Assembly: GCA_963844965.1 (NCBI GenBank) | Contig: CAWJQC010000004.1 | Coordinates: 64,001-128,000 of the forward strand | Direction: 5' to 3' | Origin: an uncultured bacterium | Lineage (GTDB): Bacteria; Patescibacteriota; Minisyncoccia; UBA6257; 2-01-FULL-56-20 | Length of the DNA stretch: 64,000 nt | Shown here: piece after piece, positions 1 through 64,000 of the stretch | How positions within the stretch are numbered: the first letter of the stretch is position 1 | Layout of the letters: the number at the start of each line of letters is the position of its first letter | Translations under genes and position numbers: made by a program | Notes under the pieces: model-generated | What the model was told of the DNA's origin: nothing | Databases searched by the model: none | Seen by the model: only the letters and a program-made list of their open reading frames with translations

Positions 1-1172
1 ATATTCAGGACCTGGACGCCGGTAAAGCGCTGGATGACGAGCGGCAAAACCGCGATCAAACCCAGAAACGCTGCGCCGAAAAACGTGATGCGGTTAACGA
101 TACCGGAAAAGAATTGGGTGGTCGCCTCGCCGGGCCGGATACCCGGAACGAATCCGCCACCCTTCTGGAGATTTTTGGCGACCTCTTCCGGATTGAACGT
201 AATGGCGGTGTAGAAATATGTGAAAATGAAAACCAGGGCGAAGTAGAAAATTCCGTAAAAAATCTGATTGTTCAAAAACGCCGTCACGAAGCCGTTTATT
301 TTAAGCGCGAGACTCGGAGAAAAAATGGTCGCGGCCTGAGCGATGAACTGCGGGAACAGAAGGACCGAGATCGCGAATATCAAGGGAATCATTCCGGCCT
401 GGTTCACCTTGAGCGGTAGATAGCTTTGCGCGCCGCCATACATTTTCATGCCGCGAACCCGCCGCGCGTAGGCGACGGGAATTTTCCGTTCTCCCTCGTT
501 CAGATAAACCACGCCGGCGATAAGCAAGACGGCCACTACAACGAAACCGATATACGTCGGCAAAAGCGCCGGCTGATACGAAAGAAGCGCGAGTCCGAAA
601 GACGAAGGCAGACGGCTCACGATACCCGCTAAAATTATGAGCGATATGCCGTTCCCCACCTTCTCTTCGCTTATAAGTTCTCCGAGCCACAAGGCGAGCA
701 TGGAACCCGTAACGATTACCACGACGTTCCTTATCATACTGAAAGGATCCGGCCTGTCTATGACGTTCTGGGATATGAGGAGCGTCAAAAATCCGTAAGC
801 CGAAACGACGGCCAGCGGCACGGTTATGAAACGCGAGTAGCGGTTGAACTTCGCCTGGCCGCGGGCTCCTTCCTCGTAATACATCTGCTTAAACTTCGGG
901 AAAATAATCGTGAGAAGCTGCATGATGATCGTAGCCGTGATATATGGTCCAACGCCAAGCATGACAACGGACATGTTCACAAGTCCGCCGCCCGAGAAGA
1001 AATTCAAAAATCCTAAGAGCTGATTGGAGTTGAAATAATTCTGAAGTCTAAGCGCGTCCACCCCCGGAATAGGTATCGCGGCCAGGAGCCGGTAAGCGAT
1101 CAAAAACAGTGCGACCTTCAAAATTTTGTTGCGAAGGTCCTTGATTTTAAAAATTTGGAGGAATCTGTTCAT
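1..1172 (-). CDS. secY: Preprotein translocase SecY (5' portion; gene continues past the window start)
   Basis: Minus-strand translation from the ATG (rc of CAT 1170-1172) reads MNRFLQIFKIKDLRNKILKVALFLIAYRLLAAIPIPGVD...GPYITATIIMQLLT...: the typical SecY N-terminus and TM helices. It runs off the window edge, so it is absent from the ORF track. It sits downstream of rplO as in the canonical spc operon. Confidence 0.85.
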   Translation of the reverse strand, partial: MNRFLQIFKIKDLRNKILKVALFLIAYRLLAAIPIPGVDALRLQNYFNSNQLLGFLNFFSGGGLVNMSVVMLGVGPYITATIIMQLLTIIFPKFKQMYYEEGARGQAKFNRYSRFITVPLAVVSAYGFLTLLISQNVIDRPDPFSMIRNVVVIVTGSMLALWLGELISEEKVGNGISLIILAGIVSRLPSSFGLALLSYQPALLPTYIGFVVVAVLLIAGVVYLNEGERKIPVAYARRVRGMKMYGGAQSYLPLKVNQAGMIPLIFAISVLLFPQFIAQAATIFSPSLALKINGFVTAFLNNQIFYGIFYFALVFIFTYFYTAITFNPEEVAKNLQKGGGFVPGIRPGEATTQFFSGIVNRITFFGAAFLGLIAVLPLVIQRFTGVQVLN

Positions 1173-1264
1173 CTCAATAGTAAACCGCAGAATGCGACGT
1201 ATTTAATGGTTGCTTGATCGCGGTTGTGTCAAATCCGATCATTTTACATGTCGCGTTGTCCATT

Positions 1265-1705
1265 CTACTTTATTGTGCCGCCGGCTTTTTCAATCTTCTC
1301 CTTGGCGCTTTTTGATACCCCGATGCCTTCCACCGCAACCGGCACGGTAATTTCCCCGTCACCTAAGATTTTAACATCTCCCGGGTAATTCGCCTTCAAA
1401 AGTCCGCTTTGCGCCAAAAAATCCTTGTCCAGCAAAATTTGCTTCCCGCCGCTTCCGGCGACCTTCAGAACAAGCGACAAATCGTCAAGATTGAATATCG
1501 TAGGCTTGGAACTCTTCGGTTTGTTCCTAAAACCCCGGCGTTTGGGAATGCGCAAAATCAAGTCGCGCTCCGCTGGGCGAATCCTGTGGCCAGCCCTGGA
1601 TTTTTGACCCTTCTGTCCGCGTCCGGAAGTCGTGCCGCGCTTGCCGCCGCGGCCAATGCGCTGCGCCTTCTTGTGGCTTTTAACTTGTAGTTGATGCAGT
1701 TGCAT
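1265..1705 (-). CDS. rplO: 50S ribosomal protein L15
   Basis: 146 aa, Gly/Arg/Lys-rich N-terminus (GRGGKRGTTSGRGQKGQKSRAG), L15 family; position directly after rpsE. Confidence 0.85.
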   Translation of the reverse strand: MQLHQLQVKSHKKAQRIGRGGKRGTTSGRGQKGQKSRAGHRIRPAERDLILRIPKRRGFRNKPKSSKPTIFNLDDLSLVLKVAGSGGKQILLDKDFLAQSGLLKANYPGDVKILGDGEITVPVAVEGIGVSKSAKEKIEKAGGTIK

Positions 1706-2170
1706 TTAGGCTTTAAGTTTCTTCAACGCTTCTATGGTCGCCAGGGCATTAGTCAGTTTATTTGGCGTTCTGCCGAGACATTTTGCCGTCGCGTCCTTTA
1801 CGCCGGCCAAAGACAGCACAAATCTTACCGCCCCGCCCGCCCTAAGACCGTGCCCGGCCACGGCCGGTTTGAGCAATACCTCAGCCGCGCTGAACTTCGC
1901 CGTTACTTCGTGGGCTATCGTGCGGCCGTCCTTCAGATTCACTTTCAAAATATTTTTCTTCGCCGCCGACTTTGATTTGGCGATTGCCTGCTGGACATCC
2001 GCGCCCTTGGCAACCCCTATCCCGACTCTGCCCTTCTCGTCACCAATGACCAAAGTCGCCCGGAAACGGAATCTTTTGCCTCCGGCGACAACGCGCGTCA
2101 CGCGGCGAAGGTCCAGAACCTTCTCCTTGAATTCCTCCCTTTTTGCGATTGTTTCTCTACGCTTGAACAT
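1706..2170 (-). CDS. rpsE: 30S ribosomal protein S5
   Basis: 154 aa; S5 motifs VTRVVAGGKRFRFRATLVIGDEKGRVGIGVAKG. It is followed directly by rplO with no rpmD (L30) between them. Confidence 0.9.
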   Translation of the reverse strand: MFKRRETIAKREEFKEKVLDLRRVTRVVAGGKRFRFRATLVIGDEKGRVGIGVAKGADVQQAIAKSKSAAKKNILKVNLKDGRTIAHEVTAKFSAAEVLLKPAVAGHGLRAGGAVRFVLSLAGVKDATAKCLGRTPNKLTNALATIEALKKLKA

Positions 2171-2315
2171 GTTGGCGTTAAATTTCTAATATCTAATTTC
2201 TAATTTCTAAACAATATTTGAAATTCCAATGACAAAAACTTAAAATGGTCTGTTTTCAATTTGGGACTTAGAAATTGGGGTTTGTTTAGGATTTAGAAAT
2301 TAGGAATTAGGGCTT

Positions 2316-2678
2316 TTATATCCTAAGTCCGCCCTTTCTGGCTCCTTCGGCCAGCGCTTTGACGCGACCATGGTACTTATACGCGCGGCGGTCCAACACC
2401 GCCTCCTTGACGCCCAACTCCACCGCTCTTTTCGCGATGAGTTCGCCGACCATCAGAGCTTCTTCGCTTTTGGATTTCTTCGCAGCCTTAATTTCGCGCG
2501 ACGACGCCTGGGCAAGAGTGTGCGATTTGCCATCATCGATCAGCTGAGCGTAAATGGAACGACTGCTCCGCGAAACCGCAAGACGCGGCTTCGTGGCCGT
2601 GCCAAAAATCCTGGCTCTGTTACGCGCCGTCCGCCGCACCCTTTTTTCGTTTAACAGTTTTTTCGGATTCATATCCAA
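2316..2678 (-). CDS. rplR: 50S ribosomal protein L18
   Basis: 120 aa; [29 protein letters not shown], typical L18. Confidence 0.9.
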
Positions 2679-2682
2679 AGCA

Positions 2683-3246
2683 TTATGCCGGGGCCGTTGT
2701 CGCCGCTCCGGCTTTTTTGCCGACTTTTCGCTTTATTACCTCGCCGCGATAGTGTATCCCCTTTCCCTTATATGGTTCGGGCTTCTTCAGCGCCCTGATA
2801 TTCGCGGCCACCTTGCCGACCAGATCTTTATCAATGCCGGAAATCTTTATCGCGTTCTTCTCTACCACTACGGCAATGCCTTCCGGAATTTTCAGGCGAA
2901 CCGGTTGCGCGTACCCCAAGAAAAGAACAAGCTCGTTCTTTTCGGTTTGAGCGCGATAGCCAACGCCCTCAATTTCCAGATTCTTCTCAAAGCCATTTGT
3001 GACTCCCTCAACGGAATTTTTAACCAGAGACCAAGCCGTGCCAGCAAGCGCCCGAGCGCGTCCCTCGTTGTCAGTTCCTTCGATCCGGATATCCTCACCC
3101 TCTACCTTAACACGAATTCCCGGATTGACGGCAATCTTTATTTCCCCGCGAGGTCCCTTAAAGATCAAAAAGGAACCCTCGTTTTTCACGGTAACGCCCG
3201 GCGGTAATTTGACTGGTTTTTTGATTAAACGGCTCATTGATAACAA
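2683..3246 (-). CDS. rplF: 50S ribosomal protein L6
   Basis: 187 aa; two-domain L6 pattern ([12 protein letters not shown] ... [14 protein letters not shown]). Confidence 0.9.
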
Positions 3247-3344
3247 ATGGAAAATGTAAATATCAAAATGTAAAATGACAACCCAAAATGCAAAAATTTT
3301 TAATTCTGAATTGTAATTTTGATTTTTGCATTTTAAATTTTACG

Positions 3345-3725
3345 TTACCATATTTGAAATAAATATTCCCCGCCGACTTTGTTTTTCCTGGCGGTTTTGT
3401 TACTCATTATGCCTTTAGGCGTGGAAATAATACCGACGCCGTAGCCGTGTTTTACCGGCTTCAGGCTTCTGTAATCCGCATAGATGCGCCGGCTCGGCTT
3501 GCTTAATATTTTGAAATCGTTTATGGCCGGTTTTTTACCGCCACCGGCAAGTTTAATTTCTATCGCGCCGCGCACACCGGCACTTTTCTTTTCAACGGCT
3601 TTCACGTAGCCCTCTTCGGCCAAAACTTTGGCGACGGCAAAATCAAACTTTGAGAGGGGGGTGGTGATTTTTTCTTTCCCCGAACGCTCGGCGTTTTTTA
3701 TTTTTACCAGCAGATCGTAGTACAT
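3345..3725 (-). CDS. rpsH: 30S ribosomal protein S8 (start trimmed to the internal Met MYYDLLVKIKNAERSGKEK)
   Basis: ORF track 3345..3851 overreaches into rpsZ. S8 consensus begins at MYYD.. (CAT at 3723-3725). The C-terminus GYGVGIISTPKGIMSNKTARKNKVGGEYLFQIW is S8-like. Confidence 0.85.
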   Translation of the reverse strand: MYYDLLVKIKNAERSGKEKITTPLSKFDFAVAKVLAEEGYVKAVEKKSAGVRGAIEIKLAGGGKKPAINDFKILSKPSRRIYADYRSLKPVKHGYGVGIISTPKGIMSNKTARKNKVGGEYLFQIW

Positions 3726-3733
3726 AAATTTTA

Positions 3734-3919
3734 TTACCAAGACGCCTTTTTGACCCCGGGTATTTCCTGCTGCGTTGCCATTTCCCTGAAGCAAATCCTG
3801 CAAAGATTGAATTTCCTTATGTAGCCGCGTTTTCTGCCGCAACGAAAACACCGCCGCACAATTCGCGTGGAATATTTTGGCGTTTTTTTGCTTCTTGCGA
3901 TGACAGATTCTTTGGCCAT
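3734..3919 (-). CDS. rpsZ: 30S ribosomal protein S14 type Z (zinc-binding)
   Basis: 61 aa; [20 protein letters not shown] Cys4 motif, canonical S14-Z. Confidence 0.9.
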
Positions 3920-4000
3920 GATTATAAATAAATTTTCAATTTTTAATTTTCAATTTTAAAATGTTTGGAAATTGTAAAATTGAGAATTATAAAATTGTTT

Positions 4001-4519
4001 TCATTTCTTCTTTAGCGGCAATCCTAACTCCCTAAATTTCTCTATCGCCCATTGCCGATCTTTCTTGCGCGGAACGATGCTCACTCCCAACGAAAAAGAG
4101 AGTGGCGATTCTTCCGGCTTCACTTCAGGAAAAACAAATTGTTCTTTAAAGCCGACGTTCAGAACGCCTCCGCGATCAACCGCGCCAAGATCTACCCCCC
4201 TGAAATCTCGGACCCTTGGCCATACTATCTTAACCAAGCGCTCAAAAAAATCAACCATTTTTCCGCGCCTTAATGTAGCTTTCAAGCCGACGATCTGGCC
4301 TTCGCGCACCTTGAAGCCGGATATCGATTTTTTGGCGCGCCTTACCTGAGGCTTCTGGCCCGCAATGAGCGCGATGTCGCGCGATACCTGCGGCAGCCCC
4401 CTTTCCTCAAAGTTGGGGTTTTGAGCTGCGCGACCCACGCCGGCGTCAATGACGATCTTCTCTAAAAACTGTGTTACACGCCGACTGTTCTCGGATTGTT
4501 TTGGCTGTTCGTATTTCAT
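4001..4519 (-). CDS. rplE: 50S ribosomal protein L5 (start at MKYEQPKQSE)
   Basis: L5 motifs KIVIDAGVGRA ... VGFKEQFVFPE. The ORF-track upstream extension overlaps rplX and is unlikely to be real. Confidence 0.85.
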   Translation of the reverse strand: MKYEQPKQSENSRRVTQFLEKIVIDAGVGRAAQNPNFEERGLPQVSRDIALIAGQKPQVRRAKKSISGFKVREGQIVGLKATLRRGKMVDFFERLVKIVWPRVRDFRGVDLGAVDRGGVLNVGFKEQFVFPEVKPEESPLSFSLGVSIVPRKKDRQWAIEKFRELGLPLKKK

Positions 4520-4520
4520 T

Positions 4521-4826
4521 TTATGTTGTGGCATTACATTTCTTGCAATATCGGACTTTTCGCCCAGATTCAAAACGGTAACCAACGCGCGTCGCTTTCT
4601 TGCAACCTGAACATACCAGCATCACCTTGGATGCCGGCATCGGACGCGGAACCATGACCGTTTCGCCTTTCTGCCCCTGTCTCTTCGGACGCACGCGCTT
4701 CTTATAGAGATTTAGTCCTTCAACGGTAGCGCGTCCATCGTCTGGAAAAACATTCAAAACGGTGCCGCTTTTGCCGCGATCTTTGCCGGATAATATTTTA
4801 ACTTGGTCGCCTTTCTTTATGTGCAT
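4521..4826 (-). CDS. rplX: 50S ribosomal protein L24 (with Cys4 motif)
   Basis: 101 aa; KOW-type N-terminus GDQVKILSGKDRGKSGTV; C-terminus VCSGCKK...RYCKKC. Confidence 0.85.
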   Translation of the reverse strand: MHIKKGDQVKILSGKDRGKSGTVLNVFPDDGRATVEGLNLYKKRVRPKRQGQKGETVMVPRPMPASKVMLVCSGCKKATRVGYRFESGRKVRYCKKCNATT

Positions 4827-4837
4827 GATTGAAGTTC

Positions 4838-5207
4838 TTATACAATTTCTTCGGCCATCGTCATTAATTTTTCAAAACCTTTTTCCTTGAGCTCGCGCGG
4901 TAAAGGACCGAAGATCCTGGTCGCTATCGGTTCCTTCTTGGCGTCAATCAGCACAACCGCGTTCTCGTCAAAACGCACGTAAGAACCATCCAAACGCCTT
5001 ATGGGACTCTTTCGTGCGCACGATGAGCACCCGGACGATGTCCTTTTTCTTCACGGTTTTTCTGGGCTCGGCGACCTGAACGGAGGTCACGATAACGTCA
5101 CCCACACCTCCATATCTCCTGCGCGTTGCTCCCAAAATTCTAAAGCAACGGACGATTTTCGCGCCGGAATTATCAGCAACCTTTAAAATACTCCTTTCTT
5201 GTATCAT
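4838..5207 (-). CDS. rplN: 50S ribosomal protein L14, interrupted by a 1-nt frameshift near 5010-5012
   Basis: N-terminus [28 protein letters not shown] is in the ORF-track frame. The C-terminus [56 protein letters not shown] lies in another frame ending at TAA (4838-4840). The junction is at an A3/T3 run. Confidence 0.8.
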
Positions 5208-5276
5208 TGCTTTGTAAAATGTTTACTGCGACATGTGAAATGTTTTATTTATATGATCTTTCCATGTCGCTTGTCG

Positions 5277-5537
5277 CTATTCTACTTTTGCCACGATTCT
5301 CCATCTTTTCTCTTTTGATGTCGGCCTTGTTTCCTCTATGACAACCTTATCGCCAACGCGATATTCGTTTTTCTCGTCATGCACTTTAAACCGCGCGGTG
5401 ACCCTATAGTACTTTTGGTACTTGGGATGCTTTTTAAACCTTTCTATTTCAATTACCCTCGTCTTCTGCATCTTGTCGCTTACCACCACGCCCTCAAGCT
5501 TCCTATGATTTAATTTTGCGTTGGATTTTTCCGCCAT
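5277..5537 (-). CDS. rpsQ: 30S ribosomal protein S17
   Basis: 86 aa; GVVVSDKMQKTRVIEIERFKKHPKYQKY, S17. Confidence 0.9.
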   Translation of the reverse strand: MAEKSNAKLNHRKLEGVVVSDKMQKTRVIEIERFKKHPKYQKYYRVTARFKVHDEKNEYRVGDKVVIEETRPTSKEKRWRIVAKVE

Positions 5538-5542
5538 GATAA

Positions 5543-5752
5543 TTATTTGTTGCCGTTATTTTCGGCCTCGCGCATGAAGGTAAGCACCCTCGCGATATCT
5601 CTGCGCAGTTTTCTTAATTCTTCCACGTTCTTGACCTTGCCGGCTGCCAAATCAAACTTCAAAACTCTTAGGCGCTCTCTCCACTCCTTGAGGAGTTTCG
5701 CAAGTTCCGGCATCGGCTTGGTTTTTAATTCTTGGATCTCTTTACGTTTCAT
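5543..5752 (-). CDS. rpmC: 50S ribosomal protein L29
   Basis: 69 aa helical; ELKTKPMPELAKLLKEWRERLRVLKF pattern of L29. Confidence 0.85.
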   Translation of the reverse strand: MKRKEIQELKTKPMPELAKLLKEWRERLRVLKFDLAAGKVKNVEELRKLRRDIARVLTFMREAENNGNK

Positions 5753-5756
5753 ATCG

Positions 5757-6168
5757 TTATTTACTAATGACCTTGCTTTTGAACGGCAGTTTATATCCGG
5801 CGAGGCGCAGGGCTTCCTTTGCCATATCCCCGTCCACGCCGTCTATTTCAAATATAACCCGACCGGGCTTCACGGGGAATACGTAGTGGTCAACGCTTCC
5901 TTTCCCGCCGCCCATGGTGGTTTCCGGCGGCCGCATGGTGACCGGCTTATCCGGGAAAACGCGTATCCAGAGCCGGCCGCTGCGCTTCAAGTGATTCGTA
6001 ATGGTTTTCCTCGCAGCTTCAATCTGCTTGGAATTCAACCACGACGGCTCAAGCGCCTTCAGACCGTACTCGCCGTAATTCAACCCCAAACCGCGCGTTT
6101 CCACCGGCGCGCTTGCGCGACCTGCCCTTTTGCCACTTCCTATGTTTTACTTTTTTGGGAATCAACAT
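5757..6168 (-). CDS. rplP: 50S ribosomal protein L16, interrupted by a frameshift near 6100-6125
   Basis: The canonical N-terminus [22 protein letters not shown] is encoded from ATG (rc of 6166-6168) in a different frame from the ORF-track body (V)[18 protein letters not shown]...[22 protein letters not shown]. Confidence 0.8.
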
Positions 6169-6253
6169 GGTTTTATAAATTCGAAACTTAAAAATCAAAA
6201 GGCAAAAGTGGGATTAAAAAGTTTTAAATTTTGACCTTTGATTTTGTTATTTG

Positions 6254-6937
6254 CTACTTTTTGTTTTCTGTTTTGTCTTTTTGGAATATCTCTCCTTTAT
6301 ATATCCAAACCTTGACTCCCACCGTTCCATACGTGGTGTAGGCGACGGCGTGGCCGTAATCTATATTGGCGCGGAGGGTGTGGAGCGGCAAAGAACCGCC
6401 CTGCGCCGCAAGCCACTCGCGCCTCGCAATCTCGTTGCCGTCAAGCCGGCCGGAAAGAAGCACTTTTGCGCCTTTCACTTCCTTGTTTTGTTTGACGCCT
6501 TCAAGATATTTTTTCATCGTCCTGCGGTAAGGCATGCGTTTTTCCAGATCCCAGGCGATCTGCTGCGCAACGTATTGTGCAGAAATTTCGGACCTTTTCA
6601 GTTCCTCAACGTTCACACTCAAGTTCCCGGTCAATTTCTTGACTCCCTTGAGCTTCCTTACTGCCGCCTCAATCGCCTTGTTCAGTTCTTCTATGCCTTT
6701 GCCGCCCCTGCCGATTATGAAACCCGGCCTTGCGGCTTTTATCCAAATCTTGATATTTCCGCCGGTGCGTTCTATCTCCACGGCAGCGATGCCCGCCTGC
6801 CCGATTTTATCCGTAATCACCCTTCTAACTGCTTCATCCTCTTCCAGAAATTTTGCGTAATTCTTGGAAAACCAGCGCACTGGCCAATTCTTGGTAACAC
6901 CAAGCCGATATGATAACGGATTTATTTTTTGTCCCAT
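6254..6937 (-). CDS. rpsC: 30S ribosomal protein S3
   Basis: 227 aa; MGQKINPLSYRLGVTKNW... KH domain GIAAVEIERTGG, S3. Confidence 0.9.
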   Translation of the reverse strand: MGQKINPLSYRLGVTKNWPVRWFSKNYAKFLEEDEAVRRVITDKIGQAGIAAVEIERTGGNIKIWIKAARPGFIIGRGGKGIEELNKAIEAAVRKLKGVKKLTGNLSVNVEELKRSEISAQYVAQQIAWDLEKRMPYRRTMKKYLEGVKQNKEVKGAKVLLSGRLDGNEIARREWLAAQGGSLPLHTLRANIDYGHAVAYTTYGTVGVKVWIYKGEIFQKDKTENKK

Positions 6938-6945
6938 GATTTTAT

Positions 6946-7461
6946 TTATTTGGCGAATCCAGCCTTTCTGCTGAAAATTCTCCTGAAGAAACCGGGTCTT
7001 TTCTTCGGCTCGGCGACTTCTTTTTTGGCCTTTTCAACTCTTTTCTTTTTCGCCGGTTTTTCCTCTCCCGGCGGCAACTTAACTTTTTTAGGAACAACTA
7101 TCTTGAACCGCGGCGAAGCCAGATCCGGTTTCTCCGCTAAAATCATAGTAACGTGGCTCATTTTTCTCTGTATCGGCGTGGCTGTGCCGCGCGCGCGGGG
7201 CAGATATCTTTTGAGCATGGGGCCCTGGTCAACGCGCACACTCTCAACGAGAAATCTTTCTTCGGCTAAGCGCTTATTGTTCTTGATATCGGCGACGGCG
7301 GAACGCAAAAGCTTCAAAAGCGGTACGGCGGCTCGGCGCCTTATGGACATAAGCTGCGCTTCCGCTTCGTGGATAGGCAGTCCTTTAAGCAGATCGGCAA
7401 TGGCGCGCACCTTGCGCGGAGTCATTCTAAGATAATTCAGTTTTACTGTTTGCTTATTCAT
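6946..7461 (-). CDS. rplV: 50S ribosomal protein L22 with Lys-rich C-terminal extension
   Basis: L22 core (RMTPRKVRAIADLLKG...RARGTATPIQRKMSHVTMIL) plus a ~50-aa KKVKLPPGEEKPAKKKRVEKAKK tail. Confidence 0.85.
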   Translation of the reverse strand: MNKQTVKLNYLRMTPRKVRAIADLLKGLPIHEAEAQLMSIRRRAAVPLLKLLRSAVADIKNNKRLAEERFLVESVRVDQGPMLKRYLPRARGTATPIQRKMSHVTMILAEKPDLASPRFKIVVPKKVKLPPGEEKPAKKKRVEKAKKEVAEPKKRPGFFRRIFSRKAGFAK

Positions 7462-7473
7462 GCGTAATTTTTA

Positions 7474-7806
7474 TTATTTCTTGACCTCCTTTGCCGGCGC
7501 GGCAGCCGGTGCTCCAGCGACAGCGGCGCTCGCCTCCAACTCACGCTGCATCTTGCCGCCGTGCCGCGTGAACTTCCTCGTCGGCGCGAATTCTCCCAAG
7601 CGATGGCCGACCATTTCTTCGCTCACTTTAACCTCAATGAAGATCTTGCCGTTGTGAACGCCGAAAGTGAATCCCACCATTTCCGGTGAAATCTCCGAAG
7701 CCCGCGACCATGTCTTAACAACCACCTTGTCGTCGGGCCTGAGTTTGGAAACCTTCTTAAGAAGTTTCGGGTCAACATAAGGACCTTTCTTTAGCGAGCG
7801 GCTCAT
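7474..7806 (-). CDS. rpsS: 30S ribosomal protein S19 with Ala-rich C-terminal tail
   Basis: [19 protein letters not shown]...[19 protein letters not shown]19. Confidence 0.9.
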
Positions 7807-7882
7807 AATGATAAATTTTCAATTTCCAATTTTCCAATTTCCAAACGTTTGGAAATTCTGAACTTGGAATTATTTTCTCCGT

Positions 7883-8695
7883 TTAATTATAAGTTTTGCT
7901 CGACCATTTTTTCTTATTGCGGGTCTTGTGCCCGCCGGTAACCTTACCCCACAACGTTTTTGGTTTTCTCGTGCCGCGCGGCTGTCTGCCCTCGCCGCCG
8001 CCGTAGGGATGATCAACCGGATTCATGGCTGTGCCGCGGACGGTCGGCCTCACGCCAAGCCAGCGCGAGCGGCCGGCTTTTCCTATTGTAACCAAATTAT
8101 GCTCGGGATTGGAAAGTTGTCCGATGGAAGCGAAGGAGTTCCAGGAAACCCTTCGTATCTCGCCGGAGGACAACTTCAGGTCCGTATAGCCATCGGCGTT
8201 CGCGAGGACCTCCACGTAAGAACCGGCGGAACGGGCCAGCTTCCCGCCCACGCCCGGCTTCAATTCTATATTATGTACTTGGTAGCCAACTGGAATATTC
8301 TTCAATCTTAACCTATTTCCGATTTTAAGAGGCGCGGTATCGGACGTCACGATGGTATCCCCGACCGCGAGCCCCTGAGCCGCGAGAACGTAGCGGCGCT
8401 CGCCATTGGCGTATAAAACCCTGGCGATGAATGTGGTTCTGTAAGGATCATATTCCAAAGTTTCAACCTTGGCCGGCATATCCGGGAATTCGCTCTGCAC
8501 GAAATCTACCATCCTGTACAGCTTTTTGTGACCGCCGCCCTGATGGCGCACCGTGATTCTTCCCTGCGAGTTCCTGCCCGCGTGGTCCTGAAGGCGCCTA
8601 AGCAGCGGCTTATACGGTTCTGTTTTTGTAAGCGCACCATAATCGGGTACCGTCATCTGCCTGCGTCCCGGAGTTGTTGGCTTGTAAGCTTTCAT
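7883..8695 (-). CDS. rplB: 50S ribosomal protein L2
   Basis: 270 aa; GRNSQGRITVRHQGGGHKKLYR ... MNPVDHPYGGGEGR, unmistakable L2. Confidence 0.95.
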   Translation of the reverse strand: MKAYKPTTPGRRQMTVPDYGALTKTEPYKPLLRRLQDHAGRNSQGRITVRHQGGGHKKLYRMVDFVQSEFPDMPAKVETLEYDPYRTTFIARVLYANGERRYVLAAQGLAVGDTIVTSDTAPLKIGNRLRLKNIPVGYQVHNIELKPGVGGKLARSAGSYVEVLANADGYTDLKLSSGEIRRVSWNSFASIGQLSNPEHNLVTIGKAGRSRWLGVRPTVRGTAMNPVDHPYGGGEGRQPRGTRKPKTLWGKVTGGHKTRNKKKWSSKTYN

Positions 8696-8702
8696 CGGAA
8701 AA

Positions 8703-8978
8703 TTATTGTATGTCTATTTTTTGTCCGGCCTTAAGCGTCACAATCGCTTTTTTGTATCCAGATTGTTTGCCGCGCAGGGCGCCGACGCGCTTATGCTTGG
8801 CCGGGCGATTGACGATATTGACTGCGACCGCATCGGCTTTGTAAATTTCTTTCACCGCTTTTTTGATCTCCGGCTTGGTGGCGTCATTCCTCACGAGAAA
8901 AACGTATTTGCCGAACTTGGACAAGTCGGTCGCTCTCTCTGTCACCCACGGTTTTTTTATCAAAAATACGCTGCTCAT
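8703..8978 (-). CDS. rplW: 50S ribosomal protein L23
   Basis: 91 aa; position between rplD and rplB; KYVFLVRNDATKPEIKKAVKEIY. Confidence 0.85.
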   Translation of the reverse strand: MSSVFLIKKPWVTERATDLSKFGKYVFLVRNDATKPEIKKAVKEIYKADAVAVNIVNRPAKHKRVGALRGKQSGYKKAIVTLKAGQKIDIQ

Positions 8979-9619
8979 GATTTGTAACGTTTACCCATAA
9001 TTTCAACGGCTTTTCTGTCCATGAAAATATTCTTATAGTTCAAAATGTCGTAGAGATTCAGCGACTCCGGAGGAACAGTTTTTGTCTTGACCAAATTCCG
9101 CGAGGCGCGCGCCAAATTTTTGTTTTCTTTGTTCGCGACAAGAAGTAGATCAAATTTTTTATCCTTCTTTTTCAAGTTCAAAACCGGCGCGAGCGCCGCG
9201 GCAAGAACCTTGGTTTTCGGCCGCTCCACGTTCAAATCTTCAAAAATCCTCACGTCATTGTCTTTGAGTTTGCGCGAGAGCGCGCTCACGAGAGCCAGAC
9301 GCTTCATTTTCTTGTTTATCTTCTGCGAATAATCGCGCAACTTGGAAGGTCCGTGCGCCTTGCCGCCGCCAACCCACAACGGCGAGCGGATAGAGCCATG
9401 CCTCGCGCGCCCCGTTCCCTTCTGCCGCCACGGCTTTCTGCCGCCGCCTCGGACTTCGGCGCGGGTCTTTGCGTGCGCCCACGGGCGTCTGGCGTTCGCA
9501 AGCTGGGCAACCAAAACCTGTTGCACAAGCTCCGGATTCCACTTCACGCCAAAAATCTTGTCGGGTAGTTCAATCTCGCCGACCACCTCGTTTTTTAAAT
9601 TATAAACCGCGGCTTTCAT
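8975..9619 (-). CDS. rplD: 50S ribosomal protein L4
   Basis: 214 aa; RRPWAHAKTRAEVRGGGRKPWRQKGTGRARHGSIRSPLWVGGG, L4. Confidence 0.9.
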   Translation of the reverse strand: MKAAVYNLKNEVVGEIELPDKIFGVKWNPELVQQVLVAQLANARRPWAHAKTRAEVRGGGRKPWRQKGTGRARHGSIRSPLWVGGGKAHGPSKLRDYSQKINKKMKRLALVSALSRKLKDNDVRIFEDLNVERPKTKVLAAALAPVLNLKKKDKKFDLLLVANKENKNLARASRNLVKTKTVPPESLNLYDILNYKNIFMDRKAVEIMGKRYKS

Positions 9620-9620
9620 T

Positions 9621-10172
9621 CTATTTTCTATTTTCTATTTTCTGTACTTCCAAAATCCCTCCCCTCGCTCCGGGAACCGCTCCCTTTATAAAAAGCAATC
9701 CGTTCTCTTTATCAACGCCGGCGACCTTCAAATTTTTTACCGTCACGCGCTCGTCGCCCATGTGGCCGGCCATGCGGTGGCCCGGCGTAACCCGCTGGGG
9801 CGCGGTGCTGCCGATGGAACCGCCGGCGCGGAAACGGTTTTTCTGTCCGTGTGTTTTCGGTCCGCCGGCGAAACCATGGCGCTTGACGACACCAGCAAAG
9901 CCACGTCCCTTCATCGTGCCCGACACGCGCACCACATCACCTTCCTTGAAAGCATCAACCTCTATTGCGTCACCAACTTTAAATTTCTCGCTTTCGGTTC
10001 TGAATTCCCGCTTTTGCTTTCCGAGAGCGAGCTGAACGGCTTCATATCCGTCCCGTTCGTTAGTGCGAACAAAAGTTACCTTATTCGGCTGCGCGCGAAG
10101 CACCGTCACGGGCACGACGGTTTTGTCCTTCCAAATCTGGGTCATCTTCAATTTTTTCGCCAGGATAAACAT
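9621..10172 (-). CDS. rplC: 50S ribosomal protein L3
   Basis: 183 aa; GTMKGRGFAGVVKRHGFAGGPKTHGQKNRFRAGGSIG, L3. Confidence 0.9.
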   Translation of the reverse strand: MFILAKKLKMTQIWKDKTVVPVTVLRAQPNKVTFVRTNERDGYEAVQLALGKQKREFRTESEKFKVGDAIEVDAFKEGDVVRVSGTMKGRGFAGVVKRHGFAGGPKTHGQKNRFRAGGSIGSTAPQRVTPGHRMAGHMGDERVTVKNLKVAGVDKENGLLFIKGAVPGARGGILEVQKIENRK

Positions 10173-10407
10173 AACTTAATAAAAATCCGCCCAAGCACAC
10201 CCGGGCGGTCCGGCTGTCCTTGTGAAAACGTTCTTAATTATTGTCCAGAACGTCCATTAAAGAGACAAGCTAATACTACGCCGGAATGCCTGGAACGTCA
10301 ATAGCACCCCCTCCACAAGCAAAATCGGCCTGATTTTGCCGCCTTGCCTTCTAAAATGTCGGTAAAATAAAAAGCCGGGCCGTTAGAACTTCAGCCCGGC
10401 AACTTGC

Positions 10408-11511
10408 TCACCGAAGAATGAAACGTCCCGGTTTGCTTGAGTAATCAGAGAAGAAATTCGCATACGGGAAACGCAGAACACCATAGCCGTGCGTCACGCT
10501 TTTTGAGACGAACGCGGGCCTTTCTCGTTTCCATCGCTCATACTCTTCTTCCTTGAACAGCACGACGCGTAGCGGATTGCGCGATTCATCAATAACGGCA
10601 GGAAGAGCAAACTCCCAAAACGCCATGTCGTCCTGTTCGTCGCGCGTGAAGAGCGAACGAACGTCGGCGATATCGCCTTCGGCCCAGAACGCGAATCCGC
10701 CGCAGGAAGTCAAATATATTCTCTCCAACTCTTTCGGCCGAATACCCTCCAACTTCAACAAATCAAATCTGTTACAAACAGCCAAAGGCTTTAACCGAGA
10801 ATAGTAAAAAAGTTGTCGCGCTTCCTTTCTTACACATTTGGCAAATATGTCCTCGATGTAGGCGGCGAGGAACGGGAGCTCGTGACTAATGTCGGCATCA
10901 AAACAGTTGACCGAATGTTCAACCGGCAGGGCGTATTTCCAAATGCTCGGAATCGTTTCTTGGAGAATGGCAAGTGTGTCCGGCACCGACCCGCCGATAG
11001 TACTGAGAGAATTGAGGCCGGGAACCGTTTCGCCGTGTATGAAGTGCCGGTGGCAAACCGACACATACCGGAGATATATACCCATGCCGTCGCTGTGCAT
11101 GAATTCCAGAAGACGCAGGGTTTTTTCCGGCGCGAACATAACGAGCACGCATTTCTTCGTTTTCTCAATCGGCACCGTTTCGCCGGGCAGTACGTGCCCT
11201 TTATCCCCGAGCGCGCGGAGAAGTTCTTCGGCGGCTTCATCGCAACCGTCACGCCGGAGCTGGGCATAAAAATCGGCGAGAACGCGCGCATCGCTGAAAA
11301 GTCCGTTAAGTTCGTTCAAAAACGCGGTTGGGGTGTCGGCTTTATCGGCGATATTTGCCAACGTTTCCGTCATAAATCCGAGTTTGCCGCGCCTTCGCCC
11401 AAACACTTTATGGCCGGCGAGTTTCTGAAATAACCGGTCAAATTGCTGTCCACGAAGAACCGTCTTTCCTTCAGGCACCTGTTTCATGGGAACCTCCTTG
11501 TTCCGAAACAC
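10408..11511 (-). CDS. Hypothetical protein (367 aa), no recognisable family
   Basis: Long ORF with many overlapping spurious ORFs on both strands. It sits inside the ribosomal superoperon between rplC and rpsJ. Confidence 0.5.
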   Translation of the reverse strand: MFRNKEVPMKQVPEGKTVLRGQQFDRLFQKLAGHKVFGRRRGKLGFMTETLANIADKADTPTAFLNELNGLFSDARVLADFYAQLRRDGCDEAAEELLRALGDKGHVLPGETVPIEKTKKCVLVMFAPEKTLRLLEFMHSDGMGIYLRYVSVCHRHFIHGETVPGLNSLSTIGGSVPDTLAILQETIPSIWKYALPVEHSVNCFDADISHELPFLAAYIEDIFAKCVRKEARQLFYYSRLKPLAVCNRFDLLKLEGIRPKELERIYLTSCGGFAFWAEGDIADVRSLFTRDEQDDMAFWEFALPAVIDESRNPLRVVLFKEEEYERWKRERPAFVSKSVTHGYGVLRFPYANFFSDYSSKPGRFILR

Positions 11512-11690
11512 ATCTGAAGCAACACTTCCTGGGAAATGCCTATTCGTCTGCCTTTCAGCAGACCGTCTCCTGGGAAACGTGGATTAGCGCATTTTCAAAG
11601 AACATGCACCGAACAAATCATAAGCAATGCGGACTTCTAAGTCAAGCGCATCGTAGATGCGGCCGACACCGAAAATCTTCCGTTCCCAAT

Positions 11691-12608
11691 TTACTGTGCC
11701 ACCATAAGCGTCCTCCTTATTGAGTCAAACTGATTAAGCAATGCCGTGCGGTCAAATTCATGGACAACGCCAGGCGGATAGTTATAAATATCCGTGGAGT
11801 GTATGAGATAGCGCACCGCGAGGCAGGGATTTGTGCCGGGAACGGCCCAGACTTGTTCTTCGTAAAAATTGCCCGCCGCCCCTTCGGTCGTCGTAGCAAC
11901 GGAATACTCCGCGCCGCCGTCGGTCACATTCTCTGCGACCAGATTTTGCCGGTCAAGAAAAGGAAGCGCGCTGCAATCCTTTATGTTCGGAGTTTCTTCA
12001 ACCGACACGCCCGTGTCGTAGTGTGAAAGATTGGTACCGGTCGCCATCGCGGCGGGAATAACAAATTTGACGCCGCTGATATCCTTGCCCGGGCCGAGTT
12101 CCTGATACTTATACGAAGCGTCAACGGAGTAGCCCACGGGATAACGTATGGAAAAACCCGCCGTTCCGCTTGCGTAAGTTTGCGGCAAACCGCCCGAGTC
12201 TGGCGCAAGCACAATACAGCCAACGTAATTTTTCTCTTCGTTATTCTCAAAAACGAGCGCGCCGTTGCCCTTGCCCCAGAAAACGAACGACTCGTCACTG
12301 TTGGCGTAACGTATTCCGTCCGCCGATATTGTTTGCGGCAAAGTGAATCTGCGCCCGTCGCTTAAAACCAAGGCAACGCTCCCACCGGGAACCGGCGGCT
12401 CGCCGGGCTTTACGGGCGGCGGAGTTCCCTTGTAAAAACTTGCGTCAATCGTCTTTCCGCCATTGCACAGATAGGTAACTTCATTGATAGGCGCGGGCGC
12501 CGCGGACTTTTCCGGCGCGCCGCGGCGGGCGTACCAAAACCACACGCCAAAAAACACCAAGATGACCGCGAGCACCGCAAACAATATTTTAATATTCCTA
12601 AATTCCAT
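11691..12608 (-). CDS. Membrane-anchored secreted protein with MliC-like (lysozyme-inhibitor-type) domain
   Basis: Likely start MEFRNIKILFAVLAVILVFFGVWFW (signal anchor). Segment YLCNGGKTIDASFYKG...VALVLSDGRRFTLPQTISADGIRYANSDESFVFWGKGNGALV resembles MliC/DUF306 beta-barrel domains. Confidence 0.45.
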   Translation of the reverse strand: MEFRNIKILFAVLAVILVFFGVWFWYARRGAPEKSAAPAPINEVTYLCNGGKTIDASFYKGTPPPVKPGEPPVPGGSVALVLSDGRRFTLPQTISADGIRYANSDESFVFWGKGNGALVFENNEEKNYVGCIVLAPDSGGLPQTYASGTAGFSIRYPVGYSVDASYKYQELGPGKDISGVKFVIPAAMATGTNLSHYDTGVSVEETPNIKDCSALPFLDRQNLVAENVTDGGAEYSVATTTEGAAGNFYEEQVWAVPGTNPCLAVRYLIHSTDIYNYPPGVVHEFDRTALLNQFDSIRRTLMVAQ

Positions 12609-12706
12609 GATTTTAGTTTTTAGAAACGCCCGATCCGATAAGCACAGGTGGCACTCTGTGGAGATAGCGAGAGGCACCAGTTGCAACTTCGCCAAACCAA
12701 CCGCCG

Positions 12707-13018
12707 TCAGCTGTAAGCCAAAATGATAAACACAATCGCGACGATTACGACGAGGAACGTAATGGTTGCCGCAACAAGATTTATCGCTTCCCTTTTTTTG
12801 CCGTTAAAGTACCAAAGAATCGGCCGGCCGAAGATAACAATGCCCATTACAGCCGCGGAAATCACAAAAACAAGAAGAAACGCCGAGACGACCAGCACCC
12901 CGCCCCCGGGACCGAAAACGTGGTTCGCGTTTGAAATCAAAAGAGCGACGAGCCCCACGTAGGCCGCGGCGGCAAGCGCGTTAAGCAAGCCGTAGCCGAT
13001 TATTCGTTTTGTTTTCAT
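12707..13018 (-). CDS. Small integral membrane protein (3 TM), function unknown
   Basis: 103 aa, highly hydrophobic. Confidence 0.5.
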   Translation of the reverse strand: MKTKRIIGYGLLNALAAAAYVGLVALLISNANHVFGPGGGVLVVSAFLLVFVISAAVMGIVIFGRPILWYFNGKKREAINLVAATITFLVVIVAIVFIILAYS

Positions 13019-13030
13019 TGTATAGAAATA

Positions 13031-14422
13031 TTACTGCTGGCATGCCTGGCCCGTCAGCCACGGTCCACTCGTGGCGTTGGGATCGTATGGCACGAGCGGC
13101 ACTACGCACGACCAGGAAAGGCCAGTGGATTTGAGCACGATTTTGCTATCGCTTCGGTCCGTTATTACGCTACGCAGTCCGATGGTAATTGTCGGGTCAA
13201 CGCCGGAAATGCCCATGCGGTGCACCCCCAATATTTCAATCGGGAGCATTCTCTGGGTGGTTGGTCCTAATGGGAAGGAAAACGGAACGTTAATGTTCTC
13301 TCCGCTGTGCGTGAAGGGAATAGATGGGTCAGCCGCCAGATTTTCCAGGTGATAATCGGTTGACGGATCATCAGCTACGCGCAAAACCAGCGGCGAATCG
13401 GCGACATTCAAAGCCGTGTAAGAAATATCAACGTTTAGTCCGGTAATCGTAATCTGGTTGGAATCTATATTGTTGAAAACAAGACCACCATTGTCCGTAC
13501 TTTCCTGAAGCACGGTGCTCATGGCCGACGGCGAAGTGACGATCAGTTGGCCGGGGTCGGTCGTAAAGGAAAAATTTTTGGACTGAACCCGCTGGTCGTT
13601 TCCGGAAGTCTGAGCCAAACCGATGGCACAAGCGTATGAAGTTCTCACATCGAACATCGGATTTTGGTCGGTATCGTCGGAAGACGGGATATTCGGCGGC
13701 GGATTGCAGGAGAACGAAACGAAAAAACGCGGCACCGAACCGCTGCCGCCGATGGAAGTTTCGTCCAAACCCCATATTACACTGCTTTTTGTGCCTGCGA
13801 ACGTGGTAAATTTTGCTTCGTATGGGCCGTCAAACCGTTCGTTCAAAGAAAGCGTGGTGGCGTCCAAAAACGTCCGCGCCGTAATTACCGCCGGGACGGA
13901 AGCGGCGGCTGTTGTCGGGGTCGTAGCGGATTTTGCCTGCGCTCCGGCCTTTTTACTTGTAGTTTTCCCACCGGACTGGGTGGTCGCGGCGGCCGTCGTG
14001 GCGGTCGTTGTGGAAAACGGCACATCCACGCTTGGCAATAGTCCCGCCACAATCTCCGTCTGTGCATCCAAACTCGCGACGCTTGAGGTGGCAACGCTTG
14101 AAGTAGCCGTGGAAGTTGAGAACGCAATAACACTTTGCATCATGGCAATCTCTTTCGGGACGCCTACTGCCATGCCCAGGCGTGCCTGCATGCCCATAAC
14201 TTCAATCGTCTGTTTATAGGAAACAATTTCCGTCAAAGTTTTCGCCGCGAAAACTCCTCCGAAGAGGATTGCCGCGAGCCCGACAAGAAAAGGAACTCTC
14301 GTGCTGAACAACTTCAAGATTTTTCCGGAGATATTTCCGCCGCCCAAAAAAATGGCCTTGAAGCCGCCGGGTCTGGCGGGCTTTTCACGGCGCACAATAT
14401 CTTGTACGCGCCTGTTATTCAT
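13031..14422 (-). CDS. Membrane-anchored extracellular protein with Ser/Thr-rich linker
   Basis: 463 aa; N-terminal TM (VPFLVGLAAILFGGVFAA), long low-complexity T/S/A linker, then a C-terminal globular domain. Confidence 0.5.
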   Translation of the reverse strand: MNNRRVQDIVRREKPARPGGFKAIFLGGGNISGKILKLFSTRVPFLVGLAAILFGGVFAAKTLTEIVSYKQTIEVMGMQARLGMAVGVPKEIAMMQSVIAFSTSTATSSVATSSVASLDAQTEIVAGLLPSVDVPFSTTTATTAAATTQSGGKTTSKKAGAQAKSATTPTTAAASVPAVITARTFLDATTLSLNERFDGPYEAKFTTFAGTKSSVIWGLDETSIGGSGSVPRFFVSFSCNPPPNIPSSDDTDQNPMFDVRTSYACAIGLAQTSGNDQRVQSKNFSFTTDPGQLIVTSPSAMSTVLQESTDNGGLVFNNIDSNQITITGLNVDISYTALNVADSPLVLRVADDPSTDYHLENLAADPSIPFTHSGENINVPFSFPLGPTTQRMLPIEILGVHRMGISGVDPTITIGLRSVITDRSDSKIVLKSTGLSWSCVVPLVPYDPNATSGPWLTGQACQQ

Positions 14423-14649
14423 TTGACGTATTGTTATATATTACCTCAGGACGCGTGGGGATTCAAACGTAGGCAAAATCGCAGTTTTGTTGCGGCAGGG
14501 CAAATCACCCGGAGCGCTGAAGGATTAAAAAACAAAGCCGCAACCACGACTGTTCACTTTTTATGAACAATCATTTTATCGCTTGTTAAAAATTGAAACT
14601 GCCGACCGTGGATACAAAAATCTTTCAAAAGCCCGAAAAGAAAACACCC

Positions 14650-14700
14650 CGAAAACGAATTGGCTTTCGGGGCGACTTGTTAGAAAAAAACAGGAGTCAG
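14650..14700 (-). terminator. Rho-independent terminator (CCCCGAAA...TTTCGGGG followed by a T-rich run on the minus strand)
   Basis: Perfect 8-bp stem plus T-tract immediately downstream of the minus-strand ORF ending at 14718. Confidence 0.5.
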
Positions 14701-14717
14701 GATTCTATTCTCTGGTT

Positions 14718-15162
14718 TCAATTGAGGCCCGTTGCGGCAAGAAGTGTGCGGCGAATCACCGAATCGTGTCCCATCTCATTGTATGTGGCCGCCTCTATAC
14801 GCCTCTCCAAAACAGCAGGAAGCCCAAGTATTTCTTTCTTGACCTCCCGTTCGGCAGAGCTCGCCACACCTTCCGTAATCATCGCGTATACCGCAGTCAA
14901 CGGATAGTAGTCATTTTCCGCGGTGATGATGACACCGAGCGGCGTCAGCTTCCATCGGTGGGGTCTTTGCGCAGATACTCAAGAATACGCTGTAGTCGTA
15001 GATATCGCGCCCCAACAGTGCGCCGAAGAACAGCAACAAAACACCCTGAATTCCTACGACCACGTGATGACCTTGTATTTGATCTTTTGAAAAAAGAGCG
15101 AAAGCGGTGCATATTCCACCAAACACCAGCAGCACGACAAGCGATGGCTTAGCGCCCTTCAT
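14718..15162 (-). CDS. Hypothetical membrane protein, probably frameshifted (two ORF-track pieces 14911..15162 and 14718..14900)
   Basis: Two adjacent same-strand ORFs: a TM-rich N-terminal piece and a soluble C-terminal piece. Merging them is speculative. Confidence 0.25.
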
Positions 15163-15434
15163 ATACCCCCCCTTCCTCTTTTTTATCTTTGGCCTATCCA
15201 GCTGGCCTCAACCTAACACAGCGAAAGTTATTAGTCAAATGCGGCGGCTTTTTATAACTTGCGCGCTGATCACGGCAAAAATCTGCCGCCGGCCGGGAAT
15301 GCGGGGGTTTAAACGAGGTCCAGCTGGTCCTCGGCCACAGGGTTTTAGAAAACCAATTCAAAACTGCCCTTTCCTGCGCTTCGCCGAAGGCTTCGGCAAG
15401 GCGAGCGGGCGGTGGTGAAAAAAATTACCTAGTT

Positions 15435-15782
15435 CTATTTGCCGTCGGCGCTGCTGGCCGGAAACTCGGAAGACGCGTCTCCGTCGTTCATCCATTGCCA
15501 AATTTCGGCTCGGCGCTTTTCGGCGCCGGGAAACACGTCATCGGGTATGGCAATACGCCGCAATTCTTCTTCGGTCAAGCTGCTGAGGTTAACCGACGAG
15601 GGGTCTTTGCCTAAAAGAGATTTGAGCGTTTTAAGGCTCGCTTTTATCCGTTTCGGGGCGAGAGCGTCCTTATTCCACAACTCTGAATCTTTTCTAATTG
15701 CGTCCAAATTTTCGTGCGCCAGGGCGATCCTGTCGTTCCTGGAGAGTTCGTTCCCGCCAATCTTATCTGCAGGTTCTGGCAT
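15435..15782 (-). CDS. Hypothetical protein (115 aa)
   Basis: ORF only. Confidence 0.4.
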   Translation of the reverse strand: MPEPADKIGGNELSRNDRIALAHENLDAIRKDSELWNKDALAPKRIKASLKTLKSLLGKDPSSVNLSSLTEEELRRIAIPDDVFPGAEKRRAEIWQWMNDGDASSEFPASSADGK

Positions 15783-15896
15783 AAATTTATATTACAACAA
15801 TTTAATTTCTAAGTCCAAGCCCTGAATTAACAGAGAAATTCAAAACCGCCTTTTCGGGCGGCTTTGTTTCTGCGTAATTCCGCGTAGTTCCGCGCT

Positions 15897-16226
15897 TAGA
15901 CCATTTTGATTTCCACATCTACGCCAGCCGGTAAATTCAGATTGCTCAGCGATTCCACGATTTTCTGACTGGGATTCAGTATTTCCACGAGGCGCTTGTG
16001 GACGCGGAGCTCAAACTGCTCGCGCGAGTCCTTGTGGACGAATGTTGAACGATTTACGGTGTAGCGCTTAATCTCGGTCGGCAGCGGAATCGGCCCTACG
16101 ATGCGCGCGTCCTGCCTCTCGGCGGCTTCAATAATTTGCCGCGCCGAATTATCAATCAGCTTGTGATCTGTATGACTTGATTCTCAGCCTGATTTTTTGC
16201 GGAAGGTCCGCTACTTTTTTGGCCAT
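15897..16226 (-). CDS. rpsJ: 30S ribosomal protein S10, interrupted by a 1-nt frameshift near 16165-16172
   Basis: Not in the ORF track. Minus-strand reading gives [19 protein letters not shown], then a frame change, then [90 protein letters not shown]. Textbook S10. Confidence 0.85.
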
Positions 16227-16537
16227 TATTTTTTCCTATTGAGGGAATTCATCCGGATGTTCGTCCTCGTATTTTTCAAGAAGTCCGTTGTACAGATTTA
16301 TATCCCTTTCGAGTTTGGAGCAGGATTCAAGCTCCCAGTGCCCGATATCCCCTTGACGGGACGCCGCTGGCTCGCCACTTCCGCAAATTGGCTCTCTAAT
16401 CGCTTAACCAGGGCTTTCAGTTTTTCGTAGTCCTCGTGATTTTGAGGCGGATTTTTCAACCAGCTCCTGTTGTCAAAGTTAGTTTCTTTTTCCTCACCAA
16501 GCTAATTTTGGATTCACTGCGATTTTTTTCACCCATA

Positions 16538-17740
16538 TTATTTCAGTATCTTAGTCACCGCTCCTGCGCCGACCGTCTTGCCGCCTTCGCGGATGGCAAA
16601 ACGCTGTTTTTCTTCAAGCGCGACCGGGAAATGAGTTTCACGGTGAGTTTAACGGTGTCGCCCGGCATGACCATTTCCATGCCTGCCGGCAAGGGTCACT
16701 TCGCCCGTAACATCGGTCGTCCTGATATAGAACTGCGGCTTGTAGCCGTTGAAGAACGGCGAGTGGCGGCCGCCTTCCTCTTTTGAAAGCACGTAAACCT
16801 CGCGCTCGAATTCCGTGTGCGGCGTGACGCTGCCCGGCTTCGCGACAACCTGCCCGCGCTCCACGTCTTCTTTCTTCAGGCCGCGGAGCAGAACGCCGAC
16901 GTTGTCGCCCGCCATGCCTTCGTCCAAGAGTCTTATTGAACATTTCAATGCCCGTGACGACGGTCTTCTGCCGTCGGCCTGCAGGCCGACGATCTCCACT
17001 TCTTCGTTCACTTTCACCTTGCCGCGCTCCACGCGGCCGGTCACGACCGTGCCGCGTCCTTCAATCGAGAAGATGTCTTCGATCGGCATAAGGAACGGCT
17101 TGTCGAAGTCGCGGACCGGATCGGGAATGAATGTCATCCACCGCTTTGATAAGGTCCAAGATCGGTTTCGCGTCCGGGTCGTCGGCGATTTCGCGGCCAA
17201 CGCTTTCAAAGCCGAACCGCGGATGATCGGAGTCGTGTCGCCCGGGAATTCGTATTTCTTCAAAAGCTCGCGGACTTCGGACTCAACGAGATCAATGAGT
17301 TCCGGATCGTCCACCTGATCGCACTTATTAAGAAACACGACGATGGTCGGCACGCCGACCTGGCGGGCAAGCAAAATGTGCTCGCGCGTCTGCGGCATCG
17401 GGCCGTCGGTCGCGGCGACGACCAAAATCGCGCCGTCCATCTGCGCGGCGCCCGTGATCATGTTCTTGATATAGTCGGCGTGTCCCGGCGCGTCAATGTG
17501 CGCGTAGTGGCGCTTCTCGGATTCGTACTCCGAATGGTGCAGGGCGATCGTGATGCCGCGCGCCTTTTCCTCCGGAGCGTTGTCAATTTGGTCCACTCTC
17601 TCTTCTTTCTTCGTCAGACCCTTCAAATGCAAAACGTGCATAATCGCGGCGGTCAGGGTCGTCTTGCCGTGGTCAACGTGGCCGATCGTGCCGATGTTCA
17701 TGTGCGGCTTGGCCCGGTAGAATTTTTCTTTTTCAGCCAT
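16538..17740 (-). CDS. tuf: Elongation factor Tu, carrying about four single-base frameshifts
   Basis: N-terminus [26 protein letters not shown] all intact. The stretch [23 protein letters not shown] reads in another frame as [23 protein letters not shown]. The C-terminus ...[23 protein letters not shown] / [29 protein letters not shown] is recovered in alternate frames. Confidence 0.85.
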
Positions 17741-18049
17741 GGTTTTATTATTTTATTTTTATTTATTTTTTTAGTGAGAACCTGGCCTGATGGATATCGC
17801 GTATGAAAAGCCCCAAACCAATCGACCGGGGCCGCGAACACATCATCGGACCTTATAATGCTAGATTATATACCATTCCCCCAACTGCTGTCAATTGCCA
17901 TTGTGGAATGATTGTGGACGGCGAAAGGGGGCAGGATTTGGACAAATCATAGATAGATAGCATGAATTAATTTATTACTTATTAACGGATTAACGAATTG
18001 CGAATTGAATCCGATGCGTTAATACGTTAATTCGTTAATTTTAATAGAA

Positions 18050-18095
18050 TAAAAAACCCGCCGACGCTTACACCTAACGCGCGGCGGGCTCGTTC
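18050..18095 (-). terminator. Rho-independent terminator downstream of the 18101..18904 gene
   Basis: Minus-strand CCCGCCGCGCG-loop-CGGCGGG followed by TTTTTT. Confidence 0.6.
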
Positions 18096-18100
18096 AAGAC

Positions 18101-18904
18101 TCATTTCCCTAGAGCGGAAAACGCCTCGTTGCCGGGATACTTTCTATGAAGGTAATCGTGGATATTAGCTTTGTCATCTGCGGTATATTGGCAGGCGTTT
18201 TTCTTGTCCGTGATTATCTTCAAAATCACGAACCAAACGTCGTCGGCGTACATACCGCCGTCCAGAGCCACCGATTCGAATATTAATTCCCGGCCGCGAT
18301 AGTCGTTGTTCGGAATGCCGAACAGTGTTGTCACCACGGGATGCGACGACGCCCTATAGTTCGTAAGGCCGAGAAGGAATTTCGCGCCACGGTACTTTGA
18401 GGCGGAAGCGACGGCAACGGCGGACTGCAAGGTGTTTTTTGCCGCCCACCACGAGCCGCAGCCATACAACAGAACTGCCTTGGTATATAGAAGATTCGCC
18501 TCTACATACTGATAAAAATCAATCTGCTTGCCGTTTCCTATTTTCTTATCAGCCTTGTTGATGCCCACATCAAGCAGCTTGAAAAAATCCGCGCGCGGGC
18601 CGTCCTCCAATTTAGGCGCGTCCTTTTTTTGTTCGTGCCGAAGCCGGAAAAGCCAGCTCAAAGATAGCCGCAGTTCACCGACGGGATCGTCCGGCTCCAT
18701 TTCCGCGTATTTTCTGAACTTGGCGTCGGCGCAGTTATAATCGCTGTTGTAAAAACAATTCAGGCCCGCCTCAAGCACAGCACGGCTCTCGGGCCTCATC
18801 TCACGGTCCGAGATAGAATCCGCAGAAAAAACCGGGGCAGCCGAACCCGAGAAGAGACACACCGACATAAAAAAGATGAGCATCCTCGTTCTCTTCGCGC
18901 CCAT
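18101..18904 (-). CDS. Secreted hypothetical protein (signal peptide MLIFFMSVCLFSGSAAPVFSA)
   Basis: 267 aa ORF with a Sec-type signal. Confidence 0.5.
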   Translation of the reverse strand: MGAKRTRMLIFFMSVCLFSGSAAPVFSADSISDREMRPESRAVLEAGLNCFYNSDYNCADAKFRKYAEMEPDDPVGELRLSLSWLFRLRHEQKKDAPKLEDGPRADFFKLLDVGINKADKKIGNGKQIDFYQYVEANLLYTKAVLLYGCGSWWAAKNTLQSAVAVASASKYRGAKFLLGLTNYRASSHPVVTTLFGIPNNDYRGRELIFESVALDGGMYADDVWFVILKIITDKKNACQYTADDKANIHDYLHRKYPGNEAFSALGK

Positions 18905-19044
18905 TTTTCTCCTTTCAACGGCAAAATTTCAACGCAAGCCCATCAGCTACGAAGCATTATACGGAAATACTTCATAAAAGTCAAACAAATTGCCAAATTG
19001 CCCCGAGGGCGCAAGAGAACGCGACCAGGATCTCCGGCAAAAAA

Positions 19045-21149
19045 TTACCGTTTTTTGCCTTCGATAATCAACTGCGCAATGTTCTGCGGCACTGGCTCAT
19101 AATGGTCAAATTCCATCGTGAACGCTCCCCTGCCTTGCGTCATGGAACGCAACTCGGTCGCGTAGCCGAACATTTCCGCGAGCGGAACTTTGGCGTCAAT
19201 CACTTTCACGTTGGGCCGGTCGGAAATTTCCTCAATCCTGCCGCGCTTGGAGTTCAAGTTGCCGCTCACCTCGCCCAAAAATTCTATCGGGATGATAACC
19301 TGAAGCTTCATTATCGGCTCCAATATGACCGGCTTCGCGCGCTTCGCCGCTTCCTGCAGGGCGATGGAGCCAGCAATTTTGAAAGCCGCCTCCGACGAGT
19401 CAACTTCATGGAAAGAGCCGTCATAGAGCGAAACTTCAAGGTCGGTCATCGGGTAGTGGGCAACGACCCCCTTACTCAATGCTTCCACCACACCTTTTTC
19501 CACCGCCGGGATGAATTCGTTCGGAATGATCCCTCCCTGATATCGTCTATGAAAACAAATCCCTTGCCGCGCTCCAAGGACTTCACGCGCAGCCAGACAT
19601 GTCCGTATTGTCCGCGGCCGCCGGATTGCCTGATATATTTGCCTTCCGCCTCCGCTTCGCCCATAATCGTTTCTTTATAGGCAACCTGCGGCCGCCCCAC
19701 CGAACCCTCAACACCGAACTCCCGCTTCATCCTGTCAACAATAATTTCCAGGTGCAACTCGCCCATGCCAGAAATAATCGTCTCGCCAGTTTCCAGGTCG
19801 CCCGCCACGCGGAAAGTCGGGTCTTCTTCCGCCAAGCGGTGCAGGGCAATGCTCATTTTTTCCTGGTCGGCTTTCGTCTTCGGCTCAATGCGAATGCCGA
19901 TCACCGGCTCGGGGAATATGATCTTCTCAAGCACTATCGGCGCGTCGGGACTGCAAAGCGTGTCGCCGGTCGTCGTATTCTTCAAACCGACGATCGCCGC
20001 GATATCTCCGGCATGCACTTCCTCCATTTCTTCGCGGTGGTTGGCGTGCATCCGCACCACGCGGCCGACACGTTCCTGCTGGTCCTTCTTGGAATTCAAA
20101 ACGTACGTGCCGCGCTTCAAAACGCCGGAATAATTCCGGAAATAGGTTAAAGTGCCGACGTACGGGTCTGTCGCAACCTTGAAAGCCAGCGCCGAGAACG
20201 GCTCTTCGTCCTTGGGGTGCCGCACGATATCGGCGCCGCTCTTCGGGTCAATGCCCTTAACCGGAGGAAGGTCCGTCGGCGCGGGCAAATATTCCACAAC
20301 CGAGTCAAGCATAAATTGCACGCCTTTGTTTTTCAGGGCCGAACCGCAAAGCACCGGCACAATTTTGTTGGCAATAACGGCTTTGCGCAAAACGCGGCGC
20401 AAATCTTCAATGTCAAGCTCAGTACCATCCAAATACTTGGTCATCAAGGCATCGTCATTGTCCACAATGCGTTCCACAAGTTCATGCCGCGCCTTCTTCA
20501 CGTGCACTTTCATATTTTCCGGCATCGGAATTTCTGTAATCTTTTCGCCATGTTCACCCTCCGAGCCGTACGCCTTTTCGGTTAAGAGGTCTATCATTCC
20601 CACGAATTCACCCTCAAGGCCGATGTTCAACTGCAAAGGCAGTGCGTTCGGCGTGAGCCGTTCTTTGATTGACTGCAAACTTTTTTCAAAGCTCGCACCC
20701 AAGCGGTCAAGTTTGTTAATAAAGCAAATCCGCGGCACGTGGTACTCATCGGCATAGCGCCAGTTCGTTTCCGACTGCGGCTCAACACCTGCGACGCCAT
20801 CAAAGACGACAACCGCGCCGTCCAAAACGCGGAGCGAACGCTTCACCTCCACCGTAAAGTCAATGTGCCCCGGCGTGTCAATCAAATTTATCATATGCTC
20901 AAATTTTTTGTCGCCCTTGCGGTAAGTCGGAATCCAGAACGCCGTCGTTGCGGCGGAAGTAATCGTAATTCCCCTCTCACGTTCCTGCTCCATCCAATCC
21001 ATCACCGTGTCGCCCGTGTGCACCTCGCCGATTTTGTGACTGACGCCCGTATAAAAAAGCACCCGTTCGCTCACGGTGGTTTTGCCGGCATCTATATGGG
21101 CGATGATGCCGATGTTACGGACCTTCTCGACAGGATACATTCTAGGCAT
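19045..21149 (-). CDS. fusA: Elongation factor G, split by a 1-nt deletion in a G-run near 19531-19540
   Basis: ORF-track pieces 19476..21149 (AHIDAGKTT...[10 protein letters not shown]) and 19045..19503 ([18 protein letters not shown]...) are contiguous EF-G. The correct join is ...[20 protein letters not shown]... Confidence 0.9.
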
Positions 21150-21303
21150 TGAATTTGAATAAACTTATTTTAATTCTCGCGCATATTGATGCGGGAAAGG
21201 GGTCGGGAAAACGGGAGTTTTCCCGTATAGGAAAAAGGCCGGAGGCCGAGTTAAAAACCGAGAGGTTTTTAAGGAGCGGGTTGCTGTATAGCGACTCGCG
21301 ACC

Positions 21304-21363
21304 GTCTATATGCGCGATTATTCCTATATTTCTTACTTTTTCTACTGGATATTGTCGCGGCAT
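21304..21363 (-). pseudogene. Displaced duplicate of the fusA 5' end (codons 1-20, [20 protein letters not shown]), codon-divergent from the functional copy
   Basis: ORF 21142..21363 begins with a 20-aa peptide identical (1 substitution) to the fusA N-terminus but with different synonymous codons. It then reads through a 150-bp hairpin-containing insert. Confidence 0.6.
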
Positions 21364-21371
21364 AAAATAAA

Positions 21372-21758
21372 TTATTTATCTTCTTCAACTTCCGGCAAAC
21401 CTGTTCCGCCTCTCACCCCTTGGCCGCCGCTCTCCACGTAAGACATGGTGACATCGAATGCGTTCCGGAGATAAGGAATTTTGGCGGGACTGCTGTTGCC
21501 TTCCTCTATCTCCGACCAGCTAATTTTGCCTTTTTCCAAAAGAGCGCTCAGAACTTCTATTTTTGATTTGGTGCCGAAATCCAAAACCGTTTCCGGTGGT
21601 GCATAAGCGATGTTTTTACCCTGCCGAAGCGCTTCCAATTCGTGGCGTTTCGCTCGTTCCTTATATTCTTCCAATTTTAATCGCAATTGCTTTACGCGCC
21701 GTCCGTCAGTAGGCAAAACTATCTCTAAACCACTTTTTTCGGCTTCCGGACCTTTCAT
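21372..21758 (-). CDS. Hypothetical protein (128 aa) between rpsG and fusA
   Basis: ORF only; charged and helical. Confidence 0.4.
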   Translation of the reverse strand: MKGPEAEKSGLEIVLPTDGRRVKQLRLKLEEYKERAKRHELEALRQGKNIAYAPPETVLDFGTKSKIEVLSALLEKGKISWSEIEEGNSSPAKIPYLRNAFDVTMSYVESGGQGVRGGTGLPEVEEDK

Positions 21759-21886
21759 CGTGGCAAATAATTACCGGGCGAAGTGCGCGAATGCCCTGTT
21801 CGCTTCCGCCCCCGCACCAAAGCTACGCTTGGTACGGGACTCCGCCTCTTCTAAATATCTTAAATTAAGGTGGCTACGCATTCTGT

Positions 21887-22354
21887 TTATCTGGCAAAGT
21901 GTGCAAAGGCACGATTAGCCTCAGCCATCCGGTGCATATCTAACTTCTTTTTGATTGCCGCGCCTTCATTCTTGGAAGCGGCAATGATTTCTTCCGCCAA
22001 TTTGTCGGCCATGGGCTTGCCTTTGCGGCTGCGCGCAGTGCCGATTATCCAGCGGATTGCCAAAATAAACCTGCGTTCGGGGCGCACTTCAATCGGCACT
22101 TGATAGTTCGCGCCGCCGACCCGCCGCGATTTCACCTCCAATAAAGGCGAGGCGTTTTCAACGGCTTTCTCAAAAACCTTCAGGGAATCTTCTTTCGTGA
22201 TTTCTTTCACTTTATCAAACGCGTCATAGACAATTTTTTCGGCAATTGATTTCTTGCCGTCGCGCATCACGTAATTAATAAAACGCTCCACGTCTATGCG
22301 CTCATGCTTTATGTCCGGCTTGTGATATTTTTTGTAAACTCGTTTTTTGCGCAT
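21887..22354 (-). CDS. rpsG: 30S ribosomal protein S7
   Basis: 155 aa; [22 protein letters not shown] ... [18 protein letters not shown]7. Confidence 0.9.
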
Positions 22355-22437
22355 TGTTACATATGGTTGTCATTCCGAGCTTTGCGAGGAATCTCATGAG
22401 ATCCTTCACTTCGCTCAGGATGATGCTCTGCGGAGCG

Positions 22438-22848
22438 TCATTTCGGCCGCTTTACACCGTATTTACTGCGCTGCTGTTTCCTGTTATCCACTCCGGTCGT
22501 GTCCAAAATTCCGCGGATAACGTGGTAGCGCACGCCCGGCAAGTCCTTCACGCGGCCGCCGCGCACGAGAACGATGGAGTGCTCCTGCAGGGTGTGGCCT
22601 TCGCCGGGAATATAAGCCGTGATTTCCATGCCGTTCGTGAGACGGACGCGCGCGACTTTGCGCAGAGCCGAGTTCGGTTTCTTCGGCGTTGTCGTGAAAA
22701 CCTTGAGGCAAACGCCGCGCTTGAACGGTGAGCCGGAATCCACCGGCCGATTCTTCAGCGTGTTGAAATAATAAGACAGCGCCGGCGCCTTGGTCTTTGC
22801 TTTAAGCGGCTTCCTTCCTTTTTTAATTAGTTGACGGATTGTCGGCAT
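22438..22848 (-). CDS. rpsL: 30S ribosomal protein S12
   Basis: [12 protein letters not shown]...[31 protein letters not shown]12. Confidence 0.95.
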
Positions 22849-23018
22849 CCTTAGATAATCTCCAATTTACAATACCCAATTTCCAACTAAATTTCCAGAT
22901 TAACAAAATTAGCAGCCAGCCACAGCCGCTACATTAGGAAAGTGTACAGTAAACGGCGGCCAGTGTCAAACCCACCACGCTTACCCACCGCGCCTAAGAG
23001 AGATAAAAAAAAGCCGCT

Positions 23019-23729
23019 TCAAAATCCGAAAGACTGCCCCGTGATGAGCGTGAAAAGAAACTGAATGATGGGCGCTATGAGCTGAAATCCGAAGAATACG
23101 AAAATGAGAACGAGAATCATGCCGTAGCGCTCCAGGAAATATGCCGCGCGGTAGCTCGCTTCGGTTTTCGGCAAAACGGCGAATAAAACCTTGGAGCCGT
23201 CAAGCGGCGGAATGGGAACAAGGTTGAATACGGCGAGCAGAATGTTAATAAGAGTTATCACAAAAAAAGCATATAAAATCATAGCAACTGGCGAAGTTAG
23301 TAAAGTTAAAACTAGGTCCGTTCTGCCAGAAAGCACGGCTATAGCCATATTATTTCGCAACATTTCGGATACTGGCAAAAACCGACTAGCAATTCCAAAA
23401 AAAATTGCTATTAACAAGTTTGAAGCTGGCCCAGCAACGGCGATTTTTCCAGCTCCAGAAAGAGGATCGCGCAGATTATTCGGGTTGTATGGCACGGGCT
23501 TCGCCCAACCGAAGACCATGCTGCCTCCGGTCAAAAAATAAAGAGAAACCGGCAGCAGAAACGAGCCGAAGAAATCCAGATGTTTTATGGGATTCAAAGT
23601 CAGCCGCCCGGCGAGCCGCGCCGTGGGGTCGCCCAAGTGCTCGGCGACGACGCCGTGCGAAACCTCGTGGATTACGGCGGACATTATGAGTATCGCGAGC
23701 CAAAATAAAAAAGCGATTGTGGATGTCAT
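23019..23729 (-). CDS. Site-2 protease family (peptidase M50) membrane metalloprotease
   Basis: HEVSHG zinc motif in a TM helix, a further hydrophobic core, LDGSKV motif. Start trimmed to MTSTIAFLFWLAIL. Confidence 0.7.
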   Translation of the reverse strand: MTSTIAFLFWLAILIMSAVIHEVSHGVVAEHLGDPTARLAGRLTLNPIKHLDFFGSFLLPVSLYFLTGGSMVFGWAKPVPYNPNNLRDPLSGAGKIAVAGPASNLLIAIFFGIASRFLPVSEMLRNNMAIAVLSGRTDLVLTLLTSPVAMILYAFFVITLINILLAVFNLVPIPPLDGSKVLFAVLPKTEASYRAAYFLERYGMILVLIFVFFGFQLIAPIIQFLFTLITGQSFGF

Positions 23730-23829
23730 ATCAACAATAATATCCGAAAACCGCGGTCTTTGCCAATTAAGAAAAAACAAATTAAAATGAGCATGTCGCC
23801 CTCGTGGTGAAACTTGCCCTCCCACCTTT

Positions 23830-23902
23830 GTCCCTGTAGCTCAACGGATAGAGCGTGTGGCTTCGAACCACAAGGTTGCAGGTTCAAATCCTGCCAGGGA
23901 CG
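23830..23902 (+). tRNA. tRNA-Arg (anticodon TCG)
   Basis: Hand-folded cloverleaf: acceptor GTCCCTG/CAGGGAC, D-arm GCTC-AACGGATA-GAGC, anticodon arm TGTGG-CTTCGAA-CCACA, T-arm GCAGG-TTCAAAT-CCTGC, discriminator G, no encoded CCA. It is flanked by the inverted repeat CCCACCTTTG / CAAAGGTGGG. Confidence 0.85.
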
Positions 23903-23924
23903 CAAAGGTGGGAGGGTGAAGATA

Positions 23925-23990
23925 TCATATGTGGCTTCGAACCACAGGTTCCAGGTTCGAGTCCTGGCGAGGGCACACACAACATTTCGT
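23925..23990 (+). other. Partial tRNA-Arg(TCG)-like fragment (anticodon arm plus T-arm, no 5' acceptor or D-arm)
   Basis: GTGGC-TTCGAAC-CACAG plus CCAGG-TTCGAGT-CCTGG plus CGAGGGCAC, with no complementary 5' acceptor strand upstream. Confidence 0.5.
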
Positions 23991-24072
23991 ATCGCGGCAT
24001 CGTGGGGGCCGACGCTCTAGCGCGACCCCGAGAGGCCTACCGATACGGAATATCGTCCTCCTTATTTCTCTA

Positions 24073-24324
24073 TTAAGAGCCGGCAAAAATACTTTTGATA
24101 AGGCTTGTAATGCCGCCTGCTATCAGCACGATCACAAAACCGACTGCCGCATACGTAAGGGTCTTCTTCCCTTTCGAAAATTTTTCAGGATCGCCAGCCG
24201 CCGTCATCATTTGAAACCCGCCGACAAGCACCATTATACTTGTGAGCGGCGCTGCAATATCGTAAAAAAGAAATCCCGCCACACTATTCGCGACGGACAC
24301 CAAGCTGCCCCCCCATTCGTACAA
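24073..24324 (-). CDS. Small two-TM membrane protein, TrbC/VirB2 pilin-like (tentative)
   Basis: 83 aa with two hydrophobic helices and a short charged loop; next to the serine recombinase. Confidence 0.3.
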   Translation of the reverse strand: MYEWGGSLVSVANSVAGFLFYDIAAPLTSIMVLVGGFQMMTAAGDPEKFSKGKKTLTYAAVGFVIVLIAGGITSLIKSIFAGS

Positions 24325-24491
24325 TTTGGATCGAACGGATTAAAAAGTTGGTTGGGAGGGCACGCGGCAAAAGCTAACTTCGCGACGGTTAAGGCGCTGA
24401 CTGTTATTAAAATCTTTGTTGTGCGGCGGATAATATGCATATGGATTATTATAGCATACGAGATAGCGTGGCAGAAGCCCATTTTGTTTAG

Positions 24492-25886
24492 CTATTTCTG
24501 CAAGCTCAGAATTTTATTCCTGAACGTCAACTTACTCTTGAAGCAAGATAGCAATTCGCGTTTCTCGACCGTGCTGCCCTTTTTGAGAAGATATTTTGCG
24601 TACGTTTTAAGGTCAATTTCTTTAGTGGCCGCTTTCGATCCTTCTCCCAAGACATCGTTCGCGAATTTGCGATATCGTTCCATCTCGTCTTCGAATTTCT
24701 TCTGCATCCCAATCTCACTGATATCCATCTCGTCAATGATAGCGAGAAGTTGAGCGATCAATTCCTCTTCGCGAATGTATCCGCACTTGCAATCCTTATC
24801 TTTCGAGCGTGAGCATCCATAGTACACGTACCGCGCCGTCGTTCCATCCTTGTGCGCCTTATATTTCTCGCACGCACTGATGCCCGATCCGCATAGGCCG
24901 CACGAGATCAGTTTCGTAAACGAAAATTCCTTTATCTCCGACCTGATGACAAAATCTCGGTGCAGCTGCTCCTGTACTTTATCGAACAGCTCCCGCGAAA
25001 TGATTGCTTCGTGCTTGCCGCTGTACCAGTTACCGCTCTTCAGTGGATACTCAAAGATGCCGCAGTAAAATGGATTTTTGAGGATGATATAAATATTGGA
25101 TAACGAAAGCACTTTCCCATTCTTTGTTCTGAATTTGATTTCCGACTTCAGCCAATGATAAAGCTTCCGGCCCGACCATTGTTCGTCGGCGACTTTCTGG
25201 AGCATTTGCTTGATGACGGGCGCTCGCAGGGGATCAATGATAACTTCACAAGGACGGTCGGTGCTCTTCTCGTTAAGATACCCTGTCGGTGCGATAGACG
25301 GACGCAAACCTTGTTCGCACCGCATCCGTAATCCGCGCTTCACGTTTTCCGATTTGTTATCATTCTCAAGTTTCGCTTGGCTGCACAAAATCATCAACAT
25401 GAATTTCTCGCTCGGCGAGTTCGTGAATTTCTGGCTGAAGGTTCTGATCTCGATAAGTAATTTTTGATCCATCAAGTCCACCAAGCCGCCAAGGTCGCCC
25501 GCGTTGCGGCTCAAGCGATCCGGCGCCCATGTAAGGATACCGTTGAATTCGCCGGAACGAATATCAATAAGCAACTCGTTAAAAATTTTTCGCTGGCCGA
25601 CAGCTTTTGCGGAATGGCTTTCCTTTCTAACTTCGGCGATCTCAAGGTTATCGCGCTCGGCGATTTTCAGCATCTCCTTTATCTGACTATCAATGGAAAG
25701 CACTTGCTGTTCCTCGCTCTCCGTACTTTTCCTCGCATAGAGGCAGTATTTTATTTTTATCGCTTCGGCCTTTGTCGCAGAAACGCCCGACTGATCCCAG
25801 CCCTTTGGTATATTTGTTATTTTCTCCATACCTAAGGGATGCCGCAACGGCGGAAGGAGTCCAGAGCATCCTTGTCGGTAACTCAA
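24492..25886 (-). mobile_element. Large serine recombinase (resolvase catalytic domain, recombinase domain, zinc ribbon)
   Basis: YCLYARKSTESEEQQVLSIDSQ catalytic-Ser motif, large-recombinase middle domain, C-terminal Cys cluster CGLCGSG...YGCSRSKDKDCKCGY. About 590 bp from tRNA-Arg. Confidence 0.8.
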
Positions 25887-26951
25887 AACTCGATATCAGG
25901 CGACGAAGGGGCAAAGAAGGCAAGCAGAGTGATTTCCCCAGCCACCCTCTTTAAGACCATTTATAAACGAGCTATAATAATTCTAATGTTCAGTACCAAT
26001 GCGCGACGGGTAATGTGTGTCGTTGCAGGTTTGATTTTGACTTCGCTCGCTTGGATCGGATGCGCGAATTATTTCAACTGGTACGCCGACACAATCGGTC
26101 CCGTGGCCTGGTTTGGCACCCTGTTCCTATTTGCCGCAGCAGGAGTCGGCGCCGGTCTGCTCTTCGAAAAATCGACCAGGGCTCATTATCAGTCTGCAAT
26201 GACGGCAAATCCCCAACTTAAGGAACGAATGGAAACTACTCTCGGAAGGCGCCTCAAGTTTGGCTACGTGCTTGCCGGGCTTTATGTCGCCTATAGGCTT
26301 TTCGGATATTATCTGTTTTTTGTTCTCGGCTTCTCTTTATCTCCAGCGGCCCATCTTCAACTGATTCTTTCGGCGGTCGTTGAGGCGGTTGTCGCCTTAG
26401 TGTGTTTGTTGCTTTATTGGGAGCGCGGAGAAGATGCCAGTACGGCGAATATAAAAAAGCATTTGCTTGTCTATGTTATTTTCTTCTTCGTTCTCGCAGT
26501 GGTTGACGGTGTCGCACTGCTTGTCTTGAAGCCCGCTTCGGCGGTAGTTCAAACACCCGCAACTCTCGAATCCGCGCTCGAAGCATTTTCCGCCGAGGAA
26601 TTTTCCGGGGCAGCAGCAAAAGGGGCGCAAGCGCTACAAGTAAAAGATATGGTCGGGATAGCTTCGGCGCTCCAGAAGATCAATGCTCATTTTAACCAAT
26701 CATTAACCAGCGCGGATCTTTATGACATGCGGTACACCATTAATTGGGGCTTGAATGAAGCAATTGCATATTACCAATTCGAGGCCGACGATCAATCCAT
26801 TTACGCTCTTCAGCTTACCGAAAATCTTGCGACCAGCAATATTGCCGAGAGTTATTATTCGTTTCCGGCAGGTAGCACCTCCGCTCTAACCGGACAGAGG
26901 TATCTCTTCGTGGCAAACGGATTCAAACGCGGCCGAAACTTTGTTCCTTGA
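25839..26951 (+). CDS. Polytopic membrane protein, hypothetical (likely true start near 25989 MFSTNARRV...)
   Basis: Multiple TM helices; it may continue by frameshift into 27131..27526. Confidence 0.4.
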   Translation: MPQRRKESRASLSVTQNSISGDEGAKKASRVISPATLFKTIYKRAIIILMFSTNARRVMCVVAGLILTSLAWIGCANYFNWYADTIGPVAWFGTLFLFAAAGVGAGLLFEKSTRAHYQSAMTANPQLKERMETTLGRRLKFGYVLAGLYVAYRLFGYYLFFVLGFSLSPAAHLQLILSAVVEAVVALVCLLLYWERGEDASTANIKKHLLVYVIFFFVLAVVDGVALLVLKPASAVVQTPATLESALEAFSAEEFSGAAAKGAQALQVKDMVGIASALQKINAHFNQSLTSADLYDMRYTINWGLNEAIAYYQFEADDQSIYALQLTENLATSNIAESYYSFPAGSTSALTGQRYLFVANGFKRGRNFVP

Positions 26952-27130
26952 TACTGCAGGTGCTTATCTCAACCTACCTATGCAATCTCCGATTATGAAC
27001 GAAGACCTTTATTATCCTTTAACGGCATCTGCTCCTTCGTGGACAGTGTCCGTCCTCTTTACGAGCACTACGGAGGAGGGACAACAGCAAGTTCACGCTC
27101 TATAATACCTTTGACGCGAATACCGAGCGG

Positions 27131-27526
27131 GTGACGACGAGTACTTACGTTCCCTCCGGAAACTATTTGCCCTTGTCACCACAATCGCCATCCGTGTCGA
27201 TGAACGTTGCTCCGCCTCCCTCAAATTCCTCCCTGAAAATAATTTCTCCTGCCAACGGACAGAAATTGAAGCAGGGGTCAACATACACGATTAGCTGGCA
27301 GTCGTCTGGTGATTTCAATTTTGTCGTCGGGAATATCGTCGCTCCCGTTCCGGGCGAAGGGGGTGTAGGAATATTCCAAGCCCCCGCGACTTCAAGCCGC
27401 TATAGCTGGACCGTGCCGACCGGCTTCCCACCTGGGATGTATAAACTGGGGCTTGCGGGCAGCGATCAAGATTTTGTGAATCATAATTTTGCCTCGTCCA
27501 GTGTTTCAATCTACATCATTCCGTAG
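27131..27526 (+). CDS. Hypothetical extracellular beta-rich domain protein (possibly the C-terminal part of the preceding gene)
   Basis: 131 aa, Ig-like-looking composition (ISPANGQKLKQGSTYTISWQSSGDFNFVV). Confidence 0.3.
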   Translation: MTTSTYVPSGNYLPLSPQSPSVSMNVAPPPSNSSLKIISPANGQKLKQGSTYTISWQSSGDFNFVVGNIVAPVPGEGGVGIFQAPATSSRYSWTVPTGFPPGMYKLGLAGSDQDFVNHNFASSSVSIYIIP

Positions 27527-27599
27527 TAAAACTTATTTAAGATGAGACGCGGCCTTGGGACACCCTTTTAGTGCCTCATTTGTCTCATTTGCATAAAAA

Positions 27600-28140
27600 A
27601 GCCTTATTTTATGGGCATCGATTTTTCGGAATGAGACACTGCTTTGTATAAATCGGACACGTCCAGAATGGCATTTCTGTGTCCGATTTGTCCGATTTGC
27701 CTCCAAAATGTTACACACCACAAAGTGCAAAAGTTGTGTAACATTTGTAACATTTTGAGGAAAAGCGGGGGGTTGGAACATGGGAATGGGACACGAAAAA
27801 TCGACCTCTTGTGTCCCATTTGTTCCATTTTGTAGAAATGAGCCCTGCTGCGTTACGTTTGCCGCGTTACATTCCGAACGCTCAGAAATCTTTGATTTAT
27901 CTACCTAACAGGACAGCTCCCCAAAAAAGTGCCGCCCTCTCAACTTTTCACATCGCGTTACATTTGTTACATGTTACATTTGATCCCTCCGAAAACCGCG
28001 ACCGTGAGCCTTCCAAGGGAAATTTGGGGTCGTCCTCAAAAACCCTTATACTGATTGCACAGGGAAAGTCCGCATCCGCGAGGGGGCACAACAAAACTAT
28101 ATCTTTTTAGTTACCGCACGGTTGTCGTCGAGACGCGTGA
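27600..28140. repeat. AT-rich non-coding region with iteron-like direct repeats (GT[A/T]ACATTTG) and hairpins
   Basis: Motifs tgtaacatttgtaacatttt, gtgtccgatttgtccgatttg, gtcccatttgttccattttg, cgttacatttgttacatgttacatttg; palindrome TGTTACACACC...GTTGTGTAACA. Confidence 0.5.
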
Positions 28141-28141
28141 A

Positions 28142-28178
28142 AAACAAAAAAGGAGCTTGCAGAGCTCCTCTATCTAAC
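28142..28178 (-). terminator. Rho-independent terminator (GGAGCTCTGCAAGCTCC plus T-run on the minus strand)
   Basis: Perfect hairpin followed by TTTTTTGTTTTT just downstream of the gene ending at 28189. Confidence 0.6.
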
Positions 28179-28188
28179 TCAACCTAAC

Positions 28189-28908
28189 TCAACGGGATGC
28201 GGCGGAAACATGGGACAGCACGTCCGCAATGGCGTTCACGAGAACTCTTAATCCGTCTCTCCGGTAGAAAATTTCCTCACCGTCTGCCGGTCCGAAGCGA
28301 TCAATGTGGCGGTGAGATTTTTTCCTTATGAAACGACTGTTCGAAAGAGCGTGTAAGTTTACCCTTATGTTCTCAATCATTTTCTCGTGATAAGGGTTCT
28401 CCCTGCCATGCCATTGCTCACAAAGGGCAATCTCGCCTTCGGCGGTCGTAAAAAACAACGACCGAAGGAAGTAATTAAAGTGACGCTCAACGGCAGTCTC
28501 AACCAATCTTTGCAACTCCGGCCCGCTTTTCGCGCTTCCCAAGACCGGTATCGCCGAGATATCGTTACCATACTTCTTTTTGGCCAAGTGGTCCCAGGCA
28601 TAACCAAGAGCGATGAGCCAACGTTTGCCGTGGACGGTGGCAAGGAACACGTCGCCGTACTTCATATATAACCTTTCCGAATTATTGCCGTTGACGGCAT
28701 GGTCGTCAACGATCGCGTAGACAGATGACGGAATGGGCAACTCGATTTTCCTACGGGGACGCAATCTATAATCATCCCAAAGTCCGTGAAATACCCCGTA
28801 GGTAAGTTCCTCAGGCGTAATCAACCGCCTGAACGGATGGACAATAGAACGAAGAGCACCGTGCTTTCCTTCCAGCACTTCCTTCAGGCGTTTTCTAAAA
28901 ATTTTCAT
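28189..28908 (-). CDS. Hypothetical protein (start trimmed to MKIFRKRLKE)
   Basis: ORF 28189..29013 with many antisense ORFs; no recognisable motif. Confidence 0.4.
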   Translation of the reverse strand: MKIFRKRLKEVLEGKHGALRSIVHPFRRLITPEELTYGVFHGLWDDYRLRPRRKIELPIPSSVYAIVDDHAVNGNNSERLYMKYGDVFLATVHGKRWLIALGYAWDHLAKKKYGNDISAIPVLGSAKSGPELQRLVETAVERHFNYFLRSLFFTTAEGEIALCEQWHGRENPYHEKMIENIRVNLHALSNSRFIRKKSHRHIDRFGPADGEEIFYRRDGLRVLVNAIADVLSHVSAASR

Positions 28909-29236
28909 CCGACCCCCAATCAAAAGATTTTCACTCAAACAACTGCAAGCAGTATAACGAAATTTTTTGAATTTGGCAAATTTGATATTTTTCGCCGCAG
29001 AAGCCAACGCCACTTCTCGGCCATAAAAATATCCGCAAACGGCAACCGTTTGCGGATTTCAACTTATCGCGACGCACTCTCAACGCACCTCACGCACAAA
29101 ACACGCACCTGCCGCCAAGGAATCTCGCCCTCAGCGGCGAGAAGAAAATCTCCGGCCAATATAAAGCCCATGGATTCAAGAATTCGCGCGCGGCATTTGC
29201 AACAATTCACTTTCACGCCGACCTTCCTTAGAATTT

Positions 29237-30256
29237 TCAATCGCGCCTCTTCAAAACAGGCGGCTGCTCCTCGCCCTTATTACCTTTATTCTCGCCGCCC
29301 TGCTGTGTCTGGTCGGTCGGCTCGCGCTTCTTAAGCGTCGGCTTTCCTTCGGTTACTTTCCTTCTGCTCGTCACAATTTGCAGCCGATCTTTCACGTCAT
29401 CAAACTCGGATGTAGACACGAGATACTGGTCCTTTTTCGGAAGAATTTCCTTAATCTCCTTCTCTATTTTTATAATCCTGTCACCAGTTGGCGGATGGTC
29501 GGCAAAAACGTTTGGCACGCTTCCGGGTATTCGCCTTTCTTCTTCAATAACCTTGGAAAACATACCTACGTAGGACTCCGGGTCGTAGCCCGCCTTATAC
29601 ATGTACTGCAATCCCAGATAGTCCGCCTCGGCCTCGTCGTTGCGGCTGAATTTTAAAAACGCAATAGGTATGCCAAAGTTCATGGCCTCCATAGTCGCAA
29701 TGTAAACAGGATAAGACATGGGTACGAAGATAAGAGGAATTGTGGCGTATTGGAGGAGCGTGGCTTTTGTCATCTGCGACGCCCAATGCCGGCACGCAAC
29801 GTGCGCAATCTCGTGCGCCATCACTCCGGCAACCTGACTTTCTCCATCGGCAACAAGAAGCAGGCCAGAATTAATATACAAGAACCCGCCAGGGAGAGCG
29901 AAGGCGTTGATTCCGGGCGCATCTATAACTTTCACCGTAAGAGGAACTTTCAGGTCCGAATTCCGCGCAATGTTCTGAGCGACGCGGTTGACATACTCGC
30001 CCACCACAGGGTCGGTCAAAAGTTTCGCCGATTTCTCAACTTCGGTGGAGTATTGTTTCCCGATGGCAATCTCTTTTTCAATGGAAATTATTGACTTGTG
30101 CGCGACCTTGCGGTTGCCGATTTCTTCGGGGTTGTCTTTGCTCTTCTGTCCGTCCGCCGAAGCGCCATAAGCCCTGGGAGGGCACGCCATAATGGCCAAA
30201 AGGATAGCAAGAATAATTACAAGAATCAGGTATCGTTTCTTGACCGTACCGCTCAT
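29237..30256 (-). CDS. Secreted peptidase M48 family (Zn metalloprotease, BepA/YfgC-like)
   Basis: Signal peptide; MAHEIAHVACRH HExxH motif; EAEADYLGLQYM downstream glutamate motif. Confidence 0.7.
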   Translation of the reverse strand: MSGTVKKRYLILVIILAILLAIMACPPRAYGASADGQKSKDNPEEIGNRKVAHKSIISIEKEIAIGKQYSTEVEKSAKLLTDPVVGEYVNRVAQNIARNSDLKVPLTVKVIDAPGINAFALPGGFLYINSGLLLVADGESQVAGVMAHEIAHVACRHWASQMTKATLLQYATIPLIFVPMSYPVYIATMEAMNFGIPIAFLKFSRNDEAEADYLGLQYMYKAGYDPESYVGMFSKVIEEERRIPGSVPNVFADHPPTGDRIIKIEKEIKEILPKKDQYLVSTSEFDDVKDRLQIVTSRRKVTEGKPTLKKREPTDQTQQGGENKGNKGEEQPPVLKRRD

Positions 30257-30488
30257 AAGCCACCTCCTTTTCCAGATTCAACCAACTGCTTCCACTCTAC
30301 CAAAAAGCGGGAAAAAATCCAGAACCTGTCCAAGTCGTTGCGGAAAGACGTTTTTGGATATAAAATAATAAAACCGGCCGCGAAGCCCGACATAATCAGC
30401 GCCATTCGGCTTAATAAAAATCCGCCCATAGCTCCCACCTTCGCCGAGGCTTCGGCGGGCAAGCAACTGGCCCCGCACCAAAATTTAT

Positions 30489-30561
30489 CCGCGCGTAGCT
30501 CAACTGGCAGAGCAGCTCCCTCTTAAGGAGACGGTTGCAGGTTCGACTCCTGCCGCGCGGA
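30489..30561 (+). tRNA. tRNA-Lys (anticodon CTT)
   Basis: Acceptor CCGCGCG/CGCGCGG, D-arm GCTC-AACTGGC-AGAGC, anticodon loop CTCTTAA (stem with one G.A mismatch), T-arm GCAGG-TTCGACT-CCTGC, discriminator A. Confidence 0.75.
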
Positions 30562-31231
30562 CTGGAAAAATTAAGGATAAATTTGGTGCGGGTTAGACGC
30601 CGCAGCTCTCCTCTTACAACCGCGTAGCGAGGCGAGGATAAAAATCGCCAATTTTTATTTTCGCCGAGCGAGCGGGTGGCGAAACAGGTTTTCGCAGGAA
30701 AAGGTTCCAGGTTCAAGTCCCTGCTTGCCAGCAGGCAGGCAGGTGGGCGGACACAGAATCGAGGATCTCCGGCAGCTCACCTCTTTTTTATTGACAACAC
30801 ACACGTTATTTTTTAATCTAAACAGTAGCGTCTGTTAAAAATTAAAAATCGGGAGCGGCAATGTATAGTCTGTTTGGAAGATTCGAGCGGATAGGCGAAG
30901 CGAAATATTCCGCCGAGGAAATCTGTCTTTTCCGGTTAATCGACCTTCTATTACATCGCGGATGGAGATTCCTGGGATGCCTGTGGAACGGCAAAAAATA
31001 TAAGATAAAAATAAAAAATCTCCGCACCGGCAAAAAACGCTCTTTCAAATCAGGACGCCCATATTGGCTCTCAAGCGATGCCGACGGAAATTTATTCTAA
31101 CCCCACCGAATGAACAGGTGGGTTTTTGTTTTGGGGTAAATTTGGTATAATATGTGCGCGATGTGCTTGGCTCATATTGGGAAAACGTGGCGCCGGACAC
31201 CGAACAAATTCCGTTCTATGTATAAATCATT

Positions 31232-33913
31232 ATGAGTGGGATAAAAATAAATCTTTCTCTCAGCGAAATCCCAGGCATCGGCCCGCGTTTTCTGGAACGG
31301 CTGGGAAAACTCGGCATAAAAACCGTCCGTGATCTCATTTATCATTTTCCGGCCCGCTACGAGGATTTCTCCCAGATATACAAAATTTCCGACGTTGAGC
31401 CGGGGGAACAGGTAACAATACGTGGCGTTGTTGAAGACACCAAACTGCGGCGGACTTGGAGAAAACACATGACAATCGCCGAAGCCCTGATCCGCGACGA
31501 TTCCGGAACGATACGCGCCATCTGGTTCAACCAACCATATGTTTTGAACACTCTGCGGGTCGGGCGCACGGCGAATTTCGCAGGCAAAATATCCATATCG
31601 GACGAGGACGAAATTTATTTGAGCCACCCGGCTTATGAAATCGTCGGCAGTCGGGAGTCGGGAACGGAGAAGCAAGAAACAAAACATACAGCGCGGCTCG
31701 TCCCCATTTATCCCGAAACGCGCGGCCTCACATCCAAGGGGTTGAGATATCTGATCCAGCCAATTCTGAAAAACAGCGAACAGCTGGAGGAATGGCTGCC
31801 GCCGGAAGTTCTGCGCGAAAATAATTTTCCCGAAATAAACCTTGCGCTCAGATCCATACACTTCCCCGAAAAAACCGAGGATGCTCTTGTCGCGAAAAAA
31901 CGCTTCACTTTTGAAAACCTGTTCCTGCTGCAACTCGCCAATCTTGAACAAAAATTGAAACTCGCGCGCGAAAAAGCGCCAGTGATCAAAACCGACATAG
32001 AACACCTGAAAAAAATGATCTCGGAACTGCCATACGAACTCACGTTTTCGCAAAAGAAATCATTGTGGGAAATCATCCAGGACCTCGCCAAAAAACAGCC
32101 GATGAACCGCCTGCTCCAGGGCGACGTGGGCTCCGGCAAGACGGTTGTCGCGGCGCTCGCCGCGGTAATTACCGCGGAAAACGGGCTGCAGACCGCGTTT
32201 ATGGCGCCAACCGAGGTTCTCGCGAGACAGCATTTTGAAACATTGAAAAAATTATTCGCCGGAATTCCCTCGATCCATCAACCCGTAGTTGGGCTTCTCA
32301 CGTCAAGCGAAGCAAAAATCCTCTACGCGACAGACCTTGAATCAAAAATCAAAAAACCGGAGTTGCAGGAAAAAATAAAAAACGGCGAGGTAAAAATAGC
32401 CATCGGCACGCACGCTTTGATACAAAAAGACGTGGCGTTCGGCAATCTTGCCTTTATCATCATTGACGAACAGCATAGATTCGGCGTCTCACAACGAGCT
32501 GCGCTCGTTCGCGGACAGACGCAGAATGATAATACGCGGACAGACGCTGAACAACTACTATACGAAAAAACGACGTTTGAGATAAGAAAAAGTCTGTTTG
32601 AGGTGAGAAAACAACTGGGCCTTGGTCATAAAGAAGTGGTGTATCAGAAAGCATTGGAGGAGGAGTTCAAGAAATCCGGTGTAATATTTGAGAAAGAAAA
32701 GAAAATTCCTGTCGTTTATAACAAGAAAAAGATTGGCGTTTATCAACCGGATTTTGTCATAGATAATGAAGTAATTTTGGAACTTAAGGCTCTTCCCTTT
32801 ATCGGCGGCATCGAAAAAAAACAGCTGTGGAATTATTTGAGGGGTTCGGATTACAAACTCGCGCTTATGGCAAACTTTGGACCGGAAAGATTATCCATAG
32901 AGCGGGTAGTATACGATATTGCGCGGAGTCGGCGGCTGTCAGCGTCCGGTCAGCAACTGTCCGCGCCTATCCCCCACCTCCTCTCAATGTCCGCCACGCC
33001 AATCCCACGCACGCTCATGCTCACCGTCTTCGGCGATTTGGATATATCGCTCATCACCGAACTTCCCGCCGGCAGAAAAAATATCGTAACAAAAATAATC
33101 CCCCCACGGGGCAGGAGCGAAGCCTATGAATTCATCCGCGGCGAAGTGAGGGCCAGCCGGCAGGTTTTTGTCATCTGCCCCCGCATTGACAAACCGCAGA
33201 CAGGCGCAGACCACACGCAGACAAACGCAGACAAGACACAGACAGACGCAGACAATTTTCAGCGGCTGTCTGCGTCAAGTCAGCGACTGTCCGCGTTAAG
33301 TCCACGTAAGTCCGCGTTAGTGTGGGAAGTAAGATCCGTGAAAGAAGAATTTGAAAAATTATCCAAGAAAATTTTTCCGGATTTGCGCGTCGCCATGCTC
33401 CACGGCCAGCTCAAGCCAAAAGAAAAAGCGGGTATCATGAAGGACTTCCGCAACTACAAAATAGATATTCTCGTTTCAACTTCCGTCGTGGAAGTTGGCG
33501 TGGACGTGCCGAACGCAACAATAATGATGATTGAAGGCGCCGATCGCTTCGGGCTGGCTCAGATCTACCAATTCCGCGGACGCGTGGGGCGCGGCGAACA
33601 CCAATCCTATTGCTTCCTGTTCACGGATTCGTCCGCCAAAACTACGCGCGAGCGGCTGCAGGCCGTCCTTGAAGCCAAGAACGGCTTTGAGCTCGCCGAG
33701 AAGGACCTGAAGATCCGCGGTCCCGGCGAATTCCTCGGCACGGCGCAGACCGGCTTTCCCGACACGGCGATGAGCGGCCTCATGAACCCGGAGCTCGTGA
33801 AAGCAAGCCGCGAAGCGGCGGCAAAAATCGTCCAAAAAGATCCGCTTTTCAAAAATTATCCGCTCCTGAAAACCAAATTAAACGAGTTCCGGAAGGAAAT
33901 CCACTTGGAGTAG
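31232..33913 (+). CDS. recG: ATP-dependent DNA helicase RecG carrying an inserted GxxExxY/PD-(D/E)XK nuclease-like domain (about 32500-32990) and a second short repeat-encoded insert (33180-33310)
   Basis: Wedge/OB N-terminus; helicase motifs GDVGSGKT, DEQHRFG, QxxGRxGR (YQFRGRVGRGEHQSY). Internal segment GHKEVVYQKALEEEF...YQPDFVIDNEVILELKA matches GxxExxY plus D-x(n)-ExK. Confidence 0.85.
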   Translation: MSGIKINLSLSEIPGIGPRFLERLGKLGIKTVRDLIYHFPARYEDFSQIYKISDVEPGEQVTIRGVVEDTKLRRTWRKHMTIAEALIRDDSGTIRAIWFNQPYVLNTLRVGRTANFAGKISISDEDEIYLSHPAYEIVGSRESGTEKQETKHTARLVPIYPETRGLTSKGLRYLIQPILKNSEQLEEWLPPEVLRENNFPEINLALRSIHFPEKTEDALVAKKRFTFENLFLLQLANLEQKLKLAREKAPVIKTDIEHLKKMISELPYELTFSQKKSLWEIIQDLAKKQPMNRLLQGDVGSGKTVVAALAAVITAENGLQTAFMAPTEVLARQHFETLKKLFAGIPSIHQPVVGLLTSSEAKILYATDLESKIKKPELQEKIKNGEVKIAIGTHALIQKDVAFGNLAFIIIDEQHRFGVSQRAALVRGQTQNDNTRTDAEQLLYEKTTFEIRKSLFEVRKQLGLGHKEVVYQKALEEEFKKSGVIFEKEKKIPVVYNKKKIGVYQPDFVIDNEVILELKALPFIGGIEKKQLWNYLRGSDYKLALMANFGPERLSIERVVYDIARSRRLSASGQQLSAPIPHLLSMSATPIPRTLMLTVFGDLDISLITELPAGRKNIVTKIIPPRGRSEAYEFIRGEVRASRQVFVICPRIDKPQTGADHTQTNADKTQTDADNFQRLSASSQRLSALSPRKSALVWEVRSVKEEFEKLSKKIFPDLRVAMLHGQLKPKEKAGIMKDFRNYKIDILVSTSVVEVGVDVPNATIMMIEGADRFGLAQIYQFRGRVGRGEHQSYCFLFTDSSAKTTRERLQAVLEAKNGFELAEKDLKIRGPGEFLGTAQTGFPDTAMSGLMNPELVKASREAAAKIVQKDPLFKNYPLLKTKLNEFRKEIHLE

Positions 33914-34179
33914 TGCCTTCGGTAAAAATGCTTTTCGGTAAAACTCGTTTTCAAACGACCGTCCGCTCATTCCGACAATCAATAGGCGGTAGCAGTGCCG
34001 CAAACGCCGTTCAGATAATTTTGAAGCGTTGCTTCCCAAGCATAATCGTTGCCAGCGGCGCAGAAGTGGGACAAGTGGCTCCACTTGTTACCTATTTCAC
34101 ATAAGCCTGCGTTTCCTTCCGATGCTCTGCCGGATTCTTTTGATCGGCTCTCGCTATTTTCGTGGAACTTGTTATGTCA

Positions 34180-36625
34180 CTACTGCTCCATATGACCGAC
34201 AAGGGTGCATGTATAAAAGTTACCAGTGCATTGGGATGAATTAGTAACATCCCAACAAGTTGAATAAGTCTCCAGCGCGCCACTACAAGGAGTGGTATTA
34301 GCGCATGAACTGTTGTAGTAACGAATATAAGTCATATACTGCGGGCAGAAGTAAATCGGCGTCCCGCCTGTAACTTTAAGAGTGCCGGGAATGATGACGT
34401 TGCCGTTTGCTAGAACCTGTATAGCTGCTCCGGTTGTAGTAGCTGTACCAGTATTCGGCATACTGCCGCCAATACCGACGTTGCCGGCATAGTTGATGAC
34501 TAATTTATTTGATTCTGCCGCACTAGGATAATTTCCCACCATAAGCATGGCGCCCTGATTAACATCGCCCACATCGAGCAGCACCGCATCCGCATTGGTC
34601 GTAGCCGCGGTGCCGTAGAACGTGCCGGTATTGGTATCCCTGTTCTGCTCGAACTGGGTGCCGTAATCACCGGTGTTATACAAGAACGAATAGGTGGGAT
34701 TACTAAAATCGCTGTACATCTCAAGGCCGGGGCCGGTACCGGCAGTATTTGAATATGCATAAAATTGATAGTTGGCGGGCGCCGCCGCTCCCACCCCGAT
34801 TCCGGAGGTGAATAAACCTCCTCCAGTTACCGTCAGTTTCTGGGTCGGCGCCGTATTCCCGATGCCGACGTTGCCGGAGGAATTCCAAATACCGGTGCCA
34901 GGCATCGTAACGTTGCCAGTAAAGGTCGGGCTCGCTAAAAGCGCCGCTCCGGTAACCTGCGCTACCCCGTAGTCACCAGATGCCGCCACCACGGCTCCGG
35001 TTCCGCCAAATACCGAGGTGACGCCGCCGCTCGGCCAAGCCGTGATGCAATTCGCCCCGGAGATGCAATATTGAGTGGCGTTTGCGGTAACCGTTGACGT
35101 ACAGAGCGTACCCTCCGCCTGAGTTTGTGAAATACCCACCGTAGCCGCCGGAGTTGGTGGCTAATCCATAAACTCCTACGCCGTTACCTGCCGCTGACTG
35201 TCCGGCAACCCCTACCCAGTAAGAAGCGCCGACCTGTCCGCCGAGAATCCCATTCGTTGTGGCGTTGCTATTATTTCCCGTTACCGAGCCGACCCATGAT
35301 GAATTGACGGCGCTCGTGAAACTGCCTACGCCAGCAACAACCAACGGATATGCCGGCGTCGTCGTCCCGATGCCGACGTTGCCGTTCGTGATGGAGAAAT
35401 ATGGACCACCCCCCATCCCAGTGCCAAGCGCCAAATTGAGGCCATAAGATTGTGACGTCAAATCAGCGTATGTAAATGCTCCGTTGCTGGTGGTGAACTT
35501 TATCCAATCTACGTTTGACCCGTTTGTATTGTCTAGCCGTAAGGTAGACGTACTTCCACTCTGAATATCAAGTTTTGCGACCGGCGCCGTGTTCCCGATG
35601 CCGACGTTGCCGTTGTTATTTATAAACAAGGCGGGTGACGCGCCGGATGAGTCAGAACCCTGAGTCAAAAAGGCCATTGGAGAACCGTTACTGCCGATCC
35701 GGGCCCAGTTCGCAACTGCTGCCGGTCCAAGCTGTAGCAAGGCATCGGTACCGTTAGATGTCAAGTCAAACTTGGCGAATTTTGACCCGTTCACGACATG
35801 CAACGTCGTTGCCGGCGACGCCGTCCCGATGCCGACGTTGCCGCCATATGCAAGCGTCATTATTTGGGAGTACCAACTGCTGGGGTTCTGATACCCAATC
35901 GTCAAGACCGAATTATCTGACGCTGGTGCAAAAACATACCCATTATTACTGCCAGCCATATCGCGGAGCTTGAAGGCTCCAAAGACATCAAGTGTATTTT
36001 GTGGTGACGGCGTCCCGATGCCGACCGAGCCCGAGAAATACCCGCCGCCGTAGACGGAGAGGGCCTGCGGCAAGTTGCTGGCGGAGGATGTGGTAACGCC
36101 CAGAGCGGAAGAAACAAACACACTGTGGGGGAACCCGTAGGGAACGCCGGAATCGGCCTCTAGAGAATTGAACACCGCGGGCGTGACATAGCCGGCGTTG
36201 ACGGTCCCGTTAAAATTGCCGTGGATCGTGCCGTTCACGTCAAGCTGGTAGCCAGGCGACGCCGTCCCGATGCCGACAGAACCGTCATTGCGCACGACAA
36301 GTATGGGCGACGAATTCGGATAAAGGATCTTCAATGTGTAATTCGCGGCATCAGCGGACGAAGAAGCAACGATGAGGAGTTTGGTTTCCGGCAGAGGCGT
36401 GGGCGTACCAACGCCCAGATTCCCAGCCGCATTAGTGCTTACCGCTCCCGAACCGAAACCGGGGGTGGGAGGAGGAGAGGCAAACGCGTAGTAGGTAGTA
36501 GGTAGTAGGTAGTAGGTAGTAGCGAGAATGACGAAAAACAAAACGTGCGGCGCAAAACTCGGACGCACACCGTAAAACTTGCGGCGGAGCTTTTGCTGTT
36601 TTTGGAACAAATCTGCGTCCATCAT
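34180..36625 (-). CDS. Giant Sec-secreted fibre-like surface protein 1 (about 815 aa; frameshift near 35100-35160 joins ORF-track pieces 34973..36625 and 34180..35139)
   Basis: Signal peptide MMDADLFQKQQKLRRKFYG...VLFFVILATTYYLLPTTYYAFA; dozens of GNVGIGT(A/T)xP repeats; Cys-rich C-terminal domain; N-terminus and a ~150-aa internal block identical to the 40555..43680 paralog. Confidence 0.7.
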
Positions 36626-36859
36626 AATAATTTACTACCTACTACCTACTACCTACCGCTTTTAATTGTTTCGGGGCGACAATCTCATAGCTTTATTATA
36701 TAAGAACAGGGAAAGATATGTAGAAAGGGGTGTGCATAGGCGCGAAAACTGCCCGAGCGGCGGCCGCAAATTTCCCGGCCATCCGGGATATAAAAAAGGC
36801 TCTCGCGAGGAATTGCGAATTGCGAATCCTCACGAGAGCCAAACATACCGGAGGGGAAT

Positions 36860-37567
36860 CTAGTGGCCGACGATGGGTGGAAGACCGGCCTGGTAGCGGC
36901 GGTAATTCCCCATGTACCGGTCCGCCACCTGAATATTCCGCACGCCGTACCAAACGTGAACCGTGCTAAGGTAACCGGCAAAGCCGATGCTTGCGAGACG
37001 CTCGGCCCTCACCATTCTCCTGCCCCACTTATGTCCCCCCCATTTATGCTCTGTCCAGCGAGGGATAGCCGAAGAAAAGTAGGAAAAAACGACATCGAAC
37101 GCCGAGGCGCTCCCTAACACCCCAGCAATATTGCGATTGCCAAATTGGGTATATAGGGAGTCCGTCTCACGGGGGCCCTGCTGGCTAGCATAACGCAAAC
37201 CGTTGCTAGCGACGTACTCTGGAATAAAGGGTGGCGTAGAGAGGGAACGGAACGTGGTTATGTTGTCAAACGCAAATGGCCCGCGCTCAACACCCCACAT
37301 CCAAGCCTGTGTCCTCTCAAGCTTGCTCTGGTCCCGGTTTAACTTGCCGCCAGGCCAAGCCATAACCCTAAACACCTTATCAAAGGTTGATGGCTCAACC
37401 GGTGCCGCCGAACGCAAGGGCGAGATAGCGGGTGCGAGTGCCGGTGCAGACGCGGCGGATGCCGCCACGGGCGTTGACGCTAAGGGCAGTTCGGTAAGAC
37501 CGTCTGCCGGAAACGCGCGAACCGAAATGATTGTCAAGATTGTCAACAAAAGCACCAGTCGCTTCAT
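36860..37567 (-). CDS. Secreted hypothetical protein (start at MKRLVLLLTILTIISVRAFPA)
   Basis: Signal peptide plus Ala/Pro-rich linker; the ORF-track upstream extension overlaps a palindrome. Confidence 0.45.
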   Translation of the reverse strand: MKRLVLLLTILTIISVRAFPADGLTELPLASTPVAASAASAPALAPAISPLRSAAPVEPSTFDKVFRVMAWPGGKLNRDQSKLERTQAWMWGVERGPFAFDNITTFRSLSTPPFIPEYVASNGLRYASQQGPRETDSLYTQFGNRNIAGVLGSASAFDVVFSYFSSAIPRWTEHKWGGHKWGRRMVRAERLASIGFAGYLSTVHVWYGVRNIQVADRYMGNYRRYQAGLPPIVGH

Positions 37568-38045
37568 AACGACCTCCTCAAAAAGATTTAATTTAATTGC
37601 GCAAAGCAATTTGGCTACTCCCAAGAATAACCAAATCGCTTTGCGCAAGCAATATATTCATTTTTCAAGATACTTGCCTATCTATGCTAATTATAGCACA
37701 AATAAACAACCTGTCAACCCCCACCTTTTTCCGAAAAGGTGGGGGTCAAGTGGCCGCGGCGGCTGACCCGCTGAAGCGACGATACCCTACAACTCATAAA
37801 TCTCATCTCGCTTGCCTATTTTGAGTATATAAATTGCGCCATTTCTAACGTCAAATACCAACCTATAATCGCCCACGCGAAATCTGAACTCCCCGCCGCG
37901 GTTGTCAGCCAAACGCTTGGCAAACCTCAACGGATTATCCTCTGACGCATAAATGCGCATCTTCTTTGCTTTGCGATGCGCACTTGAACTTCTCTCGGCA
38001 GGGATTCCAACTGCTTAGCCGCCCGCTTGGCATAGAAAATCTTCG

Positions 38046-38222
38046 TTACAATCCCAACTTCTTAAACAGCTTATCCTGCGATATAGTTTTTTTTGCCTTG
38101 ATTTCTTTTCTCGCTTCGCGGACATCCAAAATATGCGCGAGGTAGCCAAGCAGGGCGCCGAAGCGAGCATCCGTTTTCCTCAAACGCTCGTATTCTTGTT
38201 TTGGTATAGTAACCGTGGTCAT
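38046..38222 (-). CDS. Antitoxin-like small protein (58 aa, MTTVTIPKQEYERLRKTDARFGALLGYLAHILDVREARKEIKAKK...), copy 1; its partner toxin is decayed
   Basis: Identical to the antitoxin at 40066..40242. The downstream RelE-like ORF in this copy has lost its ATG (CGT) and carries a 5-nt insertion. Confidence 0.5.
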   Translation of the reverse strand: MTTVTIPKQEYERLRKTDARFGALLGYLAHILDVREARKEIKAKKTISQDKLFKKLGL

Positions 38223-38345
38223 ATAAGTGCATTATAGTAAACCGGCGGCGGATATCAACCCCCACACCAAACGAGGACTTTCCGGGTCCCGCGCCGAAGG
38301 CGCATGTCCTCGTTAGGATTCTCGATAGGAATTGCCGGTGCGACA

Positions 38346-38564
38346 TTACAACAGAGAAACAAACTGCTCCGGTGCAAGTTCGGCATCACGTAGTATTTTG
38401 CGAAGCAGAGAAACATCCACTGCCTTATAGTTCGGCACCGTTACGGATTTCTTGCCGGGACAGGACAAACGAATATGGCTGCCGCGCTGGCGAACTTCGC
38501 GATAACCGAACTTTGCCAAAGCAGAAATAATCTTGCGGCCGGAGATAACAGGCAGTTTAGACAT
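38346..38564 (-). CDS. hicA: HicA-family toxin (mRNA interferase)
   Basis: 72 aa; REVRQRGSHIRLSCPGKKSVTVPNY, the HicA GSH motif. Confidence 0.65.
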   Translation of the reverse strand: MSKLPVISGRKIISALAKFGYREVRQRGSHIRLSCPGKKSVTVPNYKAVDVSLLRKILRDAELAPEQFVSLL

Positions 38565-38570
38565 GACGAG

Positions 38571-38840
38571 CTATACGGCAATTGTATGTAAGCTGATTTC
38601 CTGCGGCTTGTAATCCTGCAAAATTTGCCTGGACTGCTTTTCTTCCAAAATAAGCATTATAACCTCTCGGATATTGCGGAGCGCCTCGTCAATCGTCTTG
38701 CCCTGCGCATAACATCCTTCAAAAACAGGGCATTCAACAACATAAAACCCGCTCTCTCCTTTTTCGGCGAGGAGCGGCAATTGCCGGCCGCGGCCTATAA
38801 ATTTTGCTCTTGTTCTTGCCATAGTGAAATAATACCACAA
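38571..38840 (-). CDS. hicB: HicB-family antitoxin (UPF0150)
   Basis: GFYVVECPVFEGCYAQGKTIDEALRNIREVIMLILEE, HicB N-terminal RNase-H-like fold signature. Confidence 0.6.
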   Translation of the reverse strand: MWYYFTMARTRAKFIGRGRQLPLLAEKGESGFYVVECPVFEGCYAQGKTIDEALRNIREVIMLILEEKQSRQILQDYKPQEISLHTIAV

Positions 38841-39101
38841 CCCTTTAGGCGGTCAAGTGAAATTGGTAGCCAAAATCGCCCTGCCACACTAAAACCCCTT
38901 TAAATTCTTCCAGCAAGCAAACTGCCCGCGCTTTTCCGCGCGGGCTTTTTTTAAATCCCCGCTGAATACCCAGCCGAGACGTGGCGGAGACGAAACAGTG
39001 AGATATCTTTCTTTCCTCGCTTCGCAAGAAATCTTGCCGTTCCTCCGCGAGCCAATATCTACGGCCCCCGGCTGGAGGGATGAAATGAAATGGACGCTCA
39101 A

Positions 39102-39296
39102 CTATTTCTGTTTAATCTCTCTAATACCGAGGTCCCGGCAGATTTTCTTTGCCAAAAATTCATTGATTTCGCTATGGCGGGGCACCGTAGACGAACGTCT
39201 GACTTTGGGGTTAAAAAAGACGCTGTGCTTGGCGCCTTCCCGAACAAAAACACACCCCTCATGCTCAATGTGGCAAATTAAAACAACTCGCTTCAT
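39102..39296 (-). CDS. HicA-like toxin, second copy (divergent)
   Basis: 64 aa; ...STVPRHSEINEFLAKKICRDLGI resembles the HicA C-terminus; paired with the upstream HicB-like gene. Confidence 0.45.
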   Translation of the reverse strand: MKRVVLICHIEHEGCVFVREGAKHSVFFNPKVRRSSTVPRHSEINEFLAKKICRDLGIREIKQK

Positions 39297-39299
39297 TCA

Positions 39300-39545
39300 T
39301 CAAACTGTAAGCAGCTGCCGCGTCAACTTCTGTTTGCCGGCCTCGGCATCAGCCAGCGCCCGGTTGGTTTCCAAAATTAGCCGAAGCGCTTCTTTAAGAT
39401 TTTCTTTTACTTCCTTCACGCTTTTCCCTTGAGTATTTACCCCGGGCACTTCCTCTATCCAGCCGACATACCATTTACCGCTTTTTTTAAACACGGCTGT
39501 AAATTTGTATTTCATGACTGCCATACATTTAAGATAATCCCAAAG
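39300..39545 (-). CDS. HicB-like antitoxin, second copy (start MAVMKYKFTAVFKKSGKWYVGWIEEVPGVNTQGKSVKEVKENLKEALRLILE)
   Basis: UPF0150/HicB signature; trimmed from ORF 39300..39626. Confidence 0.55.
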   Translation of the reverse strand, partial: LWDYLKCMAVMKYKFTAVFKKSGKWYVGWIEEVPGVNTQGKSVKEVKENLKEALRLILETNRALADAEAGKQKLTRQLLTV

Positions 39546-39811
39546 CATGTAGCTGTCAACTCCTCTCAACTCCCGAGAAAACCCAGATGGCGAGCTTCTC
39601 CCTGCCTCGATAGGGTAGAAAAACAACTCAAACAGCCCAACGAAATTCGTTGGGCTGGATTTTTTTAACCAATGGCGTCACCCGCCGTTGAATTCCTTAA
39701 TATCTTTTGGCGAACACCGTTTAAACTACCTGTCAACCCCCACCTTTTTTCCGAAAAGGCGGGGGTCAAGCGGCCGCGGCGGCTGACCCGCTGAGCTGAA
39801 GCGACGATACC

Positions 39812-40066
39812 CTACAACTCATAAATCTCATCTCGCTTGCCTATTTTGAGTATATAAATTGCGCCATTTCTAACGTCAAATACCAACCTATAATCGCCCA
39901 CGCGAAATCTGAACTCCCCGCCGCGGTTATCAGCCAAACGCTTGGCAAACCTCAACGGATTATCCTCTGACGCATAAAAGCGCATCTTCTTCGCGATGCG
40001 CATTTGAACTTCTCTCGGCAGGGATTCCAACCGCTTAGCCGCCCGCTTGGCATAGAAAATCTTCAT
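39812..40066 (-). CDS. RelE/ParE-family toxin
   Basis: 84 aa; FYAKRAAKRLESLPREVQMRIAKKM...EFRFRVGDYRLVFDVRNGAIYILKIGKRDEIY, typical RelE/ParE. Confidence 0.7.
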   Translation of the reverse strand: MKIFYAKRAAKRLESLPREVQMRIAKKMRFYASEDNPLRFAKRLADNRGGEFRFRVGDYRLVFDVRNGAIYILKIGKRDEIYEL

Positions 40067-40242
40067 TACAATCCCAACTTCTTAAACAGCTTATCCTGCG
40101 ATATAGTTTTTTTTGCCTTGATTTCTTTTCTCGCTTCGCGGACATCCAAAATATGCGCGAGGTAGCCAAGCAGGGCGCCGAAGCGAGCATCCGTTTTCCT
40201 CAAACGCTCGTATTCTTGTTTTGGTATAGTAACCGTGGTCAT
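40066..40242 (-). CDS. Antitoxin partner of the RelE/ParE toxin (58 aa; stop overlaps the toxin ATG as TAATG)
   Basis: Not in the ORF track (under 60 aa). MTTVTIPKQEYERLRKTDARF...; translationally coupled to the toxin. Confidence 0.55.
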   Translation of the reverse strand: MTTVTIPKQEYERLRKTDARFGALLGYLAHILDVREARKEIKAKKTISQDKLFKKLGL

Positions 40243-40554
40243 ATTAAGTGCATTATAGCAAACCGGCGGCGGATGTCAACCCCCACACCAAACGAGGACG
40301 CGCGCCTTCGGCGCAGGACCCGGAAAGTCCTCGTTTGGTGTGGGGGTAAATTATGCCGAAAAAGCCGGAAGGAAAGATGCGATCTATGTTTCTCCCGCAA
40401 GAATACCCCCGCCGCAGGCGGGGGATGAATTGCGGTTCGAGAAACATAAACCCCGCCGATGGCGGGGTGAACTACCACCTAACATGCTGCATGTGCTAAG
40501 TATTTCGTGCGCAGCACGGCAGTTGAGATACCACCGCTGTGAGGCGGTGGTAGT

Positions 40555-43500
40555 TCATTTCAGAAGAGCGTCAACTTTTTCTTGGAGCGCGGCGTTCTGC
40601 GCCTGAAGAGCGCTGATCTCTTGTTGCTGCTCCTTGATGGATTCTATCATCGGCGCGATAAGCCCAGTATAATCCAGACCAAGGGTTCCGCTCGCGTCAG
40701 TTTCCACCAACTGCGGGAAAACCGTCTGTACATTCTGCGCGGTTAAACCGAGCTGCTCTCCACTGCCCATCAGTTTTGTATCTTTCCATTCAAAGGAAAC
40801 CGGCGTCAGTAACTCAAGCTCCGCAAGCGAACCCGACAGTGGAACTATATTCTTCTTCAAACGCTCGTCGGAGCTATTTATCCACTGCCCAGCATTGTTT
40901 GTATACTCGCCGTGGGCTCCCTGAAAGTCATACGTACTGCCGGAACCATAGACGCCGATTGCAGCAGTTGAAAACACCCCATACCCTGCGGGATTACCGA
41001 AGTATCCAGCGGAACCGTTCGCGCCCGCGGTATCCGAATATCCTTCCACCCCAACCCCAGTACCAGCGTTGTAGCCATAGACGGCGGGAAGACCATTACC
41101 AGTACCGTAGCCATAGACCCCATACCCAGTCGCACCAGCAGTGCCATAGACACCATACATAGAGCCGGTGCCATAAATCCCTGCCCCAGCTTGCCCGGCG
41201 CCACCGACGCTTAATGTTGACGCCGGTGCCGTCGTCCCGATGCCGACGTTGCCGTTCGTGATGGAGAAATATGGACCACCCCCCATCCCAGTGCCAAGCG
41301 CCAAATTGAGGCCATAAGATTGTGACGTCAAATCAGCGTATGTAAATGCTCCGTTGCTGGTGGTGAACTTTATCCAATCTACGTTTGACCCGTTTGTTTT
41401 GTCTAGCCGTAAGGTAGACGTACTTCCACTCTGAATATCAAGTTTTGCGACCGGCGCCGTGTTCCCGATGCCGACGTTGCCGTTCGTGATGGAGAAATAT
41501 GGACCACCCCCCATCCCAGTGCCAAGCGCCAAATTGAGGCCATAAGATTGTGACGTCAAATCAGCGTATGTAAATGCTCCGTTGCTGGTGGTGAACTTTA
41601 TCCAATCTACGTTTGACCCGTTTGTATTGTCTAGCCGTAAGGTAGACGTACTTCCACTCTGAATATCAAGTTTTGCGACCGGCGCCGTGTTCCCGATGCC
41701 GACGTTGCCGTTGTTATTTATAAACAAGGCGGGTGACGCGCCGGATGAGTCAGAACCCTGAGTCAAAAAGGCCATTGGAGAACCGTTACTGCCGATCCGG
41801 GCCCAGTTCGCAACTGCTGCCGGTCCAAGCTGTAGCAAGGCATCGGTACCGTTAGATGTCAAGTCAAACTTGGCGAATTTTGACCCGTTCACGACATGCA
41901 ACGTCGTTGCCGGCGACGCCGTCCCGATGCCGACGTTGCCGGAACCTAAAATTGTCACGAGATCCGTTTTCGAAGAAGCGCCCGTTTTTTCACTAAACTG
42001 GAAAGCGGTGGTGGGATTGTTATAAACATTATAAAAATCAACTTCTGCATTTCCTCCCGTATAATTCCAACCGACGGCCAGACCACCAAGGCCATCACTC
42101 ACCGGTAAAGATTGCGTGTTATATGAAGTTTTCAGGAACCCACCCTCAACATCGAGCTTGTAACCTGGTGCCGCCGTCCCGATGCCGACCGAGCCCGTGA
42201 AATATCCGCCGCCGTAGACGGAAAGCGCCTGCGGACCTACGGCACTGCCCGAAGTGGCAACCGCCAACGAAGAGGAAACGACGACGCTGGCCGGGAAAAG
42301 ATAATTGCCCGTGCTGACAACGTTTGAACCGAAATACCCGGCCGCCACGTTGCTGGCGTTCACGGTGCCACCCGAAGAAGCGCAGTCGGAACCGGTGCCA
42401 GAAACAACGCCCGCAGCGCTTACGTGCAAACACTGGATAGAACCGCTGATTCCAGAAACAGTAAGGGTGTTGGCACTTGCGCCACTGCTGAAAGTTTGAA
42501 GCGCGGTCCAGGTGTTCGCATGTCCAAGATTCAATGCGGCGGACACGGCGCCCGCGGTTGGAGATATCGTTAGAGTTCCGACGCCGCTGTCGCTGACCGA
42601 GGTTACGCTGCCGCCTGCCGCAGACCAAGAAAGCGTGCCAGCGCCGTTGTTCGTGAGCACAGTACTTGCACCGCCTTGCGCGGCCGGCCAGGAATAAGTG
42701 ATACTGTTGATTTTCGCGATGTTGCCGTTATTGTCAACCTGGAATTGACTGCTCGCGCCGACGCTAAAAAGCGACGCTGGCCCCGTCGTCCCGATGCCGA
42801 CGTTGCCGCCCGCAGTTATCCTCATTCTCTCAGCAGCTCCAGCTGAAGTGTCAACCCTAAATATAAGACCATTCGTCGCAGCGCTCGCCTTGACATCTAT
42901 AAACCCTCCCCCAGAAGAATCACTACTGAAAAGTCTCATGCCGTTAACACCGACGCTCGTATCACCTCCAAAGAATAGGTTGCCGTTGACGTTGCCTGCT
43001 GCCATAGGCAAAAGCATATTTGACGTAAGCTGAAGCTGTTGAGTTGGGTTCGCCGTCCCGATGCCGACGTTGCCGCTGAAATACCCGCCGCCGTAGACGG
43101 AGAGGGCCTGCGGCAGATTGCTCGCGGTTGTCGTTGTGATTCCAAGACCGGAAGTGATAAACACGCTGTGGGGAAACCCGTAGGGAACGCCGGAATCGAG
43201 TTGGAGAGAGTTAAACACCCCGGGCGAGATGTTGCCGGCGCTTACGAGACCGCTCACGCTGCCATAAATGGACATGCCGCTGGCGAGATTCACACTGCCG
43301 GCATTAGTAAGATTTGAAGTGCCGATACCGACGGTGCCATCGTTGCGCACGACGAGAAGCGGAACAGCAGAGCCGGGCTGGACAACCTGCAGAGCGAAAT
43401 TTGAGCTGTCGGTTGACGAAGCCACAATCAGAAGCCTCACGTTGGCGGAGGGTGTTGACGTTCCAATGCCCAGATTGCCCGCGGCGTTAACGCTTATCGC

Positions 43501-43680
43501 TCCCGAACCGTAACCGGGAGTGGGAGGAGGAGAAGCAAACGCATAGTAGGTAGTAGGTAGTAGGTAGTAGGTAGTAGCGAGAATGACGAAAAACAAAACG
43601 CGCGGCGCAAAACTCGGACACGCACCGTAAAACTTGCGGCGGAGCTTTTGCTGTTTTTGGAACAAACCTGCGTCCATCAT
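40555..43680 (-). CDS. Giant Sec-secreted fibre-like surface protein 2 (1041 aa) with peptidase-S74-type C-terminal intramolecular chaperone domain
   Basis: Same signal peptide as protein 1; GNVGIGT repeats; in-frame tandem 237-bp (79-aa) duplication at about 41237-41710; C-terminus NSSDERLKKNIVPLSG...GLDYTGLIAPMIESIKEQQQEISALQAQNAALQEKV, the S74 autoproteolysis motif SDxRLK plus a coiled coil. Confidence 0.75.
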   Translation of the reverse strand: MMDAGLFQKQQKLRRKFYGACPSFAPRVLFFVILATTYYLLPTTYYAFASPPPTPGYGSGAISVNAAGNLGIGTSTPSANVRLLIVASSTDSSNFALQVVQPGSAVPLLVVRNDGTVGIGTSNLTNAGSVNLASGMSIYGSVSGLVSAGNISPGVFNSLQLDSGVPYGFPHSVFITSGLGITTTTASNLPQALSVYGGGYFSGNVGIGTANPTQQLQLTSNMLLPMAAGNVNGNLFFGGDTSVGVNGMRLFSSDSSGGGFIDVKASAATNGLIFRVDTSAGAAERMRITAGGNVGIGTTGPASLFSVGASSQFQVDNNGNIAKINSITYSWPAAQGGASTVLTNNGAGTLSWSAAGGSVTSVSDSGVGTLTISPTAGAVSAALNLGHANTWTALQTFSSGASANTLTVSGISGSIQCLHVSAAGVVSGTGSDCASSGGTVNASNVAAGYFGSNVVSTGNYLFPASVVVSSSLAVATSGSAVGPQALSVYGGGYFTGSVGIGTAAPGYKLDVEGGFLKTSYNTQSLPVSDGLGGLAVGWNYTGGNAEVDFYNVYNNPTTAFQFSEKTGASSKTDLVTILGSGNVGIGTASPATTLHVVNGSKFAKFDLTSNGTDALLQLGPAAVANWARIGSNGSPMAFLTQGSDSSGASPALFINNNGNVGIGNTAPVAKLDIQSGSTSTLRLDNTNGSNVDWIKFTTSNGAFTYADLTSQSYGLNLALGTGMGGGPYFSITNGNVGIGNTAPVAKLDIQSGSTSTLRLDKTNGSNVDWIKFTTSNGAFTYADLTSQSYGLNLALGTGMGGGPYFSITNGNVGIGTTAPASTLSVGGAGQAGAGIYGTGSMYGVYGTAGATGYGVYGYGTGNGLPAVYGYNAGTGVGVEGYSDTAGANGSAGYFGNPAGYGVFSTAAIGVYGSGSTYDFQGAHGEYTNNAGQWINSSDERLKKNIVPLSGSLAELELLTPVSFEWKDTKLMGSGEQLGLTAQNVQTVFPQLVETDASGTLGLDYTGLIAPMIESIKEQQQEISALQAQNAALQEKVDALLK

Positions 43681-43735
43681 AATAATTTACTATCTACTAC
43701 TTACTACCTACCACCTACTACCTACTACCTACTAC

Positions 43736-44200
43736 TTACTGCTTCGCAGGCGGTCCCTGGATGGTGCCGCTTGCCACTTGCGAAGGAAGCTGCTGCGAAG
43801 GAAGTTGCTGTCCCGATGACTGAAGCGAAGAAGGGTTGGCGAATGCCTGCACAAGCTGACTGTCGTTGCGCAGGCTCGTCCAGAAAATCACCTGCTTGGC
43901 GTTCAAATGGACCTCGTCAACCGGGCCCCAGAAAGCGTTCTTGAGGGCGGAGAGTCCGAGCTGTGCCTGATTCTGCTGATTGACGCTCCTCTGCAGGAAC
44001 CAGACGTTTGTCAGACGCAGGGACGGGAACCAGCTCAGTTTGCCGAAATAGATATCACCGGTCGTAAGATAGACCGCCGAATACTCGGAAGGGCCAGCCG
44101 GATTTTTGGGAGACATGAGTTTCAAGCCGAGCCACAGGCCGAAAATCAGGACGACGAGCACAATGAGAACCAGGACAGCGATTAATTTTTTGGGCAACAT
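43736..44200 (-). CDS. Membrane-anchored hypothetical protein with Gln-rich C-terminus
   Basis: N-terminal TM LIAVLVLIVLVVLIFGLWLGL; SSGQQLPSQQLPSQ tail. Confidence 0.45.
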   Translation of the reverse strand: MLPKKLIAVLVLIVLVVLIFGLWLGLKLMSPKNPAGPSEYSAVYLTTGDIYFGKLSWFPSLRLTNVWFLQRSVNQQNQAQLGLSALKNAFWGPVDEVHLNAKQVIFWTSLRNDSQLVQAFANPSSLQSSGQQLPSQQLPSQVASGTIQGPPAKQ

Positions 44201-44319
44201 GAACTATGATACTAATATACAAATTGTACTAATGATACGAATGAATACAAATTCGTATCATTTGTATCATTAGCATGATTAGTATATTGGTATCGCAATT
44301 ACTTGTGTTTACGACTTTT

Positions 44320-44853
44320 TTATTGTTTTGGGGCGACAACGAGGTAACCGATGGGACCTTTTTCCGGACCGCCGCAGGAAGCGCAGTAAAAGGTAAACTT
44401 GCCTTCAAGATAGGCCTGGAACTGGAACGTTTTGCTTGTCCCCTTTGGGGCAGAGAGATTCAGACCGTAATCGGGCTGGGTAAGGTCATAATTTCCGTCA
44501 ACCGCGTTCACGGTCAGGTTTATGACATCAAACTTGCGGACGATGATGGTGTCCGGTGTAAAGGCGTTGGCTTCAATCTTTATGGAAAAGTCGCGGTTGC
44601 TCGCGCTTGAGACCTGGCTCGCGGGGCTCACGGTCTGCGGAATGGCAACACCCTGCGGGACATTCTGGGAGTTCTGGTTGGGCACGACGATGTTCTGAGG
44701 CGCCACTTCGCGGGTCGCGGTAGCGTTGGGCTTGGCGTTGCCGCCGGCCTGAATGGCCGAGGTTCCGGGCTGGCGTTCTACGAGAAGGAAGATGCCCACA
44801 AAGACCACGACCACGACAACCGCCACAATGGCAATTATTTTGTTTTTGCTCAT
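44320..44853 (-). CDS. Membrane-anchored cupredoxin-like domain protein (start MSKNKIIAIVAVVVVVV)
   Basis: TM anchor, Pro/Gln-rich linker, C-terminal ~90-aa beta domain (FTPDTIIVRKFDVINLTVNAVDG...KFTFYCASCGG) that reads as cupredoxin-like; tentative. Confidence 0.35.
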   Translation of the reverse strand: MSKNKIIAIVAVVVVVVFVGIFLLVERQPGTSAIQAGGNAKPNATATREVAPQNIVVPNQNSQNVPQGVAIPQTVSPASQVSSASNRDFSIKIEANAFTPDTIIVRKFDVINLTVNAVDGNYDLTQPDYGLNLSAPKGTSKTFQFQAYLEGKFTFYCASCGGPEKGPIGYLVVAPKQ

Positions 44854-44933
44854 AGCTTTATTATATAAGAACAGGGAAAGACATGTAAAAGGGGGGTGTG
44901 CATAAGTGCGGAAACCGCGGCGGGGGCTACTGC

Positions 44934-45797
44934 TTAGGTACAAGAAACGCTTGAAGTCGCAATCATGCCGCTGCCCGTAATATAAAGCCGATAGCAGGAA
45001 GCACCATTCTTCAGGATTATGCCGGACGCGCTATTGCTTATATATATATCTCCCCCGGCGACCTGAAGCGCCTGCGTCGGCTGCGAACCCATGTTCACGC
45101 CGGCGTAGCCGGTAAAATAAACATTATTTGAGCCGGGTAAGCCGAAATTGAGCACGCCGTTGACGTTACTCCAGTATTGCGTGGCAGTTCCAAGCGGCAG
45201 GCCGGTGGTTGACGATGGAAACACACCGGTATCAAAAGTCGCCGCATTCACGCGCGCAATCGCCGTCTGCAGTGCCTCCGAAAATTGCTGTGTCGCGTTC
45301 TGCGTATTGTTGGCCACAACGAATGAAACGCTCACGGAGTCGTGCCCCGGCGCGTTGGAACGCTTTATAAAAGTGAGGGAAGTAACGTTCACCCTCGGAG
45401 TTGTAAGCGGCTGCGGCGTGCCGGTAGCGGTCTGTTGCAAATATACCGTGCCAGGCGTACCGGAAGACAGATAAATGTAGGTCGGGTCCAACGAACTGGC
45501 TGCCATCCGCAACTTTAGGGTGCTCGTAGCGATATCCTGGTTTAACTCAACAAGACTTGAGCGTTCTATGTAATATTGGATCTGCTGCAACAGGAACTGG
45601 CTTTCTTGGTTCACCTCGGCGGCAGCCGACTGGCGGGATTGGATACGTATGACGGCGACCATCATCGTTATAAACGCAACCATGACTATTGCGAAGATCG
45701 CCGAAAAAGCAAGAAGTTCAATGATGGTGAAACCCTTCTTTGAACGGTAGGTGTAGTAAGTGGTAGGTGGTAAGTGGTAGGTGGTAAATTTCTTCAT
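44934..45797 (-). CDS. Type IV pilin-like / pseudopilin protein with extended heptamer-encoded leader
   Basis: KKGFTIIELLAFSAIFAIVMVAF is the class III signal (G-F-T-x-x-E) plus hydrophobic helix. It is preceded by TTYHLPPTTYYTYRS encoded by a (GGTAGTA)-type heptamer tract. Confidence 0.7.
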   Translation of the reverse strand: MKKFTTYHLPPTTYYTYRSKKGFTIIELLAFSAIFAIVMVAFITMMVAVIRIQSRQSAAAEVNQESQFLLQQIQYYIERSSLVELNQDIATSTLKLRMAASSLDPTYIYLSSGTPGTVYLQQTATGTPQPLTTPRVNVTSLTFIKRSNAPGHDSVSVSFVVANNTQNATQQFSEALQTAIARVNAATFDTGVFPSSTTGLPLGTATQYWSNVNGVLNFGLPGSNNVYFTGYAGVNMGSQPTQALQVAGGDIYISNSASGIILKNGASCYRLYITGSGMIATSSVSCT

Positions 45798-45806
45798 ATT
45801 AACTAA

Positions 45807-46187
45807 TTATAACACTTGGGCGCCTAATGCGCTTATTGCCTTATTTATCATCCACATGATTTCATCTAAATCTTCGGCCAATTTCCTGTATGTTTCGGGG
45901 TTCAAATATTTTAATTCATAGACAATCTCTAACTGAGTTTCCAGCTCTGCGCCGGAACTATATGCGTTTCTCAAAAATTGTAATTTTTCTTTTTTGGAAC
46001 TTCTCCGAAAACCCTCGGCAATATTAGACGGCATAGAAATCGCCGCTCGCCGCATTTGACTTGTTAGACCATATAGTTCCGACGGTGGAAATTTTTCGGT
46101 AACTCCGTATATCAGAACCGCATACGATTTTGTGCGTTTCCAAATGTTCAAATCTCTGTAAGATTTAATGGCTGAATTTTCCGCCAT
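45807..46187 (-). CDS. Four-helix-bundle protein (TIGR02436-like)
   Basis: 126 aa; ...YGLTSQMRRAAISMPSNIAEGFRRSSKKEKLQFLRNAYSSGAELETQLEI..., characteristic of that family. Confidence 0.6.
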   Translation of the reverse strand: MAENSAIKSYRDLNIWKRTKSYAVLIYGVTEKFPPSELYGLTSQMRRAAISMPSNIAEGFRRSSKKEKLQFLRNAYSSGAELETQLEIVYELKYLNPETYRKLAEDLDEIMWMINKAISALGAQVL

Positions 46188-46331
46188 GTCTAAATTCTAC
46201 TATATCATACTACCTACCACCTACTACATACTACTTACCGTGTCCGACCACCTCTCGCGTTTTCGGCGTTACCCAAAAGCGTCGCTCGCCTACGCTCGCT
46301 CCCTCACAACCTCTCGGTTTTGAGTAATTTC

Positions 46332-48005
46332 CTACACGGGAAAACTCCCGTTTTCCCGACCCCTTTCCCTGATTTTGGGCGTCACCCAAAATCCCAACCG
46401 CCATTTCCCTCCCAACATCAATCTGGTCTGCGCTTCAAGACCTGGCAACGCGCCAAAGATTATGAGCGTCAGCGGTATAAAAATCCACTGAAGAAAATAA
46501 ATGAGGTAGTGCCGCGCGCGGAACCAGCGCGGGCGCGGAGGCAAGAGCAGAATACCTAAAATCGCCGAACTTGCGATGCCTATCATGGAAAGCGAGACGA
46601 TGAAACGCGCGACTTGCGGCAGACTGTAAGAAAGGAGCGTGTAGTTGAAACGCCTGCCGCCGATGAACACCGGCAGCCACCCCAACGCGAAGATCATGAG
46701 GGAATTCGTCGCCCAAGAATGGAAACCTTCAAGGATATTGAAGGACCAATACCATTTTTTTCTTTTCGGAATTTCCGGGTCGCGCCGGAAGCCGTCCAGA
46801 AGATACGGAATATTTTCCGCGCCCCATCCCCAGCGCCGCTGTTGCCTGTAGATATTTTTCATCGTGGCCCAGAAAGTCGGCGCCGCGGGCGCGTCCATGG
46901 AAACCGGGTAAAGAAGGGGCTCAACGCGAAAATCGCCGTGATAGTGGAGATAGCACTGCCAAAAAATCCTTGAGTCCTCGGAGACAACGTCCTTATGCCA
47001 AAAACCGACGTCAATCAGCGTTTTCAGGGGAATTGACTGCGAAGAAAAAGAGGTCAGACGTTCCGGGCGCGACTGCTGCATCATCTGCCAGAAGGTTGAC
47101 GAAAAAGAAACGACGCGCGCCAAAGCCGGCGTCTCGTAAACGTTGTTCATGAAAAGCGGCACCGGCTGGTAAATCGCACGCTCGCGATCCTCCGAAGACA
47201 AAAAAACGTAGGCAAGCCGCCCGAAATATTCCGGGAAAACCTGCGTGTCAATGTCAAAAACCGACACTAAGATATTTTCATATCTTAACGCGGACTTACG
47301 CGGACTTAACGCGGAACTACGCGGAAAAACTTCTGCATTAGTCTGCACTTGCCCGCCTAAATTTCCTTCGGAAACTTTGGCGGGTAAATCTGCGTTAGTC
47401 TGCGCATTGACCAATGGGTCAATTATTAATTCTTTGGCGTGTGCCGCCGCCCACGCCTCATTGGAACCTTTGCCGGGAATTTCACCGGCTAAATTCCGCG
47501 GATGGACAGTGACAAGAAACCTGAAAAATTTATCGGCGAATTCTTTTTTTATTTTTTCGGCGACCGCTCTGGCGTCTTCCCCACCCGCTTCCTCCGTCGC
47601 CAGCACGACCAAAAGCTTATCCAGCGGATAATTCACGCGAACCAAGCTCTCAAAACTTCCGCGAACCACTTCATAGGGCTCTTTGTACATCGGAAGAATA
47701 ATAAGGTGATACACTTCCGACCATGACAATGACTTATGACGATGACCGCTCAAATTATTGTTATCGTTATTGTCATTTGTCATAGTCCGCAATTTTTCCA
47801 GCCAATCCACTCTCAGGTTTTTCCTCATCGCCGAAAAAGTTGAGCGCAAGTGCAGAGAGAGATAAATCGTTTTCAGGAGCCAGTAGATGTCAAAGAGTAT
47901 GATAAAAACCGCGACGGCGGCGGGCAGCTTCCACGACAGAAAGACCATCAAAAATAAAGTGAGCCAGGCAAGACCTCCGGGAAGAATTTCAAAAAAACGG
48001 TGCAT
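46332..48005 (-). CDS. Membrane glycosyltransferase family 2 (processive-type, QxxRW motif) with an in-frame repeat-element insert at about 47270-47420
   Basis: N-terminal TMs; LVVLATEEAGGED, FDIDTQ (DxD-like), QQRRWGWG, C-terminal TMs. The insert encodes QTNADLPAKVSEGNLGGQVQTNAEVFPRSSALSPRKSAL. Confidence 0.65.
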   Translation of the reverse strand: MHRFFEILPGGLAWLTLFLMVFLSWKLPAAVAVFIILFDIYWLLKTIYLSLHLRSTFSAMRKNLRVDWLEKLRTMTNDNNDNNNLSGHRHKSLSWSEVYHLIILPMYKEPYEVVRGSFESLVRVNYPLDKLLVVLATEEAGGEDARAVAEKIKKEFADKFFRFLVTVHPRNLAGEIPGKGSNEAWAAAHAKELIIDPLVNAQTNADLPAKVSEGNLGGQVQTNAEVFPRSSALSPRKSALRYENILVSVFDIDTQVFPEYFGRLAYVFLSSEDRERAIYQPVPLFMNNVYETPALARVVSFSSTFWQMMQQSRPERLTSFSSQSIPLKTLIDVGFWHKDVVSEDSRIFWQCYLHYHGDFRVEPLLYPVSMDAPAAPTFWATMKNIYRQQRRWGWGAENIPYLLDGFRRDPEIPKRKKWYWSFNILEGFHSWATNSLMIFALGWLPVFIGGRRFNYTLLSYSLPQVARFIVSLSMIGIASSAILGILLLPPRPRWFRARHYLIYFLQWIFIPLTLIIFGALPGLEAQTRLMLGGKWRLGFWVTPKIRERGRENGSFPV

Positions 48006-48101
48006 GCAAAAGTCAATTAAAAAAATTTTAGTGTTACCTATCTATTATACACCTGCAACCGCTTTTGACTTTTAGGGTTTAGTTTTTTATCTTACTTATA
48101 A

Positions 48102-48176
48102 GGCCCTGTCGTCTAGTCTGGCCTAGGACACAGGCTTTTCAAGCCTGGTACACGGGTTCGAATCCCGTCGGGGCTG
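48102..48176 (+). tRNA. tRNA-Glu (anticodon TTC)
   Basis: Near-collinear with E. coli tRNA-Glu: TCGTCTAG-TCTGGCCTAGGAC D-arm, CAGGC-TTTTCAA-GCCTG anticodon arm, ACGGG-TTCGAAT-CCCGT T-arm. The acceptor has two G.U pairs (a possible indel). Confidence 0.75.
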
Positions 48177-48265
48177 CCGTGAAATAAAAACTCCGGGCGT
48201 TGTAGCGCGCCGCGGAGTTTCGGTTCCGCCCGAAAATCGGCCCGGCTCTGCCGTGATGCATGAGA

Positions 48266-48712
48266 TCAATTGACTCTGTCTTTATGTCCTTCTCGCTGTA
48301 GTTCCCCATACGACAGTTCTCCCTCGCCCTCAAAGTCCGGTGACGCTTCGCAACCCGCGCGCGAATAGGCCTCGTAAGCCATCACAAGCTGGCGCGCCCG
48401 CAAAAATACATCCCACAATCTCGCGCCGCTTACTGCACGCGCCTCAATAATCCCCCTCAAAACATTGTTCTGACAATCTTCGGGTAGTCGCCTGAATGCC
48501 AAACATAGGTCTCTCATCTCATCCAGCGTCACGATAAGTTCGGCACCGCAGAATTGACGTACGCTCTCCGTGTAAACATTCATGGTTGCCAGACTGACGA
48601 GGTATTCGCTTTCCACCTCGCGCTCTTGTCTGCGTCGGCGTCTTTGCCGCCGCAAGAATCTTTTCCAATCGCCATGACGGTTTTCAACCGCCACCTTATC
48701 TTCTTTTCTCAT
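48266..48712 (-). CDS. Hypothetical protein (148 aa), Arg-rich N-terminus
   Basis: ORF only. Confidence 0.35.
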   Translation of the reverse strand: MRKEDKVAVENRHGDWKRFLRRQRRRRRQEREVESEYLVSLATMNVYTESVRQFCGAELIVTLDEMRDLCLAFRRLPEDCQNNVLRGIIEARAVSGARLWDVFLRARQLVMAYEAYSRAGCEASPDFEGEGELSYGELQREGHKDRVN

Positions 48713-48862
48713 CCTTCACCAACCCGTTCCTTGACAAAAATTTCTATTAGAATCATATAACACAACATTGCCTCCCACAACCGGAGGCAACGGCTCCATA
48801 AACTACGAGGTGAGACAAGAATAAAAAATCCCGCTTGCCAATCAGGCAACGGGATGAACAAC

Positions 48863-50158
48863 TCAGGCAGGCCGGATCAACACCCGCGCGTAATTTTTCG
48901 TGAAATATTTGTTGGCAACATCGCGCAATCTTTTCAATTTCAGACCTTTCATGCGCTTCTCAAAGTCGTGCAACCGCACAAGCTCTTCGTCGCCGTTCGA
49001 GGCGGCCATAACAATCGTATCGGCCAGACAATCGGGCAATCTGTGGAACATTTCATAGTACTCATCGAGCATTCTTTCCCTTGTGTCCGCAAATTGTCGT
49101 TCGTCCACCAGATCCGTTTTCAGTTTCCCAATCTCTTCAAGTGTGGCCCTTTCACCGTACGCAGCGAAGTCGCTACTTGCCGTGGCAAAACCCACGTAAA
49201 TCATGCCGTTAACAAAAGTCCGCGGTGTCTCAACGGAAACCCTGTACACGCCGCCATTGAAGTCGGTATTCTCATTCCGTAGGCGGCGATAGAGCCGCCG
49301 CTCTAGAATCCTTGCCAATACGTCAATCGTTTCAGCATCCGGACTAAGATAGGACTCCGTCGGAAAACCAATGCCGCAATAAAACAACTTGATGTCCCGG
49401 ACGATCTCCAGCGGCCTTATTTCATTGAGAACCGGCAAGTCGTCTAAATGGTCATAGTCCAGCTCGGGCGGTTCCGTGGCGCAATTCCAATCGCCGAAAT
49501 ATCTCTCGGCAATTTCCTTAACTCCCTGAAATGGCGGGCCGAGAATAATCAGAAACACGTTCTTCGGCACATAGTACCGATTCACGAATTTTCTCATAGC
49601 GTACGGAGTAATCTTGCGCAGAAGTTCCGGCTCGCAATCAATGCGGTAGCGGACAGGATTCTTCTCGTACATAAGCGCGTATACGGAATCTCGGAGAAGT
49701 TCTTTCATATCTTCAACGCCATACTCAAGATATTCCTTATACGCCGCCGCCATTTCAGACAGAGAAATCTTTCCCTGGTCAATAAGGCGATGGTCCTGAT
49801 GGACAAAGCTCGTCAGAATATCAAAAACTTCTTTCATGTATCTTTCCCGCCGGATGCTCGCGTGTCCGTAAAATGTGCACGTTCTCGTGGTGAATATGTT
49901 CCAGTCGCCGCTGTAATCGCCCAGATATCTCCAAAACTTGGACTCAACATCGTCGGCGCTATATTTGCGCGACTTGGTACAAATGACGTGTTCGGTGAAA
50001 TGCGCCATGCCGCCGTTCATGTGTATCGCTCCAACCTTCACGCCGACCCCGGAAAGCCAGGTCGTATGGGACGAATCATACTGCCCATAATAACGCATCC
50101 CGTTGCCGAGGACGTCGGTCTTGACCTTCAGTGATTCTCTCATCGGCGATTTCTCCAT
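48863..50158 (-). CDS. Peptidase M16 (insulinase/pitrilysin) family protein
   Basis: Inverted zinc motif HFTEH (HxxEH) near the N-terminus; length and composition fit M16. Confidence 0.6.
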   Translation of the reverse strand: MEKSPMRESLKVKTDVLGNGMRYYGQYDSSHTTWLSGVGVKVGAIHMNGGMAHFTEHVICTKSRKYSADDVESKFWRYLGDYSGDWNIFTTRTCTFYGHASIRRERYMKEVFDILTSFVHQDHRLIDQGKISLSEMAAAYKEYLEYGVEDMKELLRDSVYALMYEKNPVRYRIDCEPELLRKITPYAMRKFVNRYYVPKNVFLIILGPPFQGVKEIAERYFGDWNCATEPPELDYDHLDDLPVLNEIRPLEIVRDIKLFYCGIGFPTESYLSPDAETIDVLARILERRLYRRLRNENTDFNGGVYRVSVETPRTFVNGMIYVGFATASSDFAAYGERATLEEIGKLKTDLVDERQFADTRERMLDEYYEMFHRLPDCLADTIVMAASNGDEELVRLHDFEKRMKGLKLKRLRDVANKYFTKNYARVLIRPA

Positions 50159-50278
50159 CGTGATGTAAAAAACTAAAAGTATCCTAAGTCAAATATGTAA
50201 AAAGTCAAATAATTCGGCGGGGATATTTCTCGCGATTTTTTCAGAACAAAACGGAGCGGCCAAGCCGCTCCGACACAC

Positions 50279-51970
50279 CTAATTTCCCGCCTTTTCTCGC
50301 AACGCAAGTTCTTTCTTCATCAAGCTGACTGGAATTGAGCCGAAGGAAAGGATCAGATCGTGGAACTCTTTAAGAGTCATGCCCTTCGCCAGACATTCCT
50401 CGCGCCATTTCAGTATCTCGCGCCTGCCCAGGAGATAACACATCGGATAGCCGGGTATCTCAGTATACATGCAAATTTCCCGCTTGGCGCGTTGCGGACT
50501 CCAACCAAGTTCGTCTATATAAATCTTCTGAGCTTCCTCGGGACTAATCTTCTTTGTGTGCAAACCGATGTCTATAATTACCCGGTATGACCTCCAGAGC
50601 TGGTCAACAAGATTCTGCATCTTAAGATACGGGTCGGTTATCAAGCCGACTTCTTCGGCGAGCTGTTCCACGTAAAACCCCCACCCCTCAATAAAGATGG
50701 TGAACGCGTTCAGCCGGCGTACGATACTCGGGTGTTTATGTGCAAGTGTCATCTGCAAATGGTGACCAGGATACGTTTCGTGGCAAGCGACCGGCACTAG
50801 TCCGAAGTGATCCTTGTATTGTTCCTGCTTCCGACGTTCGTCCGAATATCTGTCACCGGCAGGGTCCGAAACAAGGAAAAACGCCCATTTTTCTCTCTCA
50901 AAAGGTCCGCAAGGCCAATAGGCAGCTGTCGGTATAAGCGTCCGCCAAAAGCACGGGGTTGGCACAACGTCAACGCCTTCTTCTATCTTCGGCACCACCG
51001 AACCACGGTTGAAAAATCTTTCAACCTGAGCCGCGGCTTCCTTGTACAGTCGCATAAGATTTGACTCGTCAAAGCCGTGCGATTCAATCCGCCGCAGATA
51101 CAGTTCTCGCCATGTCTTGGATGGATCTATGCTCTTCGCAAGCTCTCCCAGTTTCGCCTTAGTTTCTCCAACGGCCTGCCAAGCAATTTCTTCAAGCTCC
51201 TCAAGGGAATACGGCAGGAAATGCCATTCGCGGACGATCTCCTGAAGCACTTCCCTGCCGGCGGCAAAATCTCCATTGGCGAGCGGTTTTATTTTGGCGA
51301 GCCACACTTCGTACACGTCAAGCGCGCGGCGCGCCTTCCGAATCGCTTCCCTGAAACAGTTACGCAGCCTCGGATAAAGAGCCGAAAATTTTCCCTCAAA
51401 CTCGTCAAAGAAACGCCGCGCGTTCTGAACTTCGTCTTCGGCCATTTCAACCCAAATGAGCGGCGGGTTAGCGATGGTCCGGCGGGCGCTTCGCAACACG
51501 GCGGGGATATGTCTCACGCGCCAGAGTATGCACCGCGCAACCAATTTTTGCGTACGGCGGGTCATAGTCACGAGCGGCACGTAGGTTGCGAAAACTGACC
51601 ACTCCAGGGGTATCACTGGATCCTTATCGTGAAACTTCTTGTCAACCAGCCAGCGATACAAGTTCAAGCAATGTTTCTGTTCCGCGACGGCAATTTCATA
51701 ATCCACCGTGCCCGTCGGAGAGAAAGCGGCCGGGGGAAGATATTCCCCAACAAGCTCCAAAAACCTGAGGCGGGCTTTATATGCCTTTAACCAAAACTTG
51801 TTTGACCCAACGGATTGTTGGGAGAGCATGTGGTCGTAATCGTGTATGCCGTAGCACGTTGCCAATTCGGGCTCCAGCGGCAGATCATGTAAAAACCAGG
51901 AATAATAGTGCCGATAAAATTCATCCTCAAACCGAGACGCCGACTCCGGAATTCTGACCATCCACTTCAT
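50279..51970 (-). CDS. DUF885-type putative metallopeptidase
   Basis: 563 aa; CHETYPGHHLQ motif (HExxPGHH), as in DUF885 family proteins. Confidence 0.5.
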   Translation of the reverse strand: MKWMVRIPESASRFEDEFYRHYYSWFLHDLPLEPELATCYGIHDYDHMLSQQSVGSNKFWLKAYKARLRFLELVGEYLPPAAFSPTGTVDYEIAVAEQKHCLNLYRWLVDKKFHDKDPVIPLEWSVFATYVPLVTMTRRTQKLVARCILWRVRHIPAVLRSARRTIANPPLIWVEMAEDEVQNARRFFDEFEGKFSALYPRLRNCFREAIRKARRALDVYEVWLAKIKPLANGDFAAGREVLQEIVREWHFLPYSLEELEEIAWQAVGETKAKLGELAKSIDPSKTWRELYLRRIESHGFDESNLMRLYKEAAAQVERFFNRGSVVPKIEEGVDVVPTPCFWRTLIPTAAYWPCGPFEREKWAFFLVSDPAGDRYSDERRKQEQYKDHFGLVPVACHETYPGHHLQMTLAHKHPSIVRRLNAFTIFIEGWGFYVEQLAEEVGLITDPYLKMQNLVDQLWRSYRVIIDIGLHTKKISPEEAQKIYIDELGWSPQRAKREICMYTEIPGYPMCYLLGRREILKWREECLAKGMTLKEFHDLILSFGSIPVSLMKKELALREKAGN

Positions 51971-52317
51971 CTGTTCTCGCCTCCTCTTTTCAAATAACCA
52001 CTGGATTAGAGTTTACACAAAAAAGAGAATTTGGCAATAGAAAAGGATTTTAGAAGATTCCGCAAAAATGAGCCGCCCATCAGCGGCGATTTACAACCGC
52101 GTCGTATTTTCCTATCATAAGCACCATGATTATCCTGGGAATTGAAACGAGCTGCGAGGGCTACGATTTTCCTTTTCGAGGGACGGCTCGCTTCGCTCCA
52201 GCGGCGAAGCGGCGCTGTATCTCAATGCAGCGGTCGCCTTCGGCGAACCAAGCCCGCCGCATTTCCGATAACCCCTCAAAAAAGAAAATCTCCGCTTAAG
52301 AAAAATTAACTAATTCA

Positions 52318-53361
52318 ATGAAGATATTAGCTATAGAAACCAGCTGTGATGAAACCGGGCTTGCCATTGTTGAGGCAAGCGGTGGTTTGCGCTCACCGCG
52401 GTTCAAGGTTTTGAAAAACCTGGTTGCTTCGCAAATCAAAATCCATCGTCCTTTTGGCGGCGTCGTTCCCAATCTCGCCAAGCGAGAACATCTGAAAAAT
52501 CTGCCGATCCTTTACAAGAAAATTGAAAATTCTAAGTTGAAAATTGAAAATTGTGACCTGGTCGTGGTAACTGTCGGTCCCGGACTGGAACCAGCCCTTT
52601 GGACCGGGATAGAATTTGCGAAAAACTTACCTGCCACCTGCCACCCACCACCCACCAAACTTGTCGGCACCAGTCACTTGGAGGGACATCTCTACAGTTT
52701 TTTGCTGCCCACGAAATCCACGAGCGGCTACGCTTCGGCACTCCTGCCGAAAGCCGTTTTTCCAGCTATAGCACTCATCGTCTCGGGCGGACACACTATA
52801 CTCTTATACATGGAATCGTTCTCCAAGTGGAAGCGGCTCGGCGAAACGCGCGATGACGCCGCGGGCGAGGCGTTTGACAAGGTCGCGCGCCTTCTTGAGC
52901 TTCCTTACCCCGGCGGGCCGGAGATAGAAAAGCTCGCAGCGAGAGGAAATCCATTCGCCATCACGTTCCCGCGCCCGATGCTTGACCAGAAAAATTACGA
53001 CTTCAGTTTCTCGGGGCTCAAAACTTCCGTCCTATACTACCTGAGAGACAATCCTCGCGCGAACAAAGCCGACGTTGCCGCGGGATTTGAGCAGGCGGTC
53101 GTTGATGTTCTCGTCGCGAAAGCCAAACGTGCCGCGCAGGAATACGGCGCCGAATCCATACTCCTCTCCGGCGGCGTCGCAGCGAACAAGCACTTGCGCA
53201 GGGCGCTCGCGCGCGCGGCTGAACTCATCGGCGCCAATTTCTTCGTTCCCGATTTCAAATACAACGCGGACAACGCCGTGATGATTGCGGCCGCCGGATA
53301 TATGGCGTATTTACGTAAGAAAAAATATAAACTTGAAGCACGGGGAAATTTAGAGATATAA
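52318..53361 (+). CDS. tsaD: tRNA N6-adenosine threonylcarbamoyltransferase TsaD (Kae1/Gcp family) with a short repeat-encoded insert
   Basis: MKILAIETSCDETGLAIVE... HLEGHLYS ... VSGGHTIL ... GGVAANKHLR. Insert LPATCHPPPT is encoded by ACCTGCC/ACCCACC heptamer-like repeats at 52621-52650. Confidence 0.8.
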   Translation: MKILAIETSCDETGLAIVEASGGLRSPRFKVLKNLVASQIKIHRPFGGVVPNLAKREHLKNLPILYKKIENSKLKIENCDLVVVTVGPGLEPALWTGIEFAKNLPATCHPPPTKLVGTSHLEGHLYSFLLPTKSTSGYASALLPKAVFPAIALIVSGGHTILLYMESFSKWKRLGETRDDAAGEAFDKVARLLELPYPGGPEIEKLAARGNPFAITFPRPMLDQKNYDFSFSGLKTSVLYYLRDNPRANKADVAAGFEQAVVDVLVAKAKRAAQEYGAESILLSGGVAANKHLRRALARAAELIGANFFVPDFKYNADNAVMIAAAGYMAYLRKKKYKLEARGNLEI

Positions 53362-53375
53362 ATAAAGAACCCAAA

Positions 53376-53648
53376 TTAATGGGTTCGGTTTTGCGTAGCT
53401 CCAAGCTTCAAAAGATAGGTGTCCTGCATTGAAGGATAGAACTTGCAACGTTCACAGTAAGAACTGAATCCCGCTGGGCGGACCACAACTTGGAGTGGTT
53501 CATCGCATTCCGCGCAATACAATATCGATTCCACGTTCGTTATGTTGCTTCTTTTACACTCTGGGCAGTATATTCCTCTGCCATTTGTCATCTGTAAAAG
53601 TTGGCAGCATTTAGCGCAGTACAACATGTACAACCGTCCTTTGGTCAC
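53376..53648 (-). CDS. Cys-rich zinc-ribbon small protein
   Basis: 90 aa with CAKCC, CPEC, CAEC, CERC pairs. Confidence 0.4.
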   Translation of the reverse strand: MTKGRLYMLYCAKCCQLLQMTNGRGIYCPECKRSNITNVESILYCAECDEPLQVVVRPAGFSSYCERCKFYPSMQDTYLLKLGATQNRTH

Positions 53649-53755
53649 ATAAACCAGGATCCATGTTCCCCCCCTCCTAAAAAACTGATTTGATTGTATG
53701 AAAAGAACTTAATTTAGTCAAACAATAGCTGGAGGCGCAAGGAGTATCTAAGAAT

Positions 53756-54220
53756 TTAAATAAAAAAACAATTGGGTTGGAGCGCGCGCTCCAACCCATT
53801 AGAAATAACCACGACAATGTCGGGATGCAAACTTTCACGGTCCGCTCCCTTGAAAAAGCCGCCGTTGATGAGCACGTATCGGAAAATATCGCCGTCGTTT
53901 GGGTCGCAAAATGTGGCTACGTGCTCTTCTTCCCCGGTCCAACCGACGGCAAACGTCTTGCCGTCGCGCACAAGGTTTGTTTGTATTCCTAAACTGCAAA
54001 CAAACCTGCCGCTCTTCGGGTTCCAACGGAAAGAACCGAAGTGCCAATTACCGTCGTTCACGTTCTCCCACTCGCTAGAATTCACTTCGGCAAGCACCAT
54101 GCCGCCCCTCATCAACCTTAACGTGACCGGCGTCCTAACAATATTGAAAAACCAATCATTGATCTTCCGATAAAGCTTCCTCAGCATAAACATAAGCTCC
54201 TCCCAAATCATACTTAACAA
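53756..54220 (-). CDS. Hypothetical protein (154 aa)
   Basis: ORF only. Confidence 0.35.
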   Translation of the reverse strand: MLSMIWEELMFMLRKLYRKINDWFFNIVRTPVTLRLMRGGMVLAEVNSSEWENVNDGNWHFGSFRWNPKSGRFVCSLGIQTNLVRDGKTFAVGWTGEEEHVATFCDPNDGDIFRYVLINGGFFKGADRESLHPDIVVVISNGLERALQPNCFFI

Positions 54221-54306
54221 ATAAAAACTAACTAAATCTTACTCGGCCGGGATATTGATGTCAAGTTTTTGTGGAAAAAATTCGGAAAATGGCATAGAAT
54301 AACTTC

Positions 54307-57104
54307 ATGCCCGAAGAATTTCCTACGCGCTACGACATAAAGGAAGTTGAAACGAAAATCTACGACCTATGGGAAAAGTCTGGGTTTTTCAATCCCGATG
54401 TTTGCGTTGAAAAAGGCGCGACGAAACCGGACGCCGAACCTTTTTCCATCGTCCTGCCGCCGCCGAACGTAACCGGCACCTTGCACATCGGCCACGCCTT
54501 TGAGGACGCGATCCAAGACACCGTTGTCCGCTACGAGCGCATGCGCGGCAAGCGGACGCTCTGGGTTCCCGGGACCGACCACGCCGCCATCGCCACGCAG
54601 GCGAAAGTGGAGGAACTTCTGCGCAAGGAAGGGAAAACGAAATACGACCTCGGCCGGGAGGAATTCCTGCGGCGCGTGAACGAGTTCGCCAAAAATTCTC
54701 ATGACATCATAATCCGCCAGATAAAACGGCTCGGCGCTTCGCTTGATTGGGGCCGCGAGGCATATACGCTTGATGAAAAACGAAATCTCGCCGTCCGCAC
54801 CGCCTTTAAAAAAATGTACGACCTCGGCCTCATTTACCGCGGCGATCGTATCGTGAACTGGGACCCGAAGCTACAGACCACCGTCTCCGACGACGAGGTG
54901 GAATGGATAGACGAAACGACGCCTTTCTACTATCTGAAATATGGGCCGTTCGTCATCGGCACGGCAAGACCGGAAACGAAGTTTGGCGACAAATACGTCG
55001 TCATGCATCCGGACGACGAACGCTATAAAAAATATAAACACGGCGAAAAGATAGAACTTGAATGGATAAACGGGTCGGTCACGGCAACAATTATCAAGGA
55101 TAAGGTCATTGACGTGAATTTCGGCACGGGCGTGATGACAATCACACCATGGCACGACATGACGGACTTTGACATCGCGGAAAGGCATCGCCTGGATAGG
55201 GAGCAGATAATCGACCTGCGCGGCAAACTGCTGCCCATCGCCGGCGAATTCGCCGGAACGCCTATCGCCAAGGCCCGGCCGCTCATTATTGAAAAACTAA
55301 GAACAAAGGGTCTCGTGGAAAAGATTGACGAACATTACGCCCATCGCGTCGCCACGAACAGCCGCGGCGGCGGCCTCATCGAACCGCAGATCCTCAAACA
55401 ATGGTTCGTCAAGGTAAACTCCAAGTTCCAAATCCCAATTTCCAACCTAAAAGGGATAAAAAGCGGCCAAGAGGTGACGCTCAAGGAACTTATGAAAAAA
55501 GTCGTGGAGTCGGGGCAAATAAAAATCATACCCGGACAGTTTGAAAAAATTTACTATCATTGGATAGACAACCTGCGCGACTGGTGCATCTCGCGCCAGC
55601 TTTGGTTCGGGCACAGAATTCCGGTGTGGTATTGCCTCGCCTGCGGCGAGCCGCAAGTTGAACCGAAAATAAAATCGCGATGGTTCCTGGTGCGGCACGG
55701 AGAAACAGACTGGATCAAAGAGGGGCGGCACATGGGACATAAAGAGGTTCCCATGAATGAAACCGGCAAGCAGCAAGCGATGGTAGCCGGCGAACGGCTC
55801 GCAAACGAAAAAATTGATCTGATAATTTCTTCCACCACCATGCGCTGCAAAGAAACCGCCGAAATTATCGCGAAAAAACTGGGTGTCAAAATTATTTTTG
55901 ACGAACGTCTGCGCGAGCGCGGCAGTGGCGAATGGGAAGGACTGCTGCATGCGGAAATCAGGGAAAAATACAAACCTCTGGAGCAAAAATATGGACCGAG
56001 GAGTGGAACAAGCGCGCGCGCTATGAATTCAAACCGCCGGGAGGAGAAAATTGGCTGGAACTTGAAAAGCGCGTAATTCAATCGTTCAAAGAGCACAAAC
56101 TTCGATACGCCGACAAAAATATCGCGATTGTCACCCACGCCGGTCCGATCAGGATCCTGGAAAAAAATCTTAAAAACAAATCATTTGAAGAAGTGGTGGG
56201 ATTAATACCCGAGAATGCCGAGATTGCTAAGCTTTCAATCGCAACTGCTTCCTGTAAAAAATGTGGCAGTGATACTTACGAGCAGGATCCCGATACTCTG
56301 GATACCTGGTTCTCCTCCGCTATGTGGACGTTCTCAACTCTCGGCTGGCCTGAAAAAACCTCCGACCTCAGAACCTACCATCCAACCTCTTTGATGGCGC
56401 CGGGGTATGAAATCCTTTTCTTCTGGGTGGCGCGGATGATACTCATGAGCGGCTGTCTTTTGGGAGAAATCCCCTTCCGCACGGTTTATCTCCACGGCAT
56501 TGTGCGCGACAAGCAGGGCAAGAAATTCAGCAAATCCAGCGGTCACGCGCTTGACCCCCTGGAACTAGCCGACAAATACGGAGCGGACGCCCTGCGCATG
56601 GCTTTAATTGCCGGAGCGGCGCCGGGAAACGACGTGCAATTTGACGAGAATAGGGTCAAGGGCTACAGGAATTTTTCAACCAAGATATGGAACGTAGCGC
56701 GGTTTGTTTTACTAAACAAACCGCCGCAGACAGACGCTGACAAGACGCGGACAGCCGCGGACATTGCTGGCCGACCAGAGATAAAGGAGTTTGAGGCAAT
56801 TAAATCGGAAATAACGAAACATCTTGATGAATACGAACTGCATCTCGCAAGCGAAAAGATTTACCACTACTTCTGGCACACTTTCGCCGACAAAATAATT
56901 GAACAGGAAAAAGCCAACCTGCGGACAGCCGCCGACAAGACGCAGACAGACGCAGACATTGCGAGACGGGCAGAATCCTATGCCCTACTGGGATACATTC
57001 TCGTCGGTTCGCTTAAACTACTCCACCCTTTCATGCCGTTCGTAACAGAAGAGATTTATCAAAAATTTGAACTAAATAAGCTTCTCTTGACCGAAAAATG
57101 GTAA
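54307..57104 (+). CDS. valS: Valyl-tRNA synthetase with an inserted histidine-phosphatase (PGAM-like) domain; 1-nt deletion in an A6 run near 55987-55993 splits it into two ORF-track pieces
   Basis: PPPNVTGTLHIGHA (HIGH), GKKFSKSSGH (KMSKS), VLDTWFSS. Between WYCLACGE and CKKCGSD lies a ~190-aa block: FLVRHGETDW...SSTTMRCKETA...GSGEWEG...AIVTHAGPIRIL, the RHG histidine-phosphatase signature. Frame repair CAAAAATATGG to CAAAAAATATGG restores ...KPLEQKIWTEEW... Confidence 0.85.
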
Positions 57105-57167
57105 ACGTTGACAAATTATGAATAGTGTGCTAGCATTGCATTAGCTTGCCACAAGGAGGGCTTTGCA

Positions 57168-57509
57168 ATGCAAATCTGGAAATGGAACAAAGAAGGGACG
57201 GGGTTGGTGAAATCGCGGTTCATGGCTTTCCCGCCGAGGAGAACTACTCTTCAAGAATTACTTCTCGGTCACCTCAAGAAAAATGATGGCAGGGGACAAT
57301 ATTGGATTGTATTCACAGAAAAAGAGGAGGGTGCAATCCGCAAGATGATATCTCCGTTTTTCCCCAAAACAATCCCGACCAGCGAAATACTTAACGCGCT
57401 TCTGTCTCCCGTGAGGAAAATATGGGCTGGCCCGCTTACCGCAACATATATTACCAAGAGTGGTATATTGGACGGCACACCTACTTTCCTAGCGATCATG
57501 ATTGACTAG
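57168..57509 (+). CDS. Hypothetical protein (113 aa)
   Basis: ORF only. Confidence 0.35.
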   Translation: MQIWKWNKEGTGLVKSRFMAFPPRRTTLQELLLGHLKKNDGRGQYWIVFTEKEEGAIRKMISPFFPKTIPTSEILNALLSPVRKIWAGPLTATYITKSGILDGTPTFLAIMID

Positions 57510-57619
57510 CACATCATGCATTCTGCTGTGTAATACACAGACGGCACAGGGCCCGAGCGCGTTCTCACTCTTGGGCCCTTTTACTTTAAAAATCTTCCAA
57601 TTATATATAAAATGATTAT

Positions 57620-58297
57620 GTGAGTATTCTGACACTCATCCTCGCTCTTCTTCCCGGCTTCGCCTGGCTTCTTTTTTATCTGGAAGAAGACCTTCATCCG
57701 GAGCCGAAGCGGCTCATCGCCTACACATTTGTGATAGGAATGGCCTCGGCTTTTTTCGCGCTCGCCATAGAAATATTTTTCAAGTCTATTTTCAATAACG
57801 CGGGCGTCGCGGAACTTTCCCTGCTCCCGCTGCTCGTCTTCGCCTTTGTGGAAGAGATCATCAAATTCGGGGCAGCTTACCTGGCCGTTCACAAAAATCC
57901 TGCTTTTGACGAACCGGTGGACGCCATGATCTACTGCGTGGTCGCGGCCCTTGGATTCGCCACCGTGGAAAACATCGGTGCCTTGACCGGCGGTTATTCA
58001 GCGCAAACGGCGCTTTTAAGCCAGGTCTTCGCCGCGACCTCAACCCGATTCGTAGGCGCCACGCTTCTACATTCTCTCGCCTCGGCACTGGTCGGCTATT
58101 ATTGGGCGGTCGGCATCAGGGATATGCGGGTCAAAAAATATGTTCTATGGGGATTGCTCATCGCCACCGTCTTGCACGCCATTTTCAACTATCTTATAAT
58201 TATCTATGGAAACGTGGCCTACGTAGCTGTGTTTCTTTTAGTAATAGGTTTCTTTGTTCTCAGCGATTTTGAGAAATTAAAAAGAAGGTCGATATAA
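57620..58297 (+). CDS. PrsW-family intramembrane metalloprotease
   Basis: Conserved EExxK (VEEIIKFG), FATVEN and HAIFN motifs in TM helices. Confidence 0.65.
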   Translation: MSILTLILALLPGFAWLLFYLEEDLHPEPKRLIAYTFVIGMASAFFALAIEIFFKSIFNNAGVAELSLLPLLVFAFVEEIIKFGAAYLAVHKNPAFDEPVDAMIYCVVAALGFATVENIGALTGGYSAQTALLSQVFAATSTRFVGATLLHSLASALVGYYWAVGIRDMRVKKYVLWGLLIATVLHAIFNYLIIIYGNVAYVAVFLLVIGFFVLSDFEKLKRRSI

Positions 58298-58398
58298 TAA
58301 AAAATTAAAAATTTAAAAATCAAAAATAAAAATGACTGAGTTCGCGAAGCGAACATCTGCATTTTACATTTTGATGTTTACATTTTAAATTTCCTATC

Positions 58399-58884
58399 AT
58401 GGACGACGAAAAGTTTTTTGAAGAATTAGCCAGCGGAAAATCCGCGGCCGACGAAGAATACAAGGTTGAACTCGCAAAGGCCGAATCCGTTCCCGCAAAA
58501 AAAATGCAAAAAGAACTAAAAGAGTCAAAGAACGAGGTGCCGGACAGCGAATCCGAGGGACAGCTCACAATTGACGTCTATCAAACACCGTCGGACATAG
58601 TGGTGGAGTCGGCGATAGCCGGAGTCAATCCCGACGACATAGACATAGACGTAACCAACGATTCCATCACCATAAAGGGCTCGCGTCATAGGGATAAAGA
58701 AGTTAAGGATGAAGATTATTTCTACCAAGAATGTTACTGGGGAAGATTTTCCCGCTCTGTGATACTGCCACAGGAGGTTGACCCTGAAAGCGCGGACGTA
58801 AAATTCAAAAACGGGATTCTCACGGTGCGCCTGCCGAAGCTGATCAAACAGAAATCCAAGAAACTAAAGGTCAAGGTGGAATAG
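58399..58884 (+). CDS. Small heat-shock protein (Hsp20/alpha-crystallin family)
   Basis: alpha-crystallin domain: LTIDVYQTPSDIVVESAIAGVNPDDIDIDVTNDSITIKGSR...GILTVRLPK. Confidence 0.75.
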   Translation: MDDEKFFEELASGKSAADEEYKVELAKAESVPAKKMQKELKESKNEVPDSESEGQLTIDVYQTPSDIVVESAIAGVNPDDIDIDVTNDSITIKGSRHRDKEVKDEDYFYQECYWGRFSRSVILPQEVDPESADVKFKNGILTVRLPKLIKQKSKKLKVKVE

Positions 58885-58980
58885 GAACGGCCGCCGGGTA
58901 TTGCAAATTTCGGCGAACGATGCTAATATACGCGTTGTTAGCGGGAGTTTAATGTTACCTGCCGGCAGGCAGATTCACAA

Positions 58981-59178
58981 ATGTTTCCCATGAGACAATG
59001 CTCCATTTGCGGCAAGGGTTCGCAAATCGGAGGAAAAAGGATCCTTCTCCGCGGACACTACAATCCGACCAACAAATCCAGAAAATATCCCAATCTTCAG
59101 TGGGCGCGTGTTGAGGGCGTCCGGAAACTTATCTGCACGAATTGCCTGAAGACATTGCATAAAAATATCTCAAAATAA
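58981..59178 (+). CDS. rpmB: 50S ribosomal protein L28
   Basis: 65 aa; CSICGKGSQIGGKRILLRGHYNPTNKSRKYPNLQWARV...CTNCLK, L28 Zn-ribbon form. Confidence 0.8.
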   Translation: MFPMRQCSICGKGSQIGGKRILLRGHYNPTNKSRKYPNLQWARVEGVRKLICTNCLKTLHKNISK

Positions 59179-60014
59179 TGGCCTACCGCCCAGAACTTGT
59201 AAAATTGGTTTCGGAACGGGAAACCGAGGAGAAAGTGAAAAAACTCAGAAAGTTCATAGAAAACGCCGCAGCCGCGGATCGAAAAGAGGGTGTCCCAGTC
59301 GACACGGAGGGGCGGGTTGACATGCGGGCATTTCGCGGCCTGTATGCCGACGTTGAAAAAGACCGGGCAAACGTGCAAATGTGGTTTAAAGAAGAATTCT
59401 CCAAGAAACAGCCCGGTCAATCAGAAGGCCAATTTACGCGCGACGGAGAAAAATTGGAGCTGCTTATCCACGCCATTCTGTATAAAAATCTCCGCTCGGA
59501 ATACATCGTCGCGCGTTCAGCGCTTTTTGACGATATACATGGGGGTATAGATAACGGTCTTTTTGATAAAGAAACCGGCAGTCCGATTTGCGTGTTTGAC
59601 GATGTTGGCGATACTAACGATGAAAGATACAGGGACAAACAAAGTGGCGTTAAGAAACTCAACCTTGAAAAAGGGGGTGCCGACCTGAAATATGGGCTGA
59701 GGATGGAGAACGTGGGTGGTAAGAAAAAAATCGTGCCAAGCGCCGTTAGCAATATTCCTATTTTCTACATTGCCCTCCCCAAGGTTATGATCGATAGGGG
59801 CTTGAAGGAATTTGCTCCGTCACCAACAGAACAATCGGAATTTGAGAAAAAATTATTTGAATATATCTTGAAAGCTATGATGATTCAAATCAAAGATCTT
59901 GAAGTGTATATGCACAGCGGACGTCTCAATCAAAATCTGAGCGACAGGATCGCCGCCTTCAAAAAGACAATCATATCTCTCCAGGCCGCGAAAAGTTATC
60001 AGGCCGCGGCATAA
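59178..60014 (+). CDS. Hypothetical protein (278 aa)
   Basis: ORF only; start overlaps the rpmB stop. Confidence 0.4.
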   Translation: MAYRPELVKLVSERETEEKVKKLRKFIENAAAADRKEGVPVDTEGRVDMRAFRGLYADVEKDRANVQMWFKEEFSKKQPGQSEGQFTRDGEKLELLIHAILYKNLRSEYIVARSALFDDIHGGIDNGLFDKETGSPICVFDDVGDTNDERYRDKQSGVKKLNLEKGGADLKYGLRMENVGGKKKIVPSAVSNIPIFYIALPKVMIDRGLKEFAPSPTEQSEFEKKLFEYILKAMMIQIKDLEVYMHSGRLNQNLSDRIAAFKKTIISLQAAKSYQAAA

Positions 60015-60085
60015 CGGCGGTCAAAAACGGAGTATCGTATAATGGTAGTGCCTGCCGGCAGGCAGGCACATGCATGGCCCAGCAC

Positions 60086-60154
60086 TAAAATTTTCGGGCT
60101 GTAGTATAGCGGCAGTACGCACCCTTGGGGTGGGTGTAGACCGGGTTCGACTCC
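60086..60154 (+). tRNA. tRNA-Pro (anticodon GGG)
   Basis: Acceptor GGGCTGT/GCAGCCC, anticodon arm CACCC-TTGGGGT-GGGTG, T-arm CCGGG-TTCGACT-CCCGG (one nucleotide short, possibly an indel), discriminator G. Its last two nucleotides overlap the start of a 159-bp inverted repeat. Confidence 0.7.
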
Positions 60155-60311
60155 CGGCAGCCCGACATAACGGAACTTGCATCAACTTTTTCAAAATCAA
60201 CGCGCTCGCTTCGCTCGCTGTCTTTATGCACGAGGGGCAAATGGAGAAGCAAATCCGTAACTACTTTCCATTCGTCTTTCCAATCCCAAAAAATTTCCCT
60301 GTCCCGCAGGC

Positions 60312-61686
60312 GGCGGTTCGTTCCGATTTTCCCCGCAAAGGATTTTATGGCGTCGAATTCTTCGGACGAAGCCAGTTTTGCCGCGTGAAACGCGGATATA
60401 ATCCATTCCCGCAATGGTTCGATCCAATAGTTTCCCCTCCGCCCGCAATCATCATTCTGCTTGGACAAGGAAACTTTAGTTTTGATAAGCTCGTCCTTTT
60501 TGGCAAGATAGATTTCTTTTTCAATTGAGCCGTCCAAAAAGGCGTTCACGAGCTTGTCTAATTTCTGCTCGGTTTCCTTGAGTTGGGTTTCGAGATTGCG
60601 GGCGGAATTCTCCGAAGATTGGATGCCTTCTTTTTCCCACGCTTCCACTTGAACCAGCATTTTCTCTTTCCAATCTTCGGGGATGGCGACCTCCGAGATT
60701 TTCTCTTTGAGCTGTTGCACGAGTAAATCTTCGCGCAGATAGCTTTGTGAACACGGGCCAAGCCGTTTCGTACAGCGATAATACTTGTAGAGGCCGCCGT
60801 TCCCTTTCGCGTATTGGGCGGTGATGGCCGCGCCGCACTCGCCGCAGGTGAGCAATCCGGTGAACGGGAAATAATGACGCTTCTTGGAGTGGCGCGGCTT
60901 GGCTTTGTTCCTCAAAACCTCCTGCACTTTCTTGAAGGTCGCCTCGGGAACTATCGGCAGGAAATTGCCGACATAGCTCTCGCCGTTGTGTTTTATCACT
61001 CCGAGATAGGCGGAGTTCGTGAGCATCCGTTGGAGCGTGGCCTTCGGCATGGGATTTCCCGTACCGCTCACGATGCCGAAAAACTGGAAGCGGGCGGCGA
61101 GCGTCTTTAGGGTGTGCCTCCCTTCGGCGTATTCCTCAAAAACTTTTCTGATGATTCTCGCCCGCACGGGGTCGGGTTCGATGTTCCGCGTCTTGGGATT
61201 GTTGAGGTAACCGAAGGGGGCTTTGGTCGGCCACTCGCCGCGCCGCAATTTCTGCCGGATGCCGCGCTTCACGTTCTCGGAAAGGTTATCGCTGTAATAC
61301 TTGGACTGGCCGAAGGCGACCTGCAACATGAAAAGTCCCTGCGGGGTCGGCTCAAACCAGAACGTCGGGAACTTCAGCGAGGCAATCTTCTGGGTATCGA
61401 TGAGGTAGATGATTTGGCCGCCGTCTATGGAGTTGCGAGCCAATCGGTCGGGATGCCACGCCAATATGCCGACGGGTTCTTTGCTCTCGTGAATTTTCTT
61501 GATAAGGTCGCCGAACACTTCCCTGCCCGGACTTTTCGCGCTCTTGCTCTCGATGAAGGTCTCGATAATCTTTATATGTTCCCGTTTAGCGAACTCGGCA
61601 AGCTCCGCGAGTTGGGCTTCAATGCTCATCACCTGCCGTTCCTCGTCCTCGGTGGACTTGCGGGCATAGAGGAAATATGGGGTCAT
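60312..61686 (-). CDS. Large serine recombinase (body; the C-terminus continues into the left IR, and the annotated tail beyond 60153 is read-through antisense to tRNA-Pro)
   Basis: YARKSTEDEERQVMSIEAQ catalytic motif, recombinase domain, zinc ribbon CGECGAAITAQY...YYRCTKR, coiled-coil C-terminus. Confidence 0.8.
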
Positions 61687-61759
61687 ATCAATATTATAGC
61701 GTCATCACGCCATATAGCGCAATAGTGCCCTGCCTGATACGATATTCATAAGAATACTC

Positions 61760-61963
61760 ATGGATATAGCGGCTAAATTCGGACAGAAGATAAAGAGGTT
61801 GCGATTGAGCGGAAAGATGTCTCAAGGTGGCCTCGCCAAGAAGCTCGGCGTTGGTGCTTCCTATGTCAGCAAGATAGAGCGTGGCATACAAAACGTATCT
61901 CTTAAGGGCGTGGAGAAATTAGCCGATGCGTTGGGCGTACCACCCGACCGCCTCTTGAAATAA
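61760..61963 (+). CDS. XRE-family helix-turn-helix transcriptional regulator
   Basis: 67 aa; IKRLRLSGKMSQGGLAKKLGVGASYVSKIERGIQNVSLKGVEKLADALGV, a classic HTH_3 domain. Confidence 0.7.
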   Translation: MDIAAKFGQKIKRLRLSGKMSQGGLAKKLGVGASYVSKIERGIQNVSLKGVEKLADALGVPPDRLLK

Positions 61964-62719
61964 CTGGCCTCGTCCGAAAGTTTCGGATAGATAAAATCCG
62001 CAAGGGAAAAATCGGGACAAAGATTCTTTCTTGTCGCAATTCACTTGCGACGAACCGCCGCCTGCGGGACAGGGAAATTTTTTGGGATTGGAAAGACGAA
62101 TGGAAAGTAGTTACGGATTTGCTTCTCCATTTGCCCCTCGTGCATAAAGACAGCGAGCGAAGCGAGCGCGTTGATTTTGAAAAAGTTGATGCAAGTTCCG
62201 TTATGTCGCAGTTGCTGAACGCTGTACGAACCTATTTTATCGAAAATCCGAGGGATTAGCCACCGGATTTACCCCTTCATTCACCCCTTCATTCGGGTAT
62301 GCTCGGAATGAAGGGGTAGCAAGTCCTGATTGCCCTGAAAACGCTGGGCTTTTTGACTCTCGCCGGACAAAACCAGAAGTCCTACTTCACTCCGGTTTGC
62401 CTAGTCAATCACCCCGTCAATCACGATTGACTACCCTGACGGCCATTCCGCCCTTACGAGACCTCGCTTTTCTCAAAAATCCTGACCCCCGACAATACCC
62501 CTAAACGGGTCTGTGCTCAGCCCCTCAGCCGCTCACTGTTGTTCGGGCTTCGGGGCTTCGCGTATGGCGCGCCCAAATTCCTCCCCCAACCCCTCCTTTG
62601 GGGCGCGCCGAGGGCGGTTGCGGCAACCCTTGGAACAGGGTATGGTTGAGATATCCACGCATAGGCGATGAAGCTCGCCGCAACCGCCCTTAGGGGCTGA
62701 TAGCTTCTATCTCAAAAAG

Positions 62720-62923
62720 ATGGAAGTTTTTTATTTATTGCTCATCATAGGATTAATCTTCGGCTCGCTCGGTGCGCTCATGGCCTACCTCATCACCTAC
62801 AAGGAATGGATGCATCATTACACATCGCCGAAGATTCCCCGACGTATAGCTCTTGAGACGGCGGTGTTCACACTCGTCTTTTTCATTGTGGTCGCCATGC
62901 TCGTCGGGGCATTCGTCAAATAG
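62720..62923 (+). CDS. Small two-TM membrane protein
   Basis: 67 aa, hydrophobic. Confidence 0.35.
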   Translation: MEVFYLLLIIGLIFGSLGALMAYLITYKEWMHHYTSPKIPRRIALETAVFTLVFFIVVAMLVGAFVK

Positions 62924-62959
62924 CGGTTTCTTGCCTCCAGCCCCCCGATACGCTACGAC

Positions 62960-63919
62960 TTACAATATCGCGTTGAATAGATAGCCCGTAAAGACAATCC
63001 CTAACGCTACGATGCCAGCGAAAATGAGTATGAGTTTCGGCTTCATCACCTTTTTCAAAATCATGAACTCCGGCAGGGATAGCGCGGTAACGGACATCAT
63101 AAAAGCAAGTGTGGTGCCCATCGCCACGCCTTTTTCGGTTAATGCGCTCACGAGCGGAATAACGCCTGCGGCGTTGGAATAAAGCGGAATACCGATAAGG
63201 ACGGCGAGCGGCACGGCATACCACGTTCCGCCTCCTGCGTAGCGGGCGATGAGTGAGGCGGGGACGTATCCGTGAATCCACGCACCCACGCCGATGCCGA
63301 CAACGACGTACAACCAGACCCTTTTCAAAATATTCAGAACGTAATCCTTGGCGTAGACGACCCGCTCCTTCCTCGTCATGTGGGGCGAATCAAAGTTCCC
63401 ATTCGCGGCATTTTGATAGATAAACGGCTCGACCAGATTCTCCATTTTCATTTTGCCAATGATTGCTCCCGAAAGCATGGCGATGACAAGACCGCTCGTT
63501 ATATAGATTGCCGCTATCTTCCAACCGAAAAGACCAAGGAGCATCACGAGCGCAACCTCGTTAATCATCGGCGAGGCGACGAGGAAAGAGAAAGTTGTTC
63601 CTAAGGGCACGCCCGCCTGCACGAATCCCAAAAACAACGGGATGGCCGAGCAGGAGCAGAACGGCGTGACGATGCCGAGGAGCGAAGCAAGCACGTTTCC
63701 GACGTACTGTTTTTTATGCGCCAAGACCGCACGCACTTTCTCCGGCGGCAAATAGGAACGGACGATGGACACGGCGAAGATGATGACCGCAAGGAGTAGA
63801 AATATCTTCGTCGTATCAAGGATAAAGAAATCTACCGCGCTTCCAAGGAGTGTGTTCGGCGCGATGCGGAACAGGCCATAAGTCATCCAGTCGGCCAATA
63901 ACTGGAGGGGGTAAAACAT
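62960..63919 (-). CDS. Predicted permease (DUF318/ArsP-like family, CSCS motif)
   Basis: 319 aa, about 8 TM; TPFCSCSAIP motif typical of the UPF0718/ArsP permease family. Confidence 0.55.
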   Translation of the reverse strand: MFYPLQLLADWMTYGLFRIAPNTLLGSAVDFFILDTTKIFLLLAVIIFAVSIVRSYLPPEKVRAVLAHKKQYVGNVLASLLGIVTPFCSCSAIPLFLGFVQAGVPLGTTFSFLVASPMINEVALVMLLGLFGWKIAAIYITSGLVIAMLSGAIIGKMKMENLVEPFIYQNAANGNFDSPHMTRKERVVYAKDYVLNILKRVWLYVVVGIGVGAWIHGYVPASLIARYAGGGTWYAVPLAVLIGIPLYSNAAGVIPLVSALTEKGVAMGTTLAFMMSVTALSLPEFMILKKVMKPKLILIFAGIVALGIVFTGYLFNAIL

Positions 63920-64000
63920 CGTTATTTTATATTTTGGGAGATTATCTGCCTTATCTTGTCTTTGTCGGGAACCGACCCGACCAATACCGCCTTGCCATCC

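What the first reader, a model, noticed from the sequence alone, without database searches (positions are those of the whole stretch)
10173..15896. The S10 operon is split: about 5.7 kb of secreted and membrane-protein genes sit between rpsJ and rplC
In nearly all bacteria rpsJ immediately precedes rplC. Here tuf-rpsJ ends at 15897 and rplC starts at 10172. In between lie a 367-aa orphan, an MliC-domain lipoprotein-like gene, a small membrane protein, a Thr/Ser-rich anchored protein and two further small ORFs, with their own terminators at about 14650-14700 and about 15840-15870. This is either an ancient lineage-specific rearrangement or an insertion of accessory DNA into the most conserved gene cluster of the genome.
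Basis: partly seen in the sequence, partly recalled or inferred. Interest (0 to 1): 0.5.

Follow-up and report, generated by a model that had tools for sequence, protein, structure and literature searches.

The report
Gene-filled gap at ribosomal operon boundary
In this tiny-genome (Patescibacteria) bacterium, ribosomal genes rpsJ and rplC are 5.7 kb apart because they are predicted to be separate transcription units, with rplC behind its own promoter and an undescribed structured leader RNA, and native envelope genes fill the gap.

Summary
rpsJ (16226-15896, minus strand) and rplC (10172-9621) are separated by 5,723 bp. The gap holds five credible co-directional genes and one or two doubtful small ORFs.

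It is not foreign DNA. Composition and codon usage are native, there are no mobility genes, repeats or tRNA, and nothing matches phages or plasmids. The proteins belong to Patescibacteria families, and the "367-aa orphan" has 247 distant relatives.

The rpsJ|rplC break is shared by the clade. In 42 close relatives the median gap is 1,158 nt, against 4 nt for rplC-rplD, and its content differs almost everywhere. Only o463-o103 is shared with the closest relative.

What stays fixed is a sigma-70-like promoter plus a ~90-nt leader RNA with a terminator, directly upstream of rplC (window 10301-10179). It occurs in 23 loci with strong covariation and is absent from Rfam.

My reading: rpsJ ends the str-like unit, as in cyanobacteria and archaea. 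rplC heads a separately promoted, probably attenuator-controlled operon. The space between the two turns over freely. The leader's regulatory function and ligand (L4?) are inferred, not shown.

The parts
15896..16226 (-). rpsJ (ribosomal protein S10), last gene of the rpsL-rpsG-fusA-tuf-rpsJ unit. It carries a 1-nt insertion (frameshift) near 16169 in this assembly.
   Evidence: (Pfam S10, 1e-34 after joining the two frames).
15841..15866 (-). Intrinsic-terminator-like hairpin 30 nt after the rpsJ stop. It is the predicted end of the tuf-rpsJ transcript.
   Evidence: 10 pairs, 6 GC; MFE -30.6 kcal/mol, z=-4.0, 0/200 shuffles as good. Its T-tail is weak (AATTTCTCTG).
15435..15782 (-). o115: a 115-aa soluble protein with no family match. 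Its codon usage is coding-like.
   Evidence: log-likelihood -1.103 against -1.085 for reference genes and -1.307 off-frame. No homologue in 173 related loci.
14718..15162 (-). Doubtful small membrane gene: o83 (14911-15162, two TM) plus a 60-aa ORF (14718-14900). They may be one gene split by an assembly indel.
   Evidence: log-likelihood -1.214, intermediate between coding and off-frame.
14645..14674 (-). Strong terminator-like hairpin (12 pairs) followed by TTTTCTTTTC. It closes the o115/o83 sub-unit.
13031..14422 (-). o463: a membrane-anchored surface protein. It has an N-terminal TM, a Ser/Thr-rich stalk, and a conserved ~270-aa C-terminal double beta-sandwich with 4 invariant Cys.
   Evidence: 22-sequence alignment of the 31 homologues found, 41-60% id; pLDDT 80-94 for residues 180-440; only generic Ig/MG-like hits. 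A homologue lies upstream of rplC in L082.
12707..13018 (-). o103: a small membrane protein with several hydrophobic TM-like segments (hydropathy scan). It is paired with o463.
   Evidence: Homologues lie upstream of rplC in L082 (70% id) and L094 (66% id).
11691..12608 (-). o305: an 'MliC family protein' with a signal-anchor helix, an MliC domain and an unknown C-terminal domain. The listed ORF extends to 12695 from a TTG start.
   Evidence: PF09864, 1e-9. (>1,180 homologues at 55-69% id in Paceibacteria; P0033 is the 305-aa form). Relatives carry it in unrelated contexts.
10408..11487 (-). o367/o359: a cytoplasmic protein of an uncharacterised Patescibacteria family. A promoter-like site lies at 11645-11617.
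10364..10400 (-). Terminator hairpin (GCCGGGCUG...CGGCCCGGC) plus UUUUUAUUUU, just after the o367 stop.
   Evidence: (z=-2.9).
10273..10301 (-). Sigma-70-type promoter of the rplC operon: TTGACG, 17 nt, TAGTAT. The -10 element ends 4 nt before the leader.
   Evidence: the same promoter is in the same register in 23/23 loci that carry the leader.
10179..10268 (-). Conserved structured leader RNA of the rplC operon. It comprises P1 (GUC-CUU/AAG-GAC), the variable hairpin P2, the conserved box UUUCACAAGGAYAG, the GC-rich terminator hairpin P3 (10208-10187) and a U-run. It ends 6 nt before the rplC ATG.
   Evidence: There are 25 hits in 2.26 Mb, all just upstream of rplC on the rplC strand. In the 23-sequence alignment 94.2% of cells pair, 12 pairs change on both sides, and 0/500 shuffles reach the observed values. 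No Rfam family matches.
9621..10172 (-). [quoted passage not shown]

Best explanation
In this Paceibacteria lineage, rpsJ and rplC do not belong to one operon. rpsJ is the last gene of a str-like unit (rpsL-rpsG-fusA-tuf-rpsJ) that ends at a hairpin terminator. rplC heads a separate unit with its own sigma-70-type promoter. That promoter is followed by a ~90-nt structured leader whose third helix is an intrinsic terminator placed 6 nt before the start codon. This is the layout of a transcription attenuator, most likely sensed by a ribosomal protein of the operon (L4 by analogy). Because nothing has to be co-transcribed across the rpsJ|rplC boundary, the DNA between the rpsJ terminator and the rplC promoter is free to gain and lose genes, and it does so throughout the clade. 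In the window's lineage it was filled in layers with the organism's own genes. The older pair o463-o103 (surface protein plus small membrane protein) is shared with the nearest relatives. The MliC-family gene and o367 were later placed between o103 and the rplC promoter. o115 and o83 lie on the rpsJ side. These genes form two or three small co-directional units with their own terminators. Shown here: the gap, native composition, clade-wide variability, promoter and leader conservation, and covariation. Inferred: the order of the layers, attenuation as the mode of control, and the identity of the ligand.
For: Gap variability: among 42 loci with rplC identity >=62%, the rpsJ-to-rplC gap has a median of 1,158 nt. 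Only 1 locus is <=150 nt and 15 exceed 1.5 kb. Six more loci have >=3 kb of upstream sequence with no rpsJ at all. More distant relatives have medians of 206-239 nt.

Control junctions in the same set: rplC-to-rplD has a median of 4 nt and a maximum of 175 nt (n=75).

Gap content in relatives is heterogeneous: Ddl, methyltransferases, HisG, an ABC transporter, LiaF, PemK, reverse transcriptases and membrane proteins. Of 79 gap ORFs, 51 are singletons and 59 are co-directional with the operon.

The leader stays 6-194 nt from the rplC ATG. The rpsJ-to-leader distance runs from 7 nt (L008) to 5,627 nt (window) to more than 7.6 kb (L108).

The promoter TTGACA-17-TAnnAT sits at a fixed register in 23/23 leader loci. 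In L008 its -35 element lies inside the rpsJ coding end.

Leader covariation: 94.2% of cells pair, 52 cells carry changes on both sides, 0/500 shuffles reach this, and the score is 0.416 against at most 0.123 for slid controls.

Native composition: tetranucleotide distance is 0.0116, with 85/117 equal-size windows more deviant. GC is 0.515 against 0.504. Codon log-likelihoods are -1.07 to -1.16, against -1.085+/-0.064 for reference genes.

Shared layer: L082 has o463-like, then o103-like, then rplC. L094 has o103-like, three other genes, then rplC.

Precedents: the S10 gene sits with tuf, and an 'rplCD operon leader' exists, in cyanobacteria (PMC1242208, PMC12873609). An L4 leader candidate lies upstream of rplC in Archaeoglobi (PMC7247131).
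Against: No transcript data exist. Promoters and terminators are consensus or fold predictions, and the rpsJ terminator has a poor T-tract, so read-through from tuf-rpsJ into the gap is possible.

The proposed antiterminator (CAAGG pairing with CCUUG of the P3 3' arm) is compatible in 88% of cells. Both sides are nearly invariant, so there is no covariation proof.

The closest relative, L082, carries a different and longer leader type, so the leader history is not simple.

Patescibacteria have low synteny in general. I did not measure whether this boundary turns over faster than other operon boundaries.

The rpsJ-side junction of the window is not confirmed by a second assembly.
Confidence: 0.75

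Rival explanations
1. The 5.7 kb block is a horizontally acquired accessory or mobile island that integrated into the S10 cluster recently.
For: The gene content at this position is unique to the window among 173 related loci. Several of the genes are of unknown function. Some relatives do carry mobile-type genes in the same gap: an rve-like gene in L003 (my reading of its sequence, not checked per protein), reverse transcriptases in L051/L106, and PemK toxins.
Against: Tetranucleotide composition, GC and codon usage are native. There is no integrase, transposase, flanking direct or inverted repeats, or tRNA. There are no PHROG or PADLOC hits and no blastn match to 50,697 phage or 72,556 plasmid records. 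o305, o463, o103 and o367 all belong to families found in other Patescibacteria. The block is layered rather than a single unit.
Confidence: 0.06
2. The gap is an assembly artefact: a chimeric join or misplaced contig piece in a noisy long-read metagenome assembly.
For: The assembly has indel errors in rpsJ, tuf, fusA and rplP. It differs by one indel from the Logan contig. The rpsJ-o115-o83-o463 part has no independent assembly.
Against: A separately assembled contig from run ERR10755942 reproduces o305(3')-o367-leader-rplC-rplD at 99.97% identity. L082 and L094 show the same o463/o103 genes upstream of rplC. Composition is uniform. Large gaps at this junction are the rule in relatives from many different assemblies.
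Confidence: 0.05
3. The gap genes are placed there by selection. By sitting downstream of the very strongly transcribed tuf-rpsJ unit, in the same orientation, envelope proteins receive growth-rate-coupled read-through expression. The locus would then be a functional extension of the str unit rather than neutral filler.
For: All credible gap genes in the window are co-directional with the operon, and 59 of 79 gap ORFs in relatives are too. The rpsJ terminator has a weak T-tail. Similar secreted or membrane genes sit between fusA and tuf (o267; homologues at the same place in L016 and L099).
Against: The content is not conserved (51/79 singletons) and includes unrelated housekeeping enzymes, toxins and retroelements. 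Predicted internal terminators and promoters divide the gap into separate units. Co-orientation may simply reflect co-orientation with replication, which I did not test.
Confidence: 0.14

Closest known systems
Cyanobacterial and plastid organisation: rps10 at the end of the str operon (rps12-rps7-fus-tufA-rps10), with a separate rplC-led operon carrying its own leader
   Same: rpsJ follows tuf. rplC heads the next unit. A conserved structured 5' leader precedes rplC (PMC1242208 Table 1, 'rplCD operon leader', citing Sanangelantoni & Tiboni 1993; PMC12873609).
   Different: Here the two units remain neighbours, in the same orientation, in most relatives. The leader sequence and structure are different (no Rfam hit). 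The interval between the units is a variable gene-filled region. I could not compare directly with the cyanobacterial leader sequences.
E. coli S10 operon with the L4-responsive S10 leader (transcription attenuation plus translational control)
   Same: [quoted passage not shown] There is a leader with a terminator hairpin just upstream of the first cistron, the layout of an attenuator (PMC3616713).
   Different: In E. coli the leader and promoter precede rpsJ, and rpsJ is co-transcribed with rplC. Here they precede rplC, and rpsJ is outside the unit. There is no sequence or structure match. The E. coli leader is restricted to Gammaproteobacteria (PMC3616713). The ligand here is untested.
L4-Archaeoglobi ribosomal leader candidate (Eckert & Weinberg 2020)
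   Same: It is a candidate r-protein leader located upstream of rplC, rplD, rplW, rplB..., with L4 as the presumed ligand (PMC7247131 Table 1).
   Different: It belongs to a different domain of life and is a different motif. Rfam 15 gave no hit in the window even at E<=1.
Genomic islands and integration hot spots next to conserved genes
   Same: A fixed pair of conserved flanks (rpsJ and the rplC promoter/leader) encloses content that differs between relatives.
   Different: There is no integrase, att repeats, tRNA or deviant composition. The content is largely ordinary chromosomal genes of the same phylum.

Membership tests
Classical bacterial S10 operon (E. coli type) | rpsJ immediately upstream of, and co-transcribed with, rplC | tested here: not met
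   The gap is 5,723 bp with predicted terminators at 15866-15841, 14674-14645 and 10400-10374, and a promoter at 10301-10273.
Classical bacterial S10 operon (E. coli type) | [quoted passage not shown] | tested here: met
   ORF list and Pfam hits. rplC-to-rplD spacing in relatives has a median of 4 nt.
Classical bacterial S10 operon (E. coli type) | Regulatory leader upstream of rpsJ | tested here: not met
   No Rfam family matches in 9000-19000 at E<=1. The conserved leader lies upstream of rplC instead. The 330-nt tuf-rpsJ spacer was not analysed for new motifs.
str-operon-attached rpsJ with an rplC-led operon (cyanobacterial/archaeal type) | rpsJ directly follows tuf in the same orientation | tested here: met
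   tuf is at 17740-16555 and rpsJ at 16226-15896, a 328-nt spacer. In relatives the tuf-to-rpsJ spacing has a median of about 56 nt.
str-operon-attached rpsJ with an rplC-led operon (cyanobacterial/archaeal type) | Independent promoter and leader in front of rplC | tested here: met
   This is a sequence-level prediction only. The promoter is at a fixed register in 23/23 loci, and the leader shows covariation. No transcript data exist.
Ribosomal-protein leader (autoregulatory r-leader RNA) | Conserved secondary structure in the 5' UTR of an r-protein operon, supported by covariation | tested here: met
   Covariance model R1 gives 25 hits, all upstream of rplC. Twelve pairs change on both sides and 0/500 shuffles reach the observed values.
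Ribosomal-protein leader (autoregulatory r-leader RNA) | Binding of an r-protein encoded in the operon, and repression on binding | not testable with these tools
   This needs binding and reporter assays. L4 is proposed only by analogy (PMC3616713, PMC7247131).
Ribosomal-protein leader (autoregulatory r-leader RNA) | Expression platform: a conditional terminator with a competing antiterminator | tested here: inconclusive
   The terminator P3 plus U-run is conserved and covaries. The alternative CAAGG:CCUUG pairing is possible in 88% of cells but is invariant.
Mobile genomic island / prophage / integrative element | Integrase, transposase or recombinase gene; flanking repeats; tRNA target; deviant composition | tested here: not met
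MliC (membrane-bound lysozyme inhibitor of C-type lysozyme) family, for o305 | MliC domain above the Pfam gathering score | tested here: met
   PF09864 at E=1e-9, 38.6 bits against a cutoff of 22. Sources name the homologues 'MliC family protein'.
MliC (membrane-bound lysozyme inhibitor of C-type lysozyme) family, for o305 | Lipoprotein signal with a lipobox Cys; equivalence to E. coli MliC; lysozyme inhibition | tested here: not met
   The N-terminus MEFRNIKILFAVLAVILVFFGVWFWYARRG has no Cys. The NCBIfam equivalog PRK11372 scores 21.9 bits against a cutoff of 168. The extra ~170-aa C-terminal domain is unassigned. Activity was not testable.

The most novel reading that the evidence does not exclude
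The ~90-nt element at 10268-10179 is a previously undescribed ribosomal-protein-sensing transcription attenuator that defines the true start of the 'S10' operon at rplC in a large Paceibacteria clade. A second, longer leader type would serve the same role in sister lineages. The rpsJ|rplC boundary it creates would act as a clade-wide safe harbour where genes are gained and lost at high rate, a natural neutral landing pad inside the most conserved gene neighbourhood of bacteria.
Probability: 0.5. Interest if true: 0.55.

Novelty: new variant of a known kind. Interest (0 to 1): 0.45.

Why it matters
Ribosomal-protein gene order is used as a near-universal marker, for example in phylogenomics, in binning and completeness checks, and in scaffolding CPR genomes. 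This result shows that in a large Paceibacteria clade the rpsJ-rplC link is routinely broken by 0.2 to more than 7 kb of unrelated genes, and that this is biological rather than misassembly.

It also yields a concrete, testable cis-regulatory RNA with strong covariation and a fixed promoter, in front of rplC. Almost nothing is known about gene regulation in this phylum. The leader gives a handle on how these minimal cells balance ribosome synthesis. The variable interval marks a place that tolerates insertions.

The gap proteins (an Ig-like surface protein family, an MliC-domain family, and a ~350-aa family with a confident model but no structural relative) are candidates for cell-surface biology of episymbionts. 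Their functions remain unknown.

Tried and rejected
1. Exact-sequence look-up of the 367-aa ORF found nothing. The word-indexed homologue search found only the protein itself, which looked like an ORFan. The exhaustive HMMER search overturned this with 247 relatives.

2. Rfam at E<=1 on 9000-19000 gave only a chance hit inside tuf (BTH_s1; 21 bits against a gathering score of 74).

3. The repeat search found no flanking direct or inverted repeats of note. One pair, 15355-15378 and 15837-15860 (83% over 24 nt), resembles the rpsJ terminator tail but is within chance expectation for 10-nt seeds in 7.5 kb.

4. The genome and metagenome scans with rplC found no relative above 73% identity. The closest relative, L082 at 81%, came only through the o463 homologue, and its contig ends before rpsJ.

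5. RNAalifold on a plain MAFFT alignment of 10 upstream regions predicted no pairs. A shorter, length-matched seed was needed.

6. Fold searches for o463 gave only generic beta-sandwich matches with low TM scores. Those for o367 gave nothing significant. No function was assigned.

7. Profile-against-PDB sequence search and Pfam scans of the o367 family were empty. Contexts of its homologues share no partner gene.

8. The antiterminator model was tested, but no covariation is available to support it.

9. Two paper-reading runs failed on terms that were too short.

Full report
**1. What is in the sequence**

The ribosomal super-cluster lies on the minus strand. Its order is rpsL (22848-22438), rpsG (22354-21887), an unknown 128-aa ORF, fusA (21149-19045), a 267-aa ORF with an N-terminal hydrophobic, signal-peptide-like segment (o267, 18904-18101) and tuf (17740-16555). 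[quoted passage not shown]

rpsJ is recognisable only after two reading frames are joined at about 16169. It then matches Pfam Ribosomal_S10 at 1e-34. tuf, fusA and rplP carry similar single-base indels. An independently assembled Logan contig differs from the window by one indel in rplW. I therefore read these breaks as consensus errors of a noisy assembly, not as pseudogenes.

**2. The genes in the gap**

All credible genes are co-directional with the operon.

- **o115 (15782-15435).** It is soluble, matches no family, and has coding-like codon usage.
- **o83 plus a 60-aa ORF (15162-14718).** The coding statistics are weak, and the two may be one gene broken by an indel.
- **o463 (14422-13031).** It has one N-terminal TM helix and a Ser/Thr-rich stalk. 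Its conserved C-terminal ~270 residues carry four invariant cysteines and are modelled with high confidence as two beta-sandwich domains. The structural matches are only generic Ig/MG-like ones.
- **o103 (13018-12707).** It is a small membrane protein with several hydrophobic, TM-like segments.
- **o305 (12608-11691).** It has a signal-anchor helix, an MliC domain and an unassigned C-terminal domain. It belongs to a family of more than 1,180 Paceibacteria proteins at 55-69% identity. It has no lipobox cysteine, so it is not lipoprotein-like.
- **o367/o359 (11487-10408).** It is cytoplasmic. The word-indexed search found only itself, but the exhaustive HMMER search found 247 relatives. Most are 330-390 aa, with 23-46% identity over the matched stretches. 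They include hypothetical proteins of Kuenenbacteria and Magasanikbacteria. The family has no Pfam or PDB sequence match. A confident AlphaFold model (pLDDT 83, pTM 0.80) has no significant structural relative. So the "orphan" label is wrong, but the function remains unknown.

Terminator-like hairpins follow rpsJ (15866-15841, z=-4.0), the o83 region (14674-14645) and o367 (10400-10374 plus a U-run).

**3. Foreign or native?**

The evidence favours native DNA.

- The tetranucleotide distance of the gap to the rest of the window is 0.0116, and 85 of 117 equal-size windows are more deviant. GC is 0.515 against 0.504.
- Synonymous-codon log-likelihoods of o367, o305, o103, o463 and o115 are -1.07 to -1.16. 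These lie within, or just over one SD below, the reference-gene distribution (-1.085 +/- 0.064) and far from off-frame values (-1.307 +/- 0.055).
- There is no tRNA within 7.9 kb of the gap and there are no flanking repeats.
- There is no integrase or transposase, and no PHROG, PADLOC or NCBIfam mobility hit.
- There is no blastn match to the phage or plasmid collections.
- The four larger proteins all belong to families of the same phylum.

**4. Synteny in relatives**

rplC relatives were fetched from one genome per GTDB species and from JGI metagenomes. With the loci fetched around homologues of the gap proteins, this gave 173 loci. None exceeds 73% rplC identity in those scans. The closest relative (L082, 81%) came from the o463 homologue search.

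Among loci with rplC identity >=62% that carry both genes (n=42), the rpsJ-to-rplC gap has a median of 1,158 nt. One locus is <=150 nt and 15 exceed 1.5 kb, up to 5.2 kb. Six further loci have >=3 kb of upstream sequence with no rpsJ. In more distant relatives the median is 206-239 nt.

Control junctions in the same set behave differently. rplC-to-rplD has a median of 4 nt and a maximum of 175 nt (n=75). tuf-to-rpsJ has a median of 56 nt, with 8 of 36 above 300 nt. fusA-to-tuf ranges from 109 to 4,059 nt.

The gap content differs almost everywhere. Of 79 gap ORFs of >=100 aa, 51 are singletons and 59 are co-directional. Pfam finds D-Ala-D-Ala ligases, methyltransferases, HisG, queuosine salvage, an ABC transporter, LiaF-like proteins, PemK toxins and reverse transcriptases.

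None of the window's gap proteins occurs in those gaps, with two exceptions:

- L082 has an o463-like gene (56-60% identity), then an o103-like gene (70%), then rplC.
- L094 has an o103-like gene (66%), then three unrelated genes, then rplC.

Other o463, o305 and o367 homologues sit in unrelated neighbourhoods. The window's arrangement therefore looks layered. The o463-o103 pair is older, and o305 plus o367 were inserted later between o103 and rplC.

**5. What stays constant: a promoter and a leader in front of rplC**

Directly upstream of rplC the window has TTGACG-17-TAGTAT (10301-10273). A ~90-nt element follows at 10268-10179. It folds into P1, P2 and a GC-rich hairpin P3 (10208-10187) followed by a U-run, and it ends 6 nt before the ATG.

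The same element was recognisable by eye and by pattern search in many relatives. A covariance model built from 8 sequences found 25 hits in 2.26 Mb searched on both strands. Every hit is on the rplC strand and just upstream of rplC, and there is none elsewhere in the 64-kb window.

On the 23-sequence model alignment:

- 94.2% of cells pair.
- 12 of 21 pairs show changes on both sides, in 52 cells.
- No shuffle out of 500 reaches any observed measure.
- Sliding the partners drops the covariation score from 0.416 to at most 0.123.

Rfam 15 has no matching family.

The leader stays 6-194 nt from the rplC start. The distance from the rpsJ stop to the leader runs from 7 nt (L008) through 5,627 nt (window) to more than 7.6 kb (L108). 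So all the length variation lies between rpsJ and the leader.

A sigma-70-type promoter (9-11 of 12 consensus positions, spacer 17-18) sits in the same register, with the -10 element ending 4-8 nt before the leader, in 23 of 23 loci. In L008 its -35 hexamer lies inside the last codons of rpsJ.

Relatives without this leader, including L082, carry a second and longer conserved leader type. It too sits behind a TTGACA/TATAAT promoter and contains a CUCCGG...CCGGAG terminator.

**6. Mechanism**

Shown at the sequence level: rplC heads its own promoter-leader unit across the clade, and rpsJ belongs with tuf.

Inferred: the leader works as a transcription attenuator. A terminator placed between a promoter and the first start codon is the classical layout. 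The conserved box CACAAGGA can pair either with the 5' strand of P1 or with the CCUUG of the P3 3' arm. The two conserved G·U pairs in P3 fit such a dual constraint. Both partners are nearly invariant, however, so covariation cannot confirm the antiterminator.

The ligand is most likely a protein of the operon. L4 is the precedent in E. coli and in the Archaeoglobi candidate (PMC3616713, PMC7247131).

Because no transcript has to cross the rpsJ|rplC boundary, insertions there are tolerated. That would explain the gene turnover.

**7. Comparison with what is known**

The layout matches the cyanobacterial, plastid and archaeal one. There the S10 gene follows tuf at the end of the str operon, and rplC starts the next operon with its own leader (PMC1242208 citing Sanangelantoni & Tiboni 1993; PMC12873609). 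That archaea share this layout is from my own knowledge.

It fails the defining feature of the E. coli-type S10 operon, which is rpsJ co-transcribed with rplC behind a leader upstream of rpsJ.

My literature searches found no description of this arrangement, or of an rplC leader, in Patescibacteria. The library does not cover all journals.

**8. Verdict**

The split itself is a new variant of a known organisation. The most useful by-product is a well-supported, apparently undescribed leader RNA with a fixed promoter upstream of rplC.

Limits:

- There are no expression data.
- The rpsJ-side junction is not independently assembled.
- The functions of the gap proteins are unknown.
- No genome closer than 81% rplC identity was available.

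Noticed in passing
window ~16169 (rpsJ), ~16690 (tuf), ~19515 (fusA), ~6100 (rplP); window 8865 versus L081: Single-base indels break four of the most conserved genes. The fusA case looks like GGGG>GGG, and the rpsJ and tuf cases look like single inserted bases. The Logan contig differs from the window by one indel that breaks rplW there instead. I read these as consensus errors of a noisy (long-read or mixed-strain) assembly, not pseudogenes. They cluster in genes that recruit reads from related strains.
   Followed up: partly
window 18101-18904 (-), between fusA and tuf: A 267-aa protein with an N-terminal hydrophobic, signal-peptide-like segment, no Pfam match and native codon usage interrupts fusA-tuf. 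Weak homologues (23-25% id) lie at the same place just upstream of tuf in L016 and L099. The fusA-to-tuf spacing ranges from 109 to 4,059 nt among relatives, so this junction is leaky too.
   Followed up: partly
window 21372-21758 (-), between rpsG and fusA: A 128-aa ORF with no family match sits in a 737-nt rpsG-fusA spacer. This junction is 50-250 nt in most relatives.
   Followed up: no
window 16227-16554 (-), tuf-rpsJ spacer: The spacer is 328 nt, against a median of about 56 nt in relatives. Its 53-aa ORF (16298-16459) has non-coding-like codon usage. I did not search it for RNA motifs beyond Rfam.
   Followed up: no
L082:2439-2594, L094:3598-3753, L003:9836-10000, L105, L016, L124, L110, L097, L024, L027, L154, L099, L123: A second, longer (~120-190 nt) leader type lies upstream of rplC in relatives that lack the window-type leader. 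It has the promoter TTGACA-16/18-TATAMT, a nearly invariant 5' box CAAGGTTTCCTCGGAAGTTTTATGCCAATAT, hairpins GGAAGACG...CGTTTTC and CCCGC...GCGGG, and a CUCCGG...CCGGAG terminator plus U-run. I aligned it but did not model it or test it for covariation.
   Followed up: partly
L005, L009, L010, L013, L014, L017-L019, L103, L111, L112, L114, L118-L120: last ~70 nt before the rplC ATG: A third conserved element, CTGGATTYCC-[hairpin with AUUCAAAG loop]-GGRACGATCAAGAAA, directly abuts the rplC start codon, downstream of the type-2 terminator. A related ...CATTATTCAAAGCRATG occurs in L012, L026, L099, L100, L117 and L123. It may be a translational control module.
   Followed up: no
L008:2510-2580: Here rpsJ and the leader are only 7 nt apart, and the -35 hexamer TTGACA of the rplC promoter lies inside the rpsJ codons for ...GVDIEI.... 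Even the compact arrangement keeps an independent promoter.
   Followed up: partly
L082:6816-7220: In the closest relative a dCMP/cytidine-deaminase-family gene sits between rpsC and rplP, inside the S10-type cluster. The window has no gene there.
   Followed up: no
L051:6932-8353 and L106:3910-4986 (rpsJ-rplC gaps): In two relatives the gap holds a reverse transcriptase gene (Pfam RVT_1). In L051 it lies next to a small ORF that looks like a four-helix-bundle protein (my reading, not checked). This suggests a retron- or DGR-like retroelement. The L003 gap has a gene that looks rve-integrase-like by eye, which I also did not check.
   Followed up: no
[not shown]
   Followed up: partly

Follow-up and report, generated by a model that had tools for sequence, protein, structure and literature searches.

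Genomic islands that integrate into tRNA genes, tmRNA genes or the ends of other genes leave a regenerated target and a displaced fragment of the original (PMC4383910, PMC7192596, PMC4482086). The element described here resembles islands of the Islander/TIGER type and the islands specific for the 5' end of dusA, in that a conserved gene is hit near its end and a replacement is carried. In both groups tRNA and tmRNA genes predominate among the targets, and insertions occur at 5' as well as at 3' ends. However, the element has neither an integrase nor an open reading frame (ORF) in its unit of about 200 nt, and possesses a covarying multi-hairpin core and an internal segment complementary to the target (T'). 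Furthermore, one scaffold serves many unrelated targets, and the copies of the gene end may lack a common block of identity.

IS200/IS605 elements and the non-autonomous PATEs derived from them are small, hairpin-based and move as single strands, with internal guide bases by a hairpin that pair with the cleavage or target site; in IS200/IS605, specificity can be reset by a change of the guide. The element is likewise small and hairpin-based, with guide-like bases near a hairpin. PATEs have subterminal hairpins at both ends, insert 3' of a fixed motif of 4-5 nt and leave no duplication. The element differs from IS200/IS605 in pairing over 8-22 nt rather than 4-5, in its long target duplication and in having no fixed tetra- or pentanucleotide at the left flank. 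In addition, it occurs without a TnpA (Y1) or TnpB gene in the 64-kb window (the whole stretch of DNA that was analysed), where its copies lie on opposite strands. IS110/IS1111 elements use a structured RNA (bridge RNA or seekRNA) that picks the target by base pairing, and are programmable and highly site-specific. They employ a DEDD recombinase, carry split guides in two internal loops, for target and donor, and duplicate only a core dinucleotide. In contrast, the element has a single contiguous T' and no recombinase gene in or next to its copies, and it replaces a gene end.

Endonuclease-ORF insertions of organelles (e.g., in Allomyces atp6) supply a foreign in-frame C-terminus, leave the old end downstream and show synonymous-rich divergence; they carry a homing endonuclease gene and occur at 3' ends only. 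The element shares with them a foreign gene end fused in frame and a displaced original, but has a structured core and a guide-like segment, which those insertions lack. Integron attC and CTX-phi attP are folded single-strand sites set by structure, found in short gene-free or single-gene units that build arrays by repeated insertion. The element is similar in its recombination-site definition by structure and in its short gene-free units, whereas it has no GTTRRRY-type junction and no IntI/Xer association, and its target lies inside genes. Group I introns are frequent in the tRNAs of Patescibacteria (PMC13011429). Like group I and II introns and homing elements, the element occupies very conserved sites in tRNAs and essential genes, has a putative junction-pairing guide and spreads between lineages. 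However, its core is too small for an intron and has no Rfam intron match, and a spare end is carried in place of splicing. In the 5'-end cases the element cannot splice because it is antisense to the gene, an orientation found at all 5'-end sites.

Duplicated gene ends in the window

The first-pass annotation had described a second copy of the first 20 codons of fusA upstream of this gene; the copy is real, with coordinates and content as claimed (Table 1). The two starts have 19 of 20 residues and 42 of 60 bases the same and, codon by codon, 5 are identical, 14 carry synonymous changes and 1 a non-synonymous change. In a repeat search the pair emerges as a direct repeat of 64 nt with 70% identity and only short exact runs, and the distance between the copies is 154 nt (21303-21150). 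With the EF-G of a relative as the tblastn query, the displaced fragment was found (E = 7e-8) and further fusA pieces were absent from the 64 kb. The fusA product contains the Pfam domains GTP_EFTU, EFG_III, EFG_IV and EFG_C. Its frameshift is most likely an assembly indel or error, given that tuf and an aaRS gene look disrupted too. The tuf domain is truncated in the window and the aaRS gene is split. A look-up of the exact proteins, to compare the frameshifted fusA and the GT gene with further assemblies, returned no record.

Table 1. Features of the fusA, rpsG and GT2 sites, by position in the window
Feature	Position	Strand	Remarks
fusA (EF-G), target gene	19045..21149	-	ATG at 21149; two ORFs, split by a 1-nt deletion near 19530
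Replacement fusA codons 1-20	21090..21149	-	Working start of fusA; continuous with EF-G ORF
73-codon ORF	21142..21363	-	Starts in displaced fragment, crosses antisense core; TAG overlaps fusA ATGCCTAG
AT-rich linker, fusA ATG to T'	21150..21170	+	5' leader of fusA
T', guide-like segment	21171..21192	+	Reverse-complementary to right flank; reads LILAHIDAGK, i.e., inverted fusA codons
Conserved three-hairpin core	21193..21303	+	111 nt; CM score 93.6 bits; nhmmer E = 4e-18
Displaced original fusA codons 1-20	21304..21363	-	Extra copy; contiguous with ORF128 as in relative L001
ORF128	21372..21758	-	Orphan gene native to the rpsG-fusA spacer of the lineage; outside the element; marks original context
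Displaced original rpsG 3' end	21771..21809	-	Followed by TAATTATTTGCCAC spacer, same as L001
77-nt insert past rpsG stop codon	21810..21886	-	Ends in hairpin CCCGTACCAA-GCGTAGCT-TTGGTGCGGG abutting displaced rpsG end
Replacement rpsG 3' end	21887..21925	-	Fused to rpsG body
Displaced original GT2 3' end	46231..46278	-	FWVTPKTREVVGHGK, then stop
Second core copy	46279..46369	-	CM 90.3 bits; sense, 3' end of GT2-family glycosyltransferase gene
Target copy 1, site 2	46370..46391	-	TTTTGGGTGACGCCCAAAATCA, FWVTPKI; palindromic

The inserted unit at fusA is 21090-21303 (214 nt), including the 60 nt that now serve as the start of fusA; this replacement copy is its left terminus. The unit is antisense to the gene and has no ORF except the read-through from the displaced fragment. 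Neither a sigma-70-like promoter nor a terminator was detected in the linker (21150-21170). T' pairs with the displaced fragment through the inverted repeat I2 (21172-21189 / 21305-21322, 83% complementary), forming a duplex of -20.5 kcal/mol that ends 0 nt before the core, and 21 of its 22 nt are identical to the antisense of the L011 fusA. By-eye counts gave 15/18 matches of T' with the flank and 13/18 with the working fusA copy, which counts against the guide model set out below.

The core consists, in order, of GGGAAAGGGGTC, hairpin P-a (21204-21225, GGGA loop), GTATAGGAAA, an extra GGCC hairpin (21237-21247), P-b (21251-21272, GAGA loop) and the variable hairpin P-c (21273-21303). Its 3' end reads ...GCGACC, and the first bases of the replacement copy are ATCTATATGGGCG. 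The hairpins named for the spacer in the first-pass annotation are present (CGGGAAAAC/GTTTTCCCG, 9 bp, and GGCC-nnn-GGCC), and the spacer additionally holds an AAAAACC/GGTTTTT pairing. As RNA, the spacer (21303-21150) folds with -62.7 kcal/mol (z = -3.9 against shuffles). The ORF of the displaced fragment is open all through the insert, and the overlap of its stop codon with the fusA ATG may allow translational coupling. The same read-through arrangement is found in L123 (lepA).

In the closest relative (L001), rpsG, ORF131 and fusA follow each other with tight spacing and with neither a duplication nor an upstream fusA peptide; the gap between ORF131 and fusA is 8 nt and the fragment is absent. 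Window positions 21810-21305 align with L001 1114-1619 as a single colinear block (blastn, 81.4%). By-eye base counts put identity to the L001 fusA start at 73% for the replacement copy and 83% for the displaced copy. Among 83 loci (80 from the genome collection), the fusA fragment occurs only where a hairpin insert is present. ORF128 has no match in Pfam or PHROG and only two homologues, both located between rpsG and fusA or upstream of fusA.

The 3'-end peptide of rpsG is doubled as well, with 12/12 residues and 27/39 bases identical. This duplicate, the inverted fusA codons of T', the open ORF and the fusA frameshift are additions to the first-pass annotation. The core model finds no match in the 77-nt insert at this site, which belongs to a different or degenerate hairpin family; similar hairpins, of the form GCCCCGTAG...GGGG, are present in L029, L036 and L037. 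The rpsG and fusA fragments are each adjoined by their own hairpin insert, which counts against a joint island. An island composed of rpsG3'-ORF128-fusA5' and inserted into an ORF-less genome was rejected, given that the region is colinear with L001 including the spacers. Replacement of the whole fusA gene was also rejected, as there is no 5'-truncated fusA elsewhere in the window and no 3' remnant after fusA.

The second core copy lies at the GT2 gene, and 42 nt of the fusA-site core are 97.6% identical to it. Target copy 1 at this site is palindromic and therefore doubles as T'. The GT2 gene reads 10 codons into the core (RGRENGSFPV, then stop), and a by-eye count over 27 nt of its copies gave 7 differing bases, of which 6 are synonymous. 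Both window cores sit between a gene end and the displaced duplicate of that end. They lie on opposite strands, which argues against a strictly lagging-strand single-stranded DNA mechanism. A diversity-generating retroelement was rejected, since the changes show no specificity for adenine and a search for a reverse transcriptase found none. An Avd-like gene is present at 45807-46187, but other occurrences of the core lack this association.

A recurrent hairpin core in Patescibacteria

The core defines a family of tiny hairpin-rich non-coding elements that is widespread in Patescibacteria (ultra-small bacteria). The first-pass annotation had proposed to look for the insert elsewhere, and the core recurs in the second window copy and in at least 46 contigs: an exact 33-nt degenerate pattern was found in 46 metagenome contigs and in no viral contigs, and nhmmer recovered 52 core copies. 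There were no phage or plasmid matches to the element. None of the curated families of Rfam 15 reached its gathering threshold, the best matches being sroE (14 bits, cutoff 51) and RAGATH-25 (11 bits, cutoff 49), and no intron model matched at E <= 10. Full-text literature searches outside subscription journals found no earlier description of such an element.

In all clearly resolved instances the layout is gene body, replacement end, short linker, T', core and displaced original end. In most instances 75-160 nt separate the start of the left target copy from the core downstream, and the right-junction bases and left flanks vary with the target. This layout and the conserved core support the earlier proposal of an element that entered fusA at its 5' end, brought a replacement and displaced the original. 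Of the two forms proposed for it, small and non-autonomous or left over from a deletion, the first stands, and the remnant of a deleted island is dropped because about 200 nt is the normal full size in the family. The label MITE-like does not fit, as the inverted repeat joins T' and the host flank rather than the element termini, and there is no target site duplication of fixed length, duplication lengths varying from about 27 to 160 nt.

More than 10 kinds of target were found, all of them very conserved sequences. The commonest are tRNA genes (tRNA-Gln, Leu, Ser, Gly and Ile) and tmRNA, hit at the T-arm, and the protein genes hit are fusA, lepA, rplK, ftsZ, alaS, rpsJ, a gene for an IMS/dinB-type polymerase and the GT2 gene; fusA and lepA are hit at the AHID codons. 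A regenerated target with a displaced fragment is seen at fusA, rpsG and GT2 in the window, and elsewhere at tRNA genes, lepA, rplK, ftsZ, alaS and rpsJ. Some cores terminate larger blocks, namely a cargo kinase (L116), a phage-like block (L105) and a truncated serine recombinase (L099). Small elements could thus be trans-mobilised derivatives of integrase-driven islands. Clustering of the ORFs of at least 120 aa on the 46 contigs revealed no recurrent family by the cores except target translational GTPases. In the 64-kb window, a Pfam survey found no transposase, TnpB, IS110, reverse transcriptase or tyrosine integrase. Large serine recombinases are common in genomes of this kind.

The hairpins are supported by covariation. 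Stem cells are paired in 97.6% of cases, compared with 87.0% in shuffles and 28-59% in slid controls; double-change cells number 60 against 17.7 in shuffles, and compensatory changes occur at 8 of 17 pairs. The conserved joining strands are GGGAARGGGGUC and GURUAGGAA, and variation is greatest in P-c, which adjoins the junction on its left. Every loop is of the GNRA type when read on the canonical strand. This strand is favoured only by the GNRA loops and a recurrent A.G pair, and the wobble counts (G.T against A.C, 3 to 2) are of no use for choosing the folded strand.

The best duplex of T' with the flank ends 0-3 nt before the core in 40 of 41 distinct instances, and in most of the 41 its start lies about 20-30 nt past the modelled core. 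The longest helices measure 16-22 bp (L129, L095, L106, L105). The mean pairing energy of T' is -18.2 kcal/mol with its own flank and -12.6 kcal/mol with the flanks of other elements, a signal that is partly trivial at tRNA T-arms and at site 2, because these targets are palindromic. Near-identical cores bear different T' segments; the cores of L121 (lepA) and L104 (tRNA-Gln) differ at 5 of 113 nt. By-eye comparison showed the window P-c hairpin to be common to lepA-targeting and tRNA-targeting copies.

Insertion model and alternative explanations

On balance, 21090-21303 is probably one copy from a family of Patescibacteria insertion elements that are non-coding, site-specific and very small (about 140-230 nt). 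Such an element would land within a very conserved sequence near a gene end and bring a spare copy of the part that is cut off; at fusA the insertion would fall between codons 20 and 21, in the AHID/G1 motif. The gene body would join the element-side copy and so remain intact, while the original end would be shoved aside as a remnant. T' may act as a guide that base-pairs with the target, and so selects it, when the element is in a single-stranded form (DNA or RNA), and the cut and joining would fall exactly at the 5' side of the paired target. The reaction could be carried out by a factor encoded elsewhere (in trans) or by the folded core itself. The pairing pattern suggests the guide role of T', and we infer guide-directed insertion by a factor acting in trans. 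Linkers at many tRNA sites hold terminator hairpins, which argues against a co-transcribed RNA intermediate. The loci analysed showed neither an excision product nor a pair of empty and occupied alleles, which also counts against the model.

A single scaffold with many target-complementary segments is the hallmark of a programmable system. As a tentative extension of the model, the core and T' might form a programmable, nucleic-acid-guided integration module, a folded single strand of ~100 nt with 8-22 nt of complementarity. Strand joining would be precise, the core would act as a ribozyme- or deoxyribozyme-like catalyst or as a recruiter of a host enzyme, the host would survive through the duplicated or carried gene end, and the site could lie in essentially any conserved gene. 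If true, no smaller mobile element with site specificity would be known, and the module would be a natural insertion system that can be retargeted; a real guide function would also provide a very compact natural tool for site-specific insertion. The elements explain puzzling duplicated gene ends in Patescibacteria, which confuse gene callers and may pass for pseudogenes or assembly errors. They also indicate that essential conserved genes in tiny genomes are routinely invaded by an element of ~200 nt without loss of function.

A different and rather unlikely reading is that the elements are integrase-less, CIME-like derivatives of conventional integrative elements, moved by an integrase encoded elsewhere. 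This enzyme (e.g., a large serine recombinase) would recognise an attachment site, with the core serving as an arm or accessory site and T' as the second half of a site with dyad symmetry. Serine integrases require little sequence identity between sites, which would fit the recoded copies. The window holds two large serine recombinases, of which ORF 60085-61686 overlaps a tRNA-Pro gene (60095-60166), and larger versions with cargo or phage-like genes exist. Furthermore, the preference for tRNA and tmRNA fits, and the outcome, a regenerated target and a displaced fragment, is the same as in known islands (PMC4383910, PMC7192596). However, T' and its partner are separated by ~100 nt of conserved structure and not adjacent as in a protein-bound core site, and the protein half-site left of the junction would not be conserved, P-c being the most variable part. 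Given that cores at unrelated targets are about 95% identical, one integrase would also have to accept many unrelated sites. On element contigs, large serine recombinase homologues lie beside the elements only in L088 and in L097/L099, which are one sequence, and the gene in L099 is truncated at its 5' end.

The site-specific element has also to be weighed against readings without any mobile unit. Replacement of the gene ends by ordinary horizontal transfer, through homology-facilitated illegitimate recombination (one junction homologous, the other illegitimate) and with the hairpins as intergenic terminators of the donor, would account for the synonymous-only divergence expected of alleles from two lineages and for fusA breakpoints that vary by genome (12, 14, 20 and 32 codons). 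It is nevertheless very improbable: the same covarying core, with a precise right boundary and a matching T', stands at the junctions of dozens of unrelated genes and contigs, chance junctions would not have a core in common, and intergenic sequence is otherwise not conserved between lineages. We are just as doubtful about a regulatory leader ORF that encodes the fusA-like peptide upstream, with the hairpins as an attenuator of fusA, although the 73-codon ORF is open through the insert and ends over the fusA start, L123 is similar and the region folds well as RNA. A conserved leader in relatives, which the first-pass annotation had named as the observation favouring this reading, was looked for, and a conserved regulatory upstream ORF is excluded by the rpsG-ORF-fusA order of L001, which has no duplication. 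In addition, the same core follows tRNAs and lies at gene 3' ends, where a leader function is impossible. By inspection the antisense core is stop-free in all three frames because of its composition, and no terminator-like site was found. That the duplication is an artefact of assembly, joining two strain variants, is scarcely credible. The assembly does seem to hold indel errors (the fusA frameshift, the split aaRS gene and the truncated tuf domain), but L003, a short-read assembly made independently (Logan ERR10755942), agrees in sequence from rpsL into the hairpins. Its contig contains the duplicated rpsG end, ORF128, the displaced piece of fusA and the insert's first 107 nt, which shows that the duplication is no artefact; the same architecture occurs in dozens of unrelated assemblies.

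Sources of the gene-end copies

The synonymous divergence of the two fusA copies probably reflects transfer or recombination between lineages and not decay in place. In L123 the lepA starts are unlike in length and sequence (MENTKNIRNF... in the replacement, MNEKTAENIRNF... in the displaced copy), and therefore copies can come from different lineages. Conserved cores are portable homology patches and may promote the exchange of core-gene alleles between lineages. The ftsZ copies have 7 synonymous and 0 non-synonymous differences, and the alaS copies have 20 and 10, respectively. Across the family, copy pairs span the range from identical to heterologous, those of L084, L085, L092 and L095 being 38-40/40 identical.

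Duplicated gene ends around ORF128

The fusA gene of the window possesses two starts, which share 19 of 20 residues but only 42 of 60 bases. The rpsG 3' end is likewise present twice (12/12 residues shared, 27/39 bases identical), and the two duplications form a nested A[B..B]A pattern surrounding ORF128. The duplicated fusA start beside a hairpin insert, described in the first-pass annotation, is real and not a chance match, since tblastn recovered the fragment at E = 7e-8 and an independent short-read contig (L003) shows the same region. No further fusA pieces were found in the 64 kb by tblastn. The top fusA matches were Paceibacterota and Liptonbacteria MAGs (78% amino-acid identity), which places the organism among the Patescibacteria.

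ORF128 (128 aa, conserved C-terminus GGTGLPEVE) is an orphan with no match in Pfam or PHROG. Its only two homologues lie between rpsG and fusA on other contigs, the closer one (80% identity) in L001, the closest relative. In L001 the order is rpsG, 3 nt, ORF131, 8 nt and fusA, without duplicates. In the blastn alignment to L001 a single colinear block (81.4%) takes in ORF128, the rpsG and fusA fragments and the two short spacers, compared with 77.8% for the flanking rpsL-rpsG region and 75.9% for fusA. Given this single block, the fragments adjoining ORF128 are the native gene ends, and the copies fused to the gene bodies, with their adjoining inserts, are additions. This agrees with the initial proposal that the original fusA 5' end had been displaced and a replacement supplied. 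A conserved leader ORF upstream of fusA, which had been named as the competing explanation, was ruled out, as L001 carries no upstream fusA copy.

No promoter-like site was found in the fusA linker. The ORF of the displaced fusA fragment remains open through the antisense core, and its stop overlaps the fusA ATG. Expression of fusA probably relies on operon read-through, possibly with a contribution from translational coupling.

Positions of the features discussed, in window coordinates unless a contig is named
Feature	Position	Strand	Remark
rpsL	22848-22438	minus	first in locus order
rpsL-rpsG spacer	22370-22423		filled by 28-nt imperfect palindrome (repeat I1)
rpsG	22354-21887	minus	after rpsL
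77-nt insert		minus	between rpsG and its 3'-end duplicate
rpsG second copy, last 12 codons and stop	21809-21771	minus	3' ends compared over 21771-21925
ORF128	21758-21372	minus	after rpsG 3'-end duplicate
fusA start fragment, 20 codons	21363-21304	minus	after ORF128
Block colinear with L001	21810-21305
Hairpin spacer, 154 nt		minus (order)	between fusA fragment and real fusA
Core, fusA site	21193-21303	plus	antisense to fusA
T', fusA site	21171-21192		pairs with 21304-21325
Real fusA	21149 onward	minus	last in locus order
fusA deletion	~19530		1 nt, in G run, relative to L001
tuf	16649-17740		ORF below expected length
Serine recombinase region	23830-25886
T4SS-pilin-like gene	24073-24324		between recombinase and tRNA-Arg
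Large serine recombinase	24492-25886
RecG	31232-33913	plus
Avd-like gene	45807-46187	minus
Spacer match, GT2 gene 3' end	46328-46369	minus	42 nt, 97.6%
Class I aaRS	54307-57104	plus	split over two overlapping ORFs
Large serine recombinase	60085-61686		overlaps tRNA-Pro
tRNA-Pro	60095-60166		strand opposite to recombinase
CCTGCC hairpin	L001 3680-3733		after fusA stop
fusA 5' fragment	L002 251-432		32 codons
fusA 5' fragment	L004 3899-4000		12 codons
Second hairpin family	L024 3917-4000
Second hairpin family	L029 6120-6370
Second hairpin family	L031 2237-2345 and 4490-4600		both fusA ends
Second hairpin family	L036 6150-6300
Second hairpin family	L037 6130-6420
Truncated recombinase and cores	L099 7100-9700
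Phage-like block	L105 625-3400
Kinase gene between cores	L116 1-2678

The element family and its target-pairing segment

A BLAST search with the spacer identified a second copy in the window, at the 3' end of a GT2-family gene. This gene reads ...GFWVTPKIRE, then 10 codons into the element, then a stop; about 90 nt of element is followed by TTTTGGGTAACG..., which encodes FWVTPKTREVVGHGK and a stop, the displaced original GT2 end. Alignment of the two sites defined a common core comprising GGGAAAGGGGTC, hairpin P-a (GGGA loop), GTRTAGGAAA, an optional hairpin, hairpin P-b (GAGA loop) and a variable hairpin P-c. The GT2-site core is in sense orientation relative to its gene. At both sites the displaced fragment lies directly at the core 3' end, with the gene body on the opposite side. 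A gene for a 23S-rRNA-intervening-sequence protein (Avd-like four-helix bundle) is located directly downstream of the second copy; no Avd-like gene was found near the core at other loci.

The core of the spacer, earlier regarded as the trace of an integrated element, also recurs outside the window. A degenerate 33-nt core pattern had hits in 46 metagenome contigs but in none of viral origin, and a profile search returned 52 core copies. Searching with a covariance model added three further hits: a core copy at the 3' end of rpsJ in L032, a Paceibacterota genome; a divergent relative that follows a tRNA in L005, a Liptonbacteria genome; and a partial motif directly after the L001 fusA stop. No Rfam family came close to threshold, and the phage and plasmid collections held no similar sequence.

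The layout was alike in every closely examined instance: a complete gene or tRNA end, a linker of 0-60 nt, T' (the segment reverse-complementary to the right flank), the core and the displaced end. A minority of instances yielded no left copy or clear T' (including L088/L109, L093, L107 and L126/L127). Targets, confirmed by ARAGORN or Pfam, are tRNA-Gln, tRNA-Leu, tRNA-Ser, tRNA-Gly, tRNA-Ile, tmRNA, fusA (L092), lepA (L095, L121, L123), rplK (L084), the ftsZ C-terminal DIPTFLRRKKK (L106), alaS (L102), an IMS/dinB-type polymerase (L115) and the rpsJ of L032. The cut sites (T-arm, G1 motif AHID, L11 PAGxANP motif) fall in highly conserved sequence and rank among the most conserved of a genome.

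The two modelled helices were evaluated over 29 distinct cores: 97.6% of their cells were paired (87.0% in shuffles) and 60 cells carried compensatory double changes (17.7 in shuffles), while sliding the partners as a control reduced pairing to 28-59%. GNRA loops occurred only on the strand designated canonical. T', the 8-22 nt directly preceding GGRAAR, was found in 41 distinct instances to pair with host sequence that mostly starts directly after P-c (22 bp in L105; 19 bp in both L095 and L106; 16 bp without mismatch in L129). The window T', an inverted 'LILAHIDAGK' piece (repeat I2), pairs at -20.5 kcal/mol; the mean energy was -18.2 kcal/mol with an element's own flank versus -12.6 with the flanks of other elements. 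At the palindromic GT2 target (TTTTGGGTGACGCCCAAAA), the duplicated target also serves as T', and the gene tail is altered, not restored. As cores about 95% identical carry unrelated T' and targets (lepA in L121 versus tRNA-Gln in L104), T' behaves like a specificity module that can be swapped on an otherwise constant scaffold. The window P-c variant is common to lepA-directed and tRNA-directed copies.

Origin of the copies and proposed mechanism

The two gene-end copies are 38-40/40 identical in L084, L085, L092 and L095. Elsewhere nearly all differences between the copies are synonymous: synonymous and non-synonymous codon differences number 14 and 1 for the window fusA, 7 and 0 for ftsZ, and 20 and 10 for alaS. 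The lepA replacement start of L123, MENTKNIRNFVIIAHID, is of a different length from its displaced counterpart, MNEKTAENIRNFVIIAHID. A remnant decaying in situ would be expected to gain mostly non-synonymous changes, so both copies seem to have diverged as functional gene ends, in different lineages. The unit may travel between lineages with a donor gene end; alternatively, allele exchange may use the conserved core as a homology anchor.

The precise right junction, the variable-length target duplication and the ability of T' to pair with either target copy suggest a scheme in which a folded single strand would attach to the target via T', one strand would be cleaved precisely on the 5' side of the paired sequence before being joined to the core 3' end, and the gap would then be closed with the gene end, either copied or carried along. 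Many tRNA-site linkers contain terminator hairpins, which speaks against a co-transcribed RNA intermediate, and the placement of the two window copies on opposite strands argues against a strictly lagging-strand mechanism. The main rival to T'-guided joining is that the elements are minimal derivatives of ordinary islands, mobilised in trans, since larger versions exist: in L116 two cores enclose an APH-like kinase gene, and in L105 a core and displaced tRNA end close a phage-like block that encodes a ParB-methylase and an HTH protein. No protein family other than the targeted GTPases was found to recur beside the elements, and the window holds no transposase-like genes. It does encode two large serine recombinases; outside it, a serine recombinase adjoins a core only in L088 and in the L097/L099 sequence, where the recombinase is 5'-truncated and a second core follows tRNA-Asp. 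One window recombinase ORF overlaps tRNA-Pro and the other lies about 0.6 kb from tRNA-Arg, and both regions are probably small integrated elements.

Internal guide logic is known from IS200/IS605, IS110 bridge RNAs and introns, which the guide-like T' recalls. Judged by the defining tests of IS200/IS605, IS110 and introns, the element qualifies as none of these, and unlike an integrase-driven integrative element it carries no integrase gene. A full-text literature search yielded no description of such an element, nor does it feature in a 2026 survey of Patescibacteria tRNA introns. In outcome it equals target-regenerating integrative genetic elements (PMC4383910, PMC7192596, PMC4482086). The element is filed with these as an apparently undescribed variant, with a substantial chance that its targeting module is something new.

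Further hairpin families and unusual genes

Miniature hairpin elements that replace gene ends appear to be a general feature of these genomes, judging from a second hairpin family and further fusA fragments. The second family (about 25 nt AT-rich, then CCACTTCYC-GCCCCGTAG...GGTACYGGGG) follows the same gene-end logic at fusA 3' ends in L029, L036 and L037, where it forms tandem arrays; it is placed after the fusA stop and ahead of one to two recoded copies of the final 14 codons (10/10 codon differences synonymous in L029). In L031 it occupies the two fusA ends in inverted orientation. The window 77-nt insert, which terminates in a hairpin directly against the displaced rpsG copy, shows likeness to this family. 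Independent fusA 5' fragments in L002 and L004 lie beside different GC-rich hairpins (GCCTTCGGC...GGCCTTCGGC and CCTGCCTGCCGGCAGGCAGG), and the similar CCTGCC hairpin of L001 is accompanied by a partial GGGAAGGGGGTCGG motif.

Three essential genes of the window (fusA, tuf and the class I aaRS) all look disrupted, with tuf domain 3 matched only at profile positions 1-48 of 106, which is more suggestive of assembly errors (homopolymer indels) than of pseudogenes. Two housekeeping proteins carry entire extra domains: His_Phos_1 is inserted at profile position 260 in the catalytic domain of the class I aaRS, and the two helicase lobes of RecG are separated by a PD-(D/E)XK_3 nuclease domain.

What the first reader, a model, noticed from the sequence alone, without database searches (positions are those of the whole stretch)
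23816..25886. tRNA-Arg, adjacent 3'-tRNA fragment and large serine recombinase: likely integrated-element boundary
A complete tRNA-Arg(TCG) at 23830-23902 is flanked by the inverted repeat CCCACCTTTG/CAAAGGTGGG. About 22 nt downstream is a second anticodon-arm plus T-arm of a tRNA-Arg(TCG) paralog that lacks its 5' half. Some 590 bp further on is a 464-aa large serine recombinase preceded by a TrbC/VirB2-like small membrane protein. Partial tRNA duplications next to integrases are the hallmark of site-specific integration at tRNA genes.
Basis: partly seen in the sequence, partly recalled or inferred. Interest (0 to 1): 0.55.

Follow-up and report, generated by a model that had tools for sequence, protein, structure and literature searches.

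The report
Recombinase island beside a split tRNA
A 4.1-kb mobile element driven by a large serine recombinase sits at the 3' end of a tRNA-Arg gene in a Paceibacterota (CPR) genome, and that target tRNA is not a leftover fragment but a whole gene split in its D-loop by a 108-nt hairpin-bracketed cassette carrying a second, working tRNA-Arg.

Summary

**Right:** there is an integrated element. Three-way comparison with two relatives gives nucleotide-level ends: attL ...GGCGAGGGCAC|ACACAACATTTCG at ~23976, and attR ...CCGCGAGGGGGCAC|AACAAAAC at ~28089. The ~4.1-kb element carries a pilin-like gene, a 445-aa large serine recombinase (LSR), two surface-type genes and a conserved non-coding distal module. 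The same element sits at tRNA-Lys(TTT) and tRNA-Lys(CTT) in other hosts. Across the LSR family, 23 of 42 loci have a tRNA within 250 nt of the LSR stop codon.

**Wrong:** the "3' fragment" is not an att scar.
- Its first 15 nt lie upstream of tRNA-1, at 23798-23812.
- The closest relative (L165) has the same gene intact, 70/70 identical.
- The window gene is interrupted by a 108-nt cassette: a 14-bp inverted repeat bracketing a different tRNA-Arg(TCG).

Similar tRNA-in-tRNA nesting occurs at the window's tRNA-Lys and in three other assemblies. tRNA targeting by serine integrases is rarely reported, and I found no description of the nested cassettes. How the cassettes insert is unknown.

The parts
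23760..23788 (+). Sigma-70-like promoter (TTGCCA, 17-nt spacer, TAAAAT). It places transcription start about 7-9 nt downstream, at the 5' end of the split tRNA.
   Evidence: 10 of 12 consensus matches; 4 sites found in the region against 0.4 expected. This is a consensus match only, and function is inferred.
23798..23812 (+). 5' part (15 nt, GCCCTCGTGGTGAAA: acceptor 5' strand, positions 8-9, D-stem 5' strand) of the resident 'type B' tRNA-Arg(TCG).
   Evidence: Identical to the first 15 nt of the intact tRNA-Arg of L165. When the cassette is deleted in silico, ARAGORN calls a canonical tRNA starting exactly here.
23813..23920 (+). 108-nt cassette that replaces the 2 nt 'TG' of the D-loop. It comprises left arm 23817-23830, tRNA-Arg(TCG) 'type A' 23830-23903 and right arm 23903-23916; the outer ends CTTG...TGAA extend the palindrome.
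   Evidence: Alignment to L165 shows a single insertion with 0 mismatches outside it. The arms belong to a dispersed palindrome family.
23921..23975 (+). 3' part (55 nt: D-stem 3' strand, anticodon arm TCG, variable region, T-arm, acceptor 3' strand, discriminator A) of the resident type B tRNA-Arg.
   Evidence: Rfam tRNA 30.2 bits; 55/55 identical to L165.
23971..23978 (.). attL junction: shared core GGGCAC at the tRNA 3' end (GGCGAGGGCAC|ACACAAC). Element DNA starts at about 23976-23977.
   Evidence: Three-way alignment A3. The same junction follows tRNA-Lys(TTT) in L081 and tRNA-Lys(CTT) in L083.
23976..24033 (.). Conserved left-end arm of the element (P' side): CACACAACATTTCGTATCGC...CTAGCGCGACC..GAG.
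   Evidence: 86-89% nucleotide identity to L081, L082 and L083.
24073..24324 (-). Cargo gene: 83-aa T4SS-pilin-like small membrane protein, in a variable slot between the left end and the recombinase.
   Evidence: Pfam PF18895, 1.4e-11. Absent from L083 and replaced by an unrelated 235-aa gene in L081.
24492..25829 (-). Large serine recombinase (LSR-1, 445 aa from the ATG), converging on the tRNA.
   Evidence: Pfam Resolvase, Recombinase and Zn_ribbon_recom; PHROG integrase, 1.4e-64; closest solved structure is the SPbeta integrase; catalytic R33/S35 and four Cys invariant.
25839..26951 (+). Cargo gene p370 (no known family). Only its first ~34 codons and the region between it and the recombinase are shared with relatives.
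27131..27526 (+). Cargo gene: 131-aa protein with weak, sub-threshold Ig-like domain matches.
   Evidence: Big_7 and Kre9_KNH, both below Pfam's cut-off. L083 carries an Ig-domain cargo gene too.
27542..28089 (.). Conserved distal module of the element, ending in the P arm GTCCGCATCCGCGAGGGGGCAC (28068-28089). Contains GTTACAT iteron-like repeats at 27957-27981. Probably non-coding DNA sites.
   Evidence: 80-88% nucleotide identity to L081 and L083, higher than in the recombinase gene. The p99 ORF is only 67% identical at protein level where the DNA is 88% identical. No RNA-fold signal, z = 0.05.
28079..28092 (.). attR junction: CGAGGGGGCAC|AACAAAAC. Homology to L081 and L083 stops after 28089.
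   Evidence: Alignment A2; coordinates.
30422..30766 (+). Second nested locus. It contains: old tRNA-Lys 5' part 30422-30434; hairpin segment 30435-30471; bracket arms 30472-30489 and 30576-30592 around the intact tRNA-Lys(CTT) 30489-30562; decayed pieces of the old tRNA-Lys (T-arm 30703-30720, 3' end plus shared flank 30743-30766).
   Evidence: The old pieces match the intact tRNA-Lys of L165 and its 3' flank CACAGAATCGAGGAT.

Best explanation
Two separate events overlap at this locus.

**(1) An LSR-driven integrative element.** A ~4.1-kb element (about 23976-28089) is integrated exactly at the 3' end of the resident tRNA-Arg(TCG) gene.
- The recombinase recognises the T-arm/acceptor end of a tRNA as attB and exchanges strands within or next to GGGCAC. 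The tRNA sequence is therefore left unchanged.
- The element's far arm carries a short mimic of a tRNA 3' end.
- The element has a conserved backbone (left arm, recombinase, distal non-coding module) and variable cargo of small surface or membrane proteins.
- It has moved between distantly related Paceibacterota hosts and uses several tRNAs that share a similar T-arm and 3' end.

**(2) A tRNA-bearing cassette inside the target tRNA.** Independently, the resident tRNA-Arg gene was hit in its D-loop by a 108-nt palindrome-bracketed cassette containing a complete tRNA-Arg(TCG) of another sequence type.
- The cassette has no promoter of its own. It is transcribed from the resident gene's promoter, with the resident gene's first 15 nt as leader.
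- The bracket probably forms a ~20-bp helix with the acceptor stem that isolates the new tRNA for processing.
- The new copy supplies tRNA-Arg(TCG), and the split resident gene is a very young pseudogene.

**Shown:** the boundaries, the split, the intact allele in L165, recurrence elsewhere, and the family-wide tRNA association.
**Inferred:** recombinase activity, the exact crossover position, expression and processing, and how the cassette inserted.
For: **Element**
- Synteny in relatives is M50 | tRNA-Arg -> tRNA-Lys -> p893. In the closest relatives M48 is also a host gene between them.
- Backbone homology to L081 and L083 covers 23947-24033, 24482-25940 and 27542-28090.
- Homology breaks precisely at the tRNA 3' end and after GGGGGCAC, with unrelated host DNA beyond.
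- The three copies sit at three different tRNAs.
- The recombinase is 84% identical to L083's, while the hosts' M50 proteins are 54% identical.
- 23 of 42 non-redundant family loci have an opposite-strand tRNA within 250 nt of the recombinase stop, and 30 of 42 within 1.5 kb.
- A second recombinase, 36% identical, abuts tRNA-Pro in the same window.
- The LSR domains and catalytic residues are intact.

**Split tRNA**
- 15 + 55 nt are identical to the intact L165 gene, with one insertion.
- ARAGORN calls a canonical 72-nt tRNA-Arg once the cassette is removed.
- The promoter is positioned for the old 5' end.
- The MFE fold is dominated by the bracket plus acceptor helix, z = -5.0.

**Recurrence**
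- In L100 tRNA-Pro(CGG) and L054 tRNA-Pro(GGG), the old halves carry compensatory acceptor-stem differences from the nested copy.
- The window's tRNA-Lys, and L165's tRNA-Arg and tRNA-Lys, are also nested.
- These come from independent assemblies of different projects.
Against: - No excised or circular form and no unoccupied attB with the same downstream flank was found.
- The element has no recognisable replication, transfer or excision-factor gene, so it may be defective or dependent on a helper.
- The split resident tRNA shows no decay at all. That fits a very recent hit, but it also fits continued function.
- The cassette's insertion mechanism is unknown: there is no target-site duplication and no transposase nearby.
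- The assembly has at least one frameshift error (EF-G), so single-base details are uncertain.
Confidence: 0.72

Rival explanations
1. **Classical tRNA-island scar.** Integration at the tRNA duplicated its 3' part. tRNA-1 is then the reconstituted gene, and the fragment is the displaced or duplicated att copy marking the island boundary.
For: A complete tRNA followed by a partial same-anticodon copy and an integrase is the textbook picture. The two share an identical 17-nt anticodon arm.
Against: - The partial copy has its own 5' part upstream of tRNA-1 and equals an intact gene in L165.
- tRNA-1 is a coherent gene of a different type, with its own complementary acceptor strands (7/7 within each gene, 5-6/7 across them).
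- Only 27 nt lie between the two copies, so no island lies between them.
- The real element repeat is a 9-11-nt core at 28079-28089.
- Serine recombinases do not need or create long direct repeats (established knowledge of the family).
Confidence: 0.04
2. **Intron-like or two-in-one gene.** The cassette is removed at the RNA level, for example by RNase P/Z release of tRNA-1. The two outer pieces are then held together by the 14-bp bracket and rejoined, or act as a two-piece tRNA, so that both tRNA-Arg species are made.
For: - All four stems of the outer tRNA are intact and 70/70 identical to a functional-looking orthologue.
- The promoter sits at the outer gene's 5' end.
- The bracket would keep the halves together, resembling the split tRNAs of Nanoarchaeum.
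Against: - No bulge-helix-bulge motif: the stem is a perfect 14-bp duplex, and the only irregularity is at one level on both strands (sequence inspection).
- No group I or group II intron signal in Rfam at E <= 10.
- The insertion removes part of the D-loop, including the position of the conserved GG.
- In the other nested cases the outer gene is clearly broken. L100 Pro lacks its anticodon and has a second insert, L054 Pro has a degraded anticodon stem, and the window's old tRNA-Lys is in pieces.
- No bacterial pathway for this is known.
Confidence: 0.08
3. **By-product of the recombinase.** The nested cassette comes from the serine recombinase element itself, through aberrant recombination at pseudo-att sites or capture of a neighbouring tRNA on imprecise excision. 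The split tRNA and the island would then be one event.
For: - In both the window and L100 the recombinase element abuts a split or rearranged tRNA.
- The window and L100 each carry two nested loci.
- The bracket's right arm (GGTGGGAGGG) loosely resembles tRNA 3' ends that the family targets.
Against: - The cassette junctions (GTGAAA|CTTG... and ...TGAA|GATATC) share nothing with the GGGCAC core or with the element arms.
- L054 and L165 have nested tRNAs with no such recombinase adjacent to them.
- About 40 other family loci abut intact tRNAs, and 2 of ~45 is close to the background frequency of nested tRNAs in this sample (about 7 of ~170).
Confidence: 0.06
4. **Assembly artefact.** The tRNA-in-tRNA arrangement is a chimera of two strain alleles (type A and type B), or a fold-back error in a long-read assembly.
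For: - The contig has at least one indel error (EF-G frameshift).
- A suspicious perfect 159-nt inverted repeat exists elsewhere in the window.
Against: - The same architecture, with different sequences, occurs in independent assemblies from different projects: L100 (JGI), L054 and L165 (NCBI MAGs).
- The junctions are clean, and the bracket belongs to a palindrome family that is also found without tRNAs.
- A strain chimera would not create a 14-bp inverted repeat.
Confidence: 0.05

Closest known systems
Large serine integrases of temperate phages and integrative elements (SPbeta SprA/YokA, TP901-1, A118, phiC31, Bxb1)
   Same: Same three-domain protein (Resolvase catalytic domain with the Y-x-R-x-S motif, Recombinase domain, zinc ribbon). 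The gene sits at one end of the element, and attL and attR share only a short core.
   Different: The target is the 3' end of tRNA genes, and this holds across a large CPR-wide clade. Mageeney et al. 2020 (PMC7192596) say S-Ints were 'not known for targeting tRNA genes' and found such use in only 14 of 297 elements. The element is tiny (4.1 kb), with no phage or conjugation genes. The closest solved structure matches only at E = 6e-11.
Tyrosine-integrase genomic islands at tRNA genes (the P4/Islander model)
   Same: The element abuts a tRNA gene, the tRNA stays functional on integration, the integrase gene lies next to the att site, and the far end carries a copy of tRNA 3' sequence.
   Different: The enzyme family is different. 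The crossover is at or beyond the last base of the tRNA rather than in the anticodon or T loop. The far-end copy is only a ~9-11-nt mimic, not a displaced 20-45-nt fragment.
Split and intron-containing tRNA genes of Archaea (Nanoarchaeum split tRNAs; non-canonical introns of Thermoproteales)
   Same: A tRNA gene is interrupted at a loop (D-loop or anticodon loop) by a sequence whose ends pair into a long helix.
   Different: The organism is a bacterium, there is no bulge-helix-bulge motif, the insert is itself a complete tRNA of the same anticodon, and in most cases the outer gene is decaying. This looks like gene replacement, not splicing.
REP/MITE-like palindromic repeats and hairpin-targeting insertion sequences (IS200/IS605, IS110/IS1111)
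   Same: Short GC-rich inverted repeats related in sequence occur at several sites and in several genomes, with variable loop content. Insertion is into the loops of hairpin-forming DNA, without target duplication.
   Different: No transposase was identified. Bracket sequences differ between cassettes. The cargo is a functional tRNA that matches the gene it interrupts.
Group I introns in tRNA genes of Patescibacteria (PMC13011429)
   Same: tRNA genes are interrupted in the same phylum, and standard tRNA finders miss the interrupted gene.
   Different: There is no intron catalytic core (Rfam). The insert is 108 nt and consists of a tRNA plus a stem. That paper reports no inverted-repeat, nested or pseudogene cases.

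Membership tests
Large serine recombinase (serine integrase) | N-terminal resolvase catalytic domain with the nucleophilic serine | tested here: met
   PF00239, 2.2e-19. YARKS motif, with R33 and S35 invariant in 10 family members.
Large serine recombinase (serine integrase) | C-terminal Recombinase domain and zinc-ribbon domain | tested here: met
   PF07508, 1.3e-14, and PF13408, 8.8e-8. C310, C313, C339 and C347 invariant. Aligns over residues 33-393 to the SPbeta integrase 9dxh.
Large serine recombinase (serine integrase) | Element ends (attL and attR) share only a short core, and the recombinase gene lies next to one end | tested here: met
   The core is GGGCAC (up to CGAGGG(GG)CAC) at 23971-23976 and 28084-28089, from three independent insertions.
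Large serine recombinase (serine integrase) | Catalyses attP x attB integration, with excision needing a directionality factor | not testable with these tools
   No free attP was found in viral contigs. No recognisable RDF among the cargo.
Classical tRNA-gene genomic island (Islander definition) | Intact tRNA gene at one end of the element | tested here: met
   L081 and L083 have intact tRNA-Lys at the junction. In the window the junction tRNA is complete in sequence but split by a separate insertion.
Classical tRNA-gene genomic island (Islander definition) | Displaced tRNA fragment (tens of nt) as a direct repeat at the other end | tested here: not met
   No second copy of the T-arm plus acceptor with <= 3 mismatches. 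There is only a 9-11-nt 3'-end mimic at 28079-28089.
Classical tRNA-gene genomic island (Islander definition) | Tyrosine integrase | tested here: not met
   The only recombinase present is of the serine family.
tRNA intron (group I/II, or archaeal BHB type) | Intron catalytic core, or a bulge-helix-bulge motif at the exon-intron junctions | tested here: not met
   No intron family in Rfam at E <= 10 over 23600-24300. The predicted structure is a continuous 14-bp helix stacked on the acceptor stem, with no staggered 3-nt bulges.
tRNA intron (group I/II, or archaeal BHB type) | Removal restores a functional tRNA | tested here: inconclusive
   In-silico removal gives a canonical cloverleaf, but 2 nt of the D-loop are replaced. 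Outer genes are broken in L100, in L054 and at the window's tRNA-Lys. No RNA data are available.
MITE / REP-like palindromic element | Terminal inverted repeats | tested here: met
   14 bp perfect, 17-18 bp imperfect.
MITE / REP-like palindromic element | Target-site duplication | tested here: not met
   Comparison with the uninterrupted allele in L165 shows that 'TG' is replaced and nothing is duplicated.
MITE / REP-like palindromic element | Multiple dispersed copies with related ends | tested here: inconclusive
   Related arms CCCCCAC(A)CC...GG(T)GTGGGGG occur at window 37718, 39737, 38258 and 40280, L100 12290 and 12594, L112 14166, L001 5738 and L059 11467. Some window copies lie inside 2-kb segmental repeats, and other cassettes (L054, L018, L165 Lys) have unrelated brackets.

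The most novel reading that the evidence does not exclude
Paceibacterota may carry a previously undescribed way of turning over tRNA genes. Promoter-less, hairpin-bracketed tRNA cassettes would insert into the loops (D-loop, anticodon loop) of the resident tRNA gene of the same anticodon, take over its promoter and replace it, generation after generation (type A inside type B in the window; type B next to type A remnants in L166). Such cassettes would be mobile units, moved either by an unidentified hairpin-loop-targeting enzyme or through a processed pre-tRNA intermediate. They could be exchanged between lineages: the tRNA-Arg allele is 70/70 identical between the window and L165, whose ribosomal protein S7 genes are only 83% identical.
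Probability: 0.25. Interest if true: 0.8.

Novelty: new variant of a known kind. Interest (0 to 1): 0.62.

Why it matters
1. **Serine integrases and tRNA genes.** Serine integrases are prized genome-engineering tools, and they are thought to avoid tRNA genes. A large, highly conserved CPR clade (65-72% identity over thousands of proteins) that systematically lands at tRNA 3' ends, without damaging the tRNA, changes that picture. It also offers natural att sites with a defined logic. In addition it shows how tiny genomes with almost no recognisable mobile elements still shuttle surface-protein genes.
2. **Nested tRNA genes.** tRNA-in-tRNA nesting means that standard annotation misreads these loci. 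The interrupted gene is invisible to tRNA finders, and its tail looks like an att scar. If the cassettes are mobile, they would be a new route of tRNA gene replacement in bacteria.

Tried and rejected
- **Repeats of the fragment.** Full-length or T-arm repeats of the fragment elsewhere in the window: none. The 18-nt T-arm match at 30703-30720 first looked like the island's far end, but it is a remnant of the old tRNA-Lys.
- **Extent of the island.** I first took 28.1-30.4 kb (p274, M48 peptidase) to be part of the island. Closer relatives show that M48 is a host gene next to M50.
- **Exact-protein look-ups.** Look-ups of the recombinase and of M50 with my chosen start codons found nothing.
- **P' motif.** A scan across 80 metagenome loci found the P' motif only in the closest relatives, so more distant family members use other arm sequences.
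- **Viral-contig scans.** Scans for the predicted attP junction and for the P' arm were empty. A scan for the 5' part of tRNA-1 hit only an unrelated phage tRNA-Arg(TCT).
- **Far ends of other family elements.** Searching with a 16-nt tRNA-end probe was unreliable.
- **Partial tRNAs in relatives.** Rfam at gathering threshold found only complete tRNAs there.
- **Cargo and distal module.** PHROG and Pfam gave nothing for the cargo. The distal module shows no RNA-structure signal.
- **Ideas dropped.** I considered reading the bracket as a permuted tRNA, a primer-binding-site-like tRNA 3'-end complement, or an integron attC. None fits the sequences.
- **Literature.** Four searches and two papers read gave no description of nested tRNA cassettes.
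Full report
**Observation**

ARAGORN and Rfam confirm tRNA-Arg(TCG) at 23830-23903 (74.5 bits).

Rfam's tRNA model gives a second hit just above its gathering score (30.2 bits, model positions 9-63) at 23915-23967. Its anticodon arm is identical to that of tRNA-1. The neighbouring ORFs are a T4SS-pilin-like protein and a large serine recombinase with all three Pfam domains. The recombinase most likely starts at the ATG at 25829, giving 445 aa, like the identical database entry P0001.

**Host and synteny**

The window comes from a Paceibacterota/Parcubacteria (CPR) genome.

- In relatives the order is S7-S12-M50 | tRNA-Arg(TCG) -> tRNA-Lys(CTT) -> a RecG-like gene. The two tRNAs are often only 60-120 nt apart.
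- In the closest relatives (L165, L166) an M48 peptidase gene lies between them.
- In the window the two tRNAs are 6.6 kb apart.

**The integrated element**

The two closest recombinase relatives are P0002 (91%, locus L081) and P0003 (84%, locus L083). They sit in different places: L081 next to tRNA-Lys(TTT), between DnaJ and RNase III/SMC genes, and L083 next to tRNA-Lys(CTT) in the M50 neighbourhood.

DNA homology between the window and these loci is confined to three blocks: 23947-24033, 24482-25940 and 27542-28090. Three-way alignments show that homology begins exactly at the tRNA 3' end and ends after a tRNA-3'-end-like sequence, with unrelated host DNA beyond:

- Left end: window ...CCTGGCGAGGGCAC|ACACAACATTTCGTATCGC; relatives ...CCTGGTGGGGGCAC|ACACAAC...
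- Right end: ...AGTCCGCATCCG(C/T)GAGGGGGCAC|

The element is therefore about 23976-28089 (4.1 kb). attL and attR share only GGGCAC (up to CGAGGG(GG)CAC). This is what a serine integrase is expected to leave, and the tRNA sequence is untouched.

The hosts are far more diverged than the element. M50 is 54% identical between the window and L083, while the recombinase is 84% identical. That argues for horizontal movement.

The backbone consists of the left arm, the recombinase with its upstream region, and a ~550-bp distal module. That module has GTTACAT repeats and is better conserved at DNA level (80-88%) than the recombinase gene. Its ORFs are less conserved as protein than as DNA, and it has no RNA-fold signal. 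I read it as non-coding sites. The cargo is variable and of unknown function: a pilin-like protein, weak sub-threshold Ig-like matches, and a 370-aa protein of no known family.

**Family-wide pattern**

The recombinase belongs to a very large CPR family: more than 8000 hits, many of them 65-72% identical.

- In 42 non-redundant metagenome loci with enough sequence, 23 have a tRNA on the opposite strand within 250 nt of the recombinase stop, and 30 within 1.5 kb. The tRNAs include Arg-GCG/CCT/TCG/TCT, Lys, Val, Gln, Leu and Trp.
- At roughly 45 tRNAs per Mb, my estimate from general knowledge, chance would give well under 1%.
- A second recombinase in the window, only 36% identical, abuts tRNA-Pro(GGG) in the same geometry.
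- Mageeney et al. 2020 (PMC7192596) state that serine integrases were not known to target tRNA genes. They found such use in 14 of 297 elements and asked for experimental proof. This clade is therefore a notable variant.
- The protein passes the sequence-level tests for a large serine recombinase. Activity is untested.

**The 'fragment' is a split gene**

Relatives carry two sequence types of tRNA-Arg(TCG) at this locus. tRNA-1 is type A. The 'fragment' is type B.

- The first 15 nt of a type B gene (GCCCTCGTGGTGAAA) lie upstream of tRNA-1 at 23798-23812.
- Deleting about 23813-23920 in silico makes ARAGORN call a canonical 72-nt tRNA-Arg(TCG) that starts at 23798, with all four stems intact.
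- The closest host relative found, L165 (M50 71-72% identical), has this gene uninterrupted. The 15 + 55 nt are identical, and the window differs only by a 108-nt segment that replaces 'TG' in the D-loop.
- The best promoter match (TTGCCA, 17-nt spacer, TAAAAT, ending at 23788) is positioned for the 5' end of the old gene. The promoter-less cassette would therefore be transcribed through it.
- The predicted fold is dominated by the bracket stacked on the acceptor stem of tRNA-1 (z = -5.0).

The recombinase element abuts the 3' end of this split resident gene, not tRNA-1.

**Recurrence of nesting**

The same architecture appears at other loci and in independent assemblies:

| Locus | Nested tRNA | State of the outer gene |
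|---|---|---|
| Window | tRNA-Lys(CTT) 30489-30562, bracket CCCGCACCAAAATTTATC / GATAAATTTGGTGCGGG | Decayed pieces of an older tRNA-Lys that match L165's intact tRNA-Lys and its 3' flank |
| L100 | tRNA-Pro(CGG), 13-bp bracket | Old halves 23/25 and 36/38 identical to the nested copy; the differences are compensatory acceptor-stem changes |
| L054 | tRNA-Pro(GGG) | Likewise |
| L100 | tRNA-Arg (type B) | Lies between the ends of a Lys-like tRNA, and the recombinase element abuts that outer 3' end |
| L165 | tRNA-Arg and tRNA-Lys, both bracketed | Lie among older tRNA pieces |
| L166 | type B tRNA-Arg | Followed by a type-A-like 3' remnant |

Outer genes are usually broken, which favours replacement over splicing.

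The bracket arms of the window's Arg cassette and of the L100 Pro cassette are related to each other: CTTG-CCCTCCCACC...GGTGGGAGGG-TGAAG versus CCTG-CCCCCACACC...GGTGTGGGGG-TGAAG. They are also related to palindromes that enclose short loops or unrelated sequence in the window, L100, L112, L001 and L059. Other cassettes have unrelated brackets. There is no target-site duplication.

The window's and L165's type B tRNA-Arg are identical, while S7, M50 and M48 are 83, 73 and 68% identical at DNA level, and other type B pairs are 75-85% identical. This hints at horizontal exchange of the tRNA itself.

**What remains unknown**

- How the cassettes insert.
- Whether the bracket is a processing stem, a mobile-element end, or both.
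- Whether the split type B gene still yields any product.
- Whether the 4.1-kb element is autonomous.

Rivals are scored in the rivals section: a classical att scar, intron-like processing, a by-product of the recombinase, and an assembly artefact. The L165 allele and the independent recurrences argue against the first and the last.

**Verdict**

The 'tRNA fragment' is a newly recognised kind of arrangement: a resident tRNA gene interrupted by a hairpin-bracketed replacement tRNA.

Noticed in passing
window 60085-62208: A second large serine recombinase (533-aa ORF 60085-61686, minus strand, 36% identical to LSR-1) runs into the 3' end of tRNA-Pro(GGG) 60095-60166. It is enclosed by a perfect 159-nt inverted repeat (60163-60321 / 62050-62208), whose outer ends include the last 4 nt of the tRNA. 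An XRE-type HTH ORF (~61762-61965) lies inside. This could be a real TIR-bounded or invertible unit, or a fold-back assembly artefact.
   Followed up: partly
window 19476-21149 (and ~18900-19476): EF-G is split by a single frameshift: the reading frame changes near ...DDIREGS / [10 protein letters not shown]..., while relatives have one 701-aa gene. This is most likely an indel error of the assembly, so single-base differences in homopolymers elsewhere should be treated with care.
   Followed up: partly
window 62655-62716: Fluoride riboswitch (crcB motif), 47.8 bits against a gathering score of 34.
   Followed up: no
window 37718-37745, 39737-39765, 38258-38317, 40280-40346: GC-rich palindromes with arms CCCCCAC(A)CC...GG(T)GTGGGGG, related to the tRNA-1 bracket. 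They lie inside ~2-kb direct repeats (37.7-40.3 kb). Similar palindromes occur in L100, L112, L001 and L059.
   Followed up: partly
L165 1540-1630 and 3700-3940: The closest relative's tRNA locus is a graveyard of tRNA pieces. An older tRNA-Lys 5' part is interrupted by a CCCCGAC/GTCGGGG palindrome cluster, and there are at least three copies (one inverted) of a T-arm/acceptor fragment ...TCCCTCCGGGGGCA downstream of tRNA-Arg.
   Followed up: partly
window ~25845-25875; many loci L088-L126: A conserved motif, GATG(A/C)CGCAAC...GTCCAGAG, lies just upstream of the recombinase start codon across the family. It partly resembles a tRNA 3' end and may be a regulatory or recombinase-binding site.
   Followed up: no
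L114 ~18135-18335; L014, L010, L109, L144: Several other tRNAs are followed 100-170 nt downstream by a ~21-nt copy of their own 3' end. These look like classical att-type repeats or remnants of earlier elements.
   Followed up: no
window 34800-43750: Dense families of direct repeats (units of ~228-255 nt containing CCGATGCCGACGTTGCC) and GTAGTAG/CTACTAC runs, presumably within large repetitive surface-protein genes.
   Followed up: no
L100 3141-3266: LOOT RNA (RF03000), 77.8 bits, in a recombinase-bearing Paceibacterota contig.
   Followed up: no
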